Shown: positions 1 to 64,000 of the stretch, in pieces
How positions within the stretch are numbered: position 1 is the first letter of the stretch
Layout of the letters: each line of letters begins with the position of its first letter
NCBI RefSeq assembly: GCF_040938485.1
Contig: NW_027271250.1
Coordinates: 1,302,001-1,366,000, forward strand
DNA from: Diadema antillarum
Lineage: Eukaryota
Length of the DNA stretch: 64,000 bases
Reading direction: 5' to 3'
The notes under the pieces: model-generated
Database searches by the model: none
Seen by the model: the letters and a program-made list of their open reading frames with translations, nothing else
Told to the model about the DNA's origin: nothing
Position numbers and translations under genes: made by a program

Positions 1-3000
1 TCAGTTCAGGTGTTGTTACTTCTGGAGAAGTCACTGCAGGTGTCGTCACAATTCGAGTAGTTGATGCTGGTGATGTTACCGCCTGAGTCGTCAATGCAGG
101 TGTAGTGACTGCCAGTGTGGTCGTTGCAGGAGTGGTCATTTCTGATGTAGTTACAACAGGTGATGTCACAACAATTGTTGTTACTGCTGGACTAGTAACA
201 GCCTGAGTAGTCAGTTCAGGTGTTGTTATTTCTGGAGAAGTCACTGCAGCTGTTGTCACTATTCGAGTAGTTGATGCTGGTGATGTTACCGCCTGAGTTG
301 TCAATGCAGGTGTAGTGACTGCCAGTGTGGTCGTTGCAGGAGTAGTCAATGCTTGAGTGGTCATTTCTTTCTGATGTAGTTACAGCAGGTGATGTCACAA
401 CAACTGTTGTTACTGCTGGACTAGTAACCGCCTGAGTAGTCAGTTCAGGTGTTGTTACTTCTGGAGAAGTCACTGCAGGTGTCGTCACCATTCGAGTAGT
501 TGATGCTGGTGATGTTACCGCCTGAGTCGTCAATGCAGGTGTAGTGACTGCCAGTGTGGTCATTGCAGGAGTGGTCATTTCTGATGTAGTTACAGCAGGT
601 GATGTCACAACAATTGTTGTTACTGCTGGACTAGTAACAGCCTGAGTGGTCAATTCAGGTGTAGTCACTGCCTCCGTAGATACTGCAGGTGATGTAACTA
701 CTTGAGTGGTCAGTTCAGGTGTTGTAGCTGCAGGCGAAGTCACGGCATGTGAAGTGAATACTTGAGTGGTCACTGCAGGTGAAGTCACTTCCTGAGTCGT
801 CATTGCAGGTGTAGTCACAGCTTGAGTGGTCACTGCAGGTGTCGTTATGGCTGGTGAAGTAACAACAACTGTAGTCATTTTTGGAGTACTCACTAATGGT
901 GTTGTTACCACTTGTGTTGTAATTGTCACTGCTTCTGTTGACATTGCATTTGTTGTCAAACTTTGTGTTGTTCCTTCGGGAGTAGTCAAAGCCGATGTGG
1001 TAATGGCGGGAGTTGACAAGGCAGCTGTACTCATTTCTGGAGTTGTCTCTGGTCTGGTAAAGATAGGTAAGGTGGTTGTGTAACCATTCTCAAGAATCTC
1101 TGTTTGGCTTGGTGGAGTTGTTAGAATAGTAGGTGTTGCTGCACTGGTGGGATACAACTTTGATGTCAGTGCAGGTGTAGGTGTTTCTGTGCTAGACTCT
1201 GTGCTGACTGCCTGTGTTGTTATGTAAGAAATGGGAGATGAAGAGGGGGAGAAGTATCCTGTTGTTGACTTTGGGGATGTGGTCACTTCAGGTGAAGTAA
1301 TTGCTGGAGAAGTAACTGCAGGCGTGGTAACAGCTACTGTGGTCATTGCTGGAGTACTTGAAGTTGTTGGTGTAGTCAATTCAGATGTAGTCACAGCTGG
1401 AGAAGTTACTGCTGGCGAAGAAATAGCAGGAGTGGACACAAGGACTGTAGTTATTGCTGGTGTAGAAACTGCTTCAGTTGTCTGCACAGGGGATGTTACT
1501 GCTTGAGCTGTCACTGCTGGTGTAGTGACCACCAGCGTGGTTGTTGCAGGAGTGGTCAATGCTTGGGTGGTCATTTCTGACGTAGTTACAGCAGGTGATG
1601 TCACAACAACTGTTGTTACTGCTGGACTAGTAACAGCCTGAGTAGTCAGTTCAGGTGTTGTTACTTCTGGAGAAGTCACTGCAGGTGTCGTCACCATTTG
1701 AGTAGTTGATGCTGGTGATGTTACCGCCTGAGTTGTCAATGCAGGAGTAGTGACTGCCAGTGTGGTCGTTGCAGGAGTGGTCATTTCTGATGTAGTTACA
1801 GCAGGTGATGTCACAACAACTGTTGTTACTGCTGGACTAGTAACAGCCTGAGTAGTCAGTTCAGGTGTTGTTACTTCTGGAGAAGTCACTGCAGGTGTCG
1901 TCACCATTCGAGTAGTTGATGCTGGTGATGTTACCGCCTGAGTCGTCAATGCAGGTGTAGTGACTGCCAGTGTGGTCGTTGCAGGAGTGGTCATTTCTGA
2001 TGTAGTTACAGCAGGTGATGTCACAACAATTGTTGTTACTGCTGGACTAGTAACAGCCTGAGTGGTCAATTCAGGTCTAGTCACTGCCTCCGTAGATACT
2101 GCAGGTGATGTAACTACTTGAGTGGTCAGTTCAGGTGTTGTAGCTGCAGGCAAAGTCAAGGCAGGTGTAGTGAATACTTGAGTGGTCACTGCAGGTGAAG
2201 TCACTTCCTGAGTTGTCATGGCAGGTGTAGTCACAGCTTGAGTGGTCACTGCAGGTGTGGTTATGGCCGGTGAAGTAACAACAACTGTTGTCATTTCTGG
2301 AATACTCACTAATGGTGTTGTTACCACTGGTGTTGTAACTGTCACTGCTTCTGTTGACACTGCATTTGTTGTCAAAATCTGTGTTGTTGCTTCAGGAGTA
2401 GTCAAGGCAGATGTGGTAATGGCAGCAGTTGACAAGGCAGCTGTACTCATTTCTGGAGTCGTCTCTGGTCTGGTAAAGATAGGTAATGTGGTTGTGTAAC
2501 CATTCTCAAGAATCTCTGTTTGGCTTGGTGGAGTTGTTAGAATAGTAGGTGTTGCTGCACTGGTGGGATACAACTTTGATGTCAGTGCAGGTGTAGGTGT
2601 TTCTGTGCTAGACTCTGTGCTGACTGCCTGTGTTGTTATGTAAGAAATGGGAGATGAAGAGGGGGAATAGTATCCTGTTGTTGACTTTGGGAATGTGGTC
2701 ACTTCAGGTGAAGTAATTGCTGGAGAAGTAACTGCAGGTGTGGTAACAGCCACTGTGGTCAATGCTTGAGTACTTGAAGATGTTGGTGTACTCAATTCGG
2801 ATGTAGTCACAGCTGGAGATGTTACTGCTGGTGAAGAAATAGCAGGAGTGGACACAAGGACTGTAGTTATTGCTGGTATAGAAACTGCTTCAGTCGTCTG
2901 CACCGGGATGTTACTGCTTGAGTTGTCACTGCTGGTGTAGTGACCACCAGCGTGGTTGTTGCAGGAGTGGTCAATGCTTGGGTGGTCATTTTTGACGTAG

Positions 3001-5250
3001 TTACAGCAGGTGATGTCACAACAACTGTTGTTACTGCTGGACTAGTAACAGCCTGAGTAGTCAGTTCAGGTGTTGTTACTTCTGGAGAAGTCACTGCAGG
3101 TGTCGTCACTATTCCAGTAGTTGATGCTGGTGATGTTACCGCCTGAGTTGTCAATGCAGGAGTAGTGACTGCCAGTGTGGTCGTTGCAGGAGTGGTCATT
3201 TCTGATGTAGTTACAGCAGGTGATGTCATAACAACTGTTGTTACTGCTGGACTAGTAACAGCCTGAGTAGTCAGTTCAGGTGTTGTTACTTCTGGAGAAG
3301 TCACTGCAGGTGTCGTCACTATTCGAGTAGTTGATGCAGGTGATGTTACCGCCTGAGTAGTCAATGCAGGAGTGGTCATTTCTGATGTAGTTACAGCAGG
3401 TGATGTCACAACAATTGTTGTTACTGCTGGACTAGTAACAGCCTGAGTGGTCAGTTCAGGTGTTGTAGCTGCAGGCGAAGTCACAGCATGTGAAGTGAAT
3501 ACTTGAGTGGTCACTGCAGGTGAAGTCACTTCCTGAGTCGTCATTGCAGGTGTAGTCACAGCTTGAGTGGTCACTGCAGGTGTCGTTATGGCTGGTGAAG
3601 TAACAACAACTGTAGTCATTTTTGGAGTACTCACTAATGGTGTTGTTACCACTTGTGTTGTAATTGTCACGGCTTCTGTTGACATTGCATTTGTTGTCAA
3701 AATTTGTGTTGTTCCTTCGGGAGTAGTCAAGGCCGATGTGGTAATGGCGGGAGTTGACAAGGCAGCTGTACTCATTTCTGGAGTCGTCTCTGGCCTGGTA
3801 AAGATAGGTAAGGTGGTTGTGTAACCATTCTCAAGAATCTCTGTTTGGCTTGGTGGAGTTGTTAGAATAGTAGGTGTTGCTGCACTGGTGGGATACAACT
3901 TTGATGTCAGTGCAGGTGTAGGTGTTTCTGTGCTAGACTCTGTGCTGACTGCCTGTGTTGTTATGTAAGAAATGGGAGATGAAGAGGGGGAGAAGTATCC
4001 TGTTGTTGACTTTGGGGATGTGGTCACTTCAGGTGAAGTAATTGCTGGAGAAGTAACTGCAGGCGTGGTAACAGCTACTGTGGTCATTGCTGGAGTACTT
4101 GAAGTTGTTGGTGTAGTCAATTCAGATGTAGTCACAGCTGGAGAAGTTACTGCTGGTGAAGAAATAGCAGGAGTGGACACAAGGACTGTAGTTATTGCTG
4201 GTGTAGAAACTGCTTCAGTTGTCTGCACAGGGGATGTAACTGCTTGAGTTGTCACTGCTGGTGTAGTGACCACCAGCGTGGTTGTTGCAGGAGTGGTCAA
4301 TGCTTGGGTGGTCATTTCTGACGTAGTTACAGCAGGTGATGTCACAACAAGTGTTGTTACTGCTGGACTAGTAACAGCCTGAGTAGTCAGTTCAGGTGTT
4401 GTTACTTCTGGAGAAGTCACTGCAGGTGTCGTCACTATTTGAGTAGTTGATGCTGGTGATGTTACCGCCTGAGTCGTCAGAGCAGGTGTAGTGACTGCTA
4501 GTGAGGTCGTTGCAGGAGAGGTCATTTCTGATGTAGTTACAGCTGGTGATGTCATAATAATTGTTGTTACTGCTGGACTACTAACAGCCTGAGTGGTCAG
4601 TTCAGATGTTGTTACTTCTGGAGAAGTCACTGCACGTGTCGTCACTATTCGAGTAGTTGATGCAGGTGATGTTACTGCCTGAGTCGTCACTGCAGGTGTA
4701 GTGACTGCCAGCGCAGTTGTTGCAGGAGTGGTCAATGCTTGAGTGGTCATTTCTGATGTAGTTACAGCAGGTGATGTCACAACAATTGTTGTTACTGCTG
4801 GACTAGTAACAGCCTGAGTGGTCAATTCAGGTGTAGTCACTGCCTCAGTAGATACTGCAGGTGATATAACTACTTGAGTGGTCAGTTCAGGTGTTGTAGC
4901 TGCAGGCGAAGTCACGGAAGGTGAAGTGAATACTTGAGTGGTCACTGCAGGTGAAGTCACTTCCTGAGTCGTCATTGCAGGTGTAGTCACAGCTTGAGTG
5001 GTCACTGCAGGTGAAGTCACTGCCTGAGTCGTCATTGCAGGTGTGGTCACCTCTGATGTAGTTACAGCTTGTGATGTCACAACAATTGTTGTTTCTGCTG
5101 GACTAGTAACAGTCTGAGTGGTCAATTCAGGTGTAGTAACCGCCTCTGTAGATACAGCTGGTGATGTGAGTATTTGAGTGGTCAGTTCACGCGTAGTTAC
5201 AGCGGGTGATGTTACTGCAAGTGTAGGAGCTGTAATTTTTCTTGCGGTAA
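1..5250 (-). repeat. Coding tandem repeat: 15-bp (5-aa, T[TS]P[AE][VLM]) units organised into ~1.3-1.4 kb higher-order repeats
   Basis: Marker tggtgggatacaac recurs at 1145, 2561 and 3886 (spacing 1416 and 1325 bp). Confidence 0.95.
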
Positions 5251-5637
5251 CTGCTGGTGTTGTAACTGCTTGAGTTACCACTGGTGTTACCGAAGCTGCA
5301 GGTGTATTCTTTTCTGTAGTGATATGTAGATGTGTAGTTGGAGCTTGAGTGGCCTCTGGTGTTGTGATATTTGGAGGCAACGTGCTGACACTTGATGTAG
5401 ACACATGTGTAATTACAATTGATGTGGTAGTAGGATTATTTGTGGCTTGTGTGGTGACTTTTGTAGTTGGAGGAATTGTCAGCTGGATGCAACCGATTTC
5501 ATCCGAGGCAAATGCACAGTCAGCAACACCATCGCATCGTTGAGTGGCATTGATGCACATTGTTGAATTAAGACACCGCCACTGACTATCCAGACAGTTT
5601 GGTTTCACTGTTGATGGATGAGGATGTGGTGTAGTGC
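1..5637 (-). CDS. SSPO: SSPO-like exon 31 (LDLa 5 followed by >1800 aa Thr/Pro/Ser mucin-type repeats; two frameshifts; continues past window start)
   Basis: Acceptor tttttttttcag|GC at 5637; [36 protein letters not shown], then [10 protein letters not shown] repeats; ORF pieces 2867-5608, 216-2903 and the repeat frame again at 1-~365. Confidence 0.85.
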
Positions 5638-8600
5638 CTGAAAAAAAAAATATACATGAGCTGTTTTAATGACACAAATGCAGATAGACCCTTCCAGAAA
5701 CACATCCTCATGTATGAATAGGAATTCTGAGACCAGATTTTTTTGTTATTTAAACCTAGTGAAGTATGCATACATTTTTCAAGTTTGACAATCTACTGTT
5801 ATTCATCATTCCTATCATATATAATCTTAATTGATGCAATGCTGGTATCCACATCCCAATGCTTCAACACTGGACAACTTCTGAAAGGTCATGAAAGGGC
5901 AATTCCACTCAATGTTCATGTGAACTATAATGGTGAGAAGAGAAGACTTTTATTAAAATCCAACAAAACATGATGAAGCTATTGAACATTTAAATTTTCT
6001 ATGATTTCACGAAGCCACAAAATTAGTCACAGCTCTCCCAATGGTTTGTACACACTAACAGAAGTTGGGAAATTGGAGTTATTATGCAGAAGAGAAAATT
6101 TTGACATCTTGATCCCTATAGTAACCTGTCTCTTTAATTTCACACCATGAACAAATCACTTTCTCCACTTTCATGAGAATCTAAATGCAAGGTGGCATGG
6201 TTGTCCTACTTCCTAGATCTAGAGATGAATGCCTGAGAAATAGGTTTAAACATGTTGGGCCCTGACCTTCGGGCTCTATGGGGGACATCAGAACCTTTTG
6301 ATTTTTCCAATCCCTGTCCTCACAAATGATTGCTGCCATATTTGGTTGAAATCAGACCATGTGTATTTGAAGATGAGGAAAATGTTATAGTGCAAAGGAT
6401 AGCCAGGCAATGCACAACCGAAGACCGAAAAAAGTGATAGCAACAGATGTCAAATCTTGGAGAAGAGCTACAAATAATCCAGTTCACCTTTCTGATTTCT
6501 ATTTCGAATATCTTAAGTATCATTAGAATACTTTAAGCTATTCTCAGGAAATATCCTGGTGGCAAACCATTAACATGTGCAGCTGAATGAATGGCTATTC
6601 TGAAAACATATAACCTTTGGCACCATAATGTGTTACAGGCATACAATTCACAGAAGCATGATGTTCATTGTCTTGCACATAATTATGTCTGAGAAAAAGA
6701 ATTGATAAAAAGTGCATACCACAGTAGCTTTCATCGGACATGTCTCCACAGTCATTCACTCCATCACAAACGACACTGTTGTTTCCTCCGGGGACACACT
6801 GGCCATTGTTACAGGTGAACTCACTGGGAGCACAGGTGGCATTCCTGGGTGGTGTTGGGCTTGGAGTTTCTATTTCACAAGCAGAGGAAAGAATGCTTAA
6901 CAGAGTTAATACCAAAATGGGGAGGGGGGTCTGAACACAGCATGTCAAAGCAAGCTAAAAAAATCACACAGTGAATCAAAATCTGTTGAAAAAGAACAGG
7001 AAGCATGCTACAGCCATGCTTGTATTTTGCCAAGGGGCTGGCATATGAAAACAGGCTCATTATGGCATATATACATTTTAGTGTTCAACATCACAACGTC
7101 AACTGCTTTGTCTTTGTATGTCACATTCAATATAATTCTGGGAGGTGTTGTATTTCAGTTGTGATGCAGGGCCCCTTGGCAGAGCAGTTCCGAGTGAGCT
7201 GAAAGGGCTACCCTGATAACAGAAAACGGAATAAATAAATAAATAGATAAATAAATAGAAAAATGAATTCTAGTGTGTTCTGAAATAGCTGTATCTAATT
7301 TTTCCCCTCATTGTTGTTTTGTGAATGATATCATTTACAAAATGGGCATGCTGCTGACCCCTTTCAGTTCGCCCCCAGGTGAATAGCAATAGTCAGCAAA
7401 CAGTATCAACCAGGCACATTGTGACATACAAAGAAGGATTTCTCCCTGTGTCTGTTGACATGGTAGATCCTGACACCTGCCACTAAGACCCCCTATTAAA
7501 CAGCAGTGCTATGACATTCCTTACCACATCCTTGCTCATCACTGTTGTCTCCTTCACCACAGTCCACATCACCGTCACACACAAAGGATTCTGGGATACA
7601 CACACCCTCACTGCACTGGAACTCACTGGGACCACATGTGACTGCAACTATAAGTAAAAACATGAGGCAAAATATACAGATCTTTACTTGTTCCCATCCT
7701 GGGAAAAAGAAAGAGTGAAGAAAAGAAAAAAGCTGTTCAATTCTGACATCTAGTCTCAAACACAACTGAGTATACACTCTTGCAATAAGAAATTGTCTGC
7801 ATGTAGGTCCTTCTAGTTAATAGAAAGATTAAACGAGAACTTACCTGTTTGAAGTTTGATCTTTATTTTATGAGGGAGTTGGAGAAAGAATTCACAGTGA
7901 GAGCCCGCTCAACGCGCGCGCAGTCATACTTCGTAGCAACAAGATGTGACTTCTGTCAGAGTGGAAAGATTGAGAACTTACTTGAAGTTGATCTATACAT
8001 TTTGTAATAGTATTCATGCCATGGGAAGGGAGAGGAGGGACTGTGAATTCTTTCTCCAACTCCCTCATAAAATAAAGATCAAACTTCAAACAGGTAAGTT
8101 CTCGTTTAATCTTTTTTTTTTTATTTCGTGAGTTTACGCAAGAACTCACAGTGAGATTTTGTAGCACAGAAGTCACATTTGTTCCAACTGAACAAACTCA
8201 AGCATGCACAATGGCAAGCAAAATGTAAGCTCAAATTACCTTGGTCTGAGGCCATTATTCCCTCACAATGAGTTGTGACAGGCACTGTCCCTCTTCTTGT
8301 AGAGGTTTGTCGTAGAATTTACGGAATGTTCGTTCTTTTGACCAGCCTGCTTTTGCGAGGATCAGAGGAATAGGTGCATCCGCCCTGTTTGCTGCTGAGC
8401 TAGATGCTGCTCGGGTTGAATGTGCACTGAACATTGTGGTGTCAATGCCAGCGCCAGTCATGATTTCTTTGATCCATCGAGAAATTGTCTGTGCCGTTAC
8501 TCTCTTGAAAGGCTTGCGAAAACTAATGAAGAGATGACTTTCCTCTCCTCGGATCTCTTTGGTTCTCCGAAGGTAGGCCTTAATGTATGTAACTACACAC

Positions 8601-11600
8601 AAACGTCTGTCTGGGGGGTACGCTTTCAAAAGTACGTCCAATCCAAAATTCCCAGGTCTAGACTGCTTAAGATGTTCATTAACTTTGAATGACACCATAG
8701 ATTGTTTGAGAATCATGCTGTCTAGATTCAGGCAATGCAAAGTCTGTACCCTCTGGGTGGATATCAAGGCCAGTAACATGCACAGCTTCATTGTTAATTG
8801 CTTCAAGCTAAGCGAGTTAGCGGGAGCTAGACTTCTCAAATATCTAAAAACAATATTCACGTCCCAAATTTCCGAATACCGCGGCCTTGGGGGCCTGAGC
8901 TGGAACACACCTCTCATAAAACGAGAGAGAAGCGGATGAGTGCTGACAGTAAATTGTTCATCCTCTAACACTAGAAAGGTAGCAAGTGCACTCCGTGCTG
9001 AGTTAATAGCTGAATAGCTCAAGTTCTCTTCATAAAACATGTGTGTAAAAAACTCCAAAACAAAATTAATCTTGGCATGAAGGTGACTTTCCTTCTTAAG
9101 TGTACAAAACTTTCTCCATTTCCTTATATATGTACAATATTGTCTTTGGGTTGATGCCCTCCAAGATGCTGCCAAGATGTCCACCGTTCTGCTGCTCATG
9201 CCAGAGTTCTCGAACGGCAGCTTCAAAACCTGCAACATAACAGATCAAGGCAAGCGTGTAAAGGGTGCGGTTCCCCAGATACGGGTTGCGTAATCAAATT
9301 CCTGTGTCTAGGAATTAAGAGTGGTTCATCTTTAAGCATTCTCCTCATGCGAGGAAACCACGCTTGCGTAGGCCAGTTTGGGACAATCAAGAGACCATGT
9401 GCCTTGTCGTTTTCTATTTTTTGGAGACATTTGGGGATGAGGCAGAAAGGAGGGAATGCGTAGAAATACAGATCACCCCAATTCAGAGTGAATGCATCCA
9501 CAGAAACCGCATCTGGGTCAGGCAGCCACGTAACGTACGCAGGCAGCTGCTTATTGAGTCTGGACGCGAAAAGATCAATTTGGGGAGTACCACATTTCTT
9601 AGTGATATCAGTAAAAACTTTCTTATTCAGCATCCATTCTGTTCTGTCATTAAAATGACGAGATCTCCTGTCTGCTTCTGTATTGTCACGACCTGGTAAA
9701 TAGGCTGCTGTGATCCAGATATTCCTTTCCTTACACCAAACCCAAATGTCTCGTGCTGCCCTGTCGCAGGCTCGAGATTTAATGCCTCCCATATTGTTCA
9801 GGTAGGCTACAGCTGTTGTGTTGTCAGTTCTAATGAGCACATGTGTATCATGCAGGTGGCCGCAAAATGACTTCAAACCAAGCCCTGCAGCTAAGATTTC
9901 AAGATAGTTGATTTCATTGTTTAGAGCATGCACTATCTCCTGATCATCCCATCTACCGCCAGTTTCATTGCTTAAATCAGTGGCACCCCATCCTTGCCCA
10001 CTGGCGTCAGTACGTAGCTCTAAAGCTGGCCGATCTCGACTAATTGGTGCCGACTGGCAGTGAATGTTATTGAACCACCACATTAACTCCTGTTTAGAAG
10101 CTTCAGACAAATTCATAGGTCGATCAAAATGCCCTTTGCTTGATTTTAGTGCAAGAATTTTGTCTCTTTCTAGGTTACGATAGAAGAGGGGGCCATATTG
10201 AATAGCAGGGAAAGTAGCAATCAGTTTCCCAATGACCTGCGCCACCTGCCTGATAGTAGGGTTTTGTTTCCCTAGCAATTCCGCACATACTGCCCTGATA
10301 TTTTGACATTTCTCATGCGGGAGCGTTATAGTCATGCTTTCCGAATCCAAGATAAACCCCAAAAATTGGAGCCGTTGCTGAGGCTTTAGGATAGATTTCT
10401 CTGAATGAATGACAAAACCAAGGTCAGAGAGCAGTTTTGTGGTTGCTTGCACCGCTTCTAGTGCTTGTGATTCAGTTTCACCGATTATGAGAGTGTCATC
10501 TAAATACCCCACAACCAGGTGGCCTGCCTGTCGCAGCTTTGCGAACACCGGCTTCATAAGCTTTGTGAAGAGCCTAGGCGCTGTACTAAGGCCATTGGGG
10601 AGTACCTTAAATTGCCAACATTTCTCGTGCCAGACAAATCTCAAATACTTGCGATATGAGGGGTGAACAGGGACAGAGTAGTAGGCATCTCGAAGGTCGA
10701 TTGAGGCAAGGTAACAACCAGGGGAAATTAGGGTTGTAGCCGTATGGATGTTATCCATTTTGAAATGCTGTACATTCAGACTGTCATTGAGGTCCGATAA
10801 ATCTAAAATTAGGCGTATGTCCCCATTTTTCTTTGGGCGTGTAAAGATATTGGACACAAATTCTCCAGCCACATGCTGGCATTCTTCGATTACGCCTTTC
10901 TCGGCCAGTTTTCGAATTTCAATGTCAATCTTGCTCTCCTCAGCATTACCCACTCTGTAGTGGTAAGGCGGTTTACCTCTGTGAGGTGGGCTATACACCT
11001 CTTGAAATTCAAGTTTGTAACCGCTAATTGCATCAAGTATGAAAGGATCAGTGGTAATATGATTCCACTGTTTGCTAAAATGCCTCAATCGACCCCCAAC
11101 GGGCAGGTCTAATGGAACATCTACATGTTCAATGTCAAAAACTGACTGTACAGTGTGAGTAGATTGTGTATTTCCACAACAAGAGCTAGGCCTGCAACTT
11201 ACCTCCTTGGGTAGTGCAGTTACTTTCTCCGTGACACAGTGTTTGGCTTGGCTGGGGTTGCTGTCGAGTAGCTCTGCCCCCGGTTGTGCGCATGAGCTGG
11301 AGGTGGGCGAGTCTGCGTGTGCGGGGCTGAATGTCTGTATCCCCGCTGCTGCTGGCCTAAAAAAGGCCTGGATGTATCGCCAGCTGCGAGCCAGCCTGCG
11401 TTCCGATATTGCTTCCGGCTGAATCCACCGCTGGCCGTGCGCTTGTATGGGTGGTACGGCTGATGAGTAGATCTCTTAGCCTGGCCTTTAACCACACTAA
11501 AGGCAGCCCTATTCTCCTCCTTGAGATCTTTTACACGTTGTCCCAAGTCATCACCGAATAGAAACGCGGTCACGGGCGTAGTAGGCTTGCACAGATGTGC

Positions 11601-14600
11601 GTAAGCAGCGTTCATATCGGGCTTGATCAGCTCCTTTCTCAAGCAATTCATCTCGTAATTGGCATTACAGAGTAAAGCGAGTGCGTCCTGTTGCGCCTCG
11701 TTCAAGTCAGTAGGAAGAGTTTGTAGGAACGCACACAGCCCGCGGGTAAGAGATTTCTGTACTCTCTGCAGCTTAACGTCTCTGCTGCGCGTAGTCTGTG
11801 TCACATTATCCCAAATCACTGGATTGACTTTAGGGACTAGTAAGTTGGGGCAATTGCTCGGTGCTGGGTAGTTTGCCGCTGACTCTTCCATAGATTTTTC
11901 CTCCAGACAATGGGAGATGAGATAATTTGTAGAATTTGCCAATTCGTCATTGATAGGGTCGCCCACACAGGCGGAGACCGCAAATTTTGCAGCAAAGGAT
12001 GGCACTTGTACTGGCCGCCCCGTGAGCTCTGCGGGTGCGTAACCCGCTGCCGCCGCAGGGAAATCGCATTCATCCCCACTGTAGCTGCTGCCGCCGTGGT
12101 CGTCGTGCAGCGTACCGCGTGCTTGCGTACTATCGTCTGTAGCACACACATCCATGCCCCCAAACGGCACACCACCGTGGTTTTCTGCGGTACAAGCCGT
12201 GCCAACATGGCCGGCACGTAGTTGCTGTTGTTGGATACGAGTAGGCTGAGACGGCAGTATTTCCATGACCTTTTCAAACATGGATTCGAGTTCAGAAAGG
12301 CGGGAAAGCACCTCCGCGTCCGTCTTCTCTTTAGGGGGAGCTGCCTTCTTACTTAGGCCCGGTTTGGTGGGTTTTTTAAGGGTTTTCCCATTCCCTTCTT
12401 TCTTTGTTGGAGCCTTAATACTAGCCGGCGAACACTTGGGTTCATGATGCACGGCTGTAGTCACCATCGCCACGACAGACTTAGCTGTATGCAGGGCGCT
12501 CGTACTAGTGGTGCCACCCACGACAGGCTTAGCTGTATGCTGTGGGGGAGCGGAAAGCGGAATTTCCATCCCGCGATATCTCGTGAATAAAAATCCACTT
12601 CCGAAGCAAAGTCAGCTCTAACTGAGCTATAAATAATAACAATCCACAATATGATAAGATATTGCGAAGATGCACAGTTAAAAGGACGAATAAAACTGGA
12701 TTTAGACTGCGATGAGGGAACTTAGCCCCTCGTGCAAAACGTGCGAAGAAGCGATATGACTGCGCGCGCGTTGAGCGGGCTCTCACTGTGAGTTCTTGCG
12801 TAAACTCACGAAATAAAATGGCTTTTTGGCACTGAAATCATAGTATGTGATTTCGAATACTTAGTAGCAAAGGCATTGGAGAGATTGGCAGATTAAAAGT
12901 TGGGTATGATCCATCCATTACATCAGAGAGATGATCATATCTTTGCTTGGGGGTAAAAATATCAAAATCTTCCTCCTTCGAGTTCTTTGTTTATATTTGT
13001 TTATCAAATTGGACTTCAATCCAAGCAGGAAAGTTCTTATTTTCTATGCAGTAAAATGAGTATTGATCACCAACAGTGGGGCATGGTTAACTGTAAACCC
13101 AATCTTTGTTATTGACACAACCGTGCAGACCTCCACCTTCAAAGATCTTCTGAGGGTCGACCATTTTACTTAATTTACAAAATCGACACTTTGCACACAT
13201 TTCCAATTTCTCTAGACCTTTTACACAGAATTGGGACAAGGACTGCAAGATTACAGATTAAGTAGCACATGAAGTAAACATTTAGTTTGTCAGTTTTTTG
13301 CATGTAAACAATTAAGTGGATTCAGTTTATTAGACATCAAATTAACATATTGATATGCCTACAGTTACTGTTGTAAGTGGGTCACAGGCATACAAAGATC
13401 TAAAGTTTTTTTTAAAAAACAAATATACATCCGTAAGTTTTGCTTTTAACTTTTATGGAGCGGTTCCACATGTTTCCATTTGCTGTGTGTGAACCTACAT
13501 ATATGGGGTACACTCTTCTTTCAAAATGATAATCTAAATGCCACATTGGGAAGTTTAATTCAACAGGATATTTTGCATTATAAACTGGTACCATCTGTTC
13601 AAGTTTGCAGTAAGAGACTATGAGACGACATACCACAACCGACTTCGTCCGAAGAGTCCGTGCAATCTGGCGTGCCGTCGCAGTAAAAGTCGGCATCAAT
13701 GCAGAGACCACTGCTGGCACACTCAAACTCTTCTGGATCACACTCGTATGCTGGTTGAGAGAGACAAAAGGGGGTGATGCAGGAGACATATTGTGCATTG
13801 AAGCTGTAGACTCATCAACACAAGTGTGGTTGTGAGGTCTGTTTTACAACAGCCCTGTATATGACTTATAGAATGAGAGGCCTAAACAAATTCATCACAA
13901 CTAAACACAGCAACAAATGGTTACATCTTAGTATAACAATTATGCTAAAAATGTCCACAATACATATTTACAATTTGTGCTCATTATGCCAATAGTCCTA
14001 AACTAATGTACATCATACCACATATCTCTAACAGTTAATAAATGTAAGTTTTAAAACCAGACCATATTTTCACTTGATTTTCTAGTGAAGAGCATGCAGT
14101 TCTCAATCTAATTTAGATAATAGGGATGCTACAGTTTTGGTTGAGATGGGGCTTTAGATTTTATTCCTTTTGTTTATGTGTGAGATAATGAGAAACTACT
14201 TATGAAATATGAAAGAGCATACAACTTGAAGAGGAATTCAGAGTTTATTCGATGAAAATCGGTTTTGAGATGACTGAGATATCCAAAATAAAGTGGTCCT
14301 AATACAAGTGGGACCCATCTTTTGTTGGGACCACAACCAAAACTATACCATCCCTTAAAGTATGTAATCATCATTAAGAACAAAAAAATAAACAAATAAT
14401 CAAAATGACAACAGTCTGGACGAAGCTTCTGTCAGGATGCATTCATTTCACAATCATATTTGTGAATCTAAGACGGTATGGTCTAGATCATATCACAATA
14501 TTTAATTTTCACAAAGACATGGTCATATGATAATCTCATTTCTTTATACACATATGCAAAGGGTTTACAGGACATGTCATTTAAAAGATTAAACAAGACA

Positions 14601-17600
14601 TATGAATAACGATCAAATACATATATCTTTGACTCAATTCCAATTTTTAAGGTTTGACCTTAACCTCAACATCATGTCTGCCAAAGTTTGCTAAATCGAA
14701 GCTCCCCTGAAGAAAAGCTGCAGAAATATTCATTATTTTACATCTTTAGACTACACTCCTTCCCTGACAAATATTTCTGTACTAGTACATTGGTCCAACT
14801 AACAGGACCTGATGCACATGAAAATCAACAGCTGCCTGTACACAGAGAAGCTAAACATTAACGGACATGGTGCAAAAAATGTAAAAAACATAAAATGTCT
14901 TCTTTGTCATTCTTCATGAAATTAATACAAAATGAGTTCTTACTGCAGTCGGTCTCGTCTGAGTTGTCACCACAGTCATCCAATCCATCACACAGCCAGC
15001 CTAGTGGTACACAGGCACCATTGTCACACATGTACTCCAGCGGTGCACATGTTTCTGGAAAAAAAAAAAAAACCCACACGAACAGTTTACTGTAGATACG
15101 ATGCAGAATGCAATTCTTCCACCACTCATCGAGTATATGCACTAGCTGTTTGCTTCTATAGACAGCATTTGCATTAAATTCTGCAGATTCTGCATTAGAT
15201 TCTGCATTCTTTCTTTGCCATTTTGGGGGTTAATGATAAATGAAAAAAACGAAAAACAAACAGCCCAGCAAATAGAAGGCTTAATACAAACGTGAAGCAC
15301 AAATCAGGATGTATATCTATGTGCAAATGTCGGAAGTAATGATAATGATAATGAATAACACTAATATAGCGCTCGATACTGACCAGGCAGCCAATAGCTA
15401 TCAAAAATACATGACAAGAAGAAGTTTGTGTGATTAACATCAATGATAACAATTATGTCATCAAGGTCACAAATATTGATCTTCACCCCTGCAACATATC
15501 ATGTTGACTTGAAAGCAATGGCAATATTACAACACTAAATATCATCAAGAGATGCTTAGGACTCCTACCTTCACAGACTTCTCCAACACACTCCAGTTTT
15601 CCTGCGTGGCAAGTGCTGAAAAAGATAAACATACACATAGGATAGTTACTTGCAATTTAAGCTACACAATGTATCTACCAGCAACACTTTAGCTGGTTGT
15701 ACATGCTCATGTCTCTCACACTTTTCCTACATATCATGAGAAATATGTGATTACATTTCAATGTACTTTTTATTTGAACTGATTTGATTTATTCACAAAA
15801 TGAAAATATACATTCATACATACATATGTATGCTTTGCACATGAAATAATCATTTACAAGCTATATAAATTCATGAGTAGATTGCCATATGCAATTCAAG
15901 TTTGACTGGGGTGTCCATCAGATATGAATTATACATCTATATACACAAACGATATACAAAATACTGTATTATGCATGTTTAGTAAGTTACAGAAAATATT
16001 GAAGCATATGGTAGAAGGGGAGAGAAAGATTATTGCATGGTTTATGTTTGTAAAAAGAAACTGATATAAGTCATCAATGTAAAAACCTGTCTCATTAGCA
16101 AAAACTACAAAAAGCAATGTACAGGTCATGTCTGTGATTTTAAAACTTGATTGTCGAATACTCACCAGTTTTGACAATTGAGACTAGTAACAGTGCCAGC
16201 TGTGTATTCGACTCCGCCAAAGTAGCAGGGACACTCACTGACTTCAATACACTGTCCATCTGAGGAGGAAGTGAGTATCAAGGTGTAAAATTTGACTGGT
16301 GGCTCAAAGAGACTCACCAAGGAGTGTCAAGTTCACTCTCAGGGCATGCTCTCAGAATGGGTTCATCTCACACTCGGCCTATTCTACAATGCCTCCCAAA
16401 TCATTACCTTGTCATAGTCTGAACTACTTGGGGGGGGGGGGGGGGGGCTTTTAATGCTGCTGCATGATACCTGATATCTGTAAGCAGTTGCTCAGGCTAC
16501 TGACAACCAATATAAAATGGCATGACAAAATGGGTTTGCCCATCTGCATGATATGCAAGAACTTCAACAGCAAGAACAGCACACGCCACATAAACGCCTT
16601 TTGACACATTGATGATATATCATATAATCTACTAGCAAGACAGACTGACAGAGACTGACAGATGTACAATCGTAATCTTATTTTGGGGATAAGGCTGAAG
16701 TACGGCATAAAAAAGAGACCAGATGGACAAAGTTTTCAACATGTATATATGCACGCAGTCTCACCTTCTGATAAAGTACCATTTGGACAATGGCAGCCCT
16801 CAGCACAGTTCCCAAAACCAATCTGATCGCGGTCAAATGATGCACACGTGTCTACAGCAGTTGAGCCACATCCCTGGTACTCAAACCCACTGTCACACTG
16901 AACGGCTGGGATCAGAGATGGGGGGGGGGGGGGGGGTGAGACAAGCAAGAGACACACATGAATAAATATACATGGTACAGTGGGTAAAAAAATACATTTC
17001 ATTGCAGGATTTCTTGGTGAGAGGGAAAAGTAGGCTACGCTCTTGAAGATCTTACGATTCTCACACAGCCTTGGTTAATAAAGACATTGCTTCCAGGCAA
17101 AAGCAGTCTTCTACTGTTATAATTTAAAAACAACATACATGTAGATAGAAAGTATTCTTATTTCTCATCTTCTCTTTTTGTCAAGGTAAATGAAATGTAG
17201 CTAGACCTCAAACAATATGAGAACATTTAGTAACAGTTCCCACATATGGGTACTTCACTTGCTAAAGCAAATATTTACTGATTTCACATATCTGCACCAT
17301 CATGGTCAATTTCATACTGCAATTCTACTGTGTTTCACTATCTTCCAACTCCCTCTCTTCTTTCTTTAAGGAGTCGAAGAACCAAGTATCATCTGATGCA
17401 GTTGATTGTTGAAGCCTCTGTGAAATGCTCACAGCAAACAGCTTACCACATAGTTCTTGAGATCTCCACATGATGTCAAATCCATGCCTGGAGCACTCCA
17501 TGGCATAGGCAGCAATGGCAGTACAAAGACATTCACAATCCCCACCAAGATCACAGCTGCAGGGAACACAGAGAAAACCAGTGCAGCTACTTGTATAGTT

Positions 17601-20600
17601 GACAGCAACAAGTTAAATATTCAGTACAGACGAGGAGACATTTTGGAAGATACCAAAAATGTATCCTTTATGTGAAAAAAAAAACTGTGCGAAATAACAG
17701 AACATATATGTCTCTTCTCATTACACAATTTTTAGACAGATTCACTCAGCAGATTAGAACTGTTGATGCCAGATGCATAAATTTTATTTAGTTCTTTTTC
17801 TTTTGAACAATGTAAATGGGGACACGCTACTTTGATGTTGATTTAAAGAAGAAATTTTCAGAAAGAACAACATTTCTGAATTTCATCTATTTGATACACA
17901 TAACACATTCTTAAAAATCAAACATCAGTAATGTTAGCAAACATAATTTATGAGACACATACACAAAAACTGATGATGTAAATAATATGGTCCTAGTTAC
18001 CCAGGGTAGTCCTTTCAGGGTATCCCATCCGAGACAGCCCTACCACAACCCCTTTAATAACTCAGCATTGCCAGGTGCATGTTCTGGTTAAAACATCTCG
18101 TCAAAGACTGGAATGCATATGACACATGTTGAACACTGTAACTCATCCAGTAACTCTGAATATCCACTATCATATTCCTCACAATTTATTTCTAGTTCAT
18201 TGATTGGTCAAGAACATTGAAAGTAGCAAAACATAATTCCACTATAAAAATCAGTTTCCAACTATTTTCCTCAGGTAAATATAACAAACAAAAACAAAAC
18301 AAAAAACATATACCTACTGCAGGGCTCCACACTAACTTTTATTTTTGGTGGCCCAAAGGCAAACATCCGACCTTTTTTGGTGGCCCGATCAGGCCACCAA
18401 ATGCTTCATTTCTGAAATTTTGGTGGCCCGACGTGCGTTTTTGGTGGCCCCGGGCCACCGGGCCACCGTTAGTGTCGAGCCCTGCCTACTGACACTGGCC
18501 CTGCCAGTCCTTCCCCCCCCCACACACACATACACACACACTCACACATAAACATTTTTGCAACACAAGAAAAATCAGGAAAAATATATTACTTATTTAT
18601 ACAGAAAAATTGCTTTCCCCGGAACCCATCTTCTTCTTTTTTGTGTGTGTGTTTGTTTGTTTGTTTGTTTTTTTGTTTAACTCACCCACAGGAGTCATAG
18701 ATACAGTTGGCCAAGTAGGAGTCTGGGTCGACCACTTGGTGGCAGGGTTCAAACAGCCGGGAGCTGATGATACTGCACCTCCTCTGGGCCCAGGCCTCTC
18801 GGTGACTGTGGACCTGGAAGGCCGTCACATGCAGAGAAGCAGCAGCTCACATCAATGTTCACACATAATCTAAAGTAATACAATACTGCTCTGATATTGT
18901 GTCTGGAGAGGCAGACCAAAACTCTCAGCTCTGGGAAAGCATCCTTTCCCCTTTGTTCAACCATTCTAAAACAACTATGTTTATCACACAAATTTAAGAT
19001 AAAAGTTTTGCATCAATCATACATTCACATATGTGTAACACATTTTTACAAACATAAATATTATCATTTTAAGCACCAGCATCAAGCTAAAGGCTCTTTA
19101 CATTTTAGGATCTTACAAAAAGAAAAACAACAACATGTCTGGAGCAGCTAAAAATGAAAAGCTTTGAGAATTCTTTACAGATACTCTAAAATATAAGCAA
19201 TGGAGGTATTAAGAGATCAGTCTTTCTGCTGATTCAACTGAGGCATCATCAGTATTAAGGCCTTCAATTATCACTCAATGACCACTGGAATCAGAAGTAT
19301 AACAAATCTAATCCAGACTACATAAACTGACTACCCCGAGGATACATCATATTGAGCTTTCAAGACTCGGGAATATACCTGCTGAATGGCTCTCTACAAA
19401 TCTTTGAATTACTGGGTGTCATTATAGGTAATTCTGGTTATTAAAGGCTGATAGGCTGGTAGTTTCATGATGAAAAAGAAAGAAATGAAGACAAACCATG
19501 ATGGTGACACTGACCCTGCATGGATGAACCAGATCCTCCTTGTACAGCTCTGGGCAGCCGCTGCTGACTTTCCAGCTGTTGGCAAAGTTATCACTGCTGT
19601 GCTCCACAGCTCCATTCCGTGCCGTGAAGTCGTTCTCCTGGTCGCCGTCAAAGTTTCCACACAGACCGGAGAGACGTCCTTTGTATTCTGGGGTGACCGA
19701 CACATACACTCTCGTGCCTGGACGTTGGAAGTGACCACAAATGCATTTACAATTGTACACCATCAATTAATCACATAAAAAATAAGATCATACAAATTTT
19801 AATTCTTGCTCCTTTAAAGTTTAAACACTTTGGCACACATGGTTATGAGAAGAATAAAGAAAAGGGGGTGTAGAAATTGTATTAATTGAAACATGAACTC
19901 TATCTTTTAAAAATGATAATCTTCCACTGATCAGTGTCTGTTGTAATAGACTATTAAACTGGACAAAATGAATGAGCTAGTGCATTTATGACATTCACCA
20001 GCTGCTCTGTAAATCAGAGTCATGAATGGGTTTATGAATTTGATCAACATAAATGCTTGCATTTATCTTTTCCTCTAAATAATAAGCAACCTGCCAGAGA
20101 GAGTGTTCTCAACTAGGAGGCGGTGACAGAGATTGACCAAGTAGCACATATGAAGCTATCAATTAATCATGGTCTAAAAGTGGAAGTTGTAGTGAAATGC
20201 ATGATTCTGCAACAGTTACTTTTACTCCTAGAGATTGACAGATGACATGCTAACTTCCATAACAATTACCTCCATCCCAAAGAAGCTCCAGCCCAAAGTT
20301 GGCAAATATCACATAGAAGAACCCAGACCGTTCGACGCTCCAAGCTGAGTAGTACTTGGGCAGTTGGATGGGGACCCCATTGATGGTAACATCTCCACCG
20401 CGCACCAGGAAAATGGTGGTGTCTCCGTCAAAGATGAGCTCAATGGCACGGGTGCAGGTTACCCCGCTAGAGCCACACTGGACATTTTCTACCTCGATGG
20501 AAAAGGTTCCGTTAGAGTCGCTGGCAAGTGTGTAGCGACAGTCCCCGGTGAAAGAGTATTTCTTGCCATCGAAGGTAGTGTAATGTCCCTCACCGACAGC

Positions 20601-23600
20601 AGAACATAGTCCTGTGGCAAAGTGTAATATAACATGAAATGGCCATTTTAAATGTTGGAGAATAGTATTAAGTGACTATTATCATAAAATATTCATTTGA
20701 ATGATTTTGTAATATCTACAGCAGAAATGTTAAAAAAGAAGTGAATGAAATCTGCATCAATTTTCTTCACATACTATTTTACATTCTAATTAAAATTATG
20801 TTAACATTAGTTTACTTGTTTATGCATGGTTTTTTTTGTGAAAATTAATATGAATGAAGGTATTTACATCAGCCCCATAATATCTATAAGCATTCATATC
20901 AACCAAAGAAAATGCTCGATATTTAACAAAAATTTATTTGCAACATATAAATAAGCAACAACACAATAATTGTGAAATAATTAACATTTTCTATTTGTAT
21001 CCAAGAATGAATTTCACGTTTTTCCTTTTTTTCTTGTTTAGGTAATGGTTTTCAGCTTTATTATATTCATTGTCATAATCACTTTAGCATGTCGTGGTAG
21101 GCAATGTTAAACTGCAAGAAGTTACTCAGCAAGAGAGCTTCTTTTTAAGTGAGGTTTGTTTTTATACATGCTGCTACTAGAGAATAGGAAATATGCTCCT
21201 TGTAGTACTAGATACAAATAGTTAATGGAGCGGCTTCAGTCCAACCTAAATAGCAAAATGACACTATAAGATGTCATATAAGTGTGATGATAAAACTCTT
21301 CCAAACTTGACAAATGATTACCTGGACAGTCATTTTCTGTACAGTGCCATATGGATCCATTACAGTAGCTAGAGGAGGCAAGCAAATAATAGAAGATTAC
21401 ATTGTCATCAAGATGCGTATCGTTGCTGGGGGCGACCTCATATCTGAAATTTTGGTGAAAATTACTTTTTGGGATTAATGGTCAGATAATCGGTTAAGTG
21501 ATGTCCTGTCCAAATCCTACCTGTCTTACCAAAAAAAAAAAAAGCCATCATGGCATTTTTAAAAAAGGAAATGCTCTTCCATTTGATGCAGTGCTTTGGC
21601 TACCATGTTTTTTTGCTCTCCTAAAAATTTGACATTTTGTAGATACGAGGTCTTGTCGCCCCAGCGATGATATACAAATGATGCACAGGATAGAGTGTGT
21701 TAGTGTAGGCGTAGAGTGCACTGGAGGGTATTTACAATTGTGAAACATGCACTACATTGTAAATACCTGAGAGTGAGCTACGCCTCCACTAACGCCACGA
21801 AATAATCCTGTGCATCATTTGTTTTATAAAATGGGTCGAAAATTCAAAAACTAACAGCATTTGTCAGCGTTTTTCATGTACCTTTGTGGGTCAAGACGTC
21901 CGAGGATGTTCGTCCCAAACATTTACGCACGTCGCACTCGGAAATCCCGCACATGTAAGTACTGTACGTATAAGCGTATACGTATGCCACATGATTGTTG
22001 TGCACAAGAAAGGCCGGCTGGCAGCCCGAACGAGAAGTTGTTTACAGGATTGACAGCGCGTATCGTAGCGCGCGACGCACTTGTAACAACTGATTAAGTG
22101 CGCACTGCTAGTGTAAACATTGTGATGTCGGTGACTTTACGCTTTTTTGCAAGGCCGTGCATGATAGTAAAAATTAATGCACGCACACGTGACTCATTTC
22201 AGCGCTTCCAATTGGCTACATTCTTGAACCCATTTTATAATATATATCATAAGTTGCACCAAGCAATACATAAAATGAGGAACATATTGATACTATGGGA
22301 CCCTCGTTTTTCAACTATTCAACTACTCACTTATAACCCCAGAATCCAAATATCATTTGATACTTTCCAAATATTTAAATCAGAAACTGTTCCATTCATC
22401 AAGCACATACACACATACAAATTGAATCATGAATGACTACAGCTTCATGTAATGAAATTCCTACATTGAATTATGGATGACTACCGCTTTATGCAATGAA
22501 AAGTGGTGTAGGAACTGGGAAATCTAAATGTTATCACCAAGAAAATTATCCTGACTTATCCTTCATACATGACTTGAGTAAAAATTGAAGGTTTGATTGT
22601 GACCTTTCACCTCTCCTGTGGCTAAGGCTTTCAAATTATGTTGTAAAAATCCCCTGTTATACTTCAGCCTCTAACAAAGTGTAAAAAATGTTAAAAAGAG
22701 AGAAAAAACAACAACAACTGATACAATGTGTAGTTCATGGGTTGTTGGGTTAAGATATAAAATGAAAACTGTGGGATTTCAAGGCATAACGCTCTTTGTA
22801 TAACTGTACTTCAAAACACTTGATTTAAAACATGTACGGCTTTCATCATTTTATCCTAATATCGCTGAGCAAAACCTCAGGCACCTGATTTCCAAAGCTG
22901 TAAACATGTAGCATTGAAAATAGTATACCAGGTAACTTACCATTCATTACAGGTGTCTATCTTACAGATCTCTCCATGTTCATAGCGTCGGTCACCATGG
23001 TAACAAGGGCATTCTGAAGGCTGCACACAATTCTCCCCCTGCATGTCATCAAAAACAATGAAATGAGATTTCTTTCCCACTTGAATAAAAAGCAAATAGA
23101 ATACACAAAAACCATTTGCTGATACTGGATTCATACCTATCTTACAAGTACAACTGAAACATAGGTATTGCACCACACAAAATGAGCAGCAGCAGAATTC
23201 ACATGCCACGTGGGATAATTCTTTACTAGTATCTTCATTTTGATTTATCTTACACTTCACTTTTGATACCACAGTTCAGAATACAAGTGTGCATGTGTGT
23301 GTGTATGTTTGTAAGCCCTTTCTAGAGCTTTCTAGAGCTTTCTTTTCTGAAGCTAAAGTAAGAAGAGGGCAGGCATGATACTGTAAAACCAGAAATTTTT
23401 GCACACATGAAACTTTTACAAATTTCATGAGGAGCCAAGATTCACGAACAAAGTTTGTAAAATGTATGTGAAAGTTTTTGTCTACACAATGCACTGAACG
23501 CCGGTGGTGAAAAAGGCTGTCGGCTCCAATGTGCCTACGTTTCATGCTGCAAGTGTTTCTGGTTTTATAGTAGTTCATCTAGGATGGCTTTAGGGAAGCT

Positions 23601-26600
23601 CACACTCTGCGCCATATGCCTATTAACATCACAGTATGATAAAGAAGGCAGGAATAGTCGTTGTTACATGTAAGTTCTTAAAAAGTATTTGTGCATGTGA
23701 GGCATGCAAAGACACAAGCATGCTATGCAAGTGACTTACATCTAGCAGATAGCCATCAGGGCATGTGCATCCAGGACCGTCCTCCACTGCACAGCTGAAG
23801 CCATGGGCAATGCTCTCACAGGTCAAAGGGCATCCTGGGGCGAGGTCATCGTAGAGCTGGTTGCTAGGACACATGTCACTCACATTGCATCGCTCTCCCT
23901 CACATTGGAATGTGCCATTAAGGCAAGTACTGTGTAAAAATCAAAGCAAAACAAAACAAAACAAAAAATTTACATACTCTTATCAGGTGTATTTGACTAC
24001 ACAAGATGGTAGCTCCTGGTAAAGTGAGGTTAATATTGACACTAAACAAGACCAAAAAATAAAAAATTAAAAAAATATACATATATCACTCTATAACCCT
24101 CATTCTCAGCTCACTGACAGGACAGGGCTGTGATTGGAGAGTACGGAAATCTGTAATCATAAAGCTTCTTAGTAACCATTTTACAGTCAAACCTGTTTAC
24201 AGCAGGTCTGACTATATTTGCAATTGCTATTCTACTCTGGTATGCACCATCCTTTCATCTGTCAAACAATATCAATTTCATGAAATATGTTTCCTATAGT
24301 TCAAACATATAGAACACTCAAATGTTCAATTTGATATTGCTTCAAGATGTTTTGGTTGAACTAATTATAAATTATGACACATCCAATTTGGGCTTAAAGG
24401 TCCCTCCCCCCCTTTTTTTTCTTGGAGATGTTTACATACCATTCTTGGCACATCTGTTCAACTAGAGAACCAGGTGGATATGACTGCTCCTGGTAGTGGC
24501 AGGGGCAGTTGCTGGGGGAAATACAGTTCCCCTCGTCATCCAGCACTGTACCAGCCGGACAGTTGCAGCCCTCCACGCATTCATTGGTCTCTGCGCAGGT
24601 CACTGAAAGGTCGCGACACGTCCCAGCACATGTCGACCCACACTGCTCATAGACCTGACCTCCCTCACATTGGACATCTGGTGACAGATATAAGATTTAA
24701 AGATTATTGTCAAATACATTGTACAATTTCCTAGCATACAATGATATTACAATCATCATTAGAGCTAATATTCAATTGAAAATTTGTAAACATGGATTCA
24801 GGTATATGACTGAGGTTCATCCATCATGTTGACCAAACTGGTCAAAATGAGACTTTTTCTTTTTCATAAGACAGCACAGTTCATCTTTTGAATTTGAAAC
24901 TAATGCCTGGATGTATTTAAATATAAGTCAATACACATTATAAAGACATTGAGTGACTTAAGCTACAGTCTTGTTTATCACTTGAATTGATTGAGGAAAA
25001 GAATGAAATGTCCTTTCTCACACAGATATGAAAAGATTTTGTTGATTGGAAGGAAATGACTGGTATGCATGCTTGCAGGCTAAGATGAATAAAGGTCCAT
25101 GAATGGTATGATGCCTGAGCTTGTCCTGTCCAAATATTTCATCACTTCCATGTGTCTCTGAAGTTGATGATCATTCTTACAACAATGGCTGCTAAAAACC
25201 ATAGAGTTTGTGATTCTGACTTGTCATCATCGATCTTAATACTCACTGCAGTAATCCGCAATGGCAGAATGGGCTCTCCAGTCAACATAGATGCCCTCAT
25301 TGGCACAGTCGGTGGCGTAACCAGCGATGACCTCACACAGGCACTCCACAGTGTGCGTCGCGTCGCAGCCACACACGTCGTAGAGGCACATGTCGTAGTA
25401 CATGTCGGGGCTGACGCTGCCATGGCAGGGCCTGAAGACATCCCCATTGATGACGCCGCACTTTTCTGCTGCGAAGGTCTCCATGTGGGAGTTCAGGCTG
25501 CAGGGGGAGAGGGGAAGGGTAGGCTCCGTCTCTTGGCAGTCCGGGTCCACAGCAAACTTGTTGGCAAAAGCGATCACGCTCGATTCAATGTCGCCAGCTG
25601 GTGTCATGAAGTCATTGTTCTGGTTGGAATCGAAAGTTCCGCATAGACCTCGCACCTGAACAACAAAACGATAAAGAAGGGATTTAAGTCACTCATTGTC
25701 TTGCATCGGCAGTTTGGTTATAAGTTTTAGACATGCAAATTCTTACTTTCAGATTCTTCTTTCCTATCAAATCAATATATCCGTCTTTGTTCTTCATCCA
25801 TAGTGCCCCGAAACTTACTCTTGGTCATCGTTTTTATAACTGCTATGGAGATCATAGAGCCTTCCATGGTGGTGCCCCTAAACTATGGAATAACCTCCAC
25901 GCTTAAACTCAACAGTCCCAAACCATGGAAACATTTCACATTTTCTATATCAAGTACTTAGGAATATTTTGTACAGAATGCTTTAAAAAGGTTGCTTATC
26001 ATTAATATTGATAATCATTATTATCGCTATCATAACACATAGGTGTACTGTCAATACAATTTAAAATACACTATCAAGCTGGTACCTGCAAGGTTACAAC
26101 TATGCTGTTGTTAAAAATAAAACCAAAGTTCTTATGAAGAGTCAATAATAGCAGAGATTTATCTTGGAGATGTACATGCATAGCGCATGCTTGACAGAAC
26201 AAAAGTCATAACATATCATTCAGTGGTCCAACAATTTGTTAAGTAAATATCTGCTCAATTCATGACTAAGACCAGGAGTTTAAGACCTGGTTAAAAACTC
26301 AACTTTTGAAAAATGCTACTTAGATTTGAATTATGCATGCCATGACTACTATTTTACAATGGGCAGTAGAGTATATCATTACAGTAGCTGTGCAATATGA
26401 ATGTCCTTTATCATTATCATCATCATTTATTGTTACAATAGCTCTCCATTTTTGACAATGATGAGAGTGATAGTCTGATGCCAATACCCAAGTCATATCA
26501 TCATATCTACAGCAAACATCTATACAATCATTGGAGTATCAACCTTGATATAAAAACATACCCTGTGCATATACTGTGGATAGAGTGTGATGTACAGTCT

Positions 26601-29600
26601 GTTGATGCCATCCCACTTCACAAGGAATCCGTTGCCCTCGACAAAGACAAACTTGGAAGACGCCCTTCGTACGATCACCTCACCGTTCGAGTATGGGAGC
26701 AGAACCTCCTCACCATTGACAAAGACAGCTCGTTCCTGCTTCAGGTCAATTGGCGACGTACCATTTACAATGACAGTGGCCGACTTGGTGCAGGTGACTG
26801 TTCGTGATGAGCGCATGTTGCACTCAACATTTTCAGCTAGAACAGTCAGGTATTGCTCAACAAAGTCCTATGGTGAGAGCAAGTTGAGAAAAAAGTTACA
26901 ATAAAACGTTCTTTTATCCCCTCTGAATATCTAGGATTCTCCTAATTACCCTCATGCAAAAAAACAAAACAAAACAACGAAATTTACTTCACCACATGCA
27001 TTTTTCACAGTAACCATTATTATATCATGATATTGCATATCATTACAACATACTTCAAAATTAACAAACCAACTTTACTCATTGCTTTTTGCTCAGTAGC
27101 ATCCTTGACTACTGGGTTGATATCAAGGCTAAATACATGTGGTCCATAAAAGCATGGTCAATTTGCAATGATGGATTTATACATGCATACATTGTTCTTC
27201 GATTTGGTTGCAACGCAGCAATGTGTGAGGAAGGCATTCAACCTTTAAAATGAGTACACTTCCATTCTGAGGTCTTAAAGATGTACTGCAAACTCAGAGA
27301 GACAACTTCTCAGCATGGTGTGTACCTCAACGAGAATGTAGCGACAGCCTCCCTGGAAGTTGTACTGCTTCTTGTCAAAGGTCAGGTAGTGTGGATCACC
27401 GACAGACTGACAGGTCGCCTGGCAGGGGGACTGGTCACAATCCCAAATCCCTCCAAGACATGTGCTGAAAATAACGTGATAAGCTTTCATTGTTTCTCAA
27501 TGAGCACTTCATCAGATTTCTTTTCATTAATTGCTTTCTTGCTAACATGTTCACATTATTGGTATAAATGGAATGTTTGTTGTCAAAACTTTTATAGATG
27601 TATAACATTGAGAGCACAAGGTGCATTTGAGATATACATATTGCAGTGTACCGAGTTTGAAGATGCTTATGGAATCAAATTAATAATCATTACAATAATT
27701 TTGGGATTACACATTGTTTTTCTTTGCATTAACACGACAAAGTACACAATGTAATTAAGCGGTAAAATTATTAATTACCATGCCTATGAAGAATACAATA
27801 TGATGGGTAGGAGATTCATAACTCCTACAAATCTTAAGACAGCATTGGATTAAATCAAATTTTGTGATGAACTTCTTTGGAAACTCATTGCAAATCAAGT
27901 TTGCATTTGTTAAATGTGACTGTTAATTGTTTCTTTATGGTAAGATTTACGTACATGCAAACATACAAAACATTGTATGCAAACACTTTGCAATGTACTC
28001 ATATCTTCCTTGTAACTCGAAAAAGAATGTTATCGAAAGCATTAGATTTTTCAACTCTGAAAGTTGCATTACACATGGATTTCTAAAAAATACTAACCAG
28101 AGGTTACACTTTGACCTGACTGTTCCTCCTGGTGGATACTTCTCCCGATTGTGCACACAGGGGCACTGGTCAGCGGTGATGCAGCGGCCATTGTCCAGGA
28201 CAGTGCCTTCTGGACACTGGCAGCCGCTGACACAGTCCGCTGGGCAGTGTTTGGCCATCTCCACTGGGTCCTGGGCTTCACAGGTTACAGGACACAGTGT
28301 GCTGCAGTCACTGTACTCCATAATGTCTGGACACTGCTTGGCTGGGATAGGAAGCAATGCCAGGTTCAGAGTAGCAGGGTACTTAATTTTCATCTCATTT
28401 GCAGAGAAAATTTCATTTGAATGAAGCAAGTACTGATGAGGTATCTTTGTATCAATTACATTTATTGAGCTGATCAAAGTTCAGTTTCAAGAAATCAATA
28501 TTGAAATTAATGGGAATTAATTACAATTTACATACAGTAAAACGTATTTGCATGACAGTTTTGAAGGGAAACACACTTACTGCAGCTTAAAATGACTACC
28601 ATTTACTGAACAAGTAGAGCATTCACTTCAGGGTCACACAGTGTTACTTTTAACAGTGCACAATAATAATGAATCTTTCCCTCCTTAGGTATATCTCTGA
28701 GGTGTACTACTGTAAGATTTTATACACCATGCTGGTTGACATTATTCTTCAATCATGCAAAATTCTGTGATGTTTGCAAGAGGGATATATGAAAACCATG
28801 TCATCAGCTGATGGTAAACTTTCCTCCTTGTGTCTGATTCAATCATACAGGTAATCATCTTGACCAGTTGAAGACTAGTCCCAATATACTCTGACAAGCG
28901 TCTATCAGAAACATGTACTATAGCTATAATCTAAACCATCTTGTCCTCAATGAGGTAACTTACGGCAGAAATCCTGTGTCCTCCAGTCTAGGACCACACT
29001 CTCCATGGCACACTGACGAGAGTAGGCATTGAGGGAGACACACAGGGCATCCATCATCAGGTCATCTGACTCCCCAAACTGACAGAGATCATACTCACAG
29101 CTCTTCACAAACACTGTCGGGTCATACTGTGTTTACGCAGTAAAGTAAAGTAGGAAAAGAAAAATAAGCATTTATCAGGAAGCAGACACACAATATCTTG
29201 CATCACAGAGCCAACAAAATGTCCTTGCATAAGATTTATGGTTGTTGTTGTTTGTGTTTTTTTTTTGCTTGTTTGTTTCTGTGGCTTGTCCGTTTATTTT
29301 TTTTTTTAGCTTTTTATCCAGTCGAATTTGTAATAAACATAAACTTAAATAACCTGTTTGTTTTTTTAAGTAAACAAAACAAAAAAGTGATAGGAAACAG
29401 TGCAGCTTCAAATGATAATTCTTCATATCAAGCAATATCTATCAAAGAACACTTTCGATGTTATTTGTACTGTGAATTACTCAGCATTAAGCCAGACATC
29501 AGAAATCAGATCATACTTCTGAAAATTTTTTGGACTGTTGCATAAAACAACCATCTATAGGCCAATATCTGATGAGTCATTAAAGACCCGTCGCACCAAT

Positions 29601-32600
29601 GTGGTATCTACTATATAATCACTCCTAAACACAATATCAGGAACCATTTTCAGTCACACTCCTTTTGGAGCTCAATCTACAGAGAAAGCTAGCATAAAAT
29701 ATACATCACTGGCATACGACTCACATCAGCATGACACTGTTGAAACTCGACAGCTTCATTGAGAACCTGACACAGACTCCTGGCGGTCGCAAGGCGAGTT
29801 GGATGAACGTCACAGGGGTGTGTATCAACAATCGCCTGGCATACCTTTCAAGATAGCAAGTGATATTTTAACATATCAAAAAGCTGCTGCTCAGAAAATG
29901 TAATGGTTGAAACAAACTAACATTGTGATCCTGTTAACACCATAATAATATTATTTGATGGAAATGCAGTCATTATGATCAAAGCCCCTGATATTTCTAA
30001 CCAATGAATCAAACAGACAGATATTTTGTCTTCTTTACAACAATGTGCAATTTTGCAGGATCTGCAGAAATTGTGATTTCGAAAAAGACTACAGCTTTGA
30101 AATGAAAACATAGATCCTACTTGGAATATGCTAGAGTACGTAACAACAAGTTTAGTGTCTCCAGGGGAAAAAAAAGTGCTGGAAGACTGAACTGGACACT
30201 GCCTGCACAAGAACTGCAAAGAAAATACACAAATTCACACTTCTCCTTTCCATGGCACAACATGTATTTTTGTACTGTTCATAGATTACCCAGTATTGTT
30301 GGTCATTCATTACCAGGCTTGAACCACAAAGGGTTGTTATCTCTGGCCCATTTTCCTGTGCATACATGAGACTAATAAAATTCACATGGTTTGCATTCTC
30401 TTCTTTCATGTAGAAGTGAAGTGGGGTTTGTTGCATGCAAACAGATATTACCATAAACATTAATGCTGTGTGTGCAGTGTTTGTTTCGGTCTAATCTTAA
30501 CAAAATGGTACCTGTCTTACCTCTCCTGGATATGGAACTTCCCAGGATGTTGCCAGCTGGGCAGGGTAGGAGGCATAGTCTCCACTTCTCATCATCCAGT
30601 CATCTGTTGTCATATACAAAGTGTGCAGAAAGGAGTTATGAATATCATTTCCACTTTTTAACAGTACATTATATATACTCGGCAAAATCATCCTCACAAC
30701 TGAAAAAACAGCTATAATAATTGGAAAGGAGAGTTATTCATTGGTCTTGTCATGTCTTAGAGCATGTTTTGTACTTACAGCTCATATATACAGGATACAT
30801 GTATATTACATGTTTACAAAAATGTTTTCATTCAAAGCACTCCCACACCTACATTGTATTACAGATATGTAGTAGTGTGCTAATCTTTCATTGTGCTTGC
30901 TTTATACTTTGATGGGTATTGCAGATCTTTGTAGGCATTGTATATAGTTATGAAGTTACAAGTAAAATGCAGGAGATCACTGGATGGTGTAATTTCTATT
31001 GTCTTTTTTCCCCCTCCTATTCATGAAAGTACTTAATTTAGTACATATCCTAAAAAGCTTGTTTGGGCTACTGCATTTGGCATTCAATGCAGTAAATAAC
31101 TCCAGCTCGAATAGGACTGTAAACTTGGGGAGAATACAGGGATAATATCATAATACATGTCGCATGAAAAAAGGAGGTGCAATTTCTTTGACACATTATC
31201 CGTAAATGCAGCATTCTGTGTTTGAATTGGGTCAGGTTTGATCCATGCAAATAAACTGCCTTACCACCAAATTCATTAAAAAACTAGAGAAGCACTCTGA
31301 GAGTGCAGACCTCCACCAGGCATGCAGATCATTTCCACCACTAATCTTGTTCTTCCATAGAGATTTTTACCCATACATACTTATAGCATTGTGTGCCGAA
31401 AGTGGCCCGATTTCCCAATATAAAAGCCTTTGTTACATTATAAAACCTCAGCTGCACGGCGCACCTCGCCCTAGTAGAAACCAAAGGTAGAAACCAAAGA
31501 CACTTAAACTACAGCACGCACTCTAGTGCGCGCATGCAAACCTCAAATACACGCAGCCTGAACTCCCAAGTTCATTGACCCTACCTGCCAAAATATCAAA
31601 AATCCTTCATAAATTCCCCCAAAATTCTCGGATCACTACCAAAATTTGATCACCTGTTACTTGTATCATTCTAAAACTTTCCTGCAAGTTTCATCCAAAT
31701 CCGTTTACTACTTTTTGAGTTATTTTGCACAAGGACAAACACACAAACACAAAAACCACCGGTACCTTCCTTGGCAGACATAACAAATGATTCTCTGTAA
31801 TCATATCTTGTTAACTGTTACAGATCTACATGCATATAAAGAGACATAGAACATACTCTCTGGATTGTCATCATACATTCCACAAAGGCCAATTGTGGAC
31901 TCTCTAAGCTCAGCTAGCACAGTGACGTACACCGTCATGTTGGTGTCCCATCGGGCCAGAACACCAAGGGTAGACTCCAGGAAAGTGAATTCTCCTGCCT
32001 TCTTGAGTGAGATGCCTGGAGGGAGAATACAGAGAATGAGAACTCATCCTTTAAAAGTTGTGCATTACTCTGGCCTCTGCAGTCTGAAGTACTTTGGGAA
32101 CATTTCGTCACATAGTACAATGTATGTCATCTGCTTCAAACTATAGGGATGATAAGTAGAGGTAGGTAGAATAATCAATATGGTGGTAAAAAGCTGCCTA
32201 TGAATACTTCCATCAATTTCAGAGCCAAGTAAAGGCACATGACAATTTATGACTACACTGACAAAATGTACCTATCAAACATATAATATACATTTGCCCT
32301 TGTCAAAGATGTCACTCTATAGTTTATAAGAACATGTGGATGAATGCATCTGTCTGTATGGAGCTAATTGTAGGCTAGCAGGCTGCAACTTTGCTCTGGA
32401 CAGATTTCGGATAAGATGAGAATATTTACAGGGATGAAACTGGACAACTGGTTGACAGTGATAGTTTAGTACATGAGTGATTTATGCAGATTGCTGTGAC
32501 ATTAAGCTGTTCCTTCAGAAATGCAGTCCCTAAAGTCAGAAAATCAAACACAAGTCTCTGAATAATTGGTTATGATTGGCTGATACCTGACTTATGTTTG

Positions 32601-35600
32601 ATTGCATCTTTTTATGCGACAGGGCCCTGGATTACTAACATAGGTGCTTGACAAAGGACAAATTTACCATTTTCCATGAAAGGAAATGAGACCATTGGAT
32701 TGTCATTGATGGAGACCATGTTCAGCTCTACTGTGATGACATCTAGCCCCAGGATGAACTCCAGACTCTGTCATAAAAGAATATATACAGCAAGGAAAGA
32801 GAATACAATGTCAAGACACAGACAAAGACATAGAGACTGGGACATGATTCATACTTATTAACATACAGGTTCAGTATGAGACAGAACATTATTGCTTAAT
32901 TCACATCATGATGTCTCCAAAAGGAGTAGGTAGCATAGAATGGGCATCTTGGGCAGCATACTGTTAGACAATCTGTTTTCTCTGACTGACAAATCAATTT
33001 CCCTTTGGCTCATGATAAACAAAGTATAATGCAGAGGAGAGGGCATAAAATGATGCAACAAGGACTCATATATTTCAGATGATATGTAACTATTATAACC
33101 ATCATGTTTGATGCATTTCAGTATTGCAATCATTTCACAACGTACAGCAATCATTTCACAACACCGTTACAATATGCAATTTAACCCAAATCCTGTTATC
33201 ACTAAAAAATGCCCGAATGTCAGAATCTGAAAAGATCATTTACTAACCTTAAGGAAATGAGATCACAAGTAAGAAGGATATGCAGAGATGAAGGTTCATA
33301 TGCAAAGGGCCATGAAGCTAATTCAAAAGCTGTTATGTACACAGAGGCTCATGGCAACATACGTACAGCAAGACCATTAGGAATTTCATTCTGCCCACAT
33401 CTGATTAAACTTACCTTGAAGCATGTAGAAAGGACATCACAGTCCTTGTTCCGGATAGTCACTTGCCAGGTTCCATCCAGGGCTGCAGCCAGGGTGTAGG
33501 AACAGGTTCCAGAGAAGCTATAGAATGTCCCATCAAAGGTCATAAAGTGATCACTACTCCAGGAGGCACATGTTGCTGATGTTCGCAGGGCAAGGGAGTT
33601 GTTCACTGCTGCAGCAACCTCCAGGGGGTGCTGGTGTGGATCAGTAAATGACCATGTTGCTGGCGGTGGTTGGGTTGTAAAAAACTCTGGCTCACCAACG
33701 TCTGTAGGGTAGTCAGACTCCTCATCTTGGGAACCTCCTGCAGATGAGTGGAACAGTGAGATCCAGCTTGGTACAGACAGCTCTGATGCAAGGTTTATAT
33801 CACTTTTTGAGGTGGATATGCCTGAAGTTGGTTTAGACTCTGTCAGTGGGGGGTTTGCAGTTGTGAACAATTCAGTGGGGACGACAAAGGGAGACCACAT
33901 GTCTATCAAAGACCGATAGGTATTTTGGTTGCCTTCAGACACTGACTCTTTTGGTTTAGAATGACTTCCACCTGAAGAGGTCTTTGAACTCTTTCCTGAT
34001 GTGTTATTGCTCTTCTTTGATGACTTCTCTCTAACGGAGTCAGCACTTGAAGACTTCTTTGAGTTAGATTTGCTTGCCTTGCCTGATTTCTTGGAGTCAT
34101 TTTTTCTCCCCTTGGAAGAAGAACCTTCAGATTCCTTAGACTCATTTTTACTGGCATTAGAAGAGTCTTTACTTTCCTTGGACTTGTCTGTGCCCTTTTC
34201 CTTTGAATTACGCTTTCTCTCTTTGGAAGAATTGTCACTCTCCCAAGACCTGTTCTTGCTAGATTCCTTAGACTTATTTCTACTGTGTGTTGAAGTTGAA
34301 TGTTTATCTTCTTTGGACTTGACCTTGCTAGATTCCTCGGAGTCATTCTTACTACCTTTAGAAGAACCTTTACTTTCTTCAGTCTTGTCTTTACTTGATT
34401 CATTCGAGACCTTCCCCTCTTTGGAAGATGAAACTTTCCTCTCTTTGGATTTGCTCTTACTTTTTTCCTCTGAGTTGTTCTTTCTCCCCTTGGAAGAAGA
34501 ACCTTCAGACTCCTTAGACTTGTTCGTGATGGATTCCTTAGACTCACCGTTAGCATCACTAGAAGAGCCTTTACTTTCCGTGGACTTGCCCTTGCTTTTT
34601 TCCTTTGAGTCGTTCTTTCTCCCCTTGGAAGAAGAACCTTCAGACTCCTTAGACTTATTCTTACTGCCTCTGGAGGATGAATCTCTATCTTCTTTGGACT
34701 TGCCCTTGCTAGATTCCTTGGAGTTGTCCTCACTGCCTTTAGAAGAACTTTTACCTTCTATAGTCTTATCGTTACTTGATTCTTTTGAGACCTTCCTCTC
34801 TTTGGAGGATGAAACTTTTCTCTCCTTGGATTTGTCCTTGCTTGACTCCTTGGAGTTATTCTTTCTCCCCTTGGAAGAAGAACCTTCAGACTCCCTAGAC
34901 TTGTCCTTACTAGATTCCTTAGACTTATTCTTACTTCCTCTAGAGGATGAATCTTTATCTTCTTTGGACTTGCCCTTGCTAGATTCCTCTGAGTCATTCA
35001 TACGGCCTTTAGAAGAACCTTTACTTTCTTCAGACTTATCTTTATTTGATTGTTTTGAGTCGACCTCCCTCTCTTTGGATGATGAAACTTTTCTCTCCTT
35101 AGATTTGTCCTTGCTTGATTCCTTGGAGTCATTCTTTCTCCCCTTGGAAGAAGAACCTTCAGACTCCTTAGACATGTTCATGCTAGATTCCTTAGACTTA
35201 TTCTTACTGCCTCTGGAGGAAGAATCTCTATCTTCTTCAGACTTGTCCTTGCTAGATTCCTCTGAGTCATTCATATGGCCTTTAGAAGAACCTTTACTTT
35301 CTTCAGACTTGTCTTTATTTGATTCTTTTGAGTCGATCTCCCTCTCTTTGGATGATGAAACTTTTCTCTCCTTAGATTTGTCCTTGCTTGATTCCTTGGA
35401 GTCATTCTTTCTCCCTTTGGAAGAAGAACCTTCAGACTCCTTAGACATGTTCATGCTAGATTCCTTAGACTTATTCTTACTGCCTCTGGAGGATGAATCT
35501 TTATCTTCTTTGGACTTGCCCTTGCTAGATTCCTCAGAGTCATTCTTACTGCCTTTAGAAGAACTTTCACTTTCTTTAGTCTTATCTTTACTTGATTTCT

Positions 35601-38600
35601 TTGAGACCTTTCCCTCTTTGGAGGACGACATTTTTCTCTCCTTGGATTTTTCCCTGCTTGATTCCTTGGAATCATCCTTTATCCCCTTGGAAGAAGAACC
35701 TTCAGACTCCCCAGACCTGTTCTTGCTAGATTCCTTAGACTTATTTCTGTCTCTTGAAGTTGAATCTTTGTCTTCTACAGACTTGCCCTTGCTAGATTCC
35801 TCCGAGTCATTCATATGACCTTTAGAAGATCCTTCACTTTCTGCAGACTTATCTTTATTTGATTCTTTTGAGTCAATCTCCCTCTCTTTGGATGATGAAA
35901 CTTTTTTCTCCTTGGATTTGTCCTTGCTTGATTCCTTGGAGTCATTCTTTCTCCCCTTGGAAGAAGAACCTTCAGACTCCCCAGACCCGTTCTTGCTAGA
36001 TTCCTTAGACTTATTTCTACTGTCTCTTGAAGTTGAATCTTTATCTTCTTTGGACTTGCCCTTGCTAGATTCATCTGAGTCATTCATATGATCTTTAGAA
36101 GCCCCTTTACTTTCTTTGGACTTGTCTTTGCTTGATGCTTTTGAGTCATTCTCCTGCTCTTTGGAGGATGAAACTTTTTTCTCCTTGGATTTGTCCTTGC
36201 TTGATTCCTTGGAGTCATTCTTTCTGCCTTTGGAAGAAGAACCTTCAGACTCCCTTGACGTGTCCTTGTTAGATTCCTTAGAGATATTCTTACTGCCTTT
36301 GGATGAAGAACCTTTACCTTCCTTAGACTTGTACTTGCTTGATTCCTTCGAGTCATTCTTTCTCCCTTTGGAAGATGAACCTCTATCCTCCTTCGAGCCT
36401 TCCTTATCATGAGAACTGCTTTTGCTATGTTTACTTTCATTTGAGTCAATGTTGCTCTCACTGCTTTTGCCTCGTTTTTCGATCAATGATATAAGATTTG
36501 AGGGTTCAGCATCTAGATTTAAACAGACATATCATGACAAACATATGGAATTATTAAATGATTTAGAGTGATGTAATTCTTTGAACTTAGCATATCCTTT
36601 CAAAAGATATCTAAAGGCACCATCTTCCCTATATATATTTTTTTTCATTTTCAATGCAATATACTAGAAATACCCAAGGGGCATAACCTTATTCATAGTG
36701 GCACTACAAACTCTATTTATATCAGGATATGAAATTAGTACTTTGGTGTTGAGCAAATGCCATATAAAGTATTAATCAAATATCTATTTTCCAACACAAA
36801 ACATAGTATGGTTTTCGATAATAATTTGAACAGAGAATCTATGCATGAAATAGCATTTGTAGCTGACCTTAAAGTGAATTATCTTAAATAGAACTCCAGT
36901 ACATCTGTGTCTAGATATTTTTGTTGTTTCATTTTTTATATTTGTAATTTCTATGGGCTGACGGCATCATGATTGTCTCTCAAGAATGAAAATATACAAA
37001 AACTGAGCATTGATATGAAATTGCTAGTGTGAATGATAAAATGTCTAAAATGCTGAATTTTTAACTATATGAAGACACTGCCATTACATTTTGTAAAAAC
37101 ATAATGAGCCACATGACATACAAAGCTTGGGGTGTGGTAACGTTTACGTGAGAATAAAACCTTACATGCATGTGGGCGTCTGTGTATGTATTGAACTTTG
37201 GTTAGATAATTTAAAGTAGCAATCATCAAAATAATATTTATACATCATGTAATGTACATCCTTGTGATAAAATTCTGCTTTGTCTTGTTTCATACTGAAT
37301 TCCAAAATCCCCATAGACTTAATACATGGGCCACCAGGTTTCCGTATGGAATGGGTTAAGAAACAAATAGAGAACAGCAGATTCAACAATTTTGAGATGA
37401 ACACCACGGGAACTAACACTTAACCAAAAGGGGGAAGTATGCATATTGGGTTTATAATGACTAGTAAGCAGATGATTGAAATGAAATAAGAGGGTTCAAG
37501 AGGGAAAAAGGTTAAGAGAAATAAGAGGGCAAAGGGAAGAGAGAAAGAGGATGAGAAAGAGGGAGAAAGAGAGGGAGAGAGATATGTGACTGGACACAAA
37601 AAATAAAAAGAATGCCAGTTTAGGATACACAAGGAAAACAATTAGCACAGTGGGAAAAGTAATAGCAGTTAAGAACAAAATACATGAAATAGAATATGGG
37701 AGGGTGTAATACACACAGACATTCTACATGTAACATAAAGGCTGAAACTAGAGAAGAAAGTAAACCTAGGGTATCAATATCTTAAAAAAACAAAAACAAA
37801 AGAGCAAAACAAAAAACCAAAGCACTGAACTGTCACAGTAAGACATCCAAGCTGTTGCAGATCTAATATTGACAGAGCTGCCACCTTTCTGCCTGTTTTT
37901 CATTCAAAGGTCTTCAGCCATACTACTTAATTAAATCTTGGATACAGTACACACAGTGTTTACTTACTCAATGGCTGATGTGCAAATATTGATAATTAGA
38001 TTTTGGTAGTAATTATAGGTCAAGGTCATTTCTCCTGGTCCTGTCTATTTTGGTAAATTAAAGATTATTGTAAGCTAAGCTTTTGACCACTGATTTAAAC
38101 TCAACACAAAGGAAAGGCCAGGAGACATATTAGTTTATGGGGATACATGACTTTAATACCAAAATTGTTCCAATCAACCCTCAAGAATGTACAGAAATGC
38201 AAACTCACATGTCAGAAATGCCAAGGACATGATGATGAATAATGTTTCTACAACTTCCATTTAACATTAAAATGGCACAAACAAACAACTTTTTTTTTTT
38301 CAGTCAAATTCAGTGTTCTTGCCCTGGAATCAGAATTTCTGTCATTGGAACAGGGGCAGCCAGTTTGTGTACAAGGTCAATGTTATCTTGAGTTGGTGTT
38401 GCTTAAAGGGTTCAAGAATGGACAGGCAAGCTTTCCAGTATCAATTACTAAATCTGCATCAGTCATGAATGCCTTTAGTACTGACAGCTTGCTGGATGAC
38501 CACCATAAAGACAAAAATATATAATTTGTGGATAGTATTTACCAAAGATTATCTACTTGTTTGTGTTTGGAAGCATCAGGCCTCTCATTTGTTATGTCTA

Positions 38601-41600
38601 CTCTCATAGATGTCTACTCTTAATAATCACACATTAGTTTCTTTCAGGAGAGGTATATTCTCCACTCAACGTTTAATTTCCTCATCACTGTTTATCACAT
38701 TACTGCTGTTTCAAAAACCTTTACATCCTTTTTTTATTTTGGTAATTGCTTACACTTAAACATGGAATATAAGTTTCTGCAGTAGTAGTCAAAAATCTAA
38801 TCTAAAAATGTACATAATGGAAAGATCATTTGGCAGTGTAAAATCTGTTTCTCTTTTTGGGCACTACAATGATATGACAGAAAATAGGACAGATGATATA
38901 GAAGTCACAAATACATTTATATTGGACATCAATCTACCCCAATGATCCCTACACCATACAGAATCACTACATCACTGTGATGGTTGTTCCTGCATTGTTT
39001 AATATACAGGCTTACTATTCCATTTGTTTGCAAAGGAAAGTGATATGCTATCACAGACATGTAAAAGAGGAAACTGCTCTGTGAAGCTCAAAATGTTTAT
39101 TCAGAAAAAAGGATGAATAAAAAAGATGGAGATTGAAATCATGAAATTATGAATACAAAAATGGCAACAGAATGTAAATTGTGCAGACAGATAGAATGGT
39201 AGGTTAGTTATCCACAGCTGCCCTCTGCACCTACATGGTACACACCATACAATGCTGAATGAAAAAATGATAGTTCTTGAATTACACTCTTAAAGTGCAA
39301 TGTAATAATTTACGCTTAAGACATACTTCACCTAAATGGATCTGATTTACATCGTAACCTCTGTTGACTATTTAAAGTGCAAATTTGATTACAAGTAAGG
39401 AAAATGGAAGGCACAGAAAAGCATTCTAGGTAAAATATTCTGTTGTCCTACAGATTTAGCACAGAAGATAATTACACAGCTGCTGTATCATTCCAAGTTG
39501 AGCTGTGAGAACTCTTATCAGCTTGCTATCTTCAGTGTTGACATGGCAACTCACCATCGTCATGGTGATCACCTTCCTGGCCTCCACTCCTCTTCTTGAC
39601 ACTGAAGAGCTCTTCCTTCATGGCCCCAGAAAGCACATCTAAAAAATCACAGAAGTAAGAGGTGTAGGAACAGGTGACATTAATATGTGAACTCACATGC
39701 TTTCTTATATAACAAAACTCATACAAAACTGCACAAGTCAATTTCCAAGCAGACCTCAAAATATGCATTCTGGGGCACCAATGTTAATTTCTGAATGTTT
39801 GTATTTTCTGAGTTAATGGTCCTTCCTCTATACAAATTCGAAATTTGGAAGCACAAAGCTTAATGAAAGTACAAGATTTTGTTTGTTTGTTTATTTATTT
39901 GTTTTTGCAGACACTATTTTTTTTTCTTTATGGTGTTTTCTTCATTGCTCATGCAGGAGGCACACGAAAGTGTACATGATGAATCTACACAAACTCTGTC
40001 ATAATAAAAACGGGAAATTCATTCTTGGCAGTCGTCATAGATACCTAATAAACAAAGTGGTCCTAATGAAAAGTGGGACCCATCTTCTAATAGGACCTAC
40101 AATATTTGGGCCACTTTGCTTTGCTTTGTGTTCAGATATCTCAGCCAATTCAAAACCGATTTTCCCTTTAATTCCATCCTTATGCCATTGCACGACATCT
40201 TGTCATCAGCTCTTGACCTTCAAGACTAACCTTAAATTTGCTTGGTCCTAAAATGAAACCAGTAAAATGCTTCATCAGTTTGTGATTGTACTAAGCTTTG
40301 AGTGAAACTTAGTAATTCTTAATCTTTCCTCTAAATCATCCTTAATTGCAACTTATATAAAATATTGCCATATCATATAACTTTGTATATACGACTCAGC
40401 TTCATCAAAGAACATCATACATTGTAACTAAATTTGATGAAAATCTAAACATTGTTTAATGGTCATGCCCATTACATATGAATTGTACACAGTTCTTTAT
40501 TTCATGTTCTGTTGGGCTACATTCCTTGGGAAGTGATGAGCAGGCAATTTACTACACATTTCACTAGGTAATCATTCAAAACATTACAAAACACTCTTTA
40601 CATCTGCATTCACACTTCGTCTAAAACTTTACATTAATTCAGTCGTACTTTACATGTGCACCCCATTTTCAAGATGCAAGCAGTCATTTGCACTCATTAT
40701 TTCTTAGTAGAGAAGACTTAATACGATTTGCAGTTGGAGGGAAATGACAATCAAATACAGTTTTAACAGCTCTCCAAAACTCTAAGCTCCAAAACTAGTT
40801 TAAAGTAAATGATTGGGTTCAACTTCACCCACAAACACAGACTACTGACATTTTCAAATTAGAGTATGACTAAGAAGGATTCCTGCCATCTTGGCCAGAG
40901 CAATGCACTAAAAACTTTTGGCCCCTTCTCACCTGTAAAGTACTGGCATCTTGCCCCCTGGAATCCAGCTGGACAGGCGCACTGCTCGGGGGCCACACAT
41001 GTCCCACCGTTAGCACAGCCCAAGGTACACACAGCTGGATTGACACAAGAAAATGTATATATGTGAATAAGGCAATAATAATGTATACATTGCAAATATA
41101 CACACAACTATAATTCAAAGATATGTATGTATGTATGTTTGTATGTATGTTTGTATGTTTGTACAAAGTATGTATGTATGTGCATATGTATGTATATATG
41201 TATGTATGGAAACACCCAGAGGATAAAAGTCCATCAGAAGAGTTGATGTCATATATCTACCATACTGAAAACAAATTAACAGCATAGACTTTGCTTTTCT
41301 TCACAGATAACCAATTACTGTCACTTGAAATCAACTAGAACTTCATCAGAAAATGTAAAATTTTACCTGAATAATTATCACAAACTGTAAACATCAAGAA
41401 ATTGTTTTTAGATCTGGCAGATCAATTGTACATAAACAATTCAGTAAAATGCATGGAATCATGTCATCTCAAAACCTACTGCATGCAGGTTCTGAGACAG
41501 GTGTGACATTAATTTTGCTCCTGATTAAAAATAATAACAATAATAATAATAATAAAGAAATTTCATATTTTTATATGATTATTGAGAAAAACTTGGTCTT

Positions 41601-43990
41601 TTAAACCTCATACCAACAGTTGTTTATATATATTCAATAAAAAAAATGGTGAAATGAAGTGGAAAAAACAAATCTTTATCTTCAAGGGACAATACAGTTT
41701 TGGTTGAGATGGGGAATTCAAATTTGAACTTTTTGCGAGATAATCAGAAACCACTTATGAAATGTGAAAAAGCATACAATTCTAAGAGGAATTCAAAGTT
41801 TATTTGACAAAGATCCCTTTTGAAATGGCTGAGATATCCAAAAACAAATAAAAAACAAATTTGTCCTAATAAAAGGTGGGTTCCACCTTTTGTTAAGACC
41901 TCTTGGCTCTTGATATATCTCATTCATGTCAAAACTGATTTTCACCAAATAAACTTTGAATTTCTTTTCGAATGGTATGCTCTTTCATATATTCATAAGA
42001 TGTTTATTCATTATCTCATTCAAGAGTTTGAAACCTGAAGCCCCATCTCAACCGAAACTATATCACCCCATTAAGTGGGTCCCCAAAACATGCAGAGGTT
42101 TACGCATTCAAGTGAGTGAGCAGATGTACCTTCATCACAGAGGGATCCCTGGTAACCTGAGCAGCACTCTACAGTTGGGACAATAGTCTCCTTCTGACCA
42201 GTCCTATTCACAGGGGGCAATGGACAATACATGATATCATTTCATGACTTTTTATCAAATACCAGCCACTGACTGGACAAGCATGATGATCATGTGATGA
42301 TGAAACATCTGATATCAAATAATAGAACAATGATATCACAGTGCAATTGATGTAACACATACTTTAGTCCATGCAATGCTGAAAAAAAAGATGATAAATT
42401 AGAAAAAAAAAATCAAACAACCAGAGCCCCAGCAAGGTTAAAGATGTATAGCATTTCAATCATTCAAATGTGACATTCTGCAGACTCCCTCCCCCACCAG
42501 ATTATATCAACTGGCGCTATTTACATCTACTCTATGATAATCCCAGTAGGGTGTTCACTTCTAAAAACATAGTCTATTATGGAAAGAAATACAATTTATA
42601 AGACAATGAAAATCCAAAGCCTGGTAGAATGAAGAAAAATATAATGTTATCTTTTCAAATTTATGGGCATCTCCAAAGAGTCGGGGCCCTGCAACATAAA
42701 GTGACCTGTAAGTAATCCTCTAATACTTCATTCCAGCTATTTATTTGGGCAGTGGCAATTGATCAACAGTTTTCCATGTAAAGACTTCAGATACATATTC
42801 AATAATCTCTGCTCGAAACATCTAGTATTGAGGGAGGGATGTGCTGGATAACGCTTACCGCATGACTGGACAGAGGGTCACCCCGTCCACTTCATATGGG
42901 GTTGTGTCCTTGTCCAGGATCCAGCCCTCAGATTTGACCTTGGGGTCACGGAGGTCACTGCAGGGTAAGAGGCTGCGCTCGGTCACTTCCTGCTGGACCT
43001 TCTTGGAGCCTTCACAGAATCGCGACCTGGACAAAATATAGAATCCAGTATGGATGCCAGTCATTCCAGACAAGGCTCATTGGATGTCATGAGCTAATAA
43101 TAATAATGATATAATACCTACAATTTTTATAGTGCCATTTTCCACTCTGATTAAATGCTCAAAGTGCTTTACACCAAAGCAAAAAGACTGACAATATATA
43201 CACCATAAAAGAAGATGAAAAAGAAGACATGAAAGTCTGTCTTCAAAACACACTGTCAAACAAATAGGATTTTAGAAGGGAAAGATTGCTTCTTTTTTTG
43301 TTTTCATGGAGATATGTAATCAAATCTCAATCATTTCACTACTCTCTACTACCAGTAAAAAACAGCTAAAGTCAGGTAATTGATTGTTTTGGCCAAAGTC
43401 TTCATAGTTTAAAAGAATGAATGATAACAAGCAGAAATTGGGGAGTACATACCTTTACCTCAATGTTCAATATGAAACATGTGACTTTCAGCTCTTACAC
43501 ATTCTTGATAGCTGGATTACATTCATACTTCCCAAAGGTCTTGCTACAAGCAGTGCACCAATTTGACAGCTAATAATATAAATAGATGTACTGCATAAGC
43601 TGTCATTTATGCATATAGATATTTTTGCGAATGAGGAGGTTACAGATATTTTCACGAGATGTTGTTTTCGCAAATTGACACCGAGGCTATTGTAAGTGCA
43701 CTATTACCCCAGCGCACGGTGACACTTTTCGTGTGTTGTTACTTTCGCGGTCCAACAGTGATTCGCAAAATTCGCAAAAAATTATACCCTCATGAAATTA
43801 ACAGCTTATTCAGTATTTACCATAGTTACTGATATATCGCTAAATTCTGTAAGAACTGCATTAATCAGTGGAAATCACAAAATCAAAGTCATCCAAGAAC
43901 AGACACTTACTCTGCCTGAGCTTGTGGGTGATATCCTCCTAGGACCAGCATGGCGATGGCCACTGGTACACACCATTGCAGGAAGGACAT
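1..43990 (-). CDS. SSPO: SCO-spondin-like secreted glycoprotein gene, 31 exons in window, 3' end outside window (SP-EMI-EGF-SK-rich block-3x vWD/C8/TIL-5x LDLa-PTS mucin)
   Basis: Exons 1-30 total 7468 nt with canonical GT/AG and consistent phase at every junction. Diagnostic matches to vertebrate SCO-spondin recalled from memory: [92 protein letters not shown], an N-terminal EMI domain and LDLa repeats after D3. Corrected ORF would exceed 4300 aa; as assembled it stops at 2867 (~3412 aa). Confidence 0.85.
6720..6869 (-). CDS. SSPO: SSPO-like exon 30 (LDLa 4)
   Basis: [49 protein letters not shown]. Confidence 0.92.
7525..7647 (-). CDS. SSPO: SSPO-like exon 29 (LDLa 3)
   Basis: [39 protein letters not shown]. 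Confidence 0.92.
7824..7928. repeat. DIRS 3' terminal repeat (ITR core plus terminal extension)
   Basis: tcacagtgagagcccgctcaacgcgcgcgcagtcata pairs with 12755-12791; the outer 75 bp pair with the ICR. Confidence 0.93.
8040..8156. repeat. DIRS internal complementary region (ICR)
   Basis: 8040-8114 is the perfect reverse complement of 7824-7898; 8119-8156 is the perfect reverse complement of 12781-12818; the two halves meet in a T11 run. Confidence 0.95.
8255..9238 (-). CDS. DIRS ORF3, tyrosine recombinase (327 aa)
   Basis: Catalytic R (STQRV), K (HLKQ), HxxR (AHSTRA), W (AGWS), Y (KFYDKP); N-terminal SAM-like [12 protein letters not shown]; overlaps end of ORF2 by 16 nt. Confidence 0.95.
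   Translation of the reverse strand: MLQVLKLPFENSGMSSRTVDILAASWRASTQRQYCTYIRKWRKFCTLKKESHLHAKINFVLEFFTHMFYEENLSYSAINSARSALATFLVLEDEQFTVSTHPLLSRFMRGVFQLRPPRPRYSEIWDVNIVFRYLRSLAPANSLSLKQLTMKLCMLLALISTQRVQTLHCLNLDSMILKQSMVSFKVNEHLKQSRPGNFGLDVLLKAYPPDRRLCVVTYIKAYLRRTKEIRGEESHLFISFRKPFKRVTAQTISRWIKEIMTGAGIDTTMFSAHSTRAASSSAANRADAPIPLILAKAGWSKERTFRKFYDKPLQEEGQCLSQLIVRE
9223..11475 (-). CDS. DIRS ORF2, reverse transcriptase-RNase H-methyltransferase-like (open frame 751 codons, no upstream ATG)
   Basis: PVGGRLRHF leader; RT motifs IDLRDAY, LPNGL, YLDD; RNase H TDAS, INYLE, TDN, NTEADR; MT-like IDLFAS and YAFPPF. The ORF-track start at 11088 is a TTG; I traced the frame open upstream to a TAA at 11476-11478. 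Confidence 0.93.
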   Translation of the reverse strand, partial: EIYSSAVPPIQAHGQRWIQPEAISERRLARSWRYIQAFFRPAAAGIQTFSPAHADSPTSSSCAQPGAELLDSNPSQAKHCVTEKVTALPKEVSCRPSSCCGNTQSTHTVQSVFDIEHVDVPLDLPVGGRLRHFSKQWNHITTDPFILDAISGYKLEFQEVYSPPHRGKPPYHYRVGNAEESKIDIEIRKLAEKGVIEECQHVAGEFVSNIFTRPKKNGDIRLILDLSDLNDSLNVQHFKMDNIHTATTLISPGCYLASIDLRDAYYSVPVHPSYRKYLRFVWHEKCWQFKVLPNGLSTAPRLFTKLMKPVFAKLRQAGHLVVGYLDDTLIIGETESQALEAVQATTKLLSDLGFVIHSEKSILKPQQRLQFLGFILDSESMTITLPHEKCQNIRAVCAELLGKQNPTIRQVAQVIGKLIATFPAIQYGPLFYRNLERDKILALKSSKGHFDRPMNLSEASKQELMWWFNNIHCQSAPISRDRPALELRTDASGQGWGATDLSNETGGRWDDQEIVHALNNEINYLEILAAGLGLKSFCGHLHDTHVLIRTDNTTAVAYLNNMGGIKSRACDRAARDIWVWCKERNIWITAAYLPGRDNTEADRRSRHFNDRTEWMLNKKVFTDITKKCGTPQIDLFASRLNKQLPAYVTWLPDPDAVSVDAFTLNWGDLYFYAFPPFCLIPKCLQKIENDKAHGLLIVPNWPTQAWFPRMRRMLKDEPLLIPRHRNLITQPVSGEPHPLHACLDLLCCRF
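11220..12569 (-). CDS. DIRS ORF1, Gag-like protein (449 aa)
   Basis: ATG at 12569; motif [35 protein letters not shown] and LFGDDL as in DIRS1-like gag proteins; first ORF of the element. Confidence 0.88.
   Translation of the reverse strand: MEIPLSAPPQHTAKPVVGGTTSTSALHTAKSVVAMVTTAVHHEPKCSPASIKAPTKKEGNGKTLKKPTKPGLSKKAAPPKEKTDAEVLSRLSELESMFEKVMEILPSQPTRIQQQQLRAGHVGTACTAENHGGVPFGGMDVCATDDSTQARGTLHDDHGGSSYSGDECDFPAAAAGYAPAELTGRPVQVPSFAAKFAVSACVGDPINDELANSTNYLISHCLEEKSMEESAANYPAPSNCPNLLVPKVNPVIWDNVTQTTRSRDVKLQRVQKSLTRGLCAFLQTLPTDLNEAQQDALALLCNANYEMNCLRKELIKPDMNAAYAHLCKPTTPVTAFLFGDDLGQRVKDLKEENRAAFSVVKGQAKRSTHQPYHPYKRTASGGFSRKQYRNAGWLAAGDTSRPFLGQQQRGYRHSAPHTQTRPPPAHAHNRGQSYSTATPAKPNTVSRRK
12755..12818. 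repeat. DIRS 5' terminal repeat (terminal extension plus ITR core)
   Basis: Complementary to 7892-7928 and to 8119-8156. Confidence 0.93.
13634..13750 (-). CDS. SSPO: SSPO-like exon 28 (LDLa 2)
   Basis: [38 protein letters not shown]. Confidence 0.92.
14122..14345. mobile_element. Partial MITE (same family as 41684-42072)
   Basis: Shares tacagttttggttgagatgggg terminus and internal sequence with 41684-41880. Confidence 0.75.
14944..15054 (-). CDS. SSPO: SSPO-like exon 27 (LDLa 1)
   Basis: [36 protein letters not shown]. Confidence 0.92.
15569..15615 (-). CDS. SSPO: SSPO-like exon 26 (47-nt micro-exon)
   Basis: [15 protein letters not shown]; ctttttcag|C and G|gtagga. Confidence 0.85.
16166..16259 (-). 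CDS. SSPO: SSPO-like exon 25
   Basis: [30 protein letters not shown]; phases 1/2. Confidence 0.88.
16765..16905 (-). CDS. SSPO: SSPO-like exon 24 (TIL)
   Basis: [20 protein letters not shown]...[14 protein letters not shown]. Confidence 0.9.
17447..17556 (-). CDS. SSPO: SSPO-like exon 23 (C8)
   Basis: [36 protein letters not shown]. Confidence 0.92.
18320..18484. mobile_element. 165-bp non-autonomous DNA element with CAGGG termini and 7-bp TSD
   Basis: TIR cagggctc(c/g)acactaac; cctactg duplicated on both sides; internal ttttggtggccc repeats. Confidence 0.85.
18686..18813 (-). CDS. SSPO: SSPO-like exon 22 (C8)
   Basis: [42 protein letters not shown]. Confidence 0.9.
19515..19717 (-). CDS. 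SSPO: SSPO-like exon 21 (vWD3 end)
   Basis: [30 protein letters not shown]...[12 protein letters not shown]...HPCR. Confidence 0.92.
20270..20611 (-). CDS. SSPO: SSPO-like exon 20 (vWD3)
   Basis: [28 protein letters not shown]...[16 protein letters not shown]...GLELLWDG. Confidence 0.92.
21322..21368 (-). CDS. SSPO: SSPO-like exon 19 (47-nt micro-exon)
   Basis: [15 protein letters not shown]; ctctag|C and G|gtaatc; phases 2/1 close the frame. Confidence 0.85.
21674..21822. repeat. Fold-back (nested inverted repeats) in a CpG-richer insert
   Basis: acaaatgatgcacaggat / atcctgtgcatcatttgt, ttagtgtaggcgtag / ctacgcctccactaa, ggtatttacaat / attgtaaatacc. Confidence 0.75.
22941..23038 (-). CDS. 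SSPO: SSPO-like exon 18
   Basis: [32 protein letters not shown]; phases 0/2. Confidence 0.88.
23379..23572. mobile_element. TA-flanked MITE (TACTGTA...TACAGTA family)
   Basis: TIR tactgtaaaaccagaaa / tttctggttttatagta. Confidence 0.8.
23740..23929 (-). CDS. SSPO: SSPO-like exon 17 (TIL)
   Basis: [26 protein letters not shown]...CPLTCES...[11 protein letters not shown]. Confidence 0.9.
24440..24677 (-). CDS. SSPO: SSPO-like exon 16 (TIL)
   Basis: [20 protein letters not shown]...[27 protein letters not shown]. Confidence 0.9.
25247..25655 (-). CDS. SSPO: SSPO-like exon 15 (vWD2 end and C8)
   Basis: [34 protein letters not shown]...CLYDVCGC...[13 protein letters not shown]. Confidence 0.92.
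26562..26867 (-). CDS. SSPO: SSPO-like exon 14 (vWD2)
   Basis: [16 protein letters not shown]...[12 protein letters not shown]...[22 protein letters not shown]; phases 0/0. Confidence 0.9.
27326..27464 (-). CDS. SSPO: SSPO-like exon 13 (start of vWD2, GDPH motif)
   Basis: [46 protein letters not shown]. Confidence 0.9.
28098..28341 (-). CDS. SSPO: SSPO-like exon 12 (TIL)
   Basis: [20 protein letters not shown]...[26 protein letters not shown]. Confidence 0.9.
28964..29126 (-). CDS. SSPO: SSPO-like exon 11 (C8)
   Basis: [18 protein letters not shown]...[27 protein letters not shown]. Confidence 0.9.
29725..29844 (-). CDS. SSPO: SSPO-like exon 10 (C8)
   Basis: [40 protein letters not shown]; an alternative acceptor 9 nt downstream is possible. 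Confidence 0.75.
30521..30603 (-). CDS. SSPO: SSPO-like exon 9 (vWD1 end)
   Basis: [27 protein letters not shown]; phases 1/0. Confidence 0.85.
31857..32015 (-). CDS. SSPO: SSPO-like exon 8 (vWD1)
   Basis: [52 protein letters not shown]; phases 1/1. Confidence 0.9.
32668..32767 (-). CDS. SSPO: SSPO-like exon 7 (vWD1)
   Basis: [33 protein letters not shown]; phases 0/1. Confidence 0.85.
33415..36512 (-). CDS. SSPO: SSPO-like exon 6 (3098 nt: Ser/Lys/Glu-rich repeats, Pro/Thr linker, start of vWD1)
   Basis: Open for 1032 codons; acceptor tttaaatctag|AT, donor AAG|gtaagt; ends [16 protein letters not shown]...STCFK. Confidence 0.9.
33950..36470 (-). repeat. Coding tandem repeat: ~270/273-bp (90/91-aa) Ser/Lys/Glu-rich units
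   Basis: Homologous positions at 35171, 35444, 35714 and 35984 (273, 270, 270 bp); sub-repeat SKESSK(D/G)K. Confidence 0.92.
39555..39638 (-). CDS. SSPO: SSPO-like exon 5 (short linker with KKR)
   Basis: tttttag|AT...G|gtgagt; [27 protein letters not shown]; symmetric phase 1, so skippable. Confidence 0.6.
40933..41034 (-). CDS. SSPO: SSPO-like exon 4 (EGF-like domain)
   Basis: [33 protein letters not shown]; phases 1/1. Confidence 0.85.
41121..41210. repeat. (TATG)n microsatellite
   Basis: Imperfect tatg/tttg run. Confidence 0.9.
41684..42072. mobile_element. ~390-bp MITE with long imperfect TIRs, TTAA-like ends
   Basis: tacagttttggttgagatgggg / ccccatctcaaccgaaactata; related fragments at 14122-14345 and ~40050-40260. 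Confidence 0.8.
42130..42203 (-). CDS. SSPO: SSPO-like exon 3 (EMI domain, C-part)
   Basis: [24 protein letters not shown] (EMI CC-x-G-Y-x-G-x-x-C motif); phases 2/1. Confidence 0.85.
42859..43026 (-). CDS. SSPO: SSPO-like exon 2 (EMI domain, N-part)
   Basis: [25 protein letters not shown]...GWILD...LCPVM; cag|G and CG|gtaagc. Confidence 0.85.
43589..43815. mobile_element. TA-flanked MITE in SSPO intron 1
   Basis: TIR tactgcataagctgtcattt / aaattaacagcttattcagta; internal ttcgcg-type motifs. Confidence 0.8.
43911..43990 (-). CDS. SSPO: SSPO-like exon 1 (start codon, signal peptide)
   Basis: [26 protein letters not shown](E), hydrophobic core and AQA cleavage motif; donor GA|GTAAGT, phase 2 fits exon 2. 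Confidence 0.8.
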
Positions 43991-45357
43991 TCTTCCAGTA
44001 CACTCGTCACTGGCACCTGCGACTTTTTTCCTCTCACAAATCTCATACAGTTTCTGGCAGTGTCTGTCTCCAATATACTCAGTGAAATACTTGCTCACAG
44101 TGACCACAGAAACTCCTCTTGTGTGCGGAGTTGTCTTCACAAATGATTGCAAGTTGCTCCCGTACTGCTCTTTTATTATCCACAGGGTTGAATAATATCT
44201 CCAATTTGTGCCATTGTTCAAGCCGGATGTCAAAAGCATTATTTACACACAAATTAATTAGCTTTGCCCTTTTCTTCATGTTCTGAATTCAATCAATTTT
44301 CAAGGCTCTAGATGATTCTTAATTAGATCGATAGATTGTTGAATGGTGACAGCTGTAGTCAGAACTTGGTTTAAAGGAGTTTTGTGCAAACAACGTAATC
44401 ACTGCTGGCTGTGCTTTCGTAATGCGACATATGGTGTGATGTCAATTGTGACATTTCAGAAGCCGACTCTCAAAAGTTTGTTTCAAACATGAAAACAATG
44501 GGGTGTCAACAAAAATGTTCAACTTATATCACAAGATTATATGATGCAGCAAATTGCATTAAATCAATGACCACACTAGCTCCTCCCAGGACATGTAACC
44601 ACAAACTTACATAGCAAATATCAATCATTCAATATTTTCATTATCAGTTATTTAGTATAATTCATATTCATGACAATCTATCATTACCATCATTCTTTGA
44701 ATATTCTTTTTGTGCACTGTTTAATTAACTTAGTGGTTTGTCAGTCAGCTTATTCAATCAGAGTAATTTGGGGTTACAACTGCAATAGTAGTATGCATCA
44801 TTTCCCACATTAGAAAACTTTAGGGCCAACCTCATTTCCTATTTCATCCTCTTGTAATATTTCAGCATTGAAAGAACGATGACAATAAATATACGGGTAT
44901 ACAAAATGGCACCTAGGGTGATGCAATTTTCAGTGAATGTCTTTATATCTATTCCAAATAAGTACATATTTTAGAGTTTCACACACGGTTCACCCTAGAA
45001 AGCTTTCTAGCAGGAAAGTGATGATATAATACTTCATTAATCAATTCTGATATATACGTTTGTCACAGTTTGCTAAATAATCACTTTGCTGCTTAAGCTT
45101 TTTTTGTGGTCTAAGTTCATATGATCACATCATCTTGTTTGAAAGATGCTAATAGGATATTGATAGCCATTCTACAAGTCCTTATGTATTTCTCTCACAA
45201 CAGCCACTTCCTAGCAGCTAGCTTTGACTTGGACAAAAAGTCTTTATACATTGTAGTGTGATACCCACAAAGAATGGTTAATTTCTATGTCAGTCTCAAA
45301 ACGTGTGCAAACTATCACGTTATACCAGCAAAATATAAAATTCTGCAAGGATGCTAA

Positions 45358-45363
45358 TTTATT
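45358..45363 (-). promoter_or_regulatory. Candidate poly(A) signal of NSUN6
   Basis: AATAAA on the minus strand 167 nt past the stop codon; position only. Confidence 0.4.
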
Positions 45364-45529
45364 GTGAAAATTCTGCAGCCTTGTTCATTCATTTTTGTTC
45401 CATGATGATAGAGTTAAGCACTAATCACTTGGACATTATTTCTTGCAAATACACTGCCATACTCAAAAGGAAACTAACAAAATCAAAGGATTTTCAGACA
45501 GATGCCATTGCAAATGAAGAAGCACAAGG

Positions 45530-53696
<8,167 letters not shown>

Positions 53697-54156
53697 AGAC
53701 AAACCACGTAAAATAGAAGTTGTCCATTTCTCACAAGGTTTTATTGCGTGAACTGTTTGAAATGTTCAAGATAGACATTTTACTGTCTACAAAATTTGAG
53801 CGCCATTTGCTCGGTAAGAATGTGTACGGTGATTCGTGGGATGAATTGTGATTCTGGTGCAACTGCAAGGACAAGGTGCGAAAGACCTTGAATTTTCCAT
53901 TACGAAAATCGTGTCCGGAATTACAATGCTATTTTGCACCGTGCAAAAAGACAACTTTTTTAAGAGTGTAGACTATGTTTGAAGCATATTTTCTAAAAAA
54001 TGGAGCAAACAATTGACGTAAGTTGGCTGAATTCGTAATTTCCAGAAGTCTGTGAATAAGTGGTGTTATTTTTAGCCGAAATTTCATCCTCTAAGTACGG
54101 AAAAAAGCGTCCGGTGATACGATCTACTCTCCTATACCTCTAACAACTACGTTACA

Positions 54157-54522
54157 CAGGGTGGTCCACAACTTGAAATTTTAGCATGTTGCAAGCTCAG
54201 AATCTGAGAATATTGCAGAAATTGAATATGCGCAGAGCGCACACGATGAGTACGTAGTACGCAATATTTTGCTGCTTATCTCTCTTTGTGCTGCTTACAT
54301 TCAATGTTCTCTCTCATGTTTTGCACACAAATATCTAAAGTACCTGGTAGTTTGATGTCTCCTATGTTATGCACATGTTTTGCACATTATTGAATACTTT
54401 TACTTTGAGCTTGTTGCAAATTCTTAAGGATGTTGCATAGCATGTTGCTGGCTTTTTAGGATGTTGCACAAGAATTTTAGCATGTTGCAGCGACATGCTA
54501 AAATCCCTCGTGGACCACCCTG
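54157..54522. mobile_element. 366-bp non-autonomous element, CAGGG termini, 6-bp flanking direct repeat
   Basis: cagggtggtccac / gtggaccaccctg; gttaca on both sides; internal ttttagcatgttgca repeats. Confidence 0.8.
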
Positions 54523-54731
54523 GTTACAGATATCAGAGACTCCAACCCAAAGTACCTTCTGATCTGGAGATTCTCCCGCCTGAAACCCCTAGTAAACGGG
54601 AGACTCAAAGTTGATGTGTGCGAAGCGCGAAATTCCCAGGGTTCTAGATGCTCTCTGGTGCTATCTAAGGCTTATTTTTTTCAACATACGATAGAAATAT
54701 GTAAGAAATCCTTTCCAACGGGAGACAAAGA

Positions 54732-54803
54732 GGCAATGCTTGAGTGCAGACGTGGCGACTGAGTACGGACACTCAGTCGCCACGTCTGCACTCAAGCATT
54801 GCC
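54732..54803. repeat. Perfect 33-bp inverted repeat with 6-nt loop
   Basis: ggcaatgcttgagtgcagacgtggcgactgagt-acggac-actcagtcgccacgtctgcactcaagcattgcc. Confidence 0.95.
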
Positions 54804-55029
54804 GCGCCGCCGCGCCTGGCGACACTCACGCCAGTAATCGCTCGCATTTCAGCATTCGCATGGGTCGTTCGACATCGCATTTAAATCCATGATTTTAGAT
54901 ATGATGCCTCAAACCGATTTTGCTCAAATTTCGTGAGTAACTAGGAAACTTGTGAAGCTTTATGGACATAATCAAGCGAATTGCCGCAGTCCTTTCATTT
55001 TCGCGTTGCATTGCAAAACAGCGTGGAGA

Positions 55030-55112
55030 CTCCTTATAAGGGGTGCCCCGGGGGTTACTTATAAGGGGGACGGGGTTACTTATAAGGGGGACGGGTTACT
55101 TATAAGGAGGGG
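55030..55112. repeat. 21-bp minisatellite (~3-4 units)
   Basis: ggggttacttataagggggac repeated. Confidence 0.85.
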
Positions 55113-56869
55113 CCCCCCTTGTGAGTGGGTTTCCCGAACTGAGATAATAATTAATATTCAAAGGACTCGGGTTAGATCTCCGAGTCTCATTAAATTTAAA
55201 CAGTGTTGTGTGTAATCACAGCCTTTCAATTCCATGCCCATGGAATCCCATCATGCTAATATTACATGTAATTGTTGTTAGTGGGACTTCAGAAATATTT
55301 CCTGCTCGAGTGAGTTGGCAGCCTAACATATTAAAGTAGTGTTGCATGTGCAGCTGGAATTTCTAGAACACAACAAATATGTTAACGAATGGGACTGGCT
55401 TACAATTGCATCGACAGACATAACACCGAAGATGTCACTTGTCTGTCGTGATCTATTACATGATTCTGGATACACATCAGATTATTTGTTACCTTGTTTT
55501 CAAGCGTTCCCCTGAGATGATTACCAATATCATGCTTAAATTCGGTCTTCCGGCCAAAACTCGTTCGGTAGTTCATGGTGCGATGACCAAACACACGAGC
55601 ATACATCGACAAACGCATAGCACTCACCTCCCTGGACTGTGCGATGCGTGTAGTGTGTGTGTTGTCGTCTGCATAAAACACCTTCGCCTAGTTTGTGCGA
55701 AAGCGTGCCTCTTTCACCGACCACGTATCATGTACCACACACACACACAGTTGTAAACGGTTATCTGTGCTAGCCTTCATGTCGAAGAAATGTCTTGAAC
55801 TTCTACTTTTGTGTGTATTAAAGATACTGTTTAAGACATTTCAATTTGCCTTCATTTTTCTGTTAAAAAAAATAAGAAGAAGAGAGTAATCCCCCTTTTC
55901 ACATATTCGACAATATAAGAGCAGATTGTTCTATGATTCTACAATTTTTCAAGTTCGTGTCTGAAAAGAGAATAGGCAATATGGGTGTCAACTTTTATCC
56001 AATCATAACCCGTCGAGAAATTTTGGCGCGAAAAGCAAAATTGGCGCAGGAAGACCAATTGAAAGAGTGGCATGATATTTCATGTACGCAGAATCTGTGC
56101 TCACTCTAGTTTATACCATGTGCTGTGACGTGATAAGGCGATGTCATCACATCACAACTTTTTCATGCAAAATATATTTGTTTGCATGTAGGCCTATGCA
56201 TGTATGCAGACCTATCATATAATACCATCTCTAGGTCCGCATTAGCTGAAGTGGGAGTGATACCCCACCTCGTGATCTGTGCCCAGTAGTGTCCACAGTA
56301 AAAATATGGCATATTACATTATGACCACACGTGGTGTCAAACCTCTTTTCAAATTCATTGAGGAATGTTGGCATAAATCTAGCGATTAGTGGAAAATTAT
56401 GATCATAAGGTACATTTCGACAGTGCAGCTAATAATAATACATATGCTATACTGTACTGCACTGCAATAGGAGAGTGAGAGTATGTATCAACAGAGAAAA
56501 TATATGTGATAATTATTCTCTGTAACGAAAATGCGGACGACATTTACGAAAAAAAGGGTATGATTTAAAATGATGAATGGAGGACATGATTGTCAGATTC
56601 ACATTAATGAAGTTTGATGAAAAAAGAACGGTCAATCTGTTTATTAAATCCACATACATCTGAGATTATTTCCCCCTTAAGCAACATAATGGACCATTTC
56701 TATCCCTCTTCCTGATATATAAAGGGACTACCGTGACACAGCGATGAAGACACCGATGAAGACAGCAGATTCTCAATGGTGCAGGTCAGGCGCGCCGGAA
56801 GCAGTTTTGGATTGGGGGGGGCAAACATTGGAGGGGGCTCAAGATTAGACCATGCATATGTTACACAAT

Positions 56870-56874
<5 letters not shown>

Positions 56875-56900
<26 letters not shown>

Positions 56901-56902
56901 TC

Positions 56903-56950
<48 letters not shown>
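56875..56950. repeat. (CA)n(TA)n microsatellite
   Basis: Direct reading. Confidence 0.95.
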
Positions 56951-56957
<7 letters not shown>

Positions 56958-57184
56958 AGTGGCGTACGGTGGGTCGAAACATGGGGGGAACCATAAAGTA
57001 ATTTTGACGGTCTGTATGCTTGTGCGTGTGTGCGTGAGCAATAATGGGACTACAATACATTACGGAATGTGATACATTCAACAACGCAGTCATTGAGGAA
57101 CATTGTAAGTTTTCCTTACATGGATTATGGAATGATGGTGTGAAACGATCGACAAATTAGATACTGTCAGCAACATAAGGTGAA

Positions 57185-57900
57185 TGGCATAACAATAAAA
57201 TGCGAGCGAGCGAAGCGAGCGAGCTTGAAAATTTTGATATTCTACAGTTCCAAAACTGGAGTTTTAATTGTAGCTATATACATATTTCGCTTTGAAATAA
57301 ATGGGGGCGCATCGGGCGCAACTGCTGGCAATTATTGGCAGCAACACTAGGAGAATGGCATAACGATTCAATGCGAGCGAGCGAAGCGAGCAAGCTTGAA
57401 AATTTTGACATTCTACAGTCCCAAAACTGGGGTTTGTAGCTTTATCTTTCACTTTGGAAATAAATGGGGCGGCGCATCGGGCGCAACTGCTGGCAATTAC
57501 TGGCAGCAACATTAGGAGAATGGCATAACGATTCAATGCAAGCGAGCAAAGCGAGCGAGCTTGAGAATTTTGACATTTTACAGTCCCAAAACTCCCGTTT
57601 GTAGCTATATCTTTCGCTTTGGAAATTAAGGGGGGGGGGGGCATCGGACGCAACTGCTGGCAATTACTGGCAGCAACATTAGGAGAGTGGCATAACGATT
57701 CAATGTGAGCGAGCGAAGCGAGCGAGCTTGAAAATTTTGACATTCTAGAGTCCAACAACTGCCGTCGTAGCTATGTTTTTCGCGTTAGTAATTAAGGGGG
57801 AGGCGCACCGGGCTCAACTGCTGGATGCGAGCGAGCGAAGCGAGCGAGCTTGAAAATTTTGACATTTTACAGTCCAAAAGCTGCCGTTTGTAGCTTTATT
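57185..57900. repeat. ~165-170-bp tandem repeat, ~5 units, inside the hAT-like element
   Basis: gcgagcgagcgaagcgagcgagcttgaaaattttga at ~57202, 57373, 57538, 57705 and 57827. Confidence 0.9.
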
Positions 57901-58355
57901 TTTTCCCTTTTATTCATATAGATCTACATATTTATTTTGTTTTCTTTGTTTATTCATTTATTTTTATTATCATTATTTCTATTTGTTTATATTTTTTTTT
58001 TTGGGGGGGGGGCTTTTTGGGGGGGCAAAAATGCGTTTTGCCCCCCCCCCCCACTTTTTGGATTGGGGGGGGGGGGGCGGCCGCCCCCCCCCCCTACCCC
58101 CCACTTCCGGCGCCTATGGTGCAGGTCACTGGTTTGAATCCACTGATGGCAACGGTTGTACCTTATTCCGGGATCTTATTTTAAACAATAGTCTATACTC
58201 CTTCTGAGTGCAAGGGACTTAAACCGTTCGTCCAGTATAATAGCTTGCTCATAAGCATTTAAGTGCTTTCTTAATCATCATATATATACACAAGTAATCC
58301 AACCAAACAAGGAGACGCAAGCTCTGTCACTGTTATACTCCGTCCGAATCTCTTG

Positions 58356-58585
58356 CACTCTAAAAAAAGCATTATAATAAATCCAACATTTTAGATTCTG
58401 TCACTCCTCGAACCTTTTGTAAATGTTAAATTTAACACTCGAAATGTTGGATTAGCCGATTTTTTTTTTTTTTAGCTAAATGGTAAATCCAACATTCTGA
58501 GTGTCATATTGAACATTTACACACGGTTCGAGGAGTGACGACATTTAGAATGTTGAATTTTACTAGCATTCCATTTTTTAGAATG
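58356..58585. repeat. Fold-back MITE-like element
   Basis: cactctaaaaaa / ttttttagaatg ends; gtcactcctcgaacc / ggttcgaggagtgac; gtaaatgtt / aacatttac. Confidence 0.75.
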
Positions 58586-60904
58586 TGCCCAATCGTCCGC
58601 GCATCCATAGTCAAAGTACACTTCGTGATTATCGTAATTGTTTGTCTGAACAGACTGTGGCTAACGTCTGTGTTTGGCTTTGTGTGCTTCCACATAATTA
58701 CTTTCATACTAGGATAAAGAGATCTGAATTGAATTGAATTAATCCCTCTTTTATTTCTCTTTTTTTCAGGACAACAACCGAATGAAACACATAACTGGAT
58801 AAAAAGAATATAAAAATCATCAATATTCAATTCGAAATAAATGAAGATAATCATACCATGGCAAATATTCGCTTTTATCGTCGTCATTATACAGTGTCAG
58901 ATAAACTGCAAATCTTGGTAAGCTGCTTGGTTTAGTTTTATTTATGTTTTTTCTCTAAGTACTGTGACAACTTAACACAAAGTATGTAAAAATGTGAAAG
59001 ATACAAATCAATATACGAATTGTAAAATTCATAACAACACTGTCCCTGATAACATAATATCTATAGGGAAAATAGCGACATTGCTTTCCATGCAACTTTT
59101 TTTTTTCAAATAGAAACACTAAAATGTAATGACAGTTGCACTTTTCAACATCTATTTTTATGCAGAAATACACGTTGAACCAACACCTTTCGGTGTTAAA
59201 TGACCTCTTAATCCCTAATTCCAACATTCATTCCTACCCAACTCTCATTTTGACTGATTATCATTTCAAAAACCCTATTCGATTCAGTTCAATTCATTTT
59301 TTTTTCATTCTTCTTTTTCTAACAAGACATAAGACAGAATAAATTAGGAATTATATCATAAACGTGTATACATTCGACTTTGCAAAGGATAAATGATACA
59401 GATAAAGATATATGCATGCATTATACTGGCAAAAAATACAGTCATGCTTCAGTTGAGAGAAAAAAATGAGAGGTCCACTAAATAGCAATATTGTATATTG
59501 TGAACCGCTCAAAGAAAATCCTTATGAAATACCTATTTGCAAAATTAATACTGAGCACAAATATAATTTAAGCCAAGACGGAACAAAACAGGAGAAACAC
59601 AACAACAACAATGACACGACTTGACAGAATAGATGGAAAGAATGGAAGGAAAAAAAGAAAAAAGAGATCATTGTCTGAGCAAAAAAACAAAACAAAACAA
59701 CAAAAAAAAAAACGATAACAAATCTTTGAAACATCATGTGGAATTCATGGAATACTTTGTAAGCTGGGTGCATGTAACGATAACAAGTGGGGTTTTTTAG
59801 GATAAAAGTAAAGTATAACTACTTTAGTTAATGAAATGTTCTAGACATTGGGTTCGTAATGTCTGCTTGATTTCCGGGCTAAAACGATTTTGGGTAATTC
59901 ACGAGGTGATATAGTAACTATTATGTCGAACGGCAAGTTTCTGTATATGTGAATACCGAGATTTCCGAGTCTAAGCGGTGCTCACTGATAATTTTCATGA
60001 CTACATCAGACCCACAATAGCTTAAGCATCATGAACACTACTTGAAGAACACAGTCTTATAGATAGATCTTATTCATTAACACTAAATTAAGAAGCATAT
60101 AGATAGAAAAATGCTATGGAAGTGACACCGCACTTAATTAAAAGAAACACTCCTCACATTATCGTTTACAATTTACAAGGAGAATCTTTACAGTTCCGGC
60201 AACCGATGAATATCTACACTGTGGTGAGCACAACGAGTCGTCGATGGTGGCAGCATTAATATGCCTTTTCTCCTCGCACATCTTGTGTATTTGTCATTTA
60301 CTACTGCAATGTTGACAATCACGTGCTTCATTTGCTTGTTTTTACTTTCATCTTTGATGTGCTGAATCTTCCTAATTTCTTCATGAAAAACGGAATTGAA
60401 TTGGTTTAAAAGGTATTTCTTGCAACGATTTCTCTGTGAAATAATAAAATACAGAATGATACAATACAATATTTTTTTACAGCGCGAAATACCGATGATG
60501 TTCATTATTCCGTCTGAATCACACAAATTCCGTGTAACGAGATGTTCGTTCGTCCGAAATCAAAAATTTGTGGGGTTATTCCAAAGGTTCGTTAAAAGGT
60601 TCGGACTGGCGAACCTTATTTCATGTTCGTGCCATTGAACCTTCGAAATATTGAAATGCCAACAGCAAAGAACATACCCAGTCATTTGTTTGCTTTAACT
60701 TGAACAGTAGGCTTATAATGAAATGTACTTACCTCAAAATAAACAACATTCAAGCATGTAGATAAGTATCGTAATAAAGGTGTCACAATATATGTACACA
60801 CACACACACACACACACTTTTTTATTTTTCAGTAATCTTTATTTGATTTCTGTAATTTCACTATAACAACATTCATCTTGAATGTGTAAACACAATGTAC
60901 AAAC

Positions 60905-60970
60905 AGCACACACAAAAAAACGACAACAAACAAACAAACAAAAAACAAACAAACAAACAAACAAACAACC
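60905..60970. repeat. (AAAC)n microsatellite
   Basis: Direct reading. Confidence 0.9.
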
Positions 60971-61626
60971 TACAGAATTAAGTGGCCAGACAAAGTTTAT
61001 GTGCCTGGTAATGTCATGGCATCATTTTTATGGCAATTAGAATAAAAATCGAATCATTATGAATTCAATGAAAATACCAGATCGTAGCCGGATTTGTATG
61101 AAAGTTTCAGGTCAAGGTCAGATATCGATTGTAAGTGAATGTATGACTTGTTTTGGATGATATAACATCATAATCCGATCATCTCCCTGATAAAGAAATA
61201 GTCTTATTATACATATAAGGGAGAGTTTCAACGTTATACGAAACAGATCTTGAAGATTACTCTAAAGATACTTGGAACATGTTTAGACCTATATGTTATA
61301 GGCCCACATATCTTCTCCTTAACAAGTTATATAGCAACACAAATTGTAATCTTTATGGGGTGCTGGCAATATTCCGGAAATAGTAATTTAAAATAAAATG
61401 ATTTTAAAATATTGAACAATAGACTTGTTTACTGTCACCACTTGCATATAGTAGCGACATAAAATCCGGTTTACAGGGCTCTTATGGTTTGATTCAGGGT
61501 ATATAGGAAAAGTTCCCTCTTGGATTTCGAGATTGAAGACTACCATGTTCATTCTCTTACAAGAAAAAAGAAGATCTTTTGGAAAGTTTGACAAATTGTA
61601 TATATTGTGATTTTTGAATATACAAT

Positions 61627-61629
<3 letters not shown>

Positions 61630-61672
<43 letters not shown>

Positions 61673-61705
61673 TATATATGTATATATATGTATGTATATA
61701 TATTT
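61630..61705. repeat. (TA)n microsatellite
   Basis: Direct reading. Confidence 0.95.
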
Positions 61706-61830
61706 ATTATTATATTTTTAAAGCATAAGACAAAATCTCCATATTTGAGAACCTATCATTGATTGAGAGACCTGTATTGCTTCTGAGCATCGGAAGCATT
61801 TTTTTTTTTTCACTGTACGCGCATTAGACC

Positions 61831-62200
61831 TGGGGCCCGTTGCATAAAACTTACTCTCTAAAAAAGAAAGAGTGAATTTTCACTCGATTTTCACTCCCCT
61901 TGGTAGTGACGTCAAGGATCACTAGAAGTGGAGTGAATTTCGAGTGAACAGAAATTTCACTCCAAAAGAGAGTGAAAAAAGACGGAAATGTTTTTGGTGG
62001 GATGTTCACTCCTTTCTCACTCTAAATTCACTCCTGACGTATTTCACTCTTTTGTCAGTCGTTTTTCACTCCTTTCTCACTCTCAATTCACTCCTATTGT
62101 ATTCACTCTTCTTTAACTCCGGAGGTTTTCCACTCCTTTTTCACTCTTTTTTCAATCCTTTTTTAATCTTTTTTCAATCCCAAACGGAATTACACTCTAC
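61831..62200. repeat. Truncated repeat with ggggcccgttgcataaaact end and internal ttcactcc repeats
   Basis: MITE-like left end and many TTCACTC / GAGTGAA units; no matching right end found. Confidence 0.55.
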
Positions 62201-62926
62201 ATGAGCACACATCTCTATCACTATTGATCACAGCACTCGGTGCACTAGCTATTCAACCCTGGAAGAAAAAGTGACAATATGGTGATGAATTTGGGAACAA
62301 TCTAGGTGGTCTGGAGTCATTTTTGGAATAATGAATACCAATCAAACTAATACAAACAAAAACAGCAAGCAACGTTCATAATATAGATATTTGTTGATAT
62401 TAATGCATGTATTTAGAAGCCAACGATCCACCACTGGTAGCCCAGTGCATTGCCAACTTTGTGTTCCAGTTTTGAAAGTAATTCCTACCCGAGCTGGATC
62501 AATACATGAAACTGAATAAATATAAGCTAGTAATCCAAATGGCTGTTGTTTCATTCTTTCTTATTAATTTATTCTTTCTTTAAGTAGCATTGAGGGGGAT
62601 ATAAGAAGATAATGTACTAAATGCTATGCATGTTATGTTTTTTTTTTTTTTATGAGCTGATTCTCTATATTAAATAAATGTGTGATGTCCACTGGATCAC
62701 CTGAAATAAAAAAAAAGGAATATACCTCTTGAAATATCTAAACTTCAACTGCAGAGCAGTACACCATTACAAACAGTCTTCATGTGCCGAGCATCTGGTT
62801 TTCCATGAATTATGTGGCCAATAATAATTTTACATATTTTTATCACTTAAGAACAACTGTCACCACAATCATCTCAAGGTCCCTGTAAATATGCTATTCT
62901 AGCTGTCATTCCCAAAGCTCTACAAA

Positions 62927-63176
62927 TGGAGAGTTTGTTTGCAAAAACTGCTAAGTCCATATGTGCCAAATGGAGATATTTGCGATTAAAGGTCAAGAAA
63001 AATAAAGGGAATAATAAGAAAATTTTTGCTTCTTTTGATCATAACTTCAAAAATGTACCTTTATATGCAGTGACCAATATATAATTTAAAAGGTATTATT
63101 TTGTACTTTATGACAGAGACCGTACTTCAAAATCTTCAAAAATGGACATATTGGTTTTTGCGAACAAACTCTTCAA
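62927..63176. mobile_element. ~250-bp MITE
   Basis: agagtttgtttgcaaaaac / gtttttgcgaacaaactct. Confidence 0.7.
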
Positions 63177-64000
63177 ATATTAACATCACACATTTCCCCG
63201 AAAATATGCCAAATTCATAAAGTTTGTGCAAAAGTGAAAAATTTTACAAGTACCCTTCCTGAACATGTTTAATTTTTGACTACAAGTGAATATAATTATT
63301 GCATGTTCAATGATAAGCTACAAAAGACTTGCAAAGTATAGTCACCATTATCTATATTATAATACAAAAAATTACACATGTAGTAGGAATTGTGATTGCT
63401 TCGAAACATTGACAAAAATACAGAAATTTTCAATACTGCATGGTTAATCAAGTTTGGATCCTCTGTCATGTAACACAGTGATGCTCTACAAGTACATTGT
63501 ACAAATACCTAAACATACTCGATCAGAGAAGCACGGTCTTGACTTTAAGTAGGCTTTAGGTGGGGTATTTATGTAGATGATTGAGCCAGAGGGGGGCCTC
63601 CCTGGAACCCCCCAGACCTCGGCCATCAACCGTGCGATCATTACAAAATCCACACACAAATTGCCTGTGACATAATCTATAAAACGGAAATGTTGATTTT
63701 CAACAACAACAAAAAGTCACTTGGCTAAATTATGCTAATTTGAGCATGAAATCAGACCATTTGCCATAAATAAAGTTCCAGAAAGGCACATTTTTTGTTT
63801 TTTGTGTAAATATTCTTTCTAGTGTCCATAGCAAATGAAAGAGAAAAACCTGTGCCATCAAAAATTCTGAAGTATCTATTTTTTTTCCTATTTACTCATG
63901 TATTTCTTTGTTTCTTACTTTTTGTTTTTCATTGCCTTTTCAATGAAATTTGTCAGCAACACGTCCAGCATGAAAATATTTATGTTATTGATTACAATCA

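Follow-up and report, generated by a model that had tools for sequence, protein, structure and literature searches.

DIRS1-like retrotransposons, as described in the structural part of PMC3266345 (Piednoel et al. 2011), carry gag, RT/RH/MT and tyrosine recombinase (YR) ORFs together with inverted terminal repeats, an internal complementary region (ICR) and ATT ends. Overlaps between the ORFs of DIRS elements have been described in PMC3266345, PMC6681497, PMC9210276 and PMC7192593, and the available parts of these papers give neither a slippery site nor a native splice. For Ngaro, a YR retrotransposon of another superfamily, a programmed −1 frameshift from RT/RH to YR was proposed by Poulter and Butler 2015, as quoted in the available part of PMC13003380; this was the one related proposal that our search brought up. 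In HIV-1 gag-pol, according to the available part of PMC3458567, the heptamer U UUU UUA lies in the gag frame and is followed by a G, with pol placed in the −1 frame; the same source gives X XXY YYZ as the heptamer that defines a programmed −1 frameshift signal. In alphavirus 6K/TF, which belongs to a viral structural gene, a conserved UUUUUUA is accompanied by 3′ stimulators that are diverse between species, the shift having been found first by conservation and then confirmed by mass spectrometry (PMC2569925, available part). Our literature search returned no paper on a slippery site or on recoding at the gag–ORF2 junction of DIRS elements; the main early DIRS papers lie outside this search and may already mention it. 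The frameshift-plus-splice arrangement described below was not found in the literature searched, and the gag–ORF2 frameshift itself may have been suggested before.

The locus considered here lies in Diadema antillarum, within a stretch of 64,000 nucleotides that we refer to as the window. Its main features, all on the minus strand, are as follows.

7819..12819, minus strand: whole DIRS1-like retrotransposon, 5,001 bp, with ATT at both ends, as read in the window and in six other copies
12755..12819, minus strand: left terminus with the left inverted terminal repeat, ending at ATT
7819..7928, minus strand: right inverted terminal repeat and right extension, from inverted-pair comparison, with the ends read
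8040..8155, minus strand: ICR, complementary to both termini
11220..12569, minus strand: gag ORF1, 449 aa from the first ATG, without a Pfam family; NCBI model P0242 starts alike
9223..11475, minus strand: ORF2, 750 codons, with RT (YLDD), RNase H-like and methyltransferase-like regions
8255..9244, minus strand: ORF3, YR (Phage_integrase, E = 1e-08; Phage_int_SAM_4, E = 3.7e-05)

With its three ORFs, inverted terminal repeats (not split direct repeats), ICR and NTT-type ends, the element is a DIRS1-like retrotransposon in the sense of the published description (PMC3266345, in the part cited above). The inverted pair 7876-7928/12755-12807 matches at 91%, and the pair 7819-7898/8040-8119, which sets the ICR against the right terminus, at 98%. 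The 3-bp circular junction reads AAT in all four other copies read, with an A-run at the same place in the window copy; beyond the terminal ATT the insertion flanks differ from copy to copy, and copies in tandem have a single ATT in common. The family is young: 33 of its 40 matches in the genome (G000; 43 candidates) are full-length at 97-100%. The gag frame extends from 12611 to 11220 (463 codons, stop to stop), and the label "gag" is given to ORF1 by position only, as in PMC3266345. Both RT and YR pass Pfam cut-offs, the RVT_1 match of ORF2 covering residues 215-376 (E = 1.8e-22). The methyltransferase assignment is based on a weak PCIF1_WW match in ORF2 and on domains of homologues, in which RNase H and Dam-type Pfam families were found. 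The RT and YR frames barely overlap (22 nt).

Relative to gag, ORF2 is shifted to the −1 frame, and the two overlap by 256 nt; direct reading confirmed these coordinates, which had been given in a reading of the DNA made from its letters alone (the sequence-only reading). The slippery heptamer that it had placed in gag codons CCT TTT TTA GGC (P-F-L-G) was likewise found.

11358..11364, minus strand: U UUU UUA heptamer read in gag phase, the predicted slippery site for a −1 frameshift, based on sequence and conservation

The window element has both an X XXY YYZ heptamer read in the zero frame and a second ORF in the −1 frame. Also as claimed, ORF2 has no ATG before RT: its first in-frame ATG, at 10758, encodes the Met of HFKM (residue 240) and falls within the RVT_1 match, and ten out-of-frame ATGs lie between 11475 and 10758. 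With chance rates drawn from the RT and gag codons of relatives, a canonical in-phase heptamer would arise in the 84-codon overlap of the window alone with p ~0.28, and U UUU UUA with p ~0.003. All 40 own-genome loci retain the heptamer, even the ones only 80-87% identical, although most of these loci are near-identical copies that add little to the evidence for its conservation. The likeness to HIV-1 gag-pol consists in the U UUU UUA in the gag frame, the pol-like ORF in −1 and the G after the heptamer. Unlike HIV-1, the element lacks a comparably stable stem-loop at the usual spacing, its gag is unrelated, and for integration it encodes a tyrosine recombinase, which occupies a third frame and is likely accessed through splicing. 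Of the "HIV-type" signal of the sequence-only reading, only the heptamer is retained; nothing suggests common descent or shared structure, and what the element shows is resemblance to the retroviral gag-pol frameshift, not membership.

The conservation of the heptamer was assessed in a set of relatives comprising the window, 10 loci, 60 further own-genome loci and the top-ranking 80 among 547 metagenome loci, which were grouped into 55 RT clusters at 85% amino acid identity. Eight clusters were dropped, namely, four with in-frame gag-RT (L106, L114, L133, L134), three represented by broken or cut copies (L033, L034, L131) and one that is a sublineage of the window's family (L031), leaving 47 testable clusters, the RTs of which are mostly 43-64% identical to that of the window. 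An in-phase X XXY YYZ heptamer is present in the overlap of 43 of the 47 clusters versus 7.4 expected, although the clusters are akin to each other and the 43 are not independent events. U UUU UUA occurs in the overlap of 34 clusters (0.08 expected), and heptamer matches across the 47 clusters are in phase in 51 cases and off phase in 10 (p = 8e-16). By the scoring rule, the in-phase heptamer is absent from L103, L113, L127 and L128, the last of which is almost without an overlap. The sequence-only reading had proposed to ask whether the F-L codons are fixed as TTT TTA across families, and they are: gag-frame F-L is written T TTT TTA in 34 of 34 cases in the overlaps, whereas RT has 1 such case among 109 and the upstream part of gag none among 30. 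This codon choice is confined almost entirely to the overlaps; what is conserved is the motif rather than the dipeptide. Lineages without F-L mostly have another canonical heptamer. A AAA AAC is found in five clusters, with at least three changes forced by starred branches in a quick tree; in the same tree, the three clusters that have G GGU UUU form a single clade. The distance from the opening of the −1 frame to the heptamer ranges from 0 to 153 nt and is 6 nt or less in five clusters. No Met precedes RT in 30 of the 47 clusters, whereas one is present in 17. Retention of the heptamer across unalignable gag tails, together with its exchange for other canonical heptamers, is what a functional frameshift site predicts, and on this basis we infer that the proposed −1 shift from gag to ORF2 is supported.

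A held-out set of 44 later own-genome loci, treated by identical rules, yielded 13 new clusters. The in-phase heptamer was found in 10 of them, the three misses being two broken copies of heptamer-bearing families and one distant element. In the distant clusters L207, L213 and L216 of this set, A AAA AAC stands immediately before the gag-frame stop. Among viral contigs, none of 146 pattern matches was a relative.

The picture of a frameshift on its own is supported as far as Gag-RT goes but is incomplete, since it overlooks a conserved donor motif near the gag stop, which likely lets the same frameshift supply the recombinase as well.

11197..11205, minus strand: predicted 5′ splice donor GAG/GTAAGT, with the exon end at 11203, 17 nt after the gag stop, in ORF2 phase 0

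Donors were rated at nine fixed positions and counted if they matched 7 or more of the 9 and lay no farther than 60 nt from the gag stop, control windows being rated alike. The motif was found near the gag stop in 42 of the 47 clusters, compared with 91 of 1330 control windows; 40 of the 42 donors are in ORF2 phase 0. The encoded residues differ (V-S, V-G, V-R, V-N, V-C), and in all 23 V-S cases the serine is an AGY codon, so that the constraint on the donor acts on nucleotides. Of the held-out families, the five that are new, intact and of near type each carry a donor in phase 0 (scores 6-8) together with YCAG where YR begins, and a phase-0 donor of that kind is absent from the distant A AAA AAC lineages. 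Within the 60-nt search window, 41 of the 42 donors lie at most 44 nt from the gag stop. The limit for escaping nonsense-mediated decay is ~50 nt; at these distances the spliced RNA would stay inside it.

The predicted partner of the donor lies at the start of the YR frame, and the two consensus sequences are in compatible phase (11203/11202 to 9230/9229).

9230..9250, minus strand: predicted 3′ splice acceptor ending in TTGCAG; the next exon would run from 9229, phase 0 in the YR frame
9230..11202, minus strand: predicted GT-AG intron of 1,973 nt that would remove RT/RH/MT, based on motifs and NCBI models

TTGCAG is present at the YR start in all 13 clusters with YR sequence that belong to the window element's own clade (the near clade). 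In these clusters the YR frame is closed 8-61 codons upstream of the acceptor, and an upstream ATG is available in only three of the 13. The other clade is mostly without TTGCAG and has instead a pyrimidine-rich AG ~75 codons upstream, where AGY encodes the serine of FPPF-S in all but one of 23 cases parsed (22, against a background of 24%), a count that leaves out the misparsed L090, L115, L126, L134 and L141, four of which show the AG. From this AG onward the YR frame of the other clade is mostly open, and L130, L132 and L150, which lack the FPPF-S AG, have another phase-0 acceptor candidate where the YR frame opens.

NCBI gene models, which are themselves predictions, contain the same junction. 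P0242 and P0243, proteins labelled Diadema antillarum that are 98-99% identical to the window YR, both join ORF2 ...LPKE in frame to YR VLKLP... through the intron 11202-9230, and the 11203/9229 junction had been predicted from sequence before these models were found. A peptide resembling the ORF2 start is also joined to YR in the Amphiura models P0170 (XP_072032829.1) and P0241 (XP_072043497.1) and in the Montipora model P0249. Further upstream, the modelled gag-to-ORF2 introns differ between models and have purine-rich, poor acceptors; they look like the work of a gene finder bridging the frameshift, and gene models of DIRS1-like elements should be read with a warning that they appear to do so with doubtful introns.

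Taken together, these observations indicate that a programmed −1 ribosomal frameshift at U UUU UUA very probably joins gag to ORF2, and three other ways of connecting the two frames can be weighed against it. One is that no ribosomal frameshift takes place and that splicing joins gag to ORF2, either with TTTTTTAG/G as the 3′ splice site or via upstream introns. Such splicing would account for the G that follows 27 of the 34 U UUU UUA sites, giving TTTTTTAG, and for the fact that P0242, P0243, P0170 and P0241 all enter the ORF2 frame via a modelled intron. It is nevertheless improbable, given that 16 of the 43 heptamer-bearing clusters are without TTTTTTAG (T follows 7 of the 34 sites and nine further clusters have only another heptamer), that another AG lies 11 nt upstream of the window's site, and that the upstream introns modelled with purine-rich acceptors in P0242 and P0243 do not agree with each other. 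Still less probable is polymerase slippage, in which an extra U added to the U6 run during transcription would fuse the frames. Contig L133, with a seventh T at the heptamer place and an in-frame gag-RT, would fit slippage, but it may be a mutation or an assembly error; the A6 run of five clusters would also fit, whereas the G GGU UUU of one clade offers no long homopolymer, and the X XXY YYZ phase is kept in 51 of 61 matches. Besides, six bases is short for polymerase slippage. Equally hard to credit is independent initiation of ORF2, whether at a near-cognate codon or through internal entry, with the heptamer being incidental: twelve near-cognate codons do lie in frame before RT and the 17 clusters with a Met before RT would be in line with it, but no start codon position is common to the clusters, and both the 34/34 codon choice and the heptamer swaps would be left unexplained.

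With the ribosomal frameshift retained as the link between gag and ORF2, the main alternative concerns YR. The donor might not be spliced to YR at all, YR being made from its own start or from a shorter RNA, while the donor serves another function, for example binding U1 against early polyadenylation. The window YR has an ATG at 9238, two codons before the acceptor, so that it could also be made alone, and a Met at the same place would serve as the called start of many YR homologues. Moreover, the near-clade acceptor overlaps a conserved Cys-Arg dipeptide of ORF2, which could itself yield TGCAG, and intron-less genomic copies are absent, as none of the 40 matches stops at the donor and none starts at the acceptor. 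In contigs of six sequencing runs, which are not on record as RNA, joints were listed neither at 11203/9229 nor at the heptamer, an outcome that, at a depth of ~2-16 except in one run (X6), counts neither for nor against. On the other hand, a U1 site need not keep the ORF2 phase, as 40 of 42 donors do; 10 of the 13 near-clade YRs have no upstream ATG to start from; the acceptor changes position from clade to clade in step with the stretch over which the YR frame is open; and five NCBI models from three named species join the ORF2 start to YR. We consider a separate origin of YR unlikely on these grounds. Given the frameshift, it is considerably more plausible that Gag-YR is produced by splicing and Gag-RT/RH/MT from the unspliced RNA.

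Under this frameshift-and-splice scheme, ribosomes would start at 12569 and most would stop at 11222, releasing Gag of 449 aa. A minority would slip by −1 at 11364-11358 and bypass the gag stop, giving the trans-frame peptide ...SRPF-L/F-RPAAAG... On unspliced RNA, the frameshifted ribosomes would run through RT, RNase H and methyltransferase into a fusion of ~1,115 aa. On RNA spliced from 11203 to 9229, they would translate 53 codons in the −1 frame before passing in frame into the recombinase, yielding a product of ~780 aa. Accordingly arranged, the frameshift would set the ratio of Gag to enzymes, and splicing that of RT to recombinase. Three proteins, Gag, frameshifted Gag-RT and, via splicing, frameshifted Gag-recombinase, would thus probably be made from one start codon. 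In Drosophila copia, Gag and Pol are balanced by splicing, and the spliced RNA makes Gag. The present element resembles copia in having an intron that removes an enzyme-coding part of the genomic RNA, and differs in that its spliced RNA would make a second frameshift-dependent enzyme fusion. As for Ngaro, a programmed −1 frameshift is likewise proposed in a YR retrotransposon, but at the RT-to-YR junction according to the part of PMC13003380 cited above, whereas here the shift is from gag to ORF2 and YR is likely reached via splicing. Somewhat more tentatively, we favor a two-level switch across a large group of DIRS1-like elements, where one −1 frameshift would lie upstream of an alternatively spliced intron. 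Neither RT/RH/MT nor YR would then be produced except as a frameshifted Gag fusion, each from its own RNA isoform, while slip site and acceptor would have been exchanged between lineages with the logic kept. The frameshift-and-splice scheme predicts a recombinase fused to Gag, and such a fusion would account for the arrival of YR in the particle and at the cDNA. The positions given above provide exact, testable sites for both the frameshift and the splice step.

A hairpin downstream of the heptamer had been put forward as the stimulator of the shift.

11321..11346, minus strand: 6-bp G-C hairpin with a 14-nt loop, a weakly supported candidate stimulator

The stem itself exists, in that GCGGGG (11346-11341) pairs with CCCCGC (11326-11321) in the minimum free energy fold, with a spacer of 11 nt from the heptamer. 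By comparison, stimulators typically lie 5-8 nt from the heptamer; for one pseudoknot with a 6-bp stem on U6A, a distance of 7-9 nt worked best (PMC3458567, available part). The stimulator role was not supported, as the sequence-only reading, which called the assignment weak, had half expected: the fold z-score is −0.76 for the 60-nt window and −0.33 to −1.76 over the four windows 3′ of the heptamer, so that the stem alone is within chance expectation. A fifth window, which includes the heptamer, gives z = −2.85, and its fold also pairs the GGCC flanking the U-run on both sides. Subfamily L031/L032 (87%) retains all six stem pairs and has a spacer of 8 nt, while the outer pairs are lost in L033 and L034 and one pair is altered in L037; no compensatory change was seen among the own-genome loci compared. 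Being no better than shuffles and without compensatory change, the 6-bp stem was rejected as an established stimulator and is regarded as unproven. In the relatives, the 60 nt 3′ of the heptamer form somewhat better folds than shuffled sequence, with a mean z of −1.33, compared with −0.12 upstream, and z falls below −2 in 14 of 43 relatives 3′ of the heptamer but in only 2 of 43 upstream. No common 3′ structure was found among these 43 relatives. In this respect the DIRS1-like relatives resemble alphavirus 6K/TF as described in the available part of PMC2569925, with a conserved UUUUUUA and unconserved 3′ folds, although the alphavirus shift has been seen in protein and the DIRS1-like one is a prediction from sequence. 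Studies of frameshift stimulators can draw on the collection assembled here, which holds dozens of naturally occurring sites of the U UUU UUA, A AAA AAC and G GGU UUU types whose 3′ sequences are unrelated.

A single clade, comprising the relatives L106, L114 and L134 together with the protein P0099, carries gag and RT in the same frame, without a frameshift. At the end of gag, L114 and L134 retain the phase-0 donor motif GAG/GTAAGC, and the upstream acceptor motif, an AG about 75 codons upstream of the tyrosine recombinase (YR), is retained in all three loci. Therefore, in these three elements, Gag-YR could be obtained through splicing alone.

A second donor-like motif lies at the right terminus of the window element and has a complement in the internal complementary region (ICR). 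GGTRAG located 3′ of YR, together with the complementary motif, was counted in 11 of 22 clusters, this being a raw, uncontrolled count. The features of the window are as follows.

Features of the window
7848-7838, (-) strand: second donor-like motif, CAG/GTAAGT, at the right terminus, plus its ICR complement (from the sequence)
6595-6954, 7496-7816 and 14858-15229, (-) strand: exon-sized LDL-receptor class A (LDLa) repeats (Pfam PF00057)
1-5900: long repeat with a 15-nt period, apparently mucin-type Thr-rich coding on the (-) strand (protein reading by eye)
34000-36450: repeat with a 69-nt period, apparently Ser/Lys-rich coding (protein reading by eye)
57130-57920: 165-nt tandem repeat (repeat analysis of the window)

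Since exon-sized LDLa repeats bracket the element on its own (-) strand, the window copy likely lies, in sense orientation, inside one of the introns of an LDLa-repeat gene of the host. If so, the host transcript could use the predicted splice sites of the element.

Three distant YR elements of the same genome (L207, L213 and L216; RT identity 35-40%) have A AAA AAC followed directly by a gag-frame stop, and no donor was found after it in any of them. This compact junction makes the end of their gag frame well suited as a reporter candidate. As a separate observation, copies L017 and L021 have in common a change at window position 11477, resulting in a gag stop about 110 nt before the predicted U UUU UUA slippery heptamer.

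Tandem arrays, or insertion into the element's own ends, seem to be common, because all six longer copies inspected (L035-L040) form a head-to-tail junction with an adjacent copy, the two having one ATT in common. At the ICR circular junction the window copy has a plain A-run (approximately 8110-8125), unlike the four other copies read, all of which have AAT.

What the first reader, a model, noticed from the sequence alone, without database searches (positions are those of the whole stretch)
9230..11202. A retrotransposon 'intron' that is the entire RT gene: in-frame splice from the Gag-RT leader to the tyrosine recombinase
Seen: a perfect consensus donor AAG GAG|GTAAGT lies 17 nt after the gag stop, in phase 0 of the ORF2 frame (exon ends 11203). 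A pyrimidine-rich acceptor (cttgccttgatctgttatgttgCAG|GTT) coincides with the end of ORF2 and is in phase 0 of the YR ORF (exon starts 9229). The 1973-nt intron removes RT, RNase H and MT and joins ...VTALPKE to [10 protein letters not shown]... in frame. Known: Dictyostelium DIRS-1 uses splicing to express downstream ORFs, but by removing ORF1. Inference: here splicing would toggle between Gag-RT (~1115 aa, unspliced) and Gag-YR (~780 aa, spliced), tethering the recombinase to Gag. From memory, metazoan DIRS1-like ORF2s often show EVS before RT and end in C/W-x-L-S-G, which would be the protein shadows of these two splice sites; I cannot verify that here. I am not aware of this scheme being described.
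Basis: partly seen in the sequence, partly recalled or inferred. Interest (0 to 1): 0.85.

Follow-up and report, generated by a model that had tools for sequence, protein, structure and literature searches.

The report
Spliced-out polymerase gene in DIRS retrotransposon
This sea-urchin DIRS jumping gene carries a deeply conserved pair of splice signals that cut out its whole reverse-transcriptase gene and join the stretch after gag in frame to its recombinase, which probably explains how these elements make their recombinase.

Summary
The window holds an intact 5.0-kb DIRS1-like retrotransposon on the minus strand (12818..7819).

- **The intron.** A consensus donor (AAG GAG|GTAAGT) lies 17 nt after the gag stop, in phase 0 of the RT frame. 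An acceptor (TGTTGCAG|GTT) lies in phase 0 of the recombinase (YR) frame. Removing the 1973-nt intron (11202..9230) keeps the frame open.
- **More than chance.** Across 21 intact DIRS families from other animals, the best donor after gag is in phase 0 in 19. The best acceptor before the YR core is in phase 0 in all 21.
- **Same splice in a sea urchin.** RefSeq annotates exactly this intron in Strongylocentrotus purpuratus; XP_030847864.1 reads ...TPLPKE|VMRQHFENRG.
- **Spliced product in a coral.** In a Porites DIRS family, read-derived contigs from several runs carry the precise GT-AG-deleted gag-YR junction.
- **Gap.** I found no RNA data for this species, so splicing of this copy is inferred. 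No intronless copy occurs in its genome.
- **Likely mechanism.** Unspliced RNA gives Gag and, by -1 frameshift at T TTT TTA, Gag-Pol (1115 aa). Spliced RNA gives Gag and Gag-YR (780 aa).
- **Novelty.** No paper I could search describes this. The scan reached the same reading on three other copies in this genome (s1-208688, s1-208693, s1-211217).

The parts
7819..12818 (-). Complete DIRS1-like retrotransposon (5000 bp); one of at least 27 full-length copies at 98-100% identity in this genome
   Evidence: ITR/ICR repeats, ORFs and Pfam hits, own-genome copies
12755..12807 (-). Left inverted terminal repeat
   Evidence: 53-nt arm, 91% complementary to 7876-7928
11220..12569 (-). ORF1, gag-like protein (449 aa)
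   Evidence: No Pfam hit. It is 32% identical (E 2e-33) to the gag of a Porites DIRS element, and tblastn matches gag in many DIRS loci
11358..11364 (-). Slippery heptamer T TTT TTA in the gag frame, inside the roughly 85-codon gag/ORF2 overlap; candidate -1 frameshift site that feeds both Gag-Pol and Gag-YR
   Evidence: The heptamer ends exactly at gag codon 404. ORF2 has no Met before the RT domain. The same heptamer occurs in the Porites element and in L094
11203..11219 (-). 17-nt end of exon 1 between the gag stop and the donor (reads ..ALPKE in the ORF2 frame)
11197..11202 (-). 5' splice site GTAAGT (AAGGAG|GTAAGT), phase 0 of ORF2
   Evidence: Rank 2 of 238 GT sites. A homologous phase-0 donor lies 2-44 nt after the gag stop in 19 of 21 intact families
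9230..11202 (-). Optional 1973-nt intron containing RT, RNase H and the methyltransferase-like domain (ORF2)
   Evidence: RVT_1 hit at 1.5e-22. The homologous intron is annotated in S. purpuratus and is removed in Porites contigs
9230..9259 (-). 3' splice region: candidate branch points (A at 9259 and 9245), moderate pyrimidine tract, and CAG (AG at 9231-9230)
   Evidence: The acceptor ranks 3 of 339 AG sites. TGTTGCAG|GTT is conserved in L032 and in S. purpuratus L033/L040
8255..9229 (-). Exon 2: tyrosine recombinase reading frame from Val4 ([10 protein letters not shown]...) to its stop. The YR ORF's own ATG (9238-9236) lies inside the intron
   Evidence: Phage_integrase and Phage_int_SAM_4 hits; exon 2 is open, 975 nt with a single terminal stop
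8040..8156 (-). Internal complementary region (ICR), complementary to both termini
   Evidence: Inverted repeats I1 and I3
7876..7928 (-). Right inverted terminal repeat

Best explanation
The element is an active-looking DIRS1-like tyrosine-recombinase retrotransposon whose whole pol gene (RT/RNase H/MT, 11202..9230) is an alternatively spliced spliceosomal intron. Unspliced full-length RNA serves as the template for reverse transcription. It is also the mRNA for Gag and, through a -1 ribosomal frameshift at T TTT TTA (11364-11358), for a Gag-Pol fusion of 1115 aa. Spliced RNA lacks pol. In it the same frameshifted frame runs 52 codons to the donor and continues in phase into the recombinase, giving a Gag-YR fusion of 780 aa. 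Shown here: the signals, their phases and the open frames in this copy; the conservation of donor, acceptor and phase across many families; and the existence of the spliced form in relatives. Inferred: that this copy's RNA is spliced in vivo, and that YR is made as a frameshift fusion rather than by reinitiation after gag.
For: (1) Signals and phases in the window.
(2) Comparative test on 28 DIRS families (below 80% nucleotide identity to one another) from S. purpuratus, Porites and 80 metagenome loci. In 21 intact representatives, the best donor between the gag stop and RT is in phase 0 of ORF2 in 19. One of the two exceptions, L045, also carries a phase-0 GAG|GTAGGT. The donor scores at least 4.5 in 86% of families, against 1% of 328 control windows inside ORF2. 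The phase bias has p about 5e-7. The best acceptor in the open part of the YR frame is in phase 0 in 21 of 21 (p about 1e-10).
(3) The constraint acts on nucleotides, not on the protein. The residue after Val varies (S/G/N/T/C/R), yet +5 G is mostly kept, Ser is always AGY, and the Val codon is mostly GTR.
(4) The YR frame opens within 0-30 nt of the acceptor in most families. In several, the acceptor's own TAG is the stop that opens it.
(5) RefSeq XP_030847864.1 of S. purpuratus joins ...ATPLPKE to VMRQHFENRG. On the genome, exon 1 ends CCCAAAGAG|GTAAGT and exon 2 starts TGTTGCAG|GTTATG, which are the positions homologous to this window. XP_011683648.1 is a 706-aa Gag-leader-YR model.
(6) In Porites, contig L031 carries gag directly followed by YR. 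It is collinear with a genomic copy except for a 1688-nt gap bounded by CCTCAG|GTAAAT ... CCTTTCAG|TTTGCT. Of 10 further contigs from other runs, four cross the same junction and six stop exactly at the exon end. Ten other contigs or DNA scaffolds keep the intron at the acceptor.
(7) In the spliced Porites contig, the -1 frame is open from the T TTT TTA site across the junction into YR.
Against: No RNA evidence exists for this species. The only runs found are contigs of unknown or DNA type and one library of short fragments. They show no 11203->9229 joint, and contigs run unspliced through both sites. No intronless copy occurs in the 1.75-Gb genome at up to 3 mismatches. The acceptor's pyrimidine tract is only moderate. 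RefSeq models are predictions, and I could not see their RNA support. I could not check the library type of the Porites runs, so those contigs could in principle come from retro-copied intronless DNA; that would still require splicing. Part of the acceptor conservation is forced by the overlapping ORF2 C-terminal motif (..C-C-R..). Several families have an AUG at or just after the acceptor, so YR could be translated without a Gag fusion.
Confidence: 0.8

Rival explanations
1. The intron is real and used, but the recombinase is not a Gag fusion. Spliced RNA would be a bicistronic gag-YR message. YR would be translated from the first AUG after the junction by reinitiation or leaky scanning. Alternatively, splicing would mainly tune the Gag:Pol ratio, as in copia.
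For: S. purpuratus and L032 have an ATG one codon after the acceptor (GTT ATG). Several families have an ATG as the first codon of exon 2. In Porites the ATG is 4 codons in. RefSeq isoform X2 starts at that Met. After splicing, the gag stop lies only 17-47 nt upstream of these AUGs.
Against: Frame continuity from the ORF2 frame into the YR frame is kept in 19-21 of 21 families, even though leader length and acceptor position vary. This would be unnecessary if translation restarted. In this window the first Met after the junction is 11 codons in, downstream of residues (PFENSG) that are conserved with relatives. In families where the YR frame opens exactly at the acceptor, exon 2 often starts without a nearby AUG.
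Confidence: 0.15
2. The donor-like and acceptor-like words are by-products of protein-coding constraint and chance. YR would be translated from its own ATG (9238) on unspliced RNA through the ordinary ORF2/YR overlap, and no splicing of this element would occur.
For: TGTTGCAGG also encodes the conserved ORF2 C-terminus C-C-R. Overlapping ORFs are the textbook description of DIRS elements. No junction appears in the available runs, and no intronless genomic copy exists.
Against: Donor strength, position and phase are conserved where the amino acids are not, with AGY-only serine codons. The control windows give a 1% rate. The exact homologous intron is annotated in S. purpuratus. Precise GT-AG removal is seen in Porites contigs from several runs.
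Confidence: 0.05

Closest known systems
RefSeq gene models on S. purpuratus DIRS copies (LOC115926751 isoform X1, XP_030847864.1; LOC105447380, XP_011683648.1)
   Same: Same element type, with YR 56% identical. The donor follows the same ..LPKE codons and the acceptor is the same TGTTGCAG|GTT. The intron again covers all of ORF2.
   Different: They are automatic 'uncharacterized protein' models with no stated link to a retrotransposon expression strategy. They come from another species and family. I could not inspect their RNA support.
Retroviral subgenomic env mRNA, especially avian leukosis/Rous sarcoma virus, where the donor lies a few codons into gag and Env starts with Gag residues (established knowledge, from memory)
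   Same: One primary transcript. The intron removes gag-pol or pol. The splice is in frame, so a downstream protein borrows an upstream translation start. Unspliced RNA is both genome and mRNA.
   Different: Here the donor lies after gag, not before or inside its start, so Gag is kept on both RNAs. The downstream protein is the integration enzyme, not an envelope. A frameshift is needed as well. The element is a tyrosine-recombinase retrotransposon, not an LTR element.
Drosophila copia alternative splicing (Yoshioka et al. 1990; Brierley and Flavell 1990; from memory, not read here)
   Same: A retrotransposon whose pol region is an optional intron, so spliced and unspliced RNAs set the ratio of structural to enzymatic proteins.
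   Different: In copia the spliced RNA encodes only Gag and protease; no downstream enzyme is joined in frame.
Rice tungro bacilliform virus ORF IV expression by splicing (Futterer et al. 1994; from memory, not read here)
   Same: A very long intron covering most coding capacity, including RT, is removed, and a short upstream ORF is joined in frame to a downstream ORF.
   Different: It is a plant pararetrovirus. The upstream partner is a short leader ORF, and there is no frameshift and no recombinase.
Standard description of DIRS1-like elements (Piednoel et al. 2011, PMC3266345; PMC9210276)
   Same: gag, RT/RH/MT and YR ORFs with overlaps, plus ITRs and an ICR. This element fits that description.
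   Different: These papers explain YR expression only by 'ORF overlap'. The words splice and intron do not occur in PMC3266345, PMC9210276 or PMC3783388.

Membership tests
DIRS1-like retrotransposon (order DIRS) | Tyrosine recombinase instead of a DDE integrase | tested here: met
   Phage_integrase 9.8e-9 and Phage_int_SAM_4 3.7e-5 on ORF3; 1132 YR relatives, many on DIRS contigs
DIRS1-like retrotransposon (order DIRS) | RT/RNase H ORF with a C-terminal methyltransferase-like domain | tested here: met
   RVT_1 1.5e-22. ORF2 aligns over residues 1-621 with ORF2 of many DIRS loci, including the FPPF / PNWPTQ C-terminal motifs. No Pfam model matched the MT part above threshold.
DIRS1-like retrotransposon (order DIRS) | Inverted terminal repeats plus an internal complementary region matching both termini | tested here: met
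   ITRs 12755-12807 / 7876-7928; ICR 8040-8156, complementary to 7819-7898 and 12781-12818
DIRS1-like retrotransposon (order DIRS) | gag-like ORF1 | tested here: met
   Homology to the gag of Porites and S. purpuratus DIRS elements
Spliceosomal GT-AG intron (alternatively spliced) | Consensus 5' splice site | tested here: met
   AAGGAG|GTAAGT, rank 2 of 238
Spliceosomal GT-AG intron (alternatively spliced) | 3' splice site with pyrimidine tract and branch point | tested here: inconclusive
   CAG|G is present and ranks 3 of 339. The tract is 13 of 20 pyrimidines. YTNAY motifs lie at -28 and -14. The branch point was not mapped.
Spliceosomal GT-AG intron (alternatively spliced) | Exon-exon junction observed in RNA of this organism | tested here: inconclusive
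   No true RNA-seq run was available. The contigs laid show no joint and run unspliced through both sites.
Spliceosomal GT-AG intron (alternatively spliced) | Sites conserved in position and phase in diverged relatives | tested here: met
   Donor phase 0 in 19 of 21 and acceptor phase 0 in 21 of 21 families; controls at 37% and 26%
Spliceosomal GT-AG intron (alternatively spliced) | Spliced product observed in relatives | tested here: met
   Porites contigs L031, L135, L136, L140 and L141 cross the junction; the S. purpuratus RefSeq junction
Programmed -1 ribosomal frameshift (gag to ORF2 frame) | X XXY YYZ slippery heptamer in the zero frame within the overlap | tested here: met
   T TTT TTA at 11364-11358 ends at gag codon 404
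Programmed -1 ribosomal frameshift (gag to ORF2 frame) | Downstream stimulatory RNA structure and measured frameshifting | not tested
   Belongs to another finding (s1-229780); not examined here

The most novel reading that the evidence does not exclude
All metazoan DIRS1-like retrotransposons express their tyrosine recombinase only from an RNA in which the entire pol gene has been removed as a spliceosomal intron. The recombinase would be made as a Gag-recombinase fusion by the same -1 frameshift that makes Gag-Pol. Splicing would therefore decide which enzyme is tethered to Gag. A second, conserved consensus 5' splice site at the right terminus (with its U1-like complement in the ICR) would be part of the same RNA-processing control.
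Probability: 0.45. Interest if true: 0.88.

Novelty: new variant of a known kind. Interest (0 to 1): 0.78.

Why it matters
DIRS elements are widespread in animals, fungi and protists, and their replication is poorly understood. How the recombinase ORF is translated has been left as 'overlapping ORFs': it lies in a different frame from pol and in many families has no start codon of its own. A conserved pol-sized intron gives a concrete, testable answer.

It also adds a third major retroelement lineage, beside retroviruses/gypsy and copia, that uses host splicing to apportion its proteins. It predicts a Gag-tethered recombinase, which bears on where integration complexes form.

There is a practical consequence for annotation. 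Thousands of 'uncharacterized protein' gene models and repeat-library consensus sequences should be read with this intron in mind.

Tried and rejected
- **RNA evidence in this species.** The look-up of sequencing runs gave six runs, none on record as RNA. Read laying on four of them showed no 11203->9229 joint, so nothing follows either way.
- **Intronless genomic copies.** The junction pattern with up to 3 mismatches gave 0 hits in the own genome.
- **Junction region as a protein query.** P0169 residues 1-62 gave no hits. The whole-protein search found only YRs whose N-terminal extensions are the alternative-frame reading of the MT C-terminus, that is, unspliced forms.
- **P0146.** This 725-aa Montipora model turned out to be a partial RT-YR model, not Gag-YR, and has no locus on record.
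- **L121.** It looked like a second spliced contig but keeps the unspliced donor. It is an in-frame internal deletion joining the ORF2 N-terminus to YR.
- **L041-L043.** These are unspliced.
- **The 'MVS...' start of several cnidarian YRs.** I considered it as a donor shadow and rejected it; it is the other-frame reading of the conserved P-W-Y-P motif.
- **Literature.** Six full-text searches and eight papers gave no description of natural splicing in DIRS elements. Poulter and Butler 2015 is not held, and neither it nor the Goodwin and Poulter papers could be checked.
Full report
**What is in the window.** On the minus strand, 12818..7819 is a complete 5000-bp DIRS1-like retrotransposon.
- It has inverted terminal repeats (12755-12807 and 7876-7928).
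- It has an internal complementary region (8040-8156) that pairs with both termini.
- It has three ORFs, each in the -1 frame of the one before.
  - gag: 12569..11220, 449 aa.
  - ORF2: the frame is open from about 85 codons upstream of the gag stop down to 9223. It has an RVT_1 hit and no Met before the RT domain.
  - Tyrosine recombinase (YR): 9238..8255, with Phage_integrase and SAM-like N-terminal domain hits.

The genome (1.75 Gb) holds at least 27 full-length copies at 98-100% identity and about 850 candidate matches, so the family is young. Earlier notes of this scan call the genome a sea urchin. The closest YR relatives in public data are echinoderm sequences.

**The observation.**
- The gag stop is at 11222-11220.
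- Seventeen nt later comes AAG GAG|GTAAGT, with the GT at 11202 starting an ORF2 codon.
- At the other end, TGTTGCAG|GTT has its AG at 9231-9230, and exon 2 begins at 9229 on a YR codon boundary.
- The intron is 1973 nt and contains all of RT, RNase H and the MT-like domain.
- The YR ORF's own ATG (9238) lies inside the intron, and the YR frame is closed by a TGA at 9247-9245 just upstream.
- The reading across the junction is ...VTALPKE|[10 protein letters not shown]....
- A T TTT TTA heptamer sits in the gag zero frame at 11364-11358. A -1 slip there gives open frames of 1115 aa (unspliced, Gag-Pol) and 780 aa (spliced, Gag-YR).
- On a simple position-weight matrix, the donor ranks 2 of 238 GT sites and the acceptor 3 of 339 AG sites on the sense strand.

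**Direct tests in this species led nowhere.**
- Laying four of them showed contigs running unspliced through both sites and no 11203->9229 joint.
- No intronless copy of the junction exists in the genome.

None of these results speaks against splicing, and none supports it.

**Relatives: the same intron is annotated in another sea urchin.** A protein search with the YR led to a family from Strongylocentrotus purpuratus whose YR is 56% identical.
- Its RefSeq isoform XP_030847864.1 (367 aa) reads ...EEIATPLPKE|VMRQHFENRG....
- On the Spur_5.0 genome, exon 1 ends CCC AAA GAG|GTAAGT, 20 nt after the gag stop.
- Exon 2 starts after TTATGTTGCAG|GTT ATG.
- These are exactly the positions homologous to 11203 and 9229 here.
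- An older model, XP_011683648.1 (706 aa), runs from gag through ..FFRP.. (the post-frameshift reading) and ..TPLPKE| into the recombinase.
- A closer relative of unknown host (L032, YR 64% identical) has CAAGAG|GTAGGT 20 nt after its gag stop and CTCTGTTGCAG|GTT ATG.

**Relatives: the spliced form exists in read-derived assemblies.** A Logan contig from a Porites DIRS family (L031, 2514 nt) carries gag directly followed by YR, with no RT.
- Its gag is 32% identical to the gag here and has the same T TTT TTA heptamer.
- Against a genomic copy in Porites harrisoni, it is collinear except for a 1688-nt gap bounded by CCTCAG|GTAAAT and TTTTCCACCTTTCAG|TTTGCT. That is a canonical GT-AG intron.
- The donor lies 14 nt after the gag stop, in phase 0 of the -1 frame.
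- In the contig, the -1 frame is open from the slippery site across the junction into YR.
- Ten further contigs carrying this gag come from other runs. Four cross the same junction, and six end exactly at ...GGAGCCTCAG, the exon boundary. That is where an assembly graph would branch if both isoforms were present.
- Ten contigs or Tara metagenome (DNA) scaffolds carrying the YR side all keep the intron.
- I could not check the library type of the runs. Even if some contigs came from DNA, a precise GT-AG deletion implies splicing of an RNA.

**A survey across families.**
- A metagenome scan gave 80 more DIRS loci.
- I mapped gag, ORF2 and YR by tblastn and grouped the loci into 28 families at below 80% nucleotide identity.

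Results for the donor in the 21 families with an intact representative:

| Measure | Observed | Control |
|---|---|---|
| Best donor between gag stop and RT is in phase 0 of ORF2 | 19 of 21 | 37% of 328 windows of 75 nt inside ORF2 (p about 5e-7) |
| Distance of that donor from the gag stop | 2-44 nt | not applicable |
| Donor score at least 4.5 | 86% of families | 1% of control windows |

- One exception (L045) has tandem sites GAG|GTAGGTGAGT, so a phase-0 donor is present there too.
- The other exception (L062) has only a weak AAG|GTTGAA.
- The amino acid after the Val varies (S, G, N, T, C, R). Even so, +5 G is mostly kept, Ser is always encoded AGY and never TCN, and Val is mostly GTR. The constraint therefore acts on the RNA, not on the protein.

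Results for the acceptor:
- The best acceptor in the open part of the YR frame upstream of the YR core is in phase 0 in 21 of 21 families. The control rate inside YR is 26%, giving p about 1e-10.
- Acceptors occupy two places.
  - Place A is the polypyrimidine-rich codons of the MT motif F-P-P-F|S (Porites and most cnidarian-type families).
  - Place B is the ORF2 C-terminal motif C-R-L/F (TGCAG|G/A). It is used in this window, L032, S. purpuratus, L045, L046 and L123.
- The YR frame opens within 0-30 nt of the chosen acceptor in most families.
- In several families the acceptor's own TAG is the stop that opens the YR frame.

So the recombinase 'ORF' begins where the exon begins, not at a start codon.

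**Mechanism.** The best-supported reading is that one primary transcript has two fates.
- **Unspliced RNA.** It is the replication template and the mRNA for Gag and, by -1 frameshift, Gag-Pol.
- **Spliced RNA.** It keeps gag, the slippery site, the 52-codon leader, YR, the ICR and both termini, and it yields Gag and, by the same frameshift, Gag-YR.

The conservation of frame continuity across families with different leader lengths and two different acceptor positions is the main argument for translation reading across the junction. The alternative is that YR starts at an AUG just after the junction. S. purpuratus, L032 and several other families have such an AUG, so this rival is not excluded (confidence 0.15).

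That no intronless copies have accumulated in this genome suggests that spliced RNA is a poor template for retrotransposition. That point is inference only.

**What is known.**
- The open literature I could search describes DIRS ORFs as 'overlapping' and never mentions natural splicing.
- The Dictyostelium DIRS-1 papers mention only an artificial marker intron.
- Subscription reviews by Poulter and colleagues could not be read.
- The scheme resembles retroviral env splicing (in-frame in avian retroviruses), copia's pol-removing intron, and the RTBV ORF IV splice. All three comparisons are from memory.
- What is new for tyrosine-recombinase retrotransposons is the combination of a donor after gag, a frameshift, and an integration enzyme as the downstream partner.
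- Three earlier notes of this scan on other copies in the same genome reached the same reading but lacked a spliced product.

**Verdict.** Confidence that this intron is real and serves recombinase expression is 0.8. Confidence in the fusion mode is lower. I class it as a new variant of a known kind, with interest 0.78.

Noticed in passing
window 7844 (G of the GT, minus strand; AAACAG|GTAAGTTC, about 25 nt from the element's right end); complement ACTTACCTG at 8099-8091 in the ICR: This is the strongest 5' splice-site match in the whole element (score 8.7, rank 1 of 238), and it sits at the right terminus. A near-identical (C/A)AG|GTAAGT(C/T)T lies 370-600 nt after the YR stop in at least 14 other DIRS families, including Porites and S. 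purpuratus. Its complement in the ICR equals the 5' end of U1 snRNA. Its function is unknown; candidates are poly(A) control, splicing into host exons, or a terminal recombination signal.
   Followed up: partly
window 11358-11364 (minus strand): An HIV-type slippery heptamer T TTT TTA lies in the gag zero frame within the gag/ORF2 overlap. The same heptamer is present in the Porites DIRS gag (L031 1216-1222) and in L094. It is the subject of another finding (s1-229780).
   Followed up: partly
window 7496-7777 and 6595-6948 (minus strand): Exon-like ORFs encoding LDL-receptor class A repeats flank the element on the same strand. The DIRS copy therefore probably sits in an intron of a host LDLa-repeat (SCO-spondin-like) gene in sense orientation, where its splice sites could interfere with host splicing.
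   Followed up: no
L121 1268-1560: This metagenome contig carries gag, the unspliced donor and the first roughly 45 codons of ORF2, joined in frame to the YR frame, with no RT. It is an internal deletion derivative that also preserves frame continuity into the recombinase.
   Followed up: partly
window 9868-9957, 10181-10287, 10479-10545, 11071-11184, 12563-12644: Run X1 (an 'echinoderm metagenome', size-fractionated RNA-Seq) holds short adapter-flanked fragments of 37-114 nt that match the element at 95-100%. They could be small-RNA or degradome products of this family; strand and origin were not resolved.
   Followed up: no
own genome, e.g. G000:C1271:80127-81020 and the families listed: The genome carries many further DIRS families: at least 10 patterns of YR hits, each with several copies. 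One YR hit lies in a 719-aa open frame, which could be a fused or intronless form.
   Followed up: no
protein P0208 (Logan contig, 437 aa): In this DIRS copy the ORF2 C-terminus (..MACRLSGKPS..) continues in the same frame into the recombinase, so it is a natural Pol-YR in-frame variant.
   Followed up: no

Follow-up and report, generated by a model that had tools for sequence, protein, structure and literature searches.

A tandem-repeat expansion in a SCO-spondin-like gene of Diadema antillarum probably encodes a long disordered, charged spacer between EGF and VWD1

Introduction

SCO-spondin-like proteins form polymers of the Reissner's fibre type in chordates, and in echinoderms they are secreted by radial glia (PMC10570448). 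Invertebrate mucus and glues contain related VWD/LDLa proteins (PMC7333891, PMC4948705), and the gel-forming mucin-like proteins of invertebrates cluster with the SCO-spondins (PMC4948705). Vertebrate SCO-spondin and its relatives in Asterias, Antedon, Glandiceps and Branchiostoma, the invertebrate ones named "SCO-spondin-like" by NCBI, have the same order of EMI, (EGF), three VWD-C8-TIL assemblies and LDLa domains, with a gap of only about 20-90 residues between the EMI/EGF part and VWD1. In zebrafish, an insertion of 5 aa in the EMI domain abolishes the fibre (PMC8487547).

Long disordered segments are known from other secreted VWD proteins. Mucin PTS regions are tandem repeats encoded by huge single exons, Cys-free and fast-evolving in length and unit, which presumably act as glycan-bearing brushes in VWD-polymerising proteins. 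The phosvitin domain of vitellogenin is a Ser-rich disordered insert with basic residues in a large secreted VWD protein. Phosvitin and casein are phosphorylated by Fam20C (PMC7948968), whose acceptor motif is S-x-E/pS, and Fam20C-type phosphoproteins (caseins, SIBLINGs, sea-urchin phosphodontin) carry many S-x-E sites. Two Fam20C genes are present in S. purpuratus (PMC5865150) and in sea urchins (PMC7948968), and such a kinase is therefore available in these animals. Here we describe a SCO-spondin-like gene of Diadema antillarum in which, with a probability of roughly 60%, an echinoid-specific, translated tandem-repeat expansion has turned the short EGF-VWD1 linker into a disordered, charged spacer of ~1,000 residues.

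Results and Discussion

Gene and domain layout

The gene lies on the minus strand of the window, i.e. the whole 64-kb stretch of DNA analysed, and encodes EMI, EGF, three VWD-C8-TIL assemblies, an LDLa cluster and a PTS mucin array. Two EMI-domain exons (43026-42859 and 42203-42130; span 42130..43026), located by tblastn to residues 30-85 of the Asterias relative P0016 and by their splice sites, bear the CC.GY.G..C motif; Pfam gave no match to the 56-aa EMI fragment alone. An EGF-like exon of 102 nt (40933..41034, phase 1 at both ends; Pfam EGF_2, E 4e-06) is followed by a big exon of 3,098 nt (33415..36512), which comprises a short N-terminal linker, the Ser/Lys/Glu (S/K/E) block, a non-repetitive, Cys-free, P/T/S-rich linker (33571..33942, delimited by pairwise alignment with S. 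purpuratus) and the N-terminal 52 residues of VWD1 (33415..33570; Pfam VWD, E 1.8e-07). Hereby, the acceptor reads tctag/AT (phase 1) and the donor AAG/gtaagt (phase 0), with the frame open from end to end. The position of the block between EGF and VWD1, as proposed by the sequence-only reading, is thus borne out. The remainder of VWD1 was found by tblastn of P0001, P0016 and P0015 in exons at ~32767-32666, 32028-31855 and 30607-30518, whose junctions agree with the S. purpuratus model. According to Pfam and the translations, the rest of the gene in the window (1..29847) encodes C8, TIL, VWD2, C8, TIL, VWD3, C8, TIL, five LDLa exons and the PTS array (5608-1, >1,800 aa), inside which the window ends. 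This array contains two frame breaks, which may reflect decay of this gene copy or an assembly error. One intron harbours a DIRS retroelement (8255-12569).

The gene is collinear with the Antedon SCO-spondin-like protein P0015 over residues 109-1482 (tblastn). P0015 and P0016, both orthologues, begin with signal peptides, and all domains that flank the block are of extracellular types; a signal-peptide exon of the gene itself was not found within the 64-kb window. The original naming of the gene as a SCO-spondin holds for the N-terminal architecture, which has a single EMI domain and three VWD-C8-TIL assemblies followed by the LDLa cluster. It fits less well further downstream, since, unlike in SCO-spondins, the LDLa cluster is followed by PTS mucin repeats, and TSR, SCOR or CTCK parts were not seen in the window, the 3' part of the gene lying beyond its end at position 1.

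Composition and architecture of the repeat block

The block had been described as a Cys-free, almost aromatic-free S/K/E stretch of ~840 aa at 33950-36470. It proved to comprise 845 aa (36477-33943, i.e. 33943..36477 on the minus strand), with S 32.2%, K 23.3%, E 12.5%, D 7.1%, G 7.0%, N 5.8% and R 4.7%, no Cys, one Tyr and one Trp as the only aromatics, a single Pro (0.1%) and 13 Thr (1.5%); the longest Ser run is SSS. The recurrence of S-x-E and the clustering of Asn in sequons, both noted earlier from the sequence, were likewise confirmed. Compared to composition-preserving shuffles, the block contains 72 S-x-E motifs (34.0 ± 4.6 in shuffles), 50 S-K-E (8.0 ± 2.7) and 37 out of 49 Asn in N-x-S/T (16.5 ± 3.2), although, in a tandem repeat, z-scores derived from these counts treat the motifs as more independent than they are. 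KNDS, MNDS, KNKS, KNRS and KNNS are all present, and N-D-S, an inefficient N-glycosylation sequon, accounts for 14 of the 37. Regarding glycosaminoglycan (GAG) attachment, none of the five S-G dipeptides has an acidic residue within the three preceding positions, and S-G-x-G does not occur in the block.

TRF resolves the block into a 273-nt unit (6.3 copies, 87% match) and a 69-nt subunit (25.7 copies, 65% match). In the most regular part (34642..36358), defined by TRF and an alignment of five full units, each 273-nt (91-aa) higher-order unit consists of four 69-nt subunits. Searching with a profile seeded by four subunits gave 37 matches, corresponding to ~36 real copies which cover 791 of the 845 residues. 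Each subunit spans 22-23 aa, has a consensus opening with x-[EK] and contains a single N-x-S sequon together with two S-K-E. Conservation along the subunit is highest at these S-x-E and N-x-S motifs, with Ser13-Lys14-Glu15 and Ser21-x-Glu23 as the conserved S-x-E sites. Directly in front of the block lies the dibasic motif I-E-K-R (36472..36483), which by sequence comparison is kept as IEKR/GK in S. purpuratus and as VEKR/S in Asterias amurensis; it may be a site of convertase-type cleavage.

Coding status and selection

The EGF exon ends with ...ACA G and the big exon opens with AT, the joined codon being Asp; the EGF frame thus sets the S/K/E frame, which is stop-free for 3.1 kb into VWD1. 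Comparison of the five 91-aa units gives a pN/pS of 0.37 in this frame, as opposed to 1.03 and 0.98 in the remaining frames, i.e. the repeat copies diverge mainly at synonymous sites. All six Ser codons occur in the block. In the 16 full subunits, Ser13 is encoded by TCC, TCT, TCA and TCG with zero amino-acid replacements, similar codon-level conservation is seen for Ser4, Ser6, Ser21 and Glu23, and Asn11 is retained in 13. Judged by frame and substitution pattern, the block is coding sequence, and purifying selection is shown at the codon level to preserve Ser4, Ser6, Asn11, Ser13, Lys14, Glu15, Ser21 and Glu23. The sense strand of the block is 65% purine and contains one donor-like but no strong acceptor-like site; we infer that the big exon is included in transcripts.

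Comparison with S. purpuratus and other lineages

The S. purpuratus orthologue, XP_030845697.1 (P0001, "hemocytin-like"), is 69% identical in VWD1, and its orthologous exon (L001:9972 to ~11059) has an identical acceptor phase and donor position. Its array resembles the Diadema block in being a Cys-free, S/K/E-rich tandem repeat, each unit having two S-K-E and one N-K-S, and is preceded by IEKRGK and followed by FTT...TTQPPP...NNSL.LRTSATC; hereby, the post-array linkers align patchwise, in FTT, TTQPPP and NNSL.LRTSATC. However, the S. purpuratus array comprises 199 aa of 18-aa units (SKENKSGSKESPRHHSHG), compared to 845 aa and 23-aa units in Diadema, a four-fold length gap. It contains 25 S-x-E, has all nine Asn in N-K-S, and consists of 14% His and 4.5% Pro, as opposed to 1% and 0.1% in the Diadema block. 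No DNA 12-mers are common to both arrays. The S. purpuratus units are near-identical to one another, and a selection signal is therefore unobtainable from that array. In the NCBI annotation the S. purpuratus gene is broken into three models (114, 516 and 6,845 aa) exactly at the repeat exon, which suggests weak transcript support in that species.

In relatives from Asterias, Antedon, Anneissia, Glandiceps, Branchiostoma, fish, a bivalve and an octopus, VWD1 begins at residue 145-285, so that sea star, crinoid, hemichordate, amphioxus, fish and mollusc proteins have a short linker only and lack the block. A word search found no echinoid models besides S. purpuratus. With different arrays in two echinoids and a short linker in the non-echinoid relatives, the insertion looks echinoid-specific at the level of these sequences, in agreement with the earlier proposal of a lineage-specific insertion into the EGF-VWD1 linker of a SCO-spondin-like gene.

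Disorder, charge and likeness to known systems

The mean normalised hydropathy of the block is 0.254, compared to a Uversky boundary of 0.443, and its fraction of charged residues is 0.48. With a kappa of ~0.125, compared to 0.167 ± 0.016 in shuffles, the block mixes its positive and negative charges more evenly than shuffled sequences do. The calculated net charge of +71 would turn to approximately -73 upon full phosphorylation of the S-x-E serines, and S-x-pS priming would raise the 72 sites to 81 and bring the net charge to -91.

The block thus shares with mucin PTS regions the single huge exon, the Cys-free tandem repeats and the rapid evolution of length and unit. In contrast to those, it is poor in Pro and Thr and hence not of the O-GalNAc type, 48% of its residues are charged, and its predicted glycan sites are N-linked sequons, approximately one per 23 aa; the true PTS array of the gene is the one at its downstream end. 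Compared to phosvitin or the sandcastle-worm protein Pc3, which have at least ~50% Ser and long Ser runs, the block is only 32% Ser with runs of at most three, and it is net cationic before modification. It carries the S-x-E acceptor motif of Fam20C substrates, albeit in a Lys-rich context, whereas classical substrates are acidic. No match of the block was found among Pfam families or in the PDB. Among 1.84 billion representatives, the sole non-orthologous protein aligning to it was P0127, an uncharacterised hagfish protein with SSKDKAKESSTSS repeats (43% identity over ~500 residues). We rejected P0127 as a homologue, as the rest of the protein lacks extracellular domains and the E value is just 1.6e-06; its likeness to the block, as that of intracellular S/K/E acid-basic repeat proteins of the Nopp140/treacle type, is compositional.

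Alternative explanations

One alternative is a neutral runaway repeat, in which slippage or unequal crossing-over inflated an S/K/E seed in a length-tolerant EGF-VWD1 linker, with no constraint other than the exclusion of stops, hydrophobic residues and Cys. S-x-E and N-x-S would then be by-products of composition or descent without a specific role. The disparity of the two urchin arrays in unit, length, His/Pro content and 12-mers agrees with this, as do the near-identical S. purpuratus units, which point to recent expansion or homogenisation, and the absence of the block from all non-echinoid relatives, which implies that the protein can perform its basic function without it. With two echinoids only, the motifs common to both arrays could simply descend from one plain S/K/E seed, with no selection involved, and the length gap and the His difference are more in keeping with a spacer under loose constraint than with a module of precise function. 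Nevertheless, we regard strict neutrality as unlikely, given the pN/pS of 0.37 among old copies, the position-specific conservation (Ser13, Ser21 and Glu23 invariant with saturated third positions, Asn11 in 13/16), the recurrence of one sequon plus two S-K-E per unit in two unrelated arrays and a charge mixing more even than in shuffles. Very improbable in our view is the adhesive, Ca-binding or phase-separating module on a fibre-forming scaffold that the sequence-only reading proposed; rich in phosphoserine and lysine, it would resemble Pc3, phosvitin or the phosphoproteins of biomineral matrices. The abundance of S-x-E sites and the charge reversal that their phosphorylation would bring favour such a module, Fam20C is duplicated in sea urchins and present in the tooth matrix (PMC5865150, PMC2830187), and limpet adhesive mucus contains SCO-spondin-like VWD/LDLa proteins (PMC7333891). 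However, the Ser content is far under that of Pc3 or phosvitin, the single Tyr precludes DOPA chemistry, and the low kappa favours an expanded coil and disfavours self-coacervation. Furthermore, a full-text search for SCO-spondin and sea urchin returned no report of the protein from an adhesive or skeletal proteome, and the S. purpuratus test/tooth phosphoproteome paper mentions neither spondin nor mucin.

The block might also be absent from the mature protein, either because it is spliced out, in whole or in part, as an exitron, because the N-terminus is cleaved at E-K-R or because the gene is a decaying pseudogene. Indeed, splicing from a donor-like site at 34547 to an acceptor-like one at 33737 would excise 810 nt in frame, the dibasic IEKR/G motif is kept in Diadema, S. 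purpuratus and Asterias, and the PTS array has its two frame breaks. In vertebrates, moreover, SCO-spondin is synthesised as a 540-kDa precursor, Reissner's fibre contains a 450-kDa form, and cleavage at the N-terminus is suspected (PMC8487547). Yet purifying selection in the S/K/E frame is unexpected for intronic or dead sequence, as is the maintenance of the frame between the flanking domains in two species with unequal arrays; cleavage at EKR would leave the block joined to the VWD part, and the purine-rich sense strand lacks polypyrimidine tracts. We therefore consider this the least probable of the explanations.

Proposed function of the spacer

We favour the translated, echinoid-specific spacer, with the host protein being a SCO-spondin-like, VWD-polymerising secreted glycoprotein that forms fibres or gels. 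The block is probably a floppy, sugar-coated spacer, i.e. a disordered, well-mixed polyampholyte, which from its motifs is likely N-glycosylated and possibly phosphorylated. On entry into the secretory pathway, about one N-x-S sequon per subunit would be partly glycosylated in the ER, and the two S-K-E per subunit would meet Fam20C-type kinases in the Golgi. Given its very low hydropathy and the fine intermixing of positive and negative charges, the chain should be expanded and hydrated. It could then serve as a brush in the manner of a mucin, though one that does not rely on Pro or Thr, and would separate the EMI/EGF head from the D-assemblies and may adjust polymer swelling, ion binding and electrostatic interactions. 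Speculatively, the reversal of net charge by phosphorylation might provide a switch.

A stronger form of this spacer reading, which appears quite improbable at present, is that the combination of one N-glycan sequon and two Fam20C-type sites per unit has been maintained independently since the split of Diadema- and Strongylocentrotus-type urchins, as a charge-switchable N-glycan/phosphate brush. In Diadema, the sequon Ser would itself be the phospho-acceptor, in N-D-S-K-E, and the change from a strongly cationic to a strongly anionic brush would control assembly or swelling of the SCO-spondin-like fibre or gel. If true, this would represent a new kind of mucin-like domain, made without Pro or Thr.

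Conclusion

The repeat exon exposes an annotation problem, the S. purpuratus gene having been split into three models. For the protein family, ~1,000 inserted residues that set the EMI/EGF head apart from the D-assemblies would alter the geometry of the region that drives polymerisation. If the expansion is merely tolerated, the block would represent ordinary low-complexity growth in a giant secreted protein; if its motifs are truly modified, it would be a compact natural switchable polyampholyte brush of relevance to biomaterials.

Results and Discussion

The reading frame on the minus strand is open without interruption from 36531 to 33352, and the splice signals delimit within it a single large exon of 3,098 nt (36512-33415, minus strand; acceptor tctag/AT, phase 1; donor AAG/gtaagt, phase 0). 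The Ser/Lys/Glu block occupies exon residues 12-856 (36477-33943, minus strand), i.e. 845 aa consisting mainly of S (32.2%), K (23.3%), E (12.5%), D (7.1%), G (7.0%), N (5.8%) and R (4.7%), with no Cys and only one Tyr, one Trp and one Pro. Hereby, S-x-E occurs 72 times (34.0 ± 4.6 in shuffles), S-K-E 50 times (8.0 ± 2.7), and 37 of the 49 Asn residues lie in N-x-S/T (16.5 ± 3.2), where the shuffle z-scores count repeat copies as independent although the copies are related. Composition and motif counts thus confirm the sequence-only reading, which had described a Cys-free, nearly aromatic-free block of about 840 aa at 33950-36470 with recurrent S-x-E and with Asn mostly in N-x-S. Neither Pfam nor the PDB yielded a match to the block.

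By TRF, the block consists of subunits of 69 nt (25.7 copies, 65% match) and of higher-order units of 273 nt, or 91 aa (6.3 copies, 87% match). A profile derived from four seed subunits yields 37 matches, of which about 36 are real copies, and covers 791 of the 845 block residues. The 23-aa subunit consensus opens x-[EK]; among 16 full-length ungapped subunits Ser4, Ser6, Ser13, Ser21 and Glu23 do not vary at all, while Lys14 and Glu15 are retained in 15 and Asn11 in 13. Owing to these retained residues there is a single sequon per subunit, N11-x-S13, together with S-K-E motifs at 13-15 and 21-23; Ser13 belongs both to the sequon and to the first S-K-E, and sequons follow one another at 22.6 residues on average. 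An origin from a dispersed repeat or transposon was rejected, as no 16-mer of the block recurs elsewhere in the window.

Four lines of sequence evidence show that the block is coding in the S/K/E frame. The upstream EMI exon ends ...GAA G/, the EGF exon (102 nt, 41034-40933; Pfam EGF_2, E 4e-06) reads /CT...ACA G/ and the large exon starts /AT, so that the EGF frame leads directly into the S/K/E frame and runs on free of stops through to the VWD1 N-terminus that closes the exon (Pfam VWD, E 1.8e-07). Comparison of five full 91-aa units gives a pN/pS of 0.37 in this frame, against 1.03 and 0.98 in the other two. The invariant Ser13 is encoded by TCC (6), TCT (5), TCA (4) and TCG (1), codon variation at Ser4, Ser6, Ser21 and Glu23 is confined to the third position, and the block as a whole uses all six Ser codons, its sense strand being 65% purine. 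A splice-signal scan of the block found a single donor-like site, at 34547; acceptor-like sites with a strong pyrimidine tract were absent from it. Other-frame ORFs of 605, 275, 125 and 90 aa run over the stop-poor repeat. Since pN/pS is close to 1 in the alternative sense frames and no domain is attached, they are by-products of the repeat, and the ORFs at 34001-35818 (plus strand), 33906-34733 and 35811-36461 (both minus strand) were dismissed as artefacts.

The host gene, searched for homology exon by exon rather than as a joined spliced model, shows the following order along the minus strand of the window: EMI (two exons), EGF (one exon) and the large exon, followed by the rest of VWD1, C8, TIL, VWD2, C8, TIL, VWD3, C8 and TIL, then five LDLa exons and an LDLa that passes directly into a Pro/Thr/Ser array exceeding 1,800 aa. 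This domain order is collinear with a 'SCO-spondin-like' protein of the crinoid Antedon. The closest named relatives are called 'SCO-spondin-like', 'hemocytin-like' or 'mucin-like', in agreement with the published clustering of invertebrate gel-forming mucin-like proteins with SCO-spondins (PMC4948705). Vertebrate SCO-spondin is defined by its TSR/CTCK part (PMC8487547), and because that part would fall outside the window, 'SCO-spondin-like' is the safe name for the gene.

One of the introns that separate the LDLa exons contains a DIRS-type retroelement with reverse transcriptase and tyrosine recombinase ORFs (8255-12569, minus strand), oriented like the host gene itself. The Pro/Thr/Ser array, judged against its own paralogous repeats, is broken in frame twice on the minus strand: near 2885 (2860-2910) one base is missing (ACATCCCGGTG compared to ACATCCCCTGTG at 4228 and 1487), and near 365 (355-385) there is a 4-nt GAAA duplication that is absent from eight paralogous copies. 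These breaks may be assembly errors, or may reflect real decay or truncation of the gene.

The best HMMER match is the 'hemocytin-like' protein XP_030845697.1 of S. purpuratus. At its locus (AAGJ06000019.1, 21057904-21082324) the exon acceptor is ...gacag/AT, with the same phase as in the window, and the donor position, after ...STCYK, is also shared. Flanked by IEKRGK and the linker is an array of 199 aa with ten 18-aa units SKENKSGSKESPRHHSHG (S 28%, K 19%, H 14%, E 12.5%), holding 25 S-x-E motifs and all nine of its Asn residues in N-K-S. The two arrays have no 12-mer in common, their units differ in length (23 aa compared to 18 aa), and within S. purpuratus the units hardly differ from one another, which makes pN/pS uninformative for them. 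The two are therefore arrays that expanded separately at one site, each offering two S-K-E and one N-x-S per unit. NCBI annotates the S. purpuratus gene as three models split at the repeat exon. The 114-aa model covers the EMI part, the 516-aa 'hemocytin-like' model begins at an internal ATG 30 nt into that exon, and the 6,845-aa model lies downstream; the three probably form a single gene of some 7,500 aa. A literature search on the S. purpuratus accession found no paper.

In all non-echinoid relatives compared, VWD1 starts at residue 145-285, which leaves no room for such a block. This holds for three fish SCO-spondins, one octopus and one bivalve protein, and also for Anneissia and the hemichordate Glandiceps. 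EMI and VWD1 lie about 60 residues apart in Asterias amurensis, a sea star, and in Antedon and Branchiostoma about 20 residues follow the EGF domain. HMMER, run exhaustively against 1.84 billion representatives, returned 288 matches, nearly all on the VWD N-terminus; they comprise the S. purpuratus orthologue and many VWD proteins. The lineage-specific insertion suggested in the sequence-only reading is borne out, with forms in two echinoids and absence from the sea star, crinoids, hemichordate, amphioxus, fish and molluscs compared; on present sampling it appears to be echinoid-specific. The only non-orthologous match to the block among these representatives, an uncharacterised hagfish protein (Myxine glutinosa), contains about 40 copies of SSKDKAKESSTSS at residues 325-838 and no extracellular domains, and was rejected as a homologue, being a compositional match to a convergent S/K/E repeat. 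Word-index protein searches with ORF residues 850-1030, with residues 205-516 of the S. purpuratus protein and with the last repeat joined to the linker and VWD N-terminus gave at most the query itself, probably owing to the length filter and to a shortage of other echinoid models within range, and so carry no weight on absence.

The composition of the block suggests disorder. Its computed mean normalised hydropathy (0.254) is far under the Uversky boundary at its net charge (0.443), with a charged fraction of 0.48 and a net charge of +71. Kappa is about 0.125, lower than in shuffles (0.167 ± 0.016), hence opposite charges are finely intermixed, and such a chain is expected to form an extended hydrated coil rather than a self-associating block. 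Were every S-x-E Ser to carry a doubly charged phosphate, the computed net charge would drop to -73, and to -91 if S-x-pS priming is included. Glycosaminoglycan attachment was rejected, there being no S-G-x-G and no S-G site with an acidic residue close upstream, as was furin-type processing inside the block, which has no R-x-[KR]-R.

Several explanations were weighed. That the block serves as an adhesive, Ca-binding or coacervating module, as the sequence-only reading proposed, is very unlikely: charges are well mixed, aromatic residues are nearly lacking, Ser, at 32%, forms runs of at most three residues, the S-x-E sites are set among lysines, and 14 of the 37 sequons are N-D-S, which is among the least efficient sequons. 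In addition, the papers retrieved contain no proteomic sighting of the protein. Neutral runaway expansion of a linker repeat would account for two very different echinoid arrays and for the absence of the block outside echinoids, but is rather unlikely given the pN/pS of 0.37, the position-specific conservation and the parallel motif content of both arrays.

Exclusion of the block from the mature product is also very unlikely; two features bear on it. A donor-like CG/GTGAGT at 34547 and a pyrimidine-rich acceptor-like ...CTGCAG/G at 33737 (both minus strand) lie 810 nt apart in frame; this possible exitron, if used, would remove the final quarter of the block together with some of the linker. 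Moreover, a dibasic I/V-E-K-R motif directly precedes the block (36472-36483, minus strand) and is conserved in S. purpuratus (about 10004-10015 of the locus) and in Asterias, at residues 122-125, matching the linker position. A convertase could cleave echinoderm SCO-spondin-like proteins at this motif in their N-terminal region, and the motif is of interest because vertebrate SCO-spondin is thought to shed an N-terminal piece (PMC8487547). Cleavage there would, however, keep the block on the VWD side.

Conclusion

We favour the view that echinoids grew the block as a translated, disordered spacer or brush in the linker between EGF and VWD1. Domain types and the signal peptides of orthologues suggest that the protein is secreted, in which case the block would be N-glycosylated at least in part and perhaps also phosphorylated by Fam20C kinases, of which sea urchins possess two (PMC5865150, PMC7948968). 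It would then be the functional counterpart of a mucin domain, with Ser, Lys and Glu taking the place of Pro and Thr. The sequence data show that the block is coding, how its repeats are built, which positions are conserved and in which lineages it occurs. The block is a real, well-defined feature, a low-complexity stretch that expanded in one lineage within a giant secreted glycoprotein of a known type, and the point most worth following up is the parallel unit of one sequon plus two S-K-E motifs in two unrelated arrays.
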